This document shows positions 1 to 64,000 of a stretch of 64,000 nt of DNA, in pieces. Position 1 is the stretch's first letter, and each line of letters opens with the position of its first letter. The position numbers and the translations under genes were made by a program. The stretch comes from Balanoglossus misakiensis (Eukaryota > Animalia > Hemichordata), in contig CM082585.2 in the NCBI GenBank assembly GCA_040954595.2, forward strand, positions 8,441,549-8,505,548, written 5' to 3'. The notes beneath the pieces are model-generated. The model worked only from the letters and a program-made list of their open reading frames with translations. It ran no database searches and was not told the origin of the DNA.

Positions 1-885
1 GAAGTAAATAATGCCAGAAAGGCAAGGTGCTAACATATTCATACTCGAATAAGTACATGTATATGCTTTTTCTTTGTACCTTATATCAATGCAAATTTCT
101 GTGAAACAGTGGTATGTTTTTAAAGCAATAGATTTATCAGTAAAACTGTTTTCTTAAAATCTGTAATTTTACTGAAGTAGACAGTAGAAAGAAAGTATTA
201 GTTGGGGAAGAATTTACATGGATAATTTTACAGTTGCTTGTAGAGACGTACTAACATTGAGATTTATATATGATTTTATGAAATAAACCAAATACATATA
301 GTGATATCTCTATTGTCTGTTTGTAATGTGCGGAGGGTCATGGGAAATTGTATGGTTTCCACAAGTTGTAACTACATACAGCAAACCGTGACTGCAAGTG
401 TTCTTTTCAAAACCATTCCTCACATAAAATTACAAAATCAGTACTTTTTCTATGATTCACTTGTGTTTCAAAACTTTTTCTGTGTCATTGCACCCACTGC
501 TCTGATGATATCTGCTTGGACTACTGCCAGAAATCCATGGAACTGCTTTTTATGACTCACGCTATAAGAAAACAAGACACGTCACAAGATTTGCGTGGTG
601 AAGAACAATTTTCTTAAATGAGTGACTAATTCTGAAGTCACTGCTACCAAACTTTAACATGACTCACCGGTGCAAAACACACCTGTAGGAATAATGGACT
701 TGCCCTCTGGCCTTTAACCCGACAGTCTTACGTCATTGTATCAGTGTGCGCAGGCGTAGAGGAATGAGAACGAGGCTCCAAACGTGGCGGCGATAATACT
801 GGCCGAGAATCCTGATTTTCCGAAGAGAAATTTTTGCGAGTTGGCATTGCAGAGCAACCGACGTGTTTAATTGGGACAGTTTTAA

Positions 886-20218
<19,333 letters not shown>

Positions 20219-23200
20219 GTTTACTCGGCAAGCTTGGCTGATCAGTTTGTAGTCTCTCGCAAGGCATTCCGACCTACCCCCACCACCCCTTACAGAAACA
20301 AGACAACAAAAATCATCACGTCGACTCCCCCTGCCTGCATAGTACCAGGGGCCGGTTTCATTACACTGATAGGGGTGGAAGGTTGTCTTCGACATGCCCT
20401 GCAGAGATAAATCTTGTGCCATCTCTGTAGTTTTTTGTATCCTGTTTGTAGCTAGAATTTCCTTCACCATAAAGTTCACCTAATTTTCCTGTATTTTTTT
20501 GAGCAACTGAGTCTGTACATGATTTCTCTGGGAACTGTCCTTTTTACGTTTACGTCGGAAAACATCAGTGTCTTCCATATCATTACAGTTTTTTCAAATT
20601 TTATTTTAGGAGCTTTAAAGAGATATAAAAAAACATTGTGAAAATTTAAAAAAAAGGGAAGAGAGAATTTTTGCACGGCACAAGTTTGGTCTCTGCAAAG
20701 AGTATTTTTATCATGGGATTGGGGTGAAACAGCCTGGGATGTATCTTGAGAGTTTTGGTCTTAAAATGAAACATTTTAGTGTAATTTGTGGCGCGGTTAA
20801 ATGCCAGCATTGTAATTTTGTGTGTTAAAGGTAATATTGATATAAATATGCAATATGATTGAAAAAAAAAGATCGTAAGACCAAGGGGAGACAATTTCAA
20901 ACTTTGTTTTGTATAAAAAACTTTTTTTGTGTAAAATTTGCATCATGCAAGTTGTAATATTGAATCAGCTGTGTAGATGTGACTGGTAAAAATTGATAGT
21001 GACTTGATATTTAAATTAGCATTGATTATTCTAGAGATTAGCTGGTATCGTTATGTAGATGACTAGGTGTTTAGGTGTACCGGTACATATTTGGTGATGA
21101 AGACAGTTTTACAAAATTTCTCAACCAAGCTGAAAAACACACACAAATAAACTGACCCACAAAGCGTAGTAGAGTCGATTTGCGCTGTTGTCCACCAGAT
21201 ATCAATTTTTTTCCAACCAGTACGCTTTGTTCTGAATTGAAAATTTGGACCTTTTTTTGGAGATGTGATTTTTCAACTTCAGTTTTACTCAACAAGAAAC
21301 CACCCACACTTTGTTAAACATCGAAGCTCACAAAGCTCTGGTTTTGAAATCAGAAACGCCGACATTCCGTTTAGAAGTGTAGCCACGTTTGCAGTCGAGC
21401 TGACATAAAAATCCTAATTTATAAGAAAGATATGAAATATATATTTAAAGAATTCTGATCTTGCTGCAGGAAAAGGCAGGACTGCTTGGCAGTCGTGAAG
21501 TCGAACTGCGGCAAGAACGATGCTACTGGGTCAAAGGTTGTAGGTGATTGGGTCAAGGGTCGTAGGTGGTGGGGTCATTGAACGACAGAACTAGCCTTTG
21601 AATGAGACTCGTGGGTGTAGTTACCACAGATTCCGATTTTTTGAGGATCTGAGGGTACAACTTTACTGGAGTTGGGTGGAGAATTGAAGTCTGCTTTTTG
21701 TACTTGTAGACATAGTGGGGACGATGTCTCTTTTTCGGTCATTGGCAATCGCAGAGACTTTATTTTAGACTTAAGATTTGGTTAACAAAAGAGAAAAAAG
21801 ATGTACTTTTTCTTGAAAAATGGCTTTTTCTGAACTTTTTGACTTATTGGTAGCCCTTTCAGTGAGCACCCATTGTATATCATGAACATCAAGTGTTAAT
21901 AGTGAGCGTGTCAGAATGAAAGTTATTTTCGCAGTCGTGCCAAAAAATCCTCGACTTTTTCATCATCACCGTCATCATCATGTATGTGTATTGGAACTTA
22001 TCAAAGGCATGGATTCATCCACAAACCTCTCTTGTCCGTTTTCAGATTTGAGAGAGAGATTCGAGAGTGTTTATCAGTGCAGGGAAAACCCGAGTCAAAT
22101 TCATATCATCCATCGTACCTACTGCCTTCAGAGAATACCCTTTAAAATATGATACACCTACAGATTCACTGTTTTACAATCATATATTAGTCCAGACTTA
22201 CCATGGCCACCACACTGCGACTGTAACACTTCCAATCTGGCCATGTCCTGTGGTTGGCACAATACTTACCAACTGTGGCACACTTATCATCTATCCATAC
22301 TGGCACACTTACCATTAGCACTTGATGTCAAGTAGATCGGTAATTCAACTTACCTAATATCAGTAGAACTTCAACTTATGCTAAGTATAAACAACAACTA
22401 CTTATTGGTGCTGTAAGGGTCTGAGGAATTTCAAAGGAAAATTGTTGGTGTTTTCTTTCGAATATTTATATTTTCACCTTGAATTCTTTTTTTTCTGCCA
22501 TGGTGATCTGTGCATGGCGGTGGTTTTTATTTTTGAGTTAGAGATTTGGATGGTGGTTGAGCAGATTTGGAAACGATCTTCGGGAGAACCCACTCTCTGC
22601 TTTGAAGATACGATTGTCACAGAAAAAATTCTCGATGCAAGTAAAGTGTTCCATTCTCATCACAGAGTTCAAATGTTTAACAGGAATCCTGTGTATAAGA
22701 ATAAATTCTGTGTACACTTTCGTTAATTGAAGGACAAATGAGATATGATTTCCCTCCAAGGGGATCAGTGTCCGATCTGATTGGCTTATTCAAAGCACTT
22801 CCACGTGTATATGCAAATGACCGAGCAGTGGTATATTTCATGCAAATACTGCCCACGGTCGGTATCAACCACTACAAGCTTCAAGCTCTACTTTGAGTGA
22901 ATAATTTAATTTTGCAATTTCCTAGTTCTTTGGCAATATCTCTCTCAGCATGGAGAAACTTCTCTTCGAGGTTTTATTTTGTTGGTTTTTCCTAAAGATA
23001 AGTGATGGGCCCTTAACCTGTATATTAAGTGTATGTACATGTATTCTTTATTGAACTCAATAATGTGCAAGAAGGCAGTCCAGTGTCAAGTATGGTCAAT
23101 TACTTGTGTGTATAGTTCTGAGAATAAATCACTATCTATTAAACATGTAATAACAGTTGTGTTGTCTGAATGTTCGCGTGTTTGGTGTCCAGTTGCTTGT

Positions 23201-23861
23201 TTTGTCAAAGCACAGTTGGATATCAGCAGAGAACAAATTATTTTTTTGCCCTTGAACAAGGACGTATCCAAGATGGCGGCTCTTGGGCCATATTGCCCAG
23301 CTGGATGGATGCATGTTCGATTGGGGAGCCTTTGGACGTGGTTACCTCATCAGGATTTGAAGTTCATCGGTGCCTGTACATGTAGCTGAGTGTCACCAAG
23401 CCTGTCGTCGTTTCCTGTTGTGCGTGGTCCCCTGTCACCGGTCTCTCCTACAGGTATGTCTTTATTTATAGTATTTTCTACAGAACCATGGCCTGACACA
23501 ATGAAGTTTAGATTCACCACAGCAGAACTTTTATTTTTTTGTGTAAAATTACACAACATTGCCAATATAATAAACATTACATGTGCTACTTCTGTAAAGA
23601 TTGAACCAGGTTTGTACAAGAATATTGTTCAAAAGAATGTTGTTTCATGCAGAACAGGCAAATTCTATACACAAAAGTTGTCTTCAATTACTATTTTACA
23701 AGTTTGGAACGTGGAATTAAAGAAAGTACTGACCCGACCAGATCATGCATGGTTGAAACCCTTGAAACAGGGTTGAAAGGATTATAGTTATAGTTATGAC
23801 TGCAGGTAGAGAAACGGCAGTGATCAATTAAATGTGAAAATGAAACCTACATTGACATCAA

Positions 23862-23961
23862 CAGTGTTTCATCCAGACAGGGCCCTGGGGTGACATGTTG
23901 GCACCCCATAGCAAAGGGGGACATACCCCCTCTTTTTGATACCATCCTGGATGGAACACTA
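23862..23961. mobile_element. Possible short non-autonomous DNA element with hAT-like terminal inverted repeats
   Basis: cagtgtttcatccag ... ctggatggaacact (13 of 14 bases complementary); no clear 8-bp target-site duplication seen. Confidence 0.35.
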
Positions 23962-25374
23962 TCGAATAGGTAACCAGGTTTCATTCAAATGTGACAAAGA
24001 TGCTTCCCAACATGCACTTCTGTAAATTACATGAACATTAAAACTTAACCAAAAGAATTTCAATTATATCAGTCCATCTAGAAAAAATCTGAAAATTCTA
24101 CAATAGATCAGACCACAAAACTGTCTGAATATATTTAAATATGAAGACATAGACATTCAAAAACACTAAATTGTTCTGGTAAAGAGTAAACATTCAACAA
24201 GTTTCAGTTAAATTGCAAAACAGTAAAATCTTAAATCGATGCAAAACCAGAAAAATATTTTCTGTTGGAGTATTATAGAATTCTATCGGTACTTTGCTGT
24301 TCCCGTTGATAGGGCAGTGCTTTTTGTGAAGGACAGTGAATTTGCCATCTCTCTCCATACCATCATAGTAGAGGCAGAAGCAATGTGTTATTGTAATTTG
24401 TAGTCTAAAAACCATGCATCTAATCTTAAACTGGTATCAGAGGCCAGGAAATGTCAGATTTTCCTGCTTTGCTGGGGTGGGGTTTGTTTTAATAATAGAC
24501 AGGTTTTAGAGTCAAATGTATCACTATAGCCCCCGCAATGGATGGGCTGTGACTGTAATTCCTCTCTTTAGGTAAATCATAAAGTCATGGTCATTATTGT
24601 ATTCTAACTCTACGCATGCAAATGCTGTTTACAATGGAGTTGTATGTGTGTAGGGTCTCTTCTATATGTAACTGTCTCTGACCGCAAAATAGGTGATAGT
24701 CGTAAAATATCACTGTTGTGGATTTCCTCTTAACAGTTTGGTATCTACACCTGGCTAGTGAATTACTGAAATGTTTATTAAGTACATACCAGTATTAAAA
24801 AAAAAATTGGAACTAGTCCGACTCAAGATGTTACAGCGCCCTCTATTGTAATTCCCGGGGCTACTTTCCTGCCTGTTCTAGTTACATGCATTCTCTATGA
24901 ACATTTTGAGTTGATCATAAACGGGGTATCAAAACTTTTCAGTTAAGTTTTTAAACAACACATAAAATCAAATTTTTTGCAACTGTTGCCCTTGGCAACT
25001 TGAAGTCTTCTCTTGAATAGGTCTGATTTCTCAGAGAAATTTCAATGAGATTCAGAATAGATTGAAGAAAGTTTTACACATGCTACATAAAATTTGATGG
25101 GCATGGCACAAACCAACTAACTTAAAGGCTCCATGGTATGCTTTGTATTAAAATTTACAACATAAATATTGAATTCATAAGTTTTTGTGAAAAAAGTACC
25201 AACAATTTCATATAAATCTGCATATTATGTCACATCACAGGACATTTATCACCAGACCTATGTGTGTTTTGAACGATATTTTCAATTATCAAGAATGACA
25301 TTTGTGGTAATCTGTTGTGTGAAAGATGGCAAAAAAAAGCAACACTGGTATCTTTTGGTCGACTGCGATCCTCC

Positions 25375-29596
<4,222 letters not shown>

Positions 29597-30551
29597 CTTG
29601 ACGACAATGACTCTAGACTAGTGGACTTGATATCAGATGATGATCGACTCTGCCAAAAACAAAACAAAACATTTAATTTTTTTGTTCACTTTTCCATGTT
29701 TTTTTTAAATGGAAACATATTGGCAAGTGTACATATTGCAGTCCCAGTATAATACTGAGACAACTGCAATGAATTATGCATGCATGGCAATATGGCAGCA
29801 ATCCAAAAGCCAGAGTTGCAGCAGCAGGACCCTGAAAATCATGTGATCCAGGAGTCAAGACCTGACTTCACCCCCAAAGATAACTTCTCATTCCTAGCTG
29901 GGTTCTGGAAAGGTTATCAATATTTTGGATCTACTCGTACGATCAGGTTATCAGCAAAATTTACATGTTATCAGCCTGGGCTCTGATATAACACGTTTGG
30001 TAGCTTGCAAAATACATGTACATGACTATCGCATACCTATTACCTGGGCCCAGCCAGAGCCGTGATATAACGTGTTTCGTAGCTTGGAAAATGCCTGGCT
30101 ATCGCAAACCCATACACACAGATTACACATGTACCTTCGGAGGATCAACCCACAATAATAGGCCTACTTACTTAGGCATAAACCGGCACGCGTCGACTAC
30201 TGCATGTTCTACAGAAATTGTACCTTGAAGCAGTCACATGATCACAGTACAAACAAATAAATACAGGCCGGGTGAGCAGGGACTGAAACATGTGATACAA
30301 GAATGCATACATTTCACAGGGTGTTTTACATACGTGGTGTTAGACTTTGAGTCTAGTACCAAGGGGCGTCCAAATTCCAGGTTTTTACCATGTCCAAATG
30401 GATTCGCCTTTTTCTCTCATTTTACATAATTTTAGCAGCTTCAATTATCAGTATAGACAGGTTTCTAATCAATATACCTAAATGGCAATGCTGGAAGCTA
30501 TAGTAATTGGACATAATTTCTTCAATATGAAGAACGTTAGCAAAAATTTAC

Positions 30552-30680
30552 CAAAACCCTGACAATTACACATAAAAGAAACAGATCAAAACACACTTCT
30601 CCTTGAGCCTTGACCCTTTATATTTACAGAAATAATTCCGCGCTCAGGGATTCTACAGCTCTGCTCCGCCATCTTTGATT
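30552..30680 (-). promoter_or_regulatory. Probable non-coding first exon / TSS region of ACSL3/4
   Basis: YY1-type AAGATGGCGG on the minus strand (~30665-30674), candidate donor G|gtaaat near 30552, and an acceptor ttttggcag| at 29650 just upstream of the ATG. Inference. Confidence 0.4.
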
Positions 30681-33600
30681 ATGTTGAAAGCCATTAGAAA
30701 ACGTGAGTTTTGCATAATAGCTTGCTAATTTCAATATGGCTTTGTTGTTCTGTTATGAGTGATGGATGATGCTGAAGAAACTGAGGGTCTTCTTGGAATC
30801 TCCGTCTGTATCATCATTTCTGCCGGAAAACGTCAACATTGATGATTCACACAACAAAACATGCATCAGAGGAAAACATTATATCTTTGCCTACCTCGTG
30901 ACAAATTGTCAACATTACACAACTCGCAGATGTGGGTCTAACATTTATGAATCTTGTGATAAAAAAAACACACAAGAAATCCAGGCAAGAGCCCTGCCTA
31001 CAGTCAACTTCGTTTGGCGTGTGCGGCTTCTGATATTGCCACACCCCCAATACTACTACATGTCGTATGTACTAGCATTCTAGTATTTCACTCACATCAA
31101 CTGAGATGCCCTCGACTAATGAATTTCAGGGTGATACACAGTTCAAGGTTTCTCTGCACAGTGCAGTGTGTCGTGCCATCTTTACTGCTCATATAAATTT
31201 GACTCTTTATTTTAGCAATTGGACCAAAATTTCAGACGACCCTAAATCTTGGTCTGACCTTCTGCATTCAGTAGCTCTGACATCAAGAACATAAATTTGA
31301 ACTGCACTTCTTTCAGCTGACATTTACGAGCACAGTGACTTTAGATTTTATCATCGACCTCTCAGGAAAACCATTTTGTGGACCTCGATGATGATGATGC
31401 ACATGGATGCACATCAAATCGATTCCATTGGAAGGACAGGTTGTTGAAGATTACAAGTGGCTAGATGAATATCGTGATGTTTGAAATTTGTGATGAAAAT
31501 ACTCGTTTTAGTACGAAAAATAGTGCAGGAGGTACAACAATGGCTGGCTATTTCCTTGGGAGCAAAACGACCTCTGCTGTGATTTAAATGTAAAAAGAGT
31601 TGATGTAATTAAAATGTAGTACCAGAAATTATATGCCGCCAGTTCAATAGAACTATGTGCTATTTTTAGTTTAATTATACCATATGTAGATCAATATCTA
31701 CTATTTCTTTACCAAAATTCATCTTCTTTTCTGCATAAATTTTTATTTCCTTAAATAGCATACCATTACATGCATTTTTATTTGATATTACCCACTAAAA
31801 GAAAAATTAGGATTTATCCGGTTGACATTCTGAGTTAACTGAGAAGATGTCATTGGAAGAGGCTTATTAATTTACATTTGTATGTATCGAGAACAGACTT
31901 GACTTTTACTAGTATTATGTAACTGTCTGGTCTGGACATTGTCAATAGCACAGTAATTTTCCATAACAAGTCACAGGGGTATTAAATGTTTGCTATACTA
32001 AAATTTATCAGATTTGACCCCAAGCAACAATAATATAATATTGATATTTTCATAATTTTACCTATTAAAGTGAAAATAGCAGCTGGAGTGATTTCAAAAC
32101 AAACCCAGTAGGAATTCAGAATGAGAAAGTAGATGCACTTTAGATGCACTGTGCTATAATTATCATCACCAAAATACCATGTCATGTGGTATGCAAAAAC
32201 AAGCAGTCTATTTTTTGCCACGCAGCTTGACAACATTTTTTGCTGCCCAAGATCCATGGCAGGTTTTAATCTTTAATGCCGAAGTGAAGATACAGAGACA
32301 GCAGGCAAATACCCAGGTAACAGCCCCGTCATTTGCATAATTGACCTTTGCCCTTTCACTTGATTTGTACAAACCGGTGGCATGTTCATAATCCGACTTA
32401 TCACGCTATAAAGTCGCATCGTATTCTTGCTTCGAAATGAAAACATTCTTTTTGAACCCAGAAAAACAAATTGATAAAAAAAATTTAAAGAAAATATTCT
32501 TCTAATAGTTCTTTTTTAAATTGTATACCTATAATCATGTTGCGTGTTTCCCAATTAGGGATTATACCTGACTGACCATAGTTACAGTAGTTGACCTTTG
32601 ACTTGCAAAGACCAGCATATATCTTTCGTGATAGCAACCACTTTGTGAAATAGCTCAATGATGATTTTTTAATATACATCAATGGGACAAATATTAAAGG
32701 ACATAGTACGGTATCAAACTGCAGTACTTCTATAAAGTTTATATTCCCCAAGATAACATGGTGAAATTGATGGCTTTGAGCGTGGTGTCTTTCAGCAACC
32801 ATCAAACCTCACAGAGAGTTCAATAAAATCTCGTCATTCTGTGTACTACAGTCTTGGCCGGTTGTTTTTTTCCATTGTTGGTCACCGACACAATCCTTAC
32901 ATGTAAATGTGGCCACTCCGATTCCCAGCAAAGGATAGGGTCAAGTCCTCACTATTGAAGACAATGGGAATACGTTCATAATAAACTGGAAGTTGTAAAC
33001 GTCGTTTACGGCACAGGTTGGCAAAAACAACTTGTTGACTGCAAAGGTACCACTGGAGGAAAGTCACTACCCAATGTTTTGTTGTATATTTAATTTAATG
33101 ATAAAAATACCAGATACAGCAAATATGGTAATCAGTATGCGTTCATTTCGATGTACATGTGGTGTTTGATATTGTACACTAAGAACATATTAATCCGTTA
33201 TGCTGTGGTTATCAAGTACAATAACACGGACAAAAATCAATCCTCCTACAAATTCAATATAGTGATTAAAGCTAAAACTGCATATCTTTTCAGGGTGATC
33301 TCGCATGGCCGAAATCACCCAGGGTTACGGTAAACAATCAAATCTATCCGTTTGGCAACACAAATTTGTAAACTAATAGTAAAAATCGTCATCGGCAAGT
33401 TTTTTTTCATAACCTTGAAACTTTTCATTGACTTTCTAACAGAAGAAGTTTTTGGAAGGACTTTCTTTAGTTATCATGTTAAAAAACACCTTGAGATTGA
33501 ACGTGGCCTCGCGCAAATCGGCGGTTCGTGAACGATAATGTTCTCGCTCATGAAATGGACATAACACTGTCATTTATTCCCCGGGACACAGTCATCTTGC

Positions 33601-34663
33601 CAAAACTGAGGACGTGTCATCCGATCGCACCACTGACGTGTCCTGCGACTGCCGTGAATGCGTAGGAACAGGTGACGATGACGACATTGTAATATCATTC
33701 ACGCGATCAAAGAAAGTGTTTATAATATTCAAACAGTCATCCGAGGTCAACGCACGTCACGCGTTCAAAACCATAACATCACATAATGATGAAATGAACA
33801 TTGGGCATGTTTTTCATTTTTTCAATGGAAAAAAAAGTAGCAGAAAACTGTGTACGGACTGATCAATGTATGCTGCACATTACCCGATTTGATCTAATGT
33901 TCGTACATCATCCGTTTTAACCGGCACGATTGTAGTACGCCTCTTTTTTCGCCCCACGTGTGGATGATCATTGCATGATGAGCACATAGTATATAATTAT
34001 TTACAAAATGGTCACGATCTATCATTATATTAAAATGTTTTATACTAAAATATGTGATCGGATGATTTGACACTGCGAACTTACCTTTATTCGATGTCGT
34101 AGCTTTGTGATCGTCTCGTGTGTCAGATGTTTTGCCTATAAAAAATACTACACTGCTGTCCTCGAGCCGTAGCCGGATAGATGATGTGTACGTTTCGTGT
34201 GATTCACACGACCTTGCAGTTTCGAGGTAATGATATGTAAATGTATGATTCCGCACAAAAAAGTAGTCCGTTTACTGTTAGTGTGATTTCTTAATAAAGT
34301 TATTTGACTGTTTATATTTTTATTCCGTGTAATATTTCGTCAGTGTCACCTGACTCACCACTTTTACAGAAAAATAACGCCAAAGACACACTGTGCTCCG
34401 ATTTATATCAGAATTCATTCAAAAGTGACTAATGGTTGGATTCATACTGATCAATCTGACCTTCCTGAATGACCAACATAGACACCTTTTATGAGATAAA
34501 ATATTTATTTTTTTCACCATATTGTTGGTATATCGTAATGACACGCTTGGAGCCCCACAAACGAGTGGCTTCTGAGAAAAAAATAAAACAAAATAAAAAT
34601 TGTCAAAAAAACATTATTGGCATTTTTAACATAAGTTTTGCATCATAATAATCAGCGGATGTG

Positions 34664-34794
34664 CATACATACATACATACATACATACATACATACATAC
34701 ATACATACATACATACATACATACATACATACATACATACATACATACATACATACATACAGACATACAGACAGACAGACAGACAGACAGACAG
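34664..34794. repeat. (CATA)n-(CAGA)n compound microsatellite
   Basis: About 24 perfect CATA units then CAGA units, followed by a GC-rich hairpin-like tail (cccgg...ccggg). Confidence 0.95.
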
Positions 34795-35104
34795 AGAAAA
34801 GCCCCCGGCCCCAACGCACCGGGAGTAAAGCGCGGATGAATACACTTCACATGCCTCATGAATATGTATCAACAGATTTTCCCGCCGTGACGTCGGAATA
34901 ATTTATCGCGAAAGAAGGTCAAATGGGTCATGACCTCTTTGCTGAAGTTCATACGTATCTTATGCATCTCGGAGTATCTCGCGCCATGATTTGGTCGAAT
35001 AGACTCACGATTTGATTTTTCATCCCAGTCGATGTCAGAACCGAAATATTGAGAGCAAGATATCGCTGAATTTCCCTAGTATTTATTTGTTCCTTACACG
35101 TGGT

Positions 35105-35141
35105 CGGTCACTTCCGGTTACTCTGGTAACAAATATGGCGG
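35105..35141 (+). promoter_or_regulatory. WDR73 proximal promoter / start region
   Basis: ETS-type CACTTCCGG at ~35109-35117 and YY1-like AATATGGCGG overlapping the ATG, typical of housekeeping promoters. Confidence 0.45.
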
Positions 35142-38100
35142 AAAGTTTGAAAGGCTCTTGCAGTTTCGACGACGAGTGTTTCGACGATTGGATGATCAAA
35201 TCAATGAAAAGGTGAGAAATGATGCTTCCCCTTGTAAGGGGCGTTTATTCAGTTCAATTTTTACGGCGGAGGGGAGCAGAAGGGCGGCAAAATCCAGGGG
35301 GGCGTGGTCGAAACAGTGAAGGGGGTGTGTCACATTATTACATAATACATTTTCAGCACGACGGCAGTGTCTATATTCTCTCAAAAAGTCCCATAATCGG
35401 ACACCTGTCGTCGGTGTTGATCATATACAATCACTTCGGCAGTTGCCCAAATCCATATATTATATGTTTGTTTACATTTATGCTGTCTTTCTCGACTCCA
35501 AATGCTTGTAAGCCCCCTCTCTGAGCTCTGTGTCGTCTGCTGTTGTGACAATATGGTGGCTGCAGCCAGCTGCAGTTCAGTAGCTCTAGGTTTTGCTTGT
35601 GTCGCAAACACAAACAAATAGCGCAAATGAACTGCAGCCAGACAGGGTGGCGGCTTGGTTGTCGACATTATGTACTTGTAGTGTGTTGTGTTTATTGCCT
35701 TTCTTTCCCGGGTTGACCGAGAGTCAACCCAAATGTATGTATAGCTATGGTAACGCAGCTGTACCGTGGTGTGTGTGTATGTGTGTGTGTGTGGGGGGGG
35801 GGGGGCTGATTACACCCCCACACGGTATAGCACAGTAAAGCTGCGTTACCACAGCTACTAACTGTACATACAGTATTTATTAGGATATTCACTAACAAAC
35901 AGGTGTAGATTTCAAACTTCCAGAATAATATCATGACGAACTAAATGTGTCATTTTCAGACACAGATGGGGACTCATATTGACACAGATATCTTCCCAAG
36001 ATGTTTACAAGTGTAAACTCTTGTAATAAAACACCTCTGTACAAAACATTCAATTTTCAACATCAGGTTTCTTAAAATTTACTTTTATTTTATTTTTCAG
36101 AAAATAACAAAAAATTAAGTACTGTACTCTACAGTATCATTACTCTACAATTTAAGTATTTCTAAGTACAGCATCATTACTCTACAGTTCAAATATTTCT
36201 TGAAGTCAGTGATCAATTCAATCCAATAATAACTTGATTCACTGATGTTACAAACAAAACAAAACAAAATATGACATTTTCATAAAGTGTGTTCAGGGTC
36301 CGTTGGAAATTCAACGATACAGTGTCAGGTCTAGTTGTCACCTTCTTCCATATCAGACATCTTCAATTCTCCGTCATGTACATGCAGGGTGAAGTGCACC
36401 TTGCCTTCGAGGCTGCCTTTCTTCAGATTAATGTTAGCGGCCCATGCTTTGCAGACGATCTTGACGGGCACGTTCTGACTGAGCGTTGGGAACTGCAGCG
36501 CCACCAGTGGTGTCTGGAAAGGGATGTTGGCCTCCTCTTCATCGTCGATGTAAGGGAAATATTCCGCTCCGAGGCCGTGTGCCGGATGGTAGCGAACCTT
36601 TCCCATGTCGATTTCTTCCTCATTTGTCTGTTGGAGAAAAAAATCCAAGTTCATAAAATTTGCCGGTTGAAAAGGTTGATTGAAAGCTTCTAAATGTTCT
36701 TGGTGTCATTTGAAATGTAAACAAGTTTAGGTTTTTACCATTTCTGTCAATTAAGCTACTAGTATTATTAATCAATTTTGCAATAGTTCACTTTGCAATA
36801 ATTAATTTTGCAATATAGTGTTATAATTCAACTTTGCAATAATTCAGCTGTGCAGTAACTTAAGTTTGCTATAATTCAACAGGCAGCAATATTATAACTC
36901 ACTAAAATGCAATAATTCAACCTTGAAATGATTCAACTTTGCAATCTTTGAAGTTAACTTACCTTGGCATGGCAGGTGATTGTAACGTAGTTTGGATCAT
37001 AGATATCCTTGATTTCTTCTGGAACTTCCTCCGGTGCAAAGGGCTGTGGCTTCCAGCCGTCAACCTACAGTGTTGGAGCAACAATGTTTGTTTCACACGG
37101 ATTACTAGGAATTTCTCTGAGTCAGCCCTATACCTTTGCAAGAAGTGTGGATAATTTTCTTGAGTCACTAGTGAGTTTGTCATACTCTTACCTTCTCCAA
37201 TGAGATGTAAAGGCAGGGTTTGCCCTCCTGGTAGCCGTAGCCAGGTGTTGAGCAGTGTTCACCTAAGTTGCTGATTGGATAATGGCAGAGGCGTCCTTCT
37301 TCCTCATCTGGGCATACACCAGGTGGACAGGTGTCGTATGGGGAGATTTCATTGTCATCCATGTACACTAAAGTAAAAAATATGAGATGCAGATTTCTAA
37401 AATGAAAACTTACAAAATTGCGCCAAAGCAGTTCATCTCTTTTAATTTTCGTGTTTTCGTTTGTATCTGCATATTTTACACTGGCTTGTGACTCTGAAAT
37501 GCTTGTTATAGAGAATCGCATGTACATTTCACAGAATTTTCTGTGGTACGTTGTTTTCATATTGCACAATGTGACTTGGAAAAGCTACACGTTGACAGAC
37601 GTATGGAGGAGTTGGCATATGTAGGCCAGGCATGCATAGCAATCTTCATGGTAATTTATAACTTGTTTGCCATTCTCTCTGGTGCAGGGTAGTAGATCTA
37701 GGCTAATTGACTTCATTGGGATTCAGAGCTGCTCTGCGCAGCTGCAGAGAAAAAAACCATGCCACCTCGAGAAAAGTTTGTTGACATCGTCAAGGGAAGG
37801 AAATCAATATAGATCTAGGTCGACTAGGCAATAAGAATGGGCATTTTTGAATAGCGGCAAATCACGCTCACATGACAGAATGCTTATTTTTAGCACCAGA
37901 TGTAAATACTCACTGTTCAGGAGGTTGTCGATGTGGTGTGTGTATCCACTGTGGCTCTCCTCGTTTTGGGGATTGAAATGGATTAATCCAAGAGCATTCG
38001 GACTGGGGTGCACTGTCAAACCTGGAATGTGATTGAAAATGCAAAGCACATAAATACACTCTGTTTTAATATTACATTCTAAAATCAAACAGCGGGCTTA

Positions 38101-41100
38101 TGTGCTTTGTGGTTATACTTTTTTTTTGCCTGACTGTATGTTATCCACTGTGAAAGACTTGTATCATTGTTGTAGATCCAGTTCTATTGACCATTGTGTT
38201 GGAAGGATGTTGAACCCTTGAACAATGGAAAAATAGCTTTGTTGCCTCATTCAAATGTTGGCAGAGATTCATGTCAGTTTTCACCAATGCTCAGTACTTT
38301 CTTACACACGCAGTCTGCACTTACCAATGGTTTGTTTTGGTTCTTCCACGAAAGTGAAATTGAGATGTGATTTCAGTTGTTCGATTTCCTCTCGCCCTCT
38401 CTTGATCTTCTTCGCCTGCCACTTGTGCTTCCTGTTCAACTTCTTGATGTGTTGCCCGCTCTCCTCGCGGTCCCTTCTGATCTGCCGCCAGAAGCGCCCG
38501 CCGCGCATTTCGAATCGGTTCTCGATGTCCTCCAGCCGCTCCAGAACCTGCGAATTGGTCTCGAGAAGTAGCTGGATGCGATCTTCGAGCGCCGACTGCG
38601 TGTCGGTCATCCCTTGCATGCCGGTCACTGCCTCGCTGATCTCCGGGCACGAACTCTCCCCTTTGGGGAAGAGGAAAGTGTACGCGCACTCATTTCGGAC
38701 GGTGCAGTAGTCGCGGAATTCTTCGCACACCTGGTCTTGGTACGGGTCATCCGGCTTCTGTGACTCTGGCTTCTGGGCGAAATTCCCACCGCTCGCCAGC
38801 ACCCCGACGAATGCAAAGGGCAGAAGGCACACGACTGCAACTCTCATGGTGACCGTTCTTCAGAACTCTGACTGATCCCAACACAACATGTGCCTTTTTA
38901 TCACAGCTTACATCCCTATTACGTAACTTGCATGTAAAAAAGTTCAAAAAAAATATCATCTGCATACAATGTAGACTGATTACCAATCAGATTCAGAGGA
39001 AAAACAATGCAAATCCATGGCAACCAATAAGAGCACACCTTAAAGAAAATGCCACCCATCTTCAATTGCATCAGTCGCTGTAAAGTTTTTTGTCAACATC
39101 CTAAATGAAGAACCATTTATAAAAGAATTAATTATCACCGCATAATTCCAATTACTCCCCCTTTGAACATTTAATCACACTTTAAGACCTGTTATAACAT
39201 GATCAACAGGAAACAGGCTCCTGTTTGTGAAATCATAGACAATAGAATGATGAAATGCCCTTTACACAAACCTAAAATGGTCCATCTGCCCTGAGCAAAA
39301 TTAAATTGGGGGGTCTGAGTGAAAGTCTCCCCTCTACTTTCTACCCTACAGATTTGTTTTAAACGTGACATATCCAGTAGACAATGCGTTGTAAAGAACA
39401 AGTGAGTGATGGGTTCAATGTTGAGTGGATTTTCCTCATAGCCAGAAAAGTCACTCTAAATTTCACAGCTATTGTTCAGCTACATAAAAGCCCAAAAACA
39501 ACACCACCAGATGTCAACTCTGTCCATTTTCCCCTGTCAAATAAATCTTTGAAAATGGTTCAGGGCTTATTCAAATTGTGCCACTTATAAGATTAAACAA
39601 GGGGATGCTAATGCAGTTTGGTAATGACCTCTCATTGTCTGAGGTAACAAAGTGAAGGACGCAGTTGCCTTCATGAAAGGAACAAAGCTTTCCTGTGAGC
39701 TTATTTTCGTTTCTTGGAACAAGTTCTAGGTGTTTGTTCTGTACACAGAAACAAGCCAAGTCACAAGAACTAGTATGTTTTTCATTCAAGTTTATTAATA
39801 ATACACACAAGATATAGCAATATAGAAATTCAAATATTAGCAATATTAGTGCATGGAAAGCATGTGGCCAACTGACTGACTTGCAGTACATTTGGTTATT
39901 GTGCATGCAATTGAACAACTAAGAAAATATTCCCCTTTGTGGACTGAGAGCTGAGTAGTGGCTCCTGCTAGAATAATTTCTTATGAGAGACATGGAAAGA
40001 ATAAACATAATTTTCAAACTTCTTACAGATCGATACAAGCCGGCGAAATTCAAGAATGAGACACGATCTTAATGTTTGATCAAGACACATTTTCAGATTA
40101 GCAGACTACTATAGTTTACTTCAACCTATGACACCTTCATCGTGAGTCTTCATTTCTGACCTTGACATTTGACCTTAAGGTTCCTCTCCGTGGCTTGCCA
40201 CCCTCAACGACAGGTTGAAGATGCCCTCGCCGGCGTCGTGGTCGATGTTGCGAGCCCAGGCTTTGCATTCCAATTCCACCAGTGGCACTGTTCCGCTGGC
40301 AAGTCCCGTGAATCGCACTGCGATTACGGGCGATAGGTACGGCGTGTAGTCGACGTTGACGGGCGGGAAGTGCTTGATATCGATGTTGTCCTGGCTGTAG
40401 TACCCGATCGTAACCATTGTGTTTCGAGCTTCAGCTCCCTGGGTGAACATACAAAGTTTTGATGAATATCTTTGACAAACATGTATCTATTTTCTCCATT
40501 CAACACTTGTTGATGTCTCAGGTGTTGAACGGGGTACTATTCAAGACAATCATCTTGAAATACTCGTTGACTGTTAAAATACATTTAAATTAAAGATGTT
40601 CCAGAGAGAACAACTTTCAAGTTTCATGTGAAATGTTTGATACAAAGATAGGAAAATATGACAAAAACATTAAAAAGTCAGTCATGAGGTTGTAGCGAGT
40701 TTGAAACCCCAAAGAATTCGTTAAATTCTTATGATTCAAGCTTGATTTGTGTTGTGGTGATCGAGTTGCAATTGCTCATGGCATTTTAAATACCCCTTTC
40801 GGAAATAATTCTATTGACCACTAGAGGGCGCCTTACCCTAGCTTCGCATGTCACAGGCACTGCGGTTTGATTGTAGAATGCGTCCTGAATTTCTTCTGGT
40901 ACATTGTCAAATGTGTAAAGTTCAGGAATCCAGTTTGGTACCTGAAAAAAAATGATAAGAATTTAGTGGTGTATTTGCATGGGAAAATACTTACTTTCTC
41001 TGGACTTGTGGGTCTGAATACTATTACATCCACACATAGTCTGATAGATTTGAAAGATTTGGCATGAACTGAAACAACGTGTATGTGCTGCTCTTTAATA

Positions 41101-44100
41101 AACATTTTCTGCTGTTAGTGAGATCTCACTGAAGACTATGCTGGCTCAAATTTCGTAGCATACACCCACCAATGTTTGAAACCCCAACCTTCGAGTTGCA
41201 ATATACAGATGCTTTTAAACAACAACTCTAAATAAGTACCTGGCTCAAATGAAAGAAGACACAGGGTTTGCCAACGTGGTATCCATAGCTACCACGTATA
41301 CAGAATTCTGTCAGTTCTTGAAGCGAGAAGTGACATAATCTCGGGCGATTTGATGGGTATCCATCCGGACAGTGCTCATAATACTCTGGATGTTCCTCAG
41401 CATCTTCATAAACTGTCATTGAAAGTTTAGATTTTCAGTTAGGTGTGTTCAATTTGGCTGTTGGTGTGAAATCAAAGGTGCAGGATCACCTATGCAAAAT
41501 TAACCACTGTTACCATGGAAATTGAAACATAGTCAATCACACAGATTTTCAGTGGGTAGCACATATGCGATAACTGGTCATTGAGTGTTGATTGACAACT
41601 AAATAAACAGACTGTACCTTGTAAGAATTCTTCAATCTCACTGACATACTGGGCATAGGAATCTTCATCGTCTATGTTGAATGAAATAAGGTTTGTATTT
41701 GGCACAGCCAACAACTCTGCAATTTTAAAAAAAGAGAATATTTAAATCTGTTCCGTGACCTTGATTCTAAGCACACCAAACAAAATATCCTTACCATGCA
41801 ATTATAATTTTCAGTAAAAACCACAAACGTGGATTTCTACAGAATGATATTACGATTTTTATGAATTTCATATCCTTTTGCAAAGGGTACGGTAGATCAC
41901 CAGACATTGTTGTACACCTCCACACGAAACTAGTCTGTCCCCAGTTTCGGAATACAATGAAGTCTCATTTGCAATTTGTCTTTAATGTAATTTGATGAGC
42001 GGTGTTTAATAACAGGACCGGTGGAATGTCATTGGGTTTCACTCACGTCCACCTCATTTAACTTTTGGTATTTTCTGTTTTTTTTTGTGGCAGCTGACTA
42101 TGGATGTTTCCTGAGTGACAGCATGGCCAAAAATCAGCCCCACCCGGCACCCCCAACCTTACCCACTTGCCCATTTACTTGCACGAATCAAGTGCAGAAA
42201 AAGGATAACAAATAAACACACATGGTACACACCAGTTTCACTTCATATTTTACCACTGAGCTTACTTGAGAAAAGTGGGAGAAAATGCCAAGCCCACAAA
42301 AAGTTTTACTTTGTTTTTTTACCATCTAGTTAACTTATATCAAACAGATGCTTTTACATGTACATGTACTATGGTTACAGTTGCAATCTGTGTGGAACAA
42401 ACCATTGGTGAAGAATGAAAAATACTTTAGTGTAGTATCAGTTGGTGTTAATAAAATCCCGTTAACTCCTTTGTCTTTCTATTCTCAGTTTTAAAAAAAT
42501 ATTGTCTTGAAAATTTAGCTCTTGAGTACATACCGATTCCAGAAGGTGATCTTTCAGCTGTTGAGGTTTCTGGAGAGGTTGGCGAGGTTTCTGTTGTTGG
42601 TTCTGCTGCACAACATTCTTCCAGTTCCTCTTCTAATCTGTTCACCCGACGTGTCAGAAATCGGTGTTTGCTGTAAAGATCGGTGAATTTCCCATCGTAT
42701 GCCGCGTGGGACTCTTCGAGCTGGTTCTGGAGGCCGCGCAGAATCTCTTCGTGTTCGGCCAGCTGGTTCTCCAGGGTCTGCACTTGCTGCCGGAGCGCCG
42801 AGTTCTCGTCTTGCAGCTCCTCGATGTCGTTGTCGCGGCGCTGGTTCTCGCGGACCAGCTCGTCCAGGTCGGTGACGGTCTCGCGGAGCTCCCGGCACGA
42901 CTCGTCGCCGGTGACCAGGAAGGTGTAAGCGCAGGTGTCCTCGTTCTGGCAGTAGCTGGCCAGGTCGTCGCAGCCCTGATCCTCGCGGGATCTGGAGCGG
43001 GTGTCCTCTCGGGATCTGGAGCGGGTGTCTTCCCGCGATCTTGACTTTGGTTTCTTCCTGGCCAGGGCCCCGTTGTCGAGGGCTATGACGAAGACAATCA
43101 TCAGGAGAAGAAAGAACTTTGCCATCGTTAAGATGTGACAGTGCCCGACACCCTGTGCTTTCTCGTGCTCTTCGCACCTAGTGTTCCGTCTGTGAGTGCT
43201 CTAACACGCAGTGAACACTTGTTGAAGTTACTGTCGCTCTTATTCCCGGATTTTCCCAGGGTCCCGTTCTAATGAGGGAATATTGTTTCCTTTCCAGTAC
43301 TGTACAACCAATCAATCTTGAGCTTTGCATGCCAGTCAGATGATACAGAGTACACCCATGCATATACCGGTACACTGAAGCTGACCAAATCATCTCCGCA
43401 AATTGGCTTTTTAATCTCATTTCCAGCACCATCATTTAGGCCCACAGCAGTGATTAAAACCATCCAGGGGGGTTGGGAGACAATAACACATAGATTACTT
43501 TCCTGTCAAGTGTGTTGAGGTAAACCAGTCATCCAGTAAATTGAAGTTGACATTTAGTGTTTGTTTCTTACCATATTTCTCTCTCTCTCTCTCTTTCTTT
43601 CTGTCTTTCTTTCCCTCATAGATTTAAATTTTTGGTCTCTGTGACATCCAAATGTAAATATTTGTGACATACACATGTACATCATGTGTTTTACATCACA
43701 GTGATCTTGAACCTATCAACCTAAATCTCCAAGGTCACTGTGACATTTTCAGCTAACCTCCAATGTCACCCAGATAAGCACTTCCTGTGTTTGTTTCTGT
43801 ACAGTTCACTGTTCTAATGAAAACAGCACGCATGAGCATTGACGAAATACATCACCAGTTTCAAGATTTATTTTGACCGTTTTCAGTTTGTTGGCAACTT
43901 TAATGCATACCGCAGTGGACTTTCTAAGTCATACGAGCAATTGCTAAGTAACAACTTGACTTCAATCAGTATGCCACTTTCGTTTAGCTATTAAATGATC
44001 AGACATGTTGCAGACTCTTCCAGCACTGATAACGTCTCCCCTTGTTGTCATCTTTTTGGGGTAATAATATTAATGACATTTCTTTGTCTTTACTTTGACT

Positions 44101-46961
44101 CTGCAGTTACAAGAATCTGCATATGTACGAACTTCAACAAGCGACGAGAGTGATTGAATGGATCTCTAATGATGGTAAGAGATTAAATAAATTCTCATCA
44201 ACACATCTTACGTAGTCTAGTATCTAGCTGTGTTTTGTCCGATTTGCCCCAAGGTGACTAACACCACAGTTGACAAAATATGGCTAGATACTAGACTACA
44301 TCTTTTGATAAAGTGAATGTGCGTCACTACACTCATGCAAACAACTGAATCTTTCATCAGGATTCATTGCGGTGTACTTTGAAACCGTTTTTTCTGACGT
44401 GCGTTGCATATATGGTCAGTGTCAGGCCGGCTACTTATGAGATTACATATAACGTCATTCCAGCGGTGTGTGTTGCCGGGTGCACGGAGGGAAGCAGGAA
44501 TGAAATCCTGGAGTTGAAAATTCCGGACAAACTGCTGGAGAACTCGGAAAGCGACGGACTCAACAAGGAGCGGGATTTCAAACTGAAAAGCGGCGGATTT
44601 TCCGACCGGCCAATCCACTGCCTGAAACACATTCCAAGTTCGAGGTCAGTGAATAATTACATTGCAGTTGCCACAGGCAGGTTGCCAATGGATAAAGTTC
44701 ATGAATTGTCCGATCAGTACTAAAAGATTACATGTAATATAATTTACACCAGAAGAGGAATTGAATATCTATTTCTCCATTCGTCTCAATCAATGTGTGA
44801 TAACATATGGATTCACCAAACAGGATTATTTAACTTATTTACTCGGCAGTCTCTGCCAACGCATCAATTCATGACATGATATTAACTACATGATATAAAT
44901 ATTTATATTTTGTGCAGATTAGTGATTACATCAGGACCACCTGACAACTCGGCCCAAGTTTGGACTCTAGGCAGCGACGACAGCGATGTCATCTGTGTTA
45001 CCAAGGCGATAAATCCAGAGAAACATTCATCATACCACAGTCACCTGGACACCCATAGTGATCTGACCGATAGCTTCCTGATGGGGTCTGTCTGTCAAGA
45101 CATTCAACTTGTTGATGTCCGTACTGGCCAGCCAAAGTTCCACTCAAGTAAGTGACCAGTAGACTTGTCTGCCAATGACCAATTTTTCATTGTTTGCGGT
45201 CAAGTATGTGTTTTATTTTACCTGTACTTGCATAATACACTGCAAAATCATGGACAATGTTTTTTTTTTATTCATCAGATATTGATTCTAGAGAAAGGAT
45301 CTGTGGAGTGAGACTTCTCGATTCAAACACTTGTATTGCATGCTCAAGTGAATCTGGTGAACTTTGTGTTATTGACATGAGACTCGGCTCAAGTAGCCAA
45401 TCGCAACAAAGTCACCGGTCACATGACAGGGATAAGAACCTATCAGATGTCAAGGATGATCAGTCTAATCGACAGACATGCGGCAGTGACAGCCAATCAC
45501 AGTGCAGGACACAAAAAACTCACGACAAGGAGTTCTCTGACCAATCAAAGAAACGGATGGATCGCGGCATGAACGAACAGAAATGTTGGAGTTTTGATGT
45601 GTGTGATGGAAGGACCAAGGAGACAACAGACTGCGGCGCTGCCAAGAAGATGAAACTAGATTGGACTGACACGCAGATATTCAGACTGACTGCCGACAAA
45701 AGAATTCTGGTGAACGACCTCAGAAACATCAAAGACCCGCTCGCAACCTTGACTCTACAGATTCCAAACTGTTCAGCCGGTGTGCATATAAAGGTAGATT
45801 TTAACTTTCACTTTTCAGATTCAATAACACTGTTCGAGGACACCCCCCGGATAAACATTGACAAATCTGTCTGTTGCATAAAATACAAGAAATAATTTGT
45901 CCAATTATGTGAATCTCATAATACAGCTAATTTCCTGCCGTCATATTACATCTATAGAGTGCTCAAAAATAAAATTGTTAAAACGGTGATTAGGATAAAT
46001 TTTCAGTGCATATGTGATGTTCCATCGACATGGTAAACTTTTGCAATTATTGTACTAGCTATAAATATTCACCACTAGTCTGCCACTATTAGAAGTGCTC
46101 ACTAATATATCATTGCAATTACCCCTGATCATTTACAAACCAGTTTCAACATTTCCACCCCACCAATTCGGGTTAGAGTTAAGTAAACTGTCCTAGAACC
46201 CTTAGAAAACCCTCATGATATATTGTAAGTTTTGTGTAGAAAAGTGTTTTTTTGTGTGTGTAGCAAATCACCTATTGTGTCCGAAATTCAGTTCAAGTGA
46301 ATGTTTTTTTTCTCCAGAGTTGTACGTCGGATCTCAACTATTTGTCAGTTTCAGGTGAGTGATCAAGAATAGAGATGTCTCCAGTATTGTGTTAATATAA
46401 TGTTTAGAATAAATCTCAGCAAAATATCAGCTTTCTGTAAGTTCATTGTACTCATCCTAAATCCTTTCAGATAGTATGGATTTTGCATAATGAGATTTCA
46501 GTAACCCCACTTGCTATTAAACTGTACATTAAGCTGCTCTTCTCTGTGTGAATTGCTTGTTAAGTTTGTCTGTCTTTTGTTCTCTGTTTAAATGTTTCCT
46601 AGCAAATAAATTCATTGTTAGGTAAATACAACAGTTAAATAGGATTTTAAATATCTTCTTCAAGCACCCTGCCTTTAAAATCCAACTAACTCTCCCACTG
46701 AAATTATAAATGTTATTTTTCTTTCTATCTACAGGATTTGACAACAGAGTTTACATCTATGACATCCAGAATTTCCAGCAAGGAGCCACTGGTGAGACCA
46801 GTGATTTGGAGCCCATATTTGTGCATGGGGGTCACATGACCAGCGGGTCAACCAATCAGGAGGTGGTAGTTCTGGAACACACGTGGCATCCATGGAAACC
46901 GCACCTGATGATGTCGGCGGCCAGTGATGGTTCGCTCCATGCGTGGGAGTGGCTGGTCTGA
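35135..46961 (+). CDS. WDR73: WD repeat-containing protein 73 (Integrator assembly factor)
   Basis: Exons 35135-35211, 44107-44174, 44464-44644, 44918-45147, 45279-45793, 46318-46354, 46735-46961; phases compatible, ~444 aa. DDWMIKSMKSYKNLHMYELQQATRVIEW, NEILELKIP...ERDFKLKSGGFSDRPI..LKHIP, QVWTLGSDDSDVI and the C-terminal FVHGGH...HTWHPWKP..MSAASDGSLHAWEW match WDR73 as I recall it. Confidence 0.9.
35710..35857. mobile_element. Hairpin plus inverted repeat flanking a (GT)n tract; possible non-autonomous Helentron-associated (HINE-like) fragment
   Basis: 8-bp stem gggttgac-cgaga-gtcaaccc (35710-35730); 19-bp inverted repeat tagctatggtaacgcagct / agctgcgttaccacagcta around a GT and G-run spacer. 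Confidence 0.4.
36331..38847 (-). CDS. Secreted coiled-coil protein with Na+/K+-ATPase beta-subunit-like ectodomain (paralog B)
   Basis: Exons 38847-38325, 38021-37914, 37367-37192, 37064-36963, 36627-36331; GT-AG, in frame, ~401 aa. Signal peptide MRVAVVCLLPFAFVGVLA, C..YC....CAYTFLFP....C, heptad coiled coil, then GLTVHP...LIHF, GYQEGKPC, GWKP, EYFPY, PLVALQF, VCKAWAANI, GKVHFTL (X,K-ATPase beta ectodomain motifs). Confidence 0.85.
36770..36950. repeat. Degenerate ~16-bp minisatellite (tttgcaataattcaac-like)
   Basis: Repeated tgcaataattca cores in the last intron of paralog B. Confidence 0.6.
40175..43125 (-). CDS. Secreted coiled-coil protein with Na+/K+-ATPase beta-subunit-like ectodomain (paralog A)
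   Basis: Exons 43125-42534, 41716-41618, 41412-41240, 40941-40837, 40438-40175; in frame, ~410 aa. Signal peptide MAKFFLLLMIVFVIALDNGALA, CAYTFLV, long coiled coil, S/T/P linker, then LISF...SYAQYVSEIEEFL, YGYHVGKPCVF, NWIP, YLSPVIAVRF, ECKAWARNIDHD. Confidence 0.87.
40818..40832 (+). promoter_or_regulatory. CTCF-like binding motif
   Basis: CCACTAGAGGGCGCC matches the core CTCF consensus; binding is not demonstrated. Confidence 0.45.
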
Positions 46962-47829
46962 GAGAGAGACTGTTCGGCCGAGCTGCAGCAGTCTTGCATT
47001 AGTCGTGCGGGAACAGTTTATTTCATTTGTTACATTGAGTTTGGCAAACACAAGTCATGAACAATCATTTATGTGATAATTATTTTTTTTTATTAAATAG
47101 TCATAAAACAGCAGCACACTGTTGAATTCTCATGTCTGTGATATTGTGTTTGAAGTAAATAAATTTTTGTAACAAATGGGATTTCATGATCATGATAAGA
47201 GGAAATAAATTTTTGATATTTTTGATAATTCTTTCATATGTGTGTACCGAGTCAATGATAGTTTATTTTGACATCATCACCACCAGAATATGGGACATGG
47301 TTTTTCTTGACCGCTGTATTAAAATTGTTCAAAAGCCTTGATAAGGCTGCATGGCTAACTTCCCACAACCATGTTGGTATCCTGTCCACGCTGTAGCCGT
47401 GATTTCCTCTTTGACTTCATGTTGATGCCTCCAGATCTTTGAGAGGACAATTCCTGTGGTAAGTATCGTTTTTTTTGGTGTAGTGAATCTTGGTATGTAA
47501 CATTAAAATCATGATTACATCATTGATGTACACGCCCACCGACATCTTATCAAATATGTGCCTGTGAACTAAATTGGATTGAAATGTATATAAAAAACTA
47601 TGTATGTATGTGTGTGTGTATGTATGTAAATGGCATGTTGCTTCATACAAAATGACAAAAAATATTTGCATTTCACACTCGGAGTAGTGGCAAATTATTA
47701 ATGAATTATTGCTCAGTAAAAGTCACAATTTGCGTGGTATCAGGCAGTGTTTCATAATGCACACAGTGGAGAGAAGAAGGTTGGTCTCTTGGAGATCCGT
47801 ATTGCGCCACCTGTCGAGAGTATCAGACA

Positions 47830-48777
47830 TTACTTTGTTTTTGTTTCAGGCTTCTCAACTTTCAACCAGTTACTGTTCCATATGTCCCTCAACCGAGCTC
47901 TCTCGTCGTTGTTGACCGTTAGCATTGACCTTATGAGGTCACGGCATTCTTTTGAGAGGCGATTTAACGGCCTCGGCCACCTTGGGGTTCTGTTCATCGC
48001 ACTGCGCATAGCTTCCACGCCCTCGCTTGTACTGAACGGCTGCGACCCGGTGACCATGAAGAAGAGAACCACGCCTAGCGACCAAATGTCCGCCACTCTT
48101 GGATCGTGCGGCCGCGCGTCGAAAATCTCAGGAGCCGCGTAGCCGAACGTGCCGCTGCGACTGGTGTGCAGTTTCGATCCCGATTTCGCTATTTCCACCG
48201 ACATTCCAAAATCGGCCAGTTTTACACCTCCGTGCCGACAGAGCAGAATATTCGAACCAGATATGTCGCCGTGTGCTATTTTGGCCCGGTTGTGACAATA
48301 CGACACGGCCAGTAAAATTTGCCGGAACAGTTTCTTGGCCTCCGATTCCTGAAGCCCCCTCTTCCGTCGAATGTACGCCTCTAAGCTCCCTCCCTCGGCG
48401 AGGTCCAGAATCGTGTAAAATTTATCATCGTGCTGGAAGTAGTCATAAAGATCGATCACATTCTCGTGGCTTAGACGCTGTAAAAGTCTGATCTCCCTCC
48501 GGACGTACTTGTCGACGAAATCGATCGGGGCGAGCAGTTCGTCCGTGATCTTCACCGCCACGTCGCAGCAGAATTTCACCGAGTAGGCCCTTTCAACTCG
48601 CGAATAGGCGCCGGTCCCGAGTTTTTCTCCCGCGAATAGGTATCCCCTGAGGATCGCGTTACTTCTACCGTTGTCGGTCGGCAAATCGGATCTTGGCGGC
48701 GGCATTGATTCGGAGAAGAGTTTGGAGTTTCCGATTCCCGTGGAGGAGACCGTCCCGCCGACCGGTCCGCAGTGCAT
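47830..48777 (-). CDS. TSSK: Intronless testis-specific Ser/Thr kinase (TSSK)-like protein, 315 aa
   Basis: LRGYLFAGEKLGTGAYSRV, VAVKI....AP.DFVDKYVRREI (TSSK-typical), DFG, YAAPE, PHDPRVADIWSLGV; single GC-rich exon. Confidence 0.85.
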   Translation of the reverse strand: MHCGPVGGTVSSTGIGNSKLFSESMPPPRSDLPTDNGRSNAILRGYLFAGEKLGTGAYSRVERAYSVKFCCDVAVKITDELLAPIDFVDKYVRREIRLLQRLSHENVIDLYDYFQHDDKFYTILDLAEGGSLEAYIRRKRGLQESEAKKLFRQILLAVSYCHNRAKIAHGDISGSNILLCRHGGVKLADFGMSVEIAKSGSKLHTSRSGTFGYAAPEIFDARPHDPRVADIWSLGVVLFFMVTGSQPFSTSEGVEAMRSAMNRTPRWPRPLNRLSKECRDLIRSMLTVNNDERARLRDIWNSNWLKVEKPETKTK

Positions 48778-49819
48778 GGCTTTCCCCTATCGATAAACTG
48801 TCTCCTTGGTTACATGGAAATTCGGACACACAGATTCACGATTTGCTGTTCCTGAATGCGTGGAAATGGTGCAAGCCCATAACACCTGTTGCTCGGAACT
48901 GCTCACTCGGGGAGTAATGATTTTTCAATAAAAACGGCGAATCAAAAGGCCTACAAGCGACTCGATGTAAAGGTTTAACCTCGGTAAAAAGGAAACAAAA
49001 AGTTTGAATGTACCGAAAAAAACGGACTAGAAAGGTTCGTCACTTGTCAAACTCGTCTCCAGGCGCAGATTTGTTATCTGTACGTCGGTCTCCTCGCTGT
49101 CTTCCTCAAGAATGCGCCCCATGTGAATTATTTCAGAAAGTTGATTTGACGTCAGCTGGAACTTGCCATTGTCCGAGGGCACAAATAGGCTGGCGTCATC
49201 GTCCGCATTCCAAACGCTATTGAAAGCTGAAGTTAAGGCCGATATGTTCCCCCTTTGGAGCAGATACCTCTCTGGCAGGCTTTTCAACTTCTGCGTCTGA
49301 TCGGCTTACGTACTGCCAAATCTGCTTTTCCAAAACTGACCAGCCGACAACATTAGTGTTCTCGTTAACGCGCACTTATGCCAGCCAGGTCCGTTTTACG
49401 AGCGGCGCGTCGAAAACCCGCCGAGATTTTATGTCCAACACCTCGTGGTAAGACTGTCATTGCACTTGGGGTACAGTTTGTTTGAATCACGAACCTTCTG
49501 TTAAAAAAGGAAAGTGTTCTGAAATTAAATTATGGCTCACGATCACCGTCACCATACGTGACTAGAATACAATGAGTACTAATTCTTTGTAATGGATAAA
49601 AAAGAACCTTTGGGGGTTTCTTAACAAACATTAAGTATATAGGCCTACCAGAGCTGATCTAAACGTTACCAGAGAAACAAAAAAAAAAAACTTAAGTGTT
49701 CGGCATTAAGGCGTCATCAACGCAAATGACTAGCCTACTCAGCCAATGTTTGGAAATTCCAATCAATCGTCGCAGAGACGAACGGTTATGATTTTGGTTG
49801 GCGGCCTAATGGACATTTT

Positions 49820-50165
49820 CATGGGTTAATAGCTCATGAAAATTGTCAAAAACTGACTAATTCTTGACTTTCTGAATTTTGGTGATTTTCATGAAAAATG
49901 TCAAAAAACGAAAAAAAAATTATCGACCTGGGGGAACTTTGATGATTTTGTTATTTTTGACATTTTTTGGCCCTTAGAACCACGCTGGCGGTGGACGTTG
50001 TTCTTGCAGACATTTTTTTGGACCAAAGAACCACGCTGGCGGTGGCGGTTTTTCTTGCAGACTTATATAGGTTATGGCTCACGAAAATTGTCAAAAAAGA
50101 CAAATTCCCGACTTTGCAAACTTTCGTGATTATGTCATTTTTGGATATTTTCCATGGGTTATAGG
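49820..50165. repeat. Degenerate satellite-related monomers plus a 51-bp direct duplication
   Basis: catgggttaatagctcatgaaaattgtcaaaaa..gact and ggttatggctcacgaaaattgtcaaaaaagac resemble the 87-bp monomer; agaaccacgctggcggtgg recurs at 49976 and 50027. Confidence 0.7.
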
Positions 50166-50493
50166 TCAAGCAGAAATCGATCCCGAAATCAAGCAGGTGC
50201 AAATTTTAAAATCAGAAATATCTCTGTTGAAATCGTAAGCACTTATTAAATGTACTTAACAGGTCGCATAAAATAACTTCCTTCCGCACATGACAAATAC
50301 ACACACCCACCTGTTGCCCGACTTATTCATTTTGTATCAAAGTAAAACTGAATACAGAATACAGTGACATTTAACTTGAAGGTAGAACCCGCCTTGAAAA
50401 TTAAAGTCTTAAAACTTTTCTGATAGTTGGATCAATGTAACTTTAGATTATTATCTAAGAATTGAGAATAAAAAATCGAGCATACGCAAATTT

Positions 50494-53400
50494 AAAAAAT
50501 CGGTTATAGCTCATGAAAATCATCCCAAAATGACAATTTTTCGACTTTGCGAAATTTCAAAATTTGGTCGATTTTTGAAAAAAACCATGGGTTATAGCTC
50601 AGGAAAATCATCAAAAAATGACAATTTTTCGACTTTGCGGAAAATCAAAATTTGGCCGATTTTTGAAAAAAATCATGGGTTATAGCTCAGGAAATCATCA
50701 AAAAATGACAATTTTTCGACTTTGCGGAAAATCAAAATTTGGCCGATTTTCGAAAAAAATCATGGGTTATAGCTCAGGAAATCATCAAAAAATGACAATT
50801 TTTCGACTTTGCGGAAAATCAAAATTTGGCCGATTTTCGAAAAAAATCATGGGTTATAGCTCAGGAAATCATCAAAAAATGACAATTTTTCGACTTTGCG
50901 GAAAATCAAAATTTGGCCGATTTTCGAAAAAAATCATGGGTTATAGCTCAGGAAATCATCAAAAAATGACAATTTTTCGACTTTGCGGAAAATCAAAATT
51001 TGGCCGATTTTCGAAAAAAATCATGGGTTATAGCTCAGGAAATCATCAAAAAATGACAATTTTTCGACTTTGCGGAAAATCAAAATTTGGCCGATTTTCG
51101 AAAAAAATCATGGGTTATAGCTCAGGAAATCATCAAAAAATGACAATTTTTCGACTTTGCGGAAAATCAAAATTTGGCCGATTTTCGAAAAAAATCATGG
51201 GTTATAGCTCAGGAAATCATCAAAAAATGACAATTTTTCGACTTTGCGGAAAATCAAAATTTGGCCGATTTTCGAAAAAAATCATGGGTTATAGCTCAGG
51301 AAATCATCAAAAAATGACAATTTTTCGACTTTGCGGAAAATCAAAATTTGGCCGATTTTCGAAAAAAATCATGGGTTATAGCTCAGGAAGTCATCAAAAA
51401 ATGACAATTTTTCGACTTTGCGGAAAATCAAAATTTGGCCGATTTTCGAAAAAAATCATGGGTTATAGCTCAGGAAGTCATCAAAAAATGACAATTTTTC
51501 GACTTTGCGGAAAATCAAAATTTGGCCGATTTTCGATAAAAATCATGGGTTATAGCTCAGGAAGTCATCAAAAAATGACAATTTTTCGACTTTGCGGAAA
51601 ATCAAAATTTGGCCGATTTTCGATAAAAATCATGGGTTATAGCTCAGGAAGTCATCAAAAAATGACAATTTTTCGACTTTGCGGAAAATCAAAATTTGGC
51701 CGATTTTCGATAAAAATCATGGGTTATAGCTCAGGAAGTCATCAAAAAATGACAATTTTTCGACTTTGCGGAAAATCAAAATTTGGCCGATTTTCGATAA
51801 AAATCATGGGTTATAGCTCAGGAAGTCATCAAAAAATGACAATTTTACGACTTTGCGGAAAATCAAAATTTGGCCGATTTTCGATAAAAATCATGGGTTA
51901 TAGCTCAGGAAGTCATCAAAAAATGACAATTTTACGACTTTGCGGAAAATCAAAATTTGGCCGATTTTCGATAAAAATCATGGGTTATAGCTCAGGAAAT
52001 CATCAAAAAATGACAATTTTTCGACTTTGCGGAAAATCAAAATTTGGCCGATTTTCGAAAAAAATCATGGGTTATAGCTCAGGAAATCATCAAAAAATGA
52101 CAATTTTTCGACTTTGCGGAAAATCAAAATTTGGCCGATTTTCGAAAAAAATCATGGGTTATAGCTCAGGAAATCATCAAAAAATGACAATTTTTCGACT
52201 TTGCGGAAAATCAAAATTTGGCCGATTTTCGATAAAAATCATGGGTTATAGCTCATGAAATCATCAAAAAATGACAATTTTTCGACTTTGCGGAAAATCA
52301 AAATTTGGCCGATTTTCGATAAAAATCATGGGTTATAGCTCAGGAAATCATCAAAAAATGACATTTTTTCGACTTTGCGGAAAATCAAAATTTGGCCGAT
52401 TTTTGAAAAAAATCATGGGTTATAGCTCAGGAAGTCATCAAAAAATGACATTTTTTCGACTTTGCGGAAAATCAAAATTTGGCCGATTTTCGAAAAAAAT
52501 CATGGGTTATAGCTCAGGAAATCATCAAAAAATGACAATTTTTCGACTTTGCGGAAAATCAAAATTTGGCCGATTTTCGAAAAAAATCATGGGTTATAGC
52601 TCAGGAAGTCATCAAAAAATGACAATTTTTCGACTTTGCGGAAAATCAAAATTTGGCCGATTTTCGATAAAAATCATGGGTTATAGCTCAGGAAGTCATC
52701 AAAAAATGACAATTTTTCGACTTTGCGGAAAATCAAAATTTGGCCGATTTTCGATAAAAATCATGGGTTATAGCTCAGGAAGTCATCAAAAAATGACAAT
52801 TTTACGACTTTGCGGAAAATCAAAATTTGGCCGATTTTCGATAAAAATCATGGGTTATAGCTCAGGAAATCATCAAAAAATGACAATTTTTCGACTTTGC
52901 GGAAAATCAAAATTTGGCCGATTTTCGAAAAAAATCATGGGTTATAGCTCAGGAAATCATCAAAAAATGACAATTTTTCGACTTTGCGGAAAATCAAAAT
53001 TTGGCCGATTTTCGAAAAAAATCATGGGTTATAGCTCAGGAAATCATCAAAAAATGACAATTTTTCGACTTTGCGGAAAATCAAAATTTGGCCGATTTTC
53101 GAAAAAAATCATGGGTTATAGCTCAGGAAATCATCAAAAAATGACAATTTTTCGACTTTGCGGAAAATCAAAATTTGGCCGATTTTCGAAAAAAATCATG
53201 GGTTATAGCTCAGGAAATCATCAAAAAATGACAATTTTTCGACTTTGCGGAAAATCAAAATTTGGCCGATTTTCGATAAAAATCATGGGTTATAGCTCAG
53301 GAAATCATCAAAAAATGACAATTTTTCGACTTTGCGGAAAATCAAAATTTGGCCGATTTTCGATAAAAATCATGGGTTATAGCTCAGGAAATCATCAAAA

Positions 53401-56400
53401 AATGACAATTTTTCGACTTTGCGGAAAATCAAAATTTGGCCGATTTTCGATAAAAATCATGGGTTATAGCTCAGGAAATCATCAAAAAATGACAATTTTT
53501 CGACTTTGCGGAAAATCAAAATTTGGCCGATTTTCGAAAAAAATCATGGGTTATAGCTCAGGAAATCATCAAAAAATGACATTTTTTCGACTTTGCGGAA
53601 AATCAAAATTTGGCCGATTTTTGAAAAAAATCATGGGTTATAGCTCAGGAAGTCATCAAAAAATGACAATTTTTCGACTTTGCGGAAAATCAAAATTTGG
53701 CCGATTTTCGATAAAAATCATGGGTTATAGCTCAGGAAATCATCAAAAAATGACAATTTTTCGACTTTGCGGAAAATCAAAATTTGGCCGATTTTCGAAA
53801 AAAATCATGGGTTATAGCTCAGGAAATCATCAAAAAATGACAATTTTTCGACTTTGCGGAAAATCAAAATTTGGCCGATTTTCGAAAAAAATCATGGGTT
53901 ATAGCTCAGGAAATCATCAAAAAATGACAATTTTTCGACTTTGCGGAAAATCAAGATTTGGCCGATTTTCGAAAAAAATCATGGGTTATAGCTCAGGAAA
54001 TCATCAAAAAATGACAATTTTTCGACTTTGCGGAAAATCAAGATTTGGCCGATTTTCGAAAAAAATCATGGGTTATAGCTCAGGAAATCATCAAAAAATG
54101 ACAATTTTTCGACTTTGCGGAAAATCAAAATTTGGCCGATTTTCGAAAAAAATCATGGGTTATAGCTCAGGAAATCATCAAAAAATGACAATTTTTCGAC
54201 TTTGCGGAAAATCAAAATTTGGCCGATTTTTGAAAAAAATCATGGGTTATAGCTCAGGAAATCATCAAAAAATGACAATTTTTCGACTTTGCGGAAAATC
54301 AAAATTTGGCCGATTTTCGATAAAAATCATGGGTTATAGCTCAGGAAATCATCAAAAAATGACAATTTTTCGACTTTGCGGAAAATCAAAATTTGGCCGA
54401 TTTTCGATAAAAATCATGGGTTATAGCTCAGGAAATCATCAAAAAATGACAATTTTTCGACTTTGCGGAAAATCAAAATTTGGCCGATTTTCGATAAAAA
54501 TCATGGGTTATAGCTCAGGAAATCATCAAAAAATGACAATTTTTCGACTTTGCGGAAAATCAAAATTTGGCCGATTTTCGATAAAAATCATGGGTTATAG
54601 CTCAGGAAATCATCAAAAAATGACAATTTTTCGACTTTGCGGAAAATCAAAATTTGGCCGATTTTCGATAAAAATCATGGGTTATAGCTCAGGAAATCAT
54701 CAAAAAATGACAATTTTTCGACTTTGCGGAAAATCAAAATTTGGCCGATTTTTGAAAAAAATCATGGGTTATAGCTCAGGAAATCATCAAAAAATGACAT
54801 TTTTTCGACTTTGCGGAAAATCAAAATTTGGCCGATTTTTGAAAAAAATCATGGGTTATAGCTCAGGAAGTCATCAAAAAATGACAATTTTTCGACTTTG
54901 CGGAAAATCAAAATTTGGCCGATTTTCGATAAAAATCATGGGTTATAGCTCAGGAAATCATCAAAAAATGACAATTTTTCGACTTTGCGGAAAATCAAAA
55001 TTTGGCCGATTTTCGAAAAAAATCATGGGTTATAGCTCAGGAAATCATCAAAAAATGACAATTTTTCGACTTTGCGGAAAATCAAGATTTGGCCGATTTT
55101 CGAAAAAAATCATGGGTTATAGCTCAGGAAATCATCAAAAAATGACAATTTTTCGACTTTGCGGAAAATCAAGATTTGGCCGATTTTCGAAAAAAATCAT
55201 GGGTTATAGCTCAGGAAATCATCAAAAAATGACAATTTTTCGACTTTGCGGAAAATCAAAATTTGGCCGATTTTCGAAAAAAATCATGGGTTATAGCTCA
55301 GGAAATCATCAAAAAATGACAATTTTTCGACTTTGCGGAAAATCAAAATTTGGCCGATTTTCGAAAAAAATCATGGGTTATAGCTCAGGAAATCATCAAA
55401 AAATGACAATTTTTCGACTTTGCGGAAAATCAAAATTTGGCCGATTTTCGAAAAAAATCATGGGTTATAGCTCAGGAAATCATCAAAAAATGACAATTTT
55501 TCGACTTTGCGGAAAATCAAAATTTGGCCGATTTTCGAAAAAAATCATGGGTTATAGCTCAGGAAATCATCAAAAAATGACAATTTTTCGACTTTGCGGA
55601 AAATCAAAATTTGGCCGATTTTCGAAAAAAATCATGGGTTATAGCTCAGGAAATCATCAAAAAATGACAATTTTTCGACTTTGCGGAAAATCTTAATTTG
55701 GCCGATTTTCGATAAAAATCATGGGTTATAGCTCAGGAAATCATCAAAAAATGACAATTTTTCGACTTTGCGGAAAATCAAAATTTGGCCGATTTTCGAT
55801 AAAAATCATGGGTTATAGCTCAGGAAATCATCAAAAAATGACAATTTTTCGACTTTGCGGAAAATCAAAATTTGGCCGATTTTCGATAAAAATCATGGGT
55901 TATAGCTCATGAAATCGTCAAAAAATGACAATTTTTCGACTTTGCGGAAAATCAAAATTTGGCCGATTTTTGATAAAAATCATGGGTTATAGCTCAGGAA
56001 ATCGTCAAAAAATGACAATTTTTCGACTTTGCGGAAAATCAAAATTTGGCCGATTTTTGAAAAAAATCATGGGTTATAGCTCAGGAAATCATCAAAAAAT
56101 GACAATTTTTCGACTTTGCGGAAAATCAAAATTTGGCCGATTTTTGAAAAAAATCATGGGTTATAGCTCAGGAAATCATCAAAAAATGACAATTTTTCGA
56201 CTTTGCGGAAAATCAAAATTTGGGCCGATTTTTGATAAAAATCATGGGTTATAGCTCAGGAAATCATCAAAAAATGACAATTTTTCGACTTTGCGGAAAA
56301 TCAAAATTTGGCCGATTTTTGAAAAAAATCATGGGTTATAGCTCAGGAAATCATCAAAAAATGACAATTTTTCGACTTTGCGGAAAATCAAAATTTGGCC

Positions 56401-59400
56401 GATTTTTGAAAAAAATCATGGGTTATAGCTCAGGAAATCATCAAAAAATGACAATTTTTCGACTTTGCGGAAAATCAAAATTTGGCCGATTTTTGATAAA
56501 AATCATGGGTTATAGCTCAGGAAATCATCAAAAAATGACAATTTTTCGACTTTGCGGAAAATCAAAATTTGGCCGATTTTTGATAAAAATCATGGGTTAT
56601 AGCTCAGGAAATCATCAAAAAATGACAATTTTTCGACTTTGCGGAAAATCAAAATTTGGCCGATTTTTGATAAAAATCATGGGTTATAGCTCAGGAAATC
56701 ATCAAAAAATGACAATTTTTCGACTTTGCGGAAAATCAAAATTTGGCCGATTTTTGATAAAAATCATGGGTTATAGCTCAGGAAATCATCAAAAAATGAC
56801 AATTTTTCGACTTTGCGGAAAATCAAAATTTGGCCGATTTTTGATAAAAATCATGGGTTATAGCTCAGGAAATCATCAAAAAATGACAATTTTTCGACTT
56901 TGCGGAAAATCAAAATTTGGCCGATTTTTGATAAAAATCATGGGTTATAGCTCAGGAAATCATCAAAAAATGACAATTTTTCGACTTTGCGGAAAATCAA
57001 AATTTGGCCGATTTTCGATAAAAATCATGGGTTATAGCTCAGGAAATCATCAAAAAATGACAATTTTTCGACTTTGCGGAAAATCAAAATTTGGCCGATT
57101 TTCGATAAAAATCATGGGTTATAGCTCAGGAAATCATCAAAAAATGACAATTTTTCGACTTTGCGGAAAATCAAAATTTGGCCGATTTTCGATAAAAATC
57201 ATGGGTTATAGCTCAGGAAATCATCAAAAAATGACAATTTTTCGACTTTGCGGAAAATCAAAATTTGGCCGATTTTCGATAAAAATCATGGGTTATAGCT
57301 CAGGAAATCATCAAAAAATGACAATTTTTCGACTTTGCGGAAAATCAAAATTTGGCCGATTTTCGATAAAAATCATGGGTTATAGCTCAGGAAATCATCA
57401 AAAAATGACAATTTTTCGACTTTGCGGAAAATCAAAATTTGGCCGATTTTCGATAAAAATCATGGGTTATAGCTCAGGAAATCATCAAAAAATGACAATT
57501 TTTCGACTTTGCGGAAAATCAAAATTTGGCCGATTTTCGATAAAAATCATGGGTTATAGCTCAGGAAATCATCAAAAAATGACAATTTTTCGACTTTGCG
57601 GAAAATCAAAATTTGGCCGATTTTCGATAAAAATCATGGGTTATAGCTCAGGAAATCATCAAAAAATGACAATTTTTCGACTTTGCGGAAAATCAAAATT
57701 TGGCCGATTTTCGATAAAAATCATGGGTTATAGCTCAGGAAATCATCAAAAAATGACAATTTTTCGACTTTGCGGAAAATCAAAATTTGGCCGATTTTCG
57801 ATAAAAATCATGGGTTATAGCTCAGGAAATCATCAAAAAATGACAATTTTTCGACTTTGCGGAAAATCAAAATTTGGCCGATTTTCGATAAAAATCATGG
57901 GTTATAGCTCAGGAAATCATCAAAAAATGACAATTTTTCGACTTTGCGGAAAATCAAAATTTGGCCGATTTTCGATAAAAATCATGGGTTATAGCTCAGG
58001 AAATCATCAAAAAATGACAATTTTTCGACTTTGCGGAAAATCAAAATTTGGCCGATTTTCGATAAAAATCATGGGTTATAGCTCAGGAAATCATCAAAAA
58101 ATGACAATTTTTCGACTTTGCGGAAAATCAAAATTTGGCCGATTTTCGATAAAAATCATGGGTTATAGCTCAGGAAATCATCAAAAAATGACAATTTTTC
58201 GACTTTGCGGAAAATCAAAATTTGGCCGATTTTCGATAAAAATCATGGGTTATAGCTCAGGAAATCATCAAAAAATGACAATTTTTCGACTTTGCGGAAA
58301 ATCAAAATTTGGCCGATTTTCGATAAAAATCATGGGTTATAGCTCAGGAAATCATCAAAAAATGACAATTTTTCGACTTTGCGGAAAATCAAAATTTGGC
58401 CGATTTTCGATAAAAATCATGGGTTATAGCTCAGGAAATCATCAAAAAATGACAATTTTTCGACTTTGCGGAAAATCAAAATTTGGCCGATTTTCGATAA
58501 AAATCATGGGTTATAGCTCAGGAAATCATCAAAAAATGACAATTTTTCGACTTTGCGGAAAATCAAAATTTGGCCGATTTTCGATAAAAATCATGGGTTA
58601 TAGCTCAGGAAATCATCAAAAAATGACAATTTTTCGACTTTGCGGAAAATCAAAATTTGGCCGATTTTCGATAAAAATCATGGGTTATAGCTCAGGAAAT
58701 CATCAAAAAATGACAATTTTTCGACTTTGCGGAAAATCAAAATTTGGCCGATTTTCGATAAAAATCATGGGTTATAGCTCAGGAAATCATCAAAAAATGA
58801 CAATTTTTCGACTTTGCGGAAAATCAAAATTTGGCCGATTTTCGATAAAAATCATGGGTTATAGCTCAGGAAATCATCAAAAAATGACAATTTTCGACTT
58901 TGCGGAAAATCAAAATTTGGCCGATTTTCGATAAAAATCATGGGTTATAGCTCAGGAAATCATCAAAAAATGACAATTTTTCGACTTTGCGGAAAATCAA
59001 AATTTGGCCGATTTTCGATAAAAATCATGGGTTATAGCTCAGGAAATCATCAAAAAATGACAATTTTTCGACTTTGCGGAAAATCAAAATTTGGCCGATT
59101 TTCGATAAAAATCATGGGTTATAGCTCAGGAAATCATCAAAAAATGACAATTTTTCGACTTTGCGGAAAATCAAAATTTGGCCGATTTTCGATAAAAATC
59201 ATGGGTTATAGCTCAGGAAATCATCAAAAAATGACAATTTTTCGACTTTGCGGAAAATCAAAATTTGGCCGATTTTCGATAAAAATCATGGGTTATAGCT
59301 CAGGAAATCATCAAAAAATGACAATTTTTCGACTTTGCGGAAAATCAAAATTTGGCCGATTTTCGATAAAAATCATGGGTTATAGCTCAGGAAATCATCA

Positions 59401-62400
59401 AAAAATGACAATTTTTCGACTTTGCGGAAAATCAAAATTTGGCCGATTTTCGATAAAAATCATGGGTTATAGCTCAGGAAATCATCAAAAAATGACAATT
59501 TTTCGACTTTGCGGAAAATCAAAATTTGGCCGATTTTCGATAAAAATCATGGGTTATAGCTCAGGAAATCATCAAAAAATGACAATTTTTCGACTTTGCG
59601 GAAAATCAAAATTTGGCCGATTTTCGATAAAAATCATGGGTTATAGCTCAGGAAATCATCAAAAAATGACAATTTTTCGACTTTGCGGAAAATCAAAATT
59701 TGGCCGATTTTCGATAAAAATCATGGGTTATAGCTCAGGAAATCATCAAAAAATGACAATTTTTCGACTTTGCGGAAAATCAAAATTTGGGCCGATTTTC
59801 GATAAAAATCATGGGTTATAGCTCAGGAAATCATCAAAAAATGACAATTTTTCGACTTTGCGGAAAATCAAAATTTGGCCGATTTTCGATAAAAATCATG
59901 GGTTATAGCTCAGGAAATCATCAAAAAATGACAATTTTTCGAACTTTGCGGAAAATCAAAATTTGGCCGATTTTCGATAAAAATCATGGGTTATAGCTCA
60001 GGAAATCATCAAAAAATGACAATTTTTCGACTTTGCGGAAAATCAAAATTTGGCCGATTTTCGATAAAAATCATGGGTTATAGCTCAGGAAATCATCAAA
60101 AAATGACAATTTTTCGACTTTGCGGAAAATCAAAATTTGGCCGATTTTCGATAAAAATCATGGGTTATAGCTCAGGAAATCATCAAAAAATGACAATTTT
60201 TCGACTTTGCGGAAAATCAAAATTTGGCCGATTTTCGATAAAAATCATGGGTTATAGCTCAGGAAATCATCAAAAAATGACAATTTTTCGACTTTGCGGA
60301 AAATCAAAATTTGGCCGATTTTCGATAAAAATCATGGTTATAGCTCAGGAAATCATCAAAAAATGACAATTTTTCGACTTTGCGGAAAATCAAAATTTGG
60401 CCGATTTTCGATAAAAATCATGGGTTATAGCTCAGGAAATCATCAAAAAATGACAATTTTTCGACTTTGCGGAAAATCAAAATTTGGCCGATTTTCGATA
60501 AAAATCATGGGTTATAGCTCAGGAAATCATCAAAAAATGACAATTTTTCGACTTTGCGGAAAATCAAAATTTGGCCGATTTTCGATAAAAATCATGGGTT
60601 ATAGCTCAGGAAATCATCAAAAAATGACAATTTTTCGACTTTGCGGAAAATCAAAATTTGGCCGATTTTCGATAAAAATCATGGGTTATAGCTCAGGAAA
60701 TCATCAAAAAATGACAATTTTTCGACTTTGCGGAAAATCAAAATTTGGGCCGATTTTCGATAAAAATCATGGGTTATAGCTCAGGAAATCATCAAAAAAT
60801 GACAATTTTTCGACTTTGCGGAAAATCAAAATTTGGCCGATTTTCGATAAAAATCATGGGTTATAGCTCAGGAAATCATCAAAAAATGACAATTTTTCGA
60901 CTTTGCGGAAAATCAAAATTTGGCCGATTTTCGATAAAAATCATGGGTTATAGCTCAGGAAATCATCAAAAAATGACAATTTTTCGACTTTGCGGAAAAT
61001 CAAAATTTGGCCGATTTTCGATAAAAATCATGGTTATAGCTCAGGAAATCATCAAAAAATGACAATTTTTCGACTTTGCGGAAAATCAAAATTTGGCCGA
61101 TTTTCGATAAAAATCATGGGTTATAGCTCAGGAAATCATCAAAAAATGACAATTTTTCGACTTTGCGGAAAATCAAAATTTGGCCGATTTTCGATAAAAA
61201 TCATGGGTTATAGCTCAGGAAATCATCAAAAAATGACAATTTTTCGACTTTGCGGAAAATCAAAATTTGGCCGATTTTCGATAAAAATCATGGGTTATAG
61301 CTCAGGAAATCATCAAAAAATGACAATTTTCGACTTTGCGGAAAATCAAAATTTGGCCGATTTTCGATAAAAATCATGGGTTATAGCTCAGGAAATCATC
61401 AAAAAATGACAATTTTTCGACTTTGCGGAAAATCAAAATTTGGCCGATTTTCGATAAAAATCATGGGTTATAGCTCAGGAAATCATCAAAAAATGACAAT
61501 TTTTCGACTTTGCGGAAAATCAAAATTTGGCCGATTTTCGATAAAAATCATGGGTTATAGCTCAGGAAATCATCAAAAAATGACAATTTTTCGACTTTGC
61601 GGAAAATCAAAATTTGGCCGATTTTCGATAAAAATCATGGTTATAGCTCAGGAAATCATCAAAAAATGACAATTTTTCGACTTTGCGGAAAATCAAAATT
61701 TGGCCGATTTTCGATAAAAATCATGGGTTATAGCTCAGGAAATCATCAAAAAATGACAATTTTTCGACTTTGCGGAAAATCAAAATTTGGCCGATTTTCG
61801 ATAAAAATCATGGGTTATAGCTCAGGAAATCATCAAAAAATGACAATTTTCGACTTTGCGGAAAATCAAAATTTGGCCGATTTTCGATAAAAATCATGGG
61901 TTATAGCTCAGGAAATCATCAAAAAATGACAATTTTTCGACTTTGCGGAAAATCAAAATTTGGCCGATTTTCGATAAAAATCATGGGTTATAGCTCAGGA
62001 AATCATCAAAAAATGACAATTTTTCGACTTTGCGGAAAATCAAAATTTGGCCGATTTTCGATAAAATCATGGGTTATAGCTCAGGAAATCATCAAAAAAT
62101 GACAATTTTTCGACTTTGCGGAAAATCAAAATTTGGCCGATTTTCGATAAAAATCATGGGTTATAGCTCAGGAAATCATCAAAAAATGACAATTTTTCGA
62201 CTTTGCGGAAAATCAAAATTTGGCCGATTTTCGATAAAAATCATGGGTTATAGCTCAGGAAATCATCAAAAAATGACAATTTTTCGACTTTGCGGAAAAT
62301 CAAAATTTGGCCGATTTTCGATAAAAATCATGGTTATAGCTCAGGAAATCATCAAAAAATGACAATTTTTCGACTTTGCGGAAAATCAAAATTTGGCCGA

Positions 62401-64000
62401 TTTTCGATAAAAATCATGGGTTATAGCTCAGGAAATCATCAAAAAATGACAATTTTTCGACTTTGCGGAAAATCAAAATTTGGCCGATTTTCGATAAAAA
62501 TCATGGGTTATAGCTCAGGAAATCATCAAAAAATGACAATTTTTCGACTTTGCGGAAAATCAAAATTTGGCCGATTTTCGATAAAAATCATGGGTTATAG
62601 CTCAGGAAATCATCAAAAAATGACAATTTTTCGACTTTGCGGAAAATCAAAATTTGGCCGATTTTCGATAAAAATCATGGGTTATAGCTCAGGAAATCAT
62701 CAAAAAATGACAATTTTTCGACTTTGCGGAAAATCAAAATTTGTCCGATTTTCGATAAAAATCATGGGTTATAGCTCAGGAAATCATCAAAAAATGACAA
62801 TTTTTCGACTTTGCGGAAAATCAAAATTTGTCCGATCTTCGATAAAAATCATGGGTTATAGCTCAGGAAATCATCAAAAAATGACAATTTTTCGACTTTG
62901 CGGAAAATCAAAATTTGGCCGATTTTCGATAAAAATCATGGGTTATAGCTCAGGAAATCATCAAAAAATGACAATTTTTCGACTTTGCGGAAAATCAAAA
63001 TTTGGCCGATTTTCGATAAAAATCATGGGTTATAGCTCAGGAAATCATCAAAAAATGACAATTTTCGACTTTGCGGAAAATCAAAATTTGGCCGATTTTC
63101 GATAAAAATCATGGGTTATAGCTCAGGAATCATCAAAAAATGACAATTTTTCGACTTTGCGGAAAATCAAAATTTGGCCGATTTTCGATAAAAATCATGG
63201 GTTATAGCTCAGGAAATCATCAAAAAATGACAATTTTTCGACTTTGCGGAAAATCAAAATTTGGCCGATTTTCGATAAAAATCATGGGTTATAGCTCAGG
63301 AAATCATCAAAAAAATGACAATTTTTCGACTTTGCGGAAAATCAAAATTTGGCCGATTTTCGATAAAAATCATGGGTTATAGCTCAGGAAATCATCAAAA
63401 AAATGACAATTTTTCGACTTTGCGGAAAATCAAAATTTGGCCGATTTTCGATAAAAATCATGGGTTATAGCTCAGGAAATCATCAAAAAATGACAATTTT
63501 TCGACTTTGCGGAAAATCAAAATTTGGCCGATTTTCGATAAAAATCATGGGTTATAGCTCAGGAAATCATCAAAAAATGACAATTTTTCGACTTTGCGGA
63601 AAATCAAAATTTGGCCGATTTTCGATAAAAATCATGGGTTATAGCTCAGGAAATCATCAAAAAATGACAATTTTTCGACTTTGCGGAAAATCAAAATTTG
63701 GCCGATTTTTGATAAAAATCATGGGTTATAGCTCAGGAAATCATCAAAAAATGACAATTTTTCGACTTTGCGGAAAATCAAAATTTGGCCGATTTTTGAA
63801 AAAAATCATGGGTTATAGCTCAGGAAATCATCAAAAAATGACAATTTTTCGACTTTGCGGAAAATCAAAATTTGGCCGATTTTCGATAAAAATCATGGGT
63901 TATAGCTCAGGAAATCATCAAAAAATGACAATTTTTCGACTTTGCGGAAAATCAAATTTGGCCGATTTTCGATAAAAATCATGGGTTATAGCTCAGGAAT
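50494..64000. repeat. 87-bp tandem satellite array, ~155 copies, continues past the window end
   Basis: Monomer atgggttatagctcaggaaatcatcaaaaaatgacaatttttcgactttgcggaaaatcaaaatttggccgattttcgataaaaatc, head-to-tail and nearly identical copies. Confidence 0.99.

What the first reader, a model, noticed from the sequence alone, without database searches (positions are those of the whole stretch)
36331..43125. Apparently new protein family: secreted Na+/K+-ATPase beta ectodomain on an angiopoietin-like coiled-coil stalk
Seen: two intact 5-exon genes. Exon 1 encodes a signal peptide, a Cys motif (C-x6-C-x5-CAYTFL-x6-C) and a predicted coiled coil. It splices in phase 1 to four exons encoding a full X,K-ATPase beta ectodomain with the six cysteines expected for its three disulfides (GKPC, xTC and CKAW included). 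No transmembrane segment is evident after the signal peptide, and the intervening introns (303 and 817 nt) show no TM exon. Established: beta subunits are type II membrane proteins whose Ig-like ectodomain binds the alpha subunit and mediates beta-beta adhesion. CAYTF followed by a coiled coil is the N-terminal clustering module of angiopoietins, where it normally precedes a fibrinogen domain. Inference: these are oligomeric soluble ligands, decoys or adhesion/matrix proteins that present several beta ectodomains. I know of no described protein with this architecture.
Basis: partly seen in the sequence, partly recalled or inferred. Interest (0 to 1): 0.88.

Follow-up and report, generated by a model that had tools for sequence, protein, structure and literature searches.

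The report
Sodium-pump subunit turned secreted two-headed ligand
Two neighbouring genes, likely from an acorn worm, carry the outer domain of the sodium pump's beta subunit on a coiled-coil stalk instead of a membrane anchor, so they likely make secreted proteins, predicted to pair into two-headed molecules that would grip cell-surface partners rather than help pump ions.

Summary
Two open 5-exon gene models (410 and 401 aa; all introns GT-AG, phases 1,1,0,0) put a signal-like peptide, a Cys module and a ~95-residue coiled coil before a full X,K-ATPase beta ectodomain. No beta N-terminal/TM exon lies in the 64 kb. The same architecture is in NCBI gene models of two other acorn worms: three in Ptychodera flava, one in Glandiceps talaboti. 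Both segments reported to bind the alpha subunit are degraded; the conserved Asn is kept by 74 of 80 membrane betas and 0 of 6 stalked proteins. A model supports a parallel stalk homodimer (0.38, best control 0.00). Two corrections: the angiopoietin link is a recalled motif that no tool confirmed (myocilin/noelin fit as well), and membrane-less beta ectodomains are not unique: models from four insects and an annelid show separate origins. Secretion, splicing and the binding partner are untested. Verdict: a real new architecture, absent from my literature searches; likely a secreted bivalent adhesion-type ligand.

The parts
42534..43125 (-). Gene A exon 1: signal-like peptide, basic Arg/Ser repeat, Cys module, coiled coil, Cys-Cys cap, Thr/Ser/Pro linker; phase-1 donor
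   Evidence: 57% stalk identity to P. flava P0001
43060..43125 (-). Gene A predicted signal peptide (residues 1-22; 13-residue uncharged core, (-3,-1) site after residue 22)
   Evidence: heuristic only; no SignalP available
42980..43041 (-). 24-nt tandem repeat (2.6 copies) encoding the basic/Ser repeat before the Cys module
42895..42972 (-). Gene A four-Cys module (C52, C59, C65, C77) with CAYTFL
42610..42894 (-). Gene A acidic coiled coil (residues 78-172, net charge -12) ending in Cys-Cys
   Evidence: helix 77-171 and dimer contacts 86-171 in the orthologue's models
41618..41716 (-). Gene A exon 2, start of beta ectodomain
   Evidence: PF00287 E 1.7e-3
41240..41412 (-). Gene A exon 3 (4 Cys, GKPC; Asn of the K-L-N-K/R motif replaced)
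   Evidence: PF00287 E 3.9e-4
40837..40941 (-). Gene A exon 4
   Evidence: no Pfam beta hit alone
40175..40438 (-). Gene A exon 5 with CKAW and stop
   Evidence: PF00287 E 3.3e-9
38325..38847 (-). Gene B exon 1: signal-like peptide, Cys module, coiled coil with basic second half; phase-1 donor
   Evidence: 68% stalk identity to P. flava P0021
38647..38727 (-). Gene B four-Cys module (C41, C48, C54, C67)
38371..38646 (-). Gene B coiled coil (residues 68-159; first half net -8, second half net +11)
37914..38021 (-). Gene B exon 2, start of beta ectodomain
   Evidence: no Pfam hit alone
37192..37367 (-). Gene B exon 3 (5 Cys, one extra and shared with P0021)
   Evidence: PF00287 E 5.8e-4
36963..37064 (-). 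Gene B exon 4
36331..36627 (-). Gene B exon 5 with CKAW, acidic tail and stop
   Evidence: PF00287 E 7e-13

Best explanation
These are two intact paralogous gene models that place a Na+/K+-ATPase beta ectodomain on a Cys-module plus coiled-coil stalk, and they likely encode secreted proteins, predicted to form parallel dimers, that no longer likely serve the pump's alpha subunit and would act as two-headed adhesion-type ligands, most likely binding the beta ectodomains of membrane pumps. Steps: (1) Shown in sequence: a duplicate of a deuterostome-type beta gene has its cytoplasmic tail and TM helix replaced by one large exon ending in a phase-1 intron. (2) Inferred: the N-terminal peptide is cleaved and the protein secreted. 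(3) Predicted: the stalk zips into a parallel dimer, likely locked by Cys at both ends, holding two heads side by side. (4) Inferred: with both alpha-binding segments degraded, the heads are free for trans binding. (5) Inferred, weakest: by avidity they bind beta ectodomains on cells, and cluster pumps or compete with cell-cell beta-beta adhesion, while a basic segment (N-terminal in A, in the coil in B) tethers them to sulfated matrix or mucus. My odds: steps 1-4 together about 0.8; step 5 about 0.5 given those.
For: Open frames, GT-AG introns and equal phases in both genes. The same architecture in 4 proteins from 2 other species of two enteropneust families; the stalk is about as conserved as the head (A vs P0001 57% and 59%; B vs P0021 68% and 77%). 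The head of the P0001 model matches solved beta subunits (Z 24.0, rmsd 2.1 A, 213 residues, 7x21_B), and residues 77-171 form one helix. No TM exon in the window. N-terminal uncharged runs are 12-19 residues against a median of 24 in 80 membrane betas. Stalk dimer of P0001: score 0.38, best of 3 controls 0.00, runs agree in at least 92% of contacts, pLDDT 76, in-register parallel contacts 86-171 including Cys170/171. That mark was reached by 21 of 30 microbial homodimers and 0 of 23 monomers; in eukaryotes by 17 of 29 dimers (animals 7 of 16) and 0 of 30 monomers. Beta residues reported to bind alpha are Tyr69-Tyr83 and Asn182-Ile185 (PMC6770782, passage). The matching Asn is in 74 of 80 membrane betas and in all 8 near relatives checked, but in 0 of 6 stalked proteins; the Pro of the post-TM Pro-Gly is in 78 of 80 versus 1 of 6. 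The TM helix is important for efficient alpha assembly (PMC2290884, abstract). An engineered soluble beta1 ectodomain cuts cell aggregates by about half (PMC6539428, passages), and a secreted beta-binding protein clusters pumps and lowers Na+ clearance (PMC6121408, abstract).
Against: No transcript, protein or binding data for these genes; the orthologues are also gene predictions. No SignalP or DeepTMHMM was run; 5 of 80 membrane betas also have an uncharged run of 17 or fewer, and winB (19) and P0021 (18) are not far below TM length. The dimer pass may reflect likeness to known coiled coils: only 1 of 7 eukaryotic dimers without an older solved relative reached the mark. It used the P. flava orthologue without an alignment, trimers and tetramers were not tried, and the Cys module was not confidently placed. 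The beta-beta interface is mapped only for mammalian beta1 (198-207, 221-229) and differs in beta2, so nothing shows that these heads keep it. A-type heads have also lost further conserved surface residues, which fits a new partner equally well. Mapping Asn182 onto the K-L-N-R motif is my inference from a constant one-residue offset to the bovine chain. Loss of the Asn in the family may be one or two events, not six.
Confidence: 0.42

Rival explanations
1. Secreted dimeric or higher-order structural protein of mucus or extracellular matrix, whose beta-derived Ig-like heads bind a partner unrelated to the pump (a glycan, a matrix protein, or each other: A with B).
For: Same architecture evidence as the best explanation. 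A-type heads lost conserved Pro, Gly and Tyr positions that B keeps. Basic segments and acidic heads; A coils are acidic and B coils basic in the second half in all orthologues, which could favour A-B pairing or polyanion binding. Stalk-plus-head layout as in myocilin (10.1101/154112, passages).
Against: No expression or localisation data. The only partners of beta ectodomains that I read about are pump-associated.
Confidence: 0.36
2. The N-terminal hydrophobic stretch is an uncleaved signal-anchor, giving a type II membrane protein with a long stalk that lifts beta heads off the cell (an adhesion receptor).
For: Betas are type II proteins. winB and P0021 have 18-19-residue uncharged runs. No signal-peptide predictor was run.
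Against: Runs of 12-13 residues in winA, P0002 and P0003; (-3,-1) sites in 6 of 6; almost no cytoplasmic N-terminus; basic residues follow the hydrophobic stretch in A-types.
Confidence: 0.08
3. Soluble modulator or decoy that still docks on the alpha subunit's outer loops, at the surface or in the ER.
For: The fold and six Cys are kept; B-type keeps most surface motifs.
Against: The TM helix is absent and both reported alpha-binding segments are degraded.
Confidence: 0.08
4. Chimeric gene models: exon 1 belongs to a separate short secreted gene, and the beta exons are spliced from elsewhere or are relics.
For: No reads were seen. Unspliced exon 1 would give 225 and 181 aa ORFs, and poly(A)-like hexamers occur in both first introns. 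Exon 1 has high GC3 (0.70 and 0.73).
Against: Strong donors in matching phase in both paralogues; the same join in 4 models from 2 other genomes; no TM exon in the window; 43-77% conservation between orthologous heads with no stops.
Confidence: 0.06

Closest known systems
X,K-ATPase beta subunits (PF00287; ATP1B1-3, ATP4B, insect nervana)
   Same: Full ectodomain, six Cys, same fold. Nearest membrane relative found is Glandiceps XP_077987786 (33-38% identity).
   Different: No cytoplasmic tail or TM helix; alpha-binding segments degraded; signal-like peptide, Cys module and ~95-residue coil added.
Engineered Sec-beta1 (secreted canine beta1 ectodomain)
   Same: A soluble beta ectodomain that is secreted and competes with beta-beta adhesion (PMC6539428, passages).
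   Different: Artificial and without a stalk; the genes here would be a natural, predicted bivalent version.
Myocilin and olfactomedin-1 (noelin)
   Same: [quoted passage not shown] Noelin is a weak Atlas structural neighbour. Motif likeness around the Cys pair is recalled, not from a call.
   Different: Head is a beta ectodomain, not an olfactomedin domain; four N-terminal Cys; tetramer not tested; no significant sequence hit.
Angiopoietins and other coiled-coil plus fibrinogen-domain proteins
   Same: Superclustering region, coil, linker Cys and head; oligomer state governs activity (PMC4609988, passages). The top Atlas structural neighbour of the B stalk is a chordate fibrinogen-C cluster (TM 0.56 over 53 residues, under the bar). 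CAYTF in angiopoietin is recalled.
   Different: No fibrinogen domain; PF25443 is below cut-off and on the coil only.
MONaKA and retinoschisin (secreted binders of beta ectodomains)
   Same: Precedent for extracellular proteins that cluster or relocate pumps through beta (PMC6121408 abstract; PMC5531734 search listing).
   Different: Unrelated folds (recalled); neither is itself a beta ectodomain.
Unstudied TM-less beta-like gene models in insects and Owenia
   Same: Signal-like start plus beta ectodomain; 8 of 9 hand-picked rows also lack the conserved Asn.
   Different: No Cys module or long coil; separate origin (AU test p 2.9e-11).

Membership tests
X,K-ATPase beta subunit (working pump subunit) | PF00287 ectodomain with Ig-like fold | tested here: met
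   Z 24.0, rmsd 2.1 A over 213 residues for the orthologue model
X,K-ATPase beta subunit (working pump subunit) | Six conserved ectodomain cysteines | tested here: met
   6 of 6 family members
X,K-ATPase beta subunit (working pump subunit) | Cytoplasmic N-terminus and single TM helix (type II) | tested here: not met
   no TM-grade segment after residue 25; TM-region HMM negative on the window and on the orthologues
X,K-ATPase beta subunit (working pump subunit) | Alpha-binding segments (Tyr69-Tyr83; Asn182-Ile185) | tested here: not met
   Asn 0 of 6 versus 74 of 80; Pro of Pro-Gly 1 of 6 versus 78 of 80; segments from PMC6770782; residue mapping inferred
X,K-ATPase beta subunit (working pump subunit) | Assembles with alpha and supports pumping | not testable with these tools
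   needs co-expression
Angiopoietin / ANGPTL | C-terminal fibrinogen-like domain | tested here: not met
   the C-terminal domain is PF00287; no fibrinogen-C hit
Angiopoietin / ANGPTL | Homologous N-terminal clustering module and coil | tested here: inconclusive
   PF25443 16.2 bits versus cut-off 28.5; module alone 0 Pfam hits; Atlas neighbour under the bar; the profile search returned only the 4 orthologues
Olfactomedin / myocilin | C-terminal olfactomedin domain | tested here: not met
Olfactomedin / myocilin | [quoted passage not shown] | tested here: inconclusive
   parallel dimer supported by a model; tetramer and disulfides not tested
Secreted protein | Cleaved signal peptide, no anchor | tested here: inconclusive
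   heuristics favour it; no SignalP, DeepTMHMM or experiment

The most novel reading that the evidence does not exclude
Animals have repeatedly released the sodium-pump beta ectodomain from the membrane (separately in enteropneusts, insects and an annelid), shed its alpha-binding site each time, and in acorn worms mounted it on an angiopoietin/myocilin-type clustering stalk. This would be an unrecognised class of natural secreted ligands that cluster Na+/K+-ATPases or tune beta-beta adhesion from outside the cell, possibly as A/B hetero-oligomers.
Probability: 0.3. Interest if true: 0.85.

Novelty: new variant of a known kind. Interest (0 to 1): 0.66.

Why it matters
The beta subunit is treated as an obligate membrane partner of the pump, and its adhesion role has been probed with engineered soluble fragments. 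Natural, conserved genes that keep the ectodomain but drop the anchor and the alpha-binding site indicate an alpha-independent extracellular job. They give ready reagents for asking what the beta ectodomain binds, and comparing them with membrane betas separates alpha-facing from partner-facing residues. Databases name three of the four orthologues 'beta-1-like', which hides the architecture.

Tried and rejected
No whole genome is held for the window, so I could not look for further copies or the membrane beta gene in this species. No RNA holder was listed; this is no evidence on expression, and read laying was not used. Homology of the Cys module to angiopoietin or myocilin could not be shown: Pfam 0 hits on 4 short queries; a PDB sequence search with the stalk profile gave only generic coiled coils, best E 0.009; Atlas by features gave no usable hit; a full-text search for CAYTF/CQYTF/CSYTF listed 8 papers, unrelated by their titles and abstracts. 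The stalk was not fold-searched alone. The B-type fold from a 6-sequence alignment was poor (mean pLDDT 50) and was not searched. The careful 140-row tree did not finish; a 45-row hand-selected careful tree was used, where monophyly of the six stalked proteins has only 91/46 support. A regex count of the K-L-N motif mis-parsed several rows and was replaced by alignment columns. Literature searches for a described secreted beta or this architecture: searches gave 0 papers; some searches listed papers on membrane betas or unrelated topics (listings only, apart from those cited); on interface residues gave 0; two supplements of PMC4729200 had no beta-subunit term. Two papers on the interfaces were not held. 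PMC4742777 and PMC5459889 (passages) added nothing decisive. Earlier scan notes: nothing. Rejected: pseudogene (open frames, conserved orthologues) and a hidden TM exon.
Full report
Observation. The minus strand of 36331-43125 holds two tandem gene models of five exons each. Gene A (43125-40175) gives 410 aa and gene B (38847-36331) 401 aa, without internal stops. All 8 introns are GT-AG and the phases are 1,1,0,0 in both genes. Exons 2-5 encode a Na+/K+-ATPase beta ectodomain: PF00287 hits 5 of 8 such exons singly, and an HMM of 80 membrane betas scores the joined models 148 and 167 bits against at most 4.7 for 400 shuffles. Exon 1 encodes a short hydrophobic N-terminus, a four-Cys module with CAYTFL, and a coil of about 95 residues whose heptad signal beats shuffles in 6 of 6 family members. 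No TM-grade segment follows residue 25. An HMM of the beta N-terminus/TM region, which finds a control at E 4e-28, finds no such exon in the 64 kb. Splicing is inferred, not seen in reads.

Relatives. Exon 1 of gene A retrieved a 394-aa Ptychodera flava protein with the same layout (P0001, XP_070539164). Further searches gave P0002 (XP_070539169), P0021 (XP_070539165) and Glandiceps talaboti P0003 (XP_077987584). Both species are enteropneusts, of two families, so the window is likely from an acorn worm closer to Ptychodera (inference). In the exhaustive search of 1.84 billion representatives, 352 proteins passed E 0.001; the 3 under 1e-30 are the stalked ones, and in the other 147 of the 150 listed the best stretch lay in the ectodomain region. 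A stalk profile returned only these 4 proteins among 7988 candidates scored (weak evidence of absence by the tool's own warning). Gene A pairs with P0001/P0002/P0003 and gene B with P0021 (100/97 and 100/100), so the A/B split predates the split from Ptychodera. The stalk is about as conserved as the head. All four orthologues are gene predictions.

Structure. The AlphaFold2 model of P0001 (mean pLDDT 79.9) has one helix over 77-171, a low-confidence Cys module and linker, and a confident head. The head matches solved beta subunits at Z 24.0, rmsd 2.1 A over 213 residues. Two copies of P0001 residues 47-176 were modelled as an in-register parallel coiled coil over 86-171, including Cys170/171: score 0.38, best of 3 controls 0.00, runs agreeing in at least 92% of contacts, pLDDT 76. 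The mark was reached by 21 of 30 microbial homodimers and 0 of 23 monomers; in eukaryotes by 17 of 29 dimers (animals 7 of 16; only 1 of 7 without an older solved relative) and 0 of 30 monomers. The pass may therefore show likeness to known coiled coils. The core has Ile/Asn/Val at position a and Leu at d (Asn in 4 of 6 members), a pattern I recall as typical of dimers. Trimers, tetramers and A-B pairs were not tested. A coils are acidic throughout, while the second half of B coils is basic (+11, +14).

Loss of the pump role. A paper on beta1 gives Tyr69-Tyr83 and Asn182-Ile185 as the main alpha-binding residues (PMC6770782, passage). I map these onto the post-TM segment and the K-L-N-R motif from a constant one-residue offset to the bovine chain (inference). 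The Asn is kept in 74 of 80 membrane betas and all 8 near relatives checked, but in 0 of 6 stalked proteins. The post-TM segment is replaced by the linker: the Pro of its Pro-Gly is in 78 of 80 versus 1 of 6. [quoted passage not shown] These proteins therefore fail membership as pump subunits while keeping the fold and the six Cys. The 80 membrane rows are those auto-labelled TM among 140 kept of 167 hits; partial rows and 9 listed near-duplicates were dropped.

Origin. Intron 1 falls at the Gly that aligns with the Pro-Gly after the TM helix of membrane betas. From memory, vertebrate beta genes have a phase-1 intron there and introns at the other three positions; I did not test this. The simplest reading is that the tail and TM exons of a duplicated beta gene were replaced by a signal-plus-stalk exon. 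A Pro near the end of exon 1 aligns with the post-TM Pro in 6 of 6, which could mean a fusion inside the old TM exon, but a Pro-rich linker would give this by chance. The donor of the stalk is unidentified. Pfam ANG-1 is below cut-off and on the coil only, and the module alone has no Pfam hit. The Atlas's nearest models include a chordate fibrinogen-C cluster (row 1) and noelin (row 4) among unrelated bacterial rows, all under its naming bar. Myocilin has the same plan: N-terminal Cys47/Cys61, coil, capping Cys185, linker and head, forming a dimer-of-dimers (10.1101/154112, passages; its supplementary alignments were not seen and may bear on this). I treat 'angiopoietin/myocilin-type stalk' as a likeness, not as membership.

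Not alone. Among the same hits are beta ectodomains that follow a signal-like start directly: Ischnura, Tribolium, Culicoides, Bradysia and unnamed records, plus an Owenia model with a collagen segment. Eight of these 9 hand-picked rows also lack the conserved Asn. An AU test rejects one origin for them and the stalked family (p 2.9e-11; 45 hand-selected rows). They are unverified models, and some other TM-less rows are probably fragments that keep the Asn.

Mechanism. Best reading (0.42 for the whole chain; about 0.8 for a secreted, oligomeric, alpha-independent protein): after signal cleavage the stalks dimerise and present two heads, which bind beta ectodomains of membrane pumps by avidity, clustering them or competing with beta-beta adhesion, with a basic segment as a matrix tether. 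Precedents are engineered Sec-beta1, which halves cell aggregates (PMC6539428, passages), and MONaKA, which clusters pumps (PMC6121408, abstract). The main rival (0.36) is a mucus or matrix protein with a new partner. The beta-beta surface is mapped only in mammals and differs between isoforms, so these two readings cannot be separated here. An uncleaved anchor (0.08), an alpha decoy (0.08) and a chimeric model (0.06) are less likely.

Novelty and verdict. Searches of the held library found no description of a natural secreted beta ectodomain or of this architecture; most subscription journals, and the Ptychodera and Glandiceps genome papers with their supplements, were not examined. The parts and the stalk-and-head plan are known; the combination and the loss of the alpha site did not turn up in these searches.

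Noticed in passing
P0034, P0045, P0093, P0146 (Ischnura, Tribolium, Culicoides, Bradysia), P0052, P0076, P0119, P0142: Beta ectodomain directly after a signal-like N-terminus, with no TM; none of these 8 keeps the conserved Asn of the K-L-N-K/R motif; origin separate from the stalked family. Possibly an unrecognised secreted class in insects.
   Followed up: partly
P0043 (Owenia fusiformis CAH1782013): Model with signal-like peptide, short coil, collagen repeat (PF01391), a TSP1-like stretch (by eye) and a beta ectodomain that keeps the Asn; either a second stalked form or a fused gene model.
   Followed up: partly
window 37192-37367 (gene B exon 3) and P0021: A seventh ectodomain Cys conserved in both B-type proteins; it could form an inter-chain bond.
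   Followed up: no
window 38371-38646 versus 42610-42894: Charge contrast between B coils (basic second half) and A coils (acidic), conserved in orthologues; A-B heterodimer or polyanion binding untested.
   Followed up: partly
window 47833-48786 (-): Uninterrupted protein-kinase ORF (PF00069, E 1.2e-59), upstream of gene A on the same strand; looks like a testis-specific Ser/Thr kinase (recalled likeness).
   Followed up: partly
window 50502-63999: 87-bp satellite, 155 copies at 99% match, running to the end of the window and giving long spurious ORFs.
   Followed up: partly
window 44886-46961 (+): Exon-like ORFs with WD40-like text (by eye); no Pfam hit at E 0.001 for the two pieces scanned.
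   Followed up: partly
window 29141-29617 (-) and 11780-12223 (+): ORF pieces that look like a long-chain acyl-CoA ligase exon and a Rab6-like exon (recalled likeness; no Pfam hit at E 0.001).
   Followed up: no
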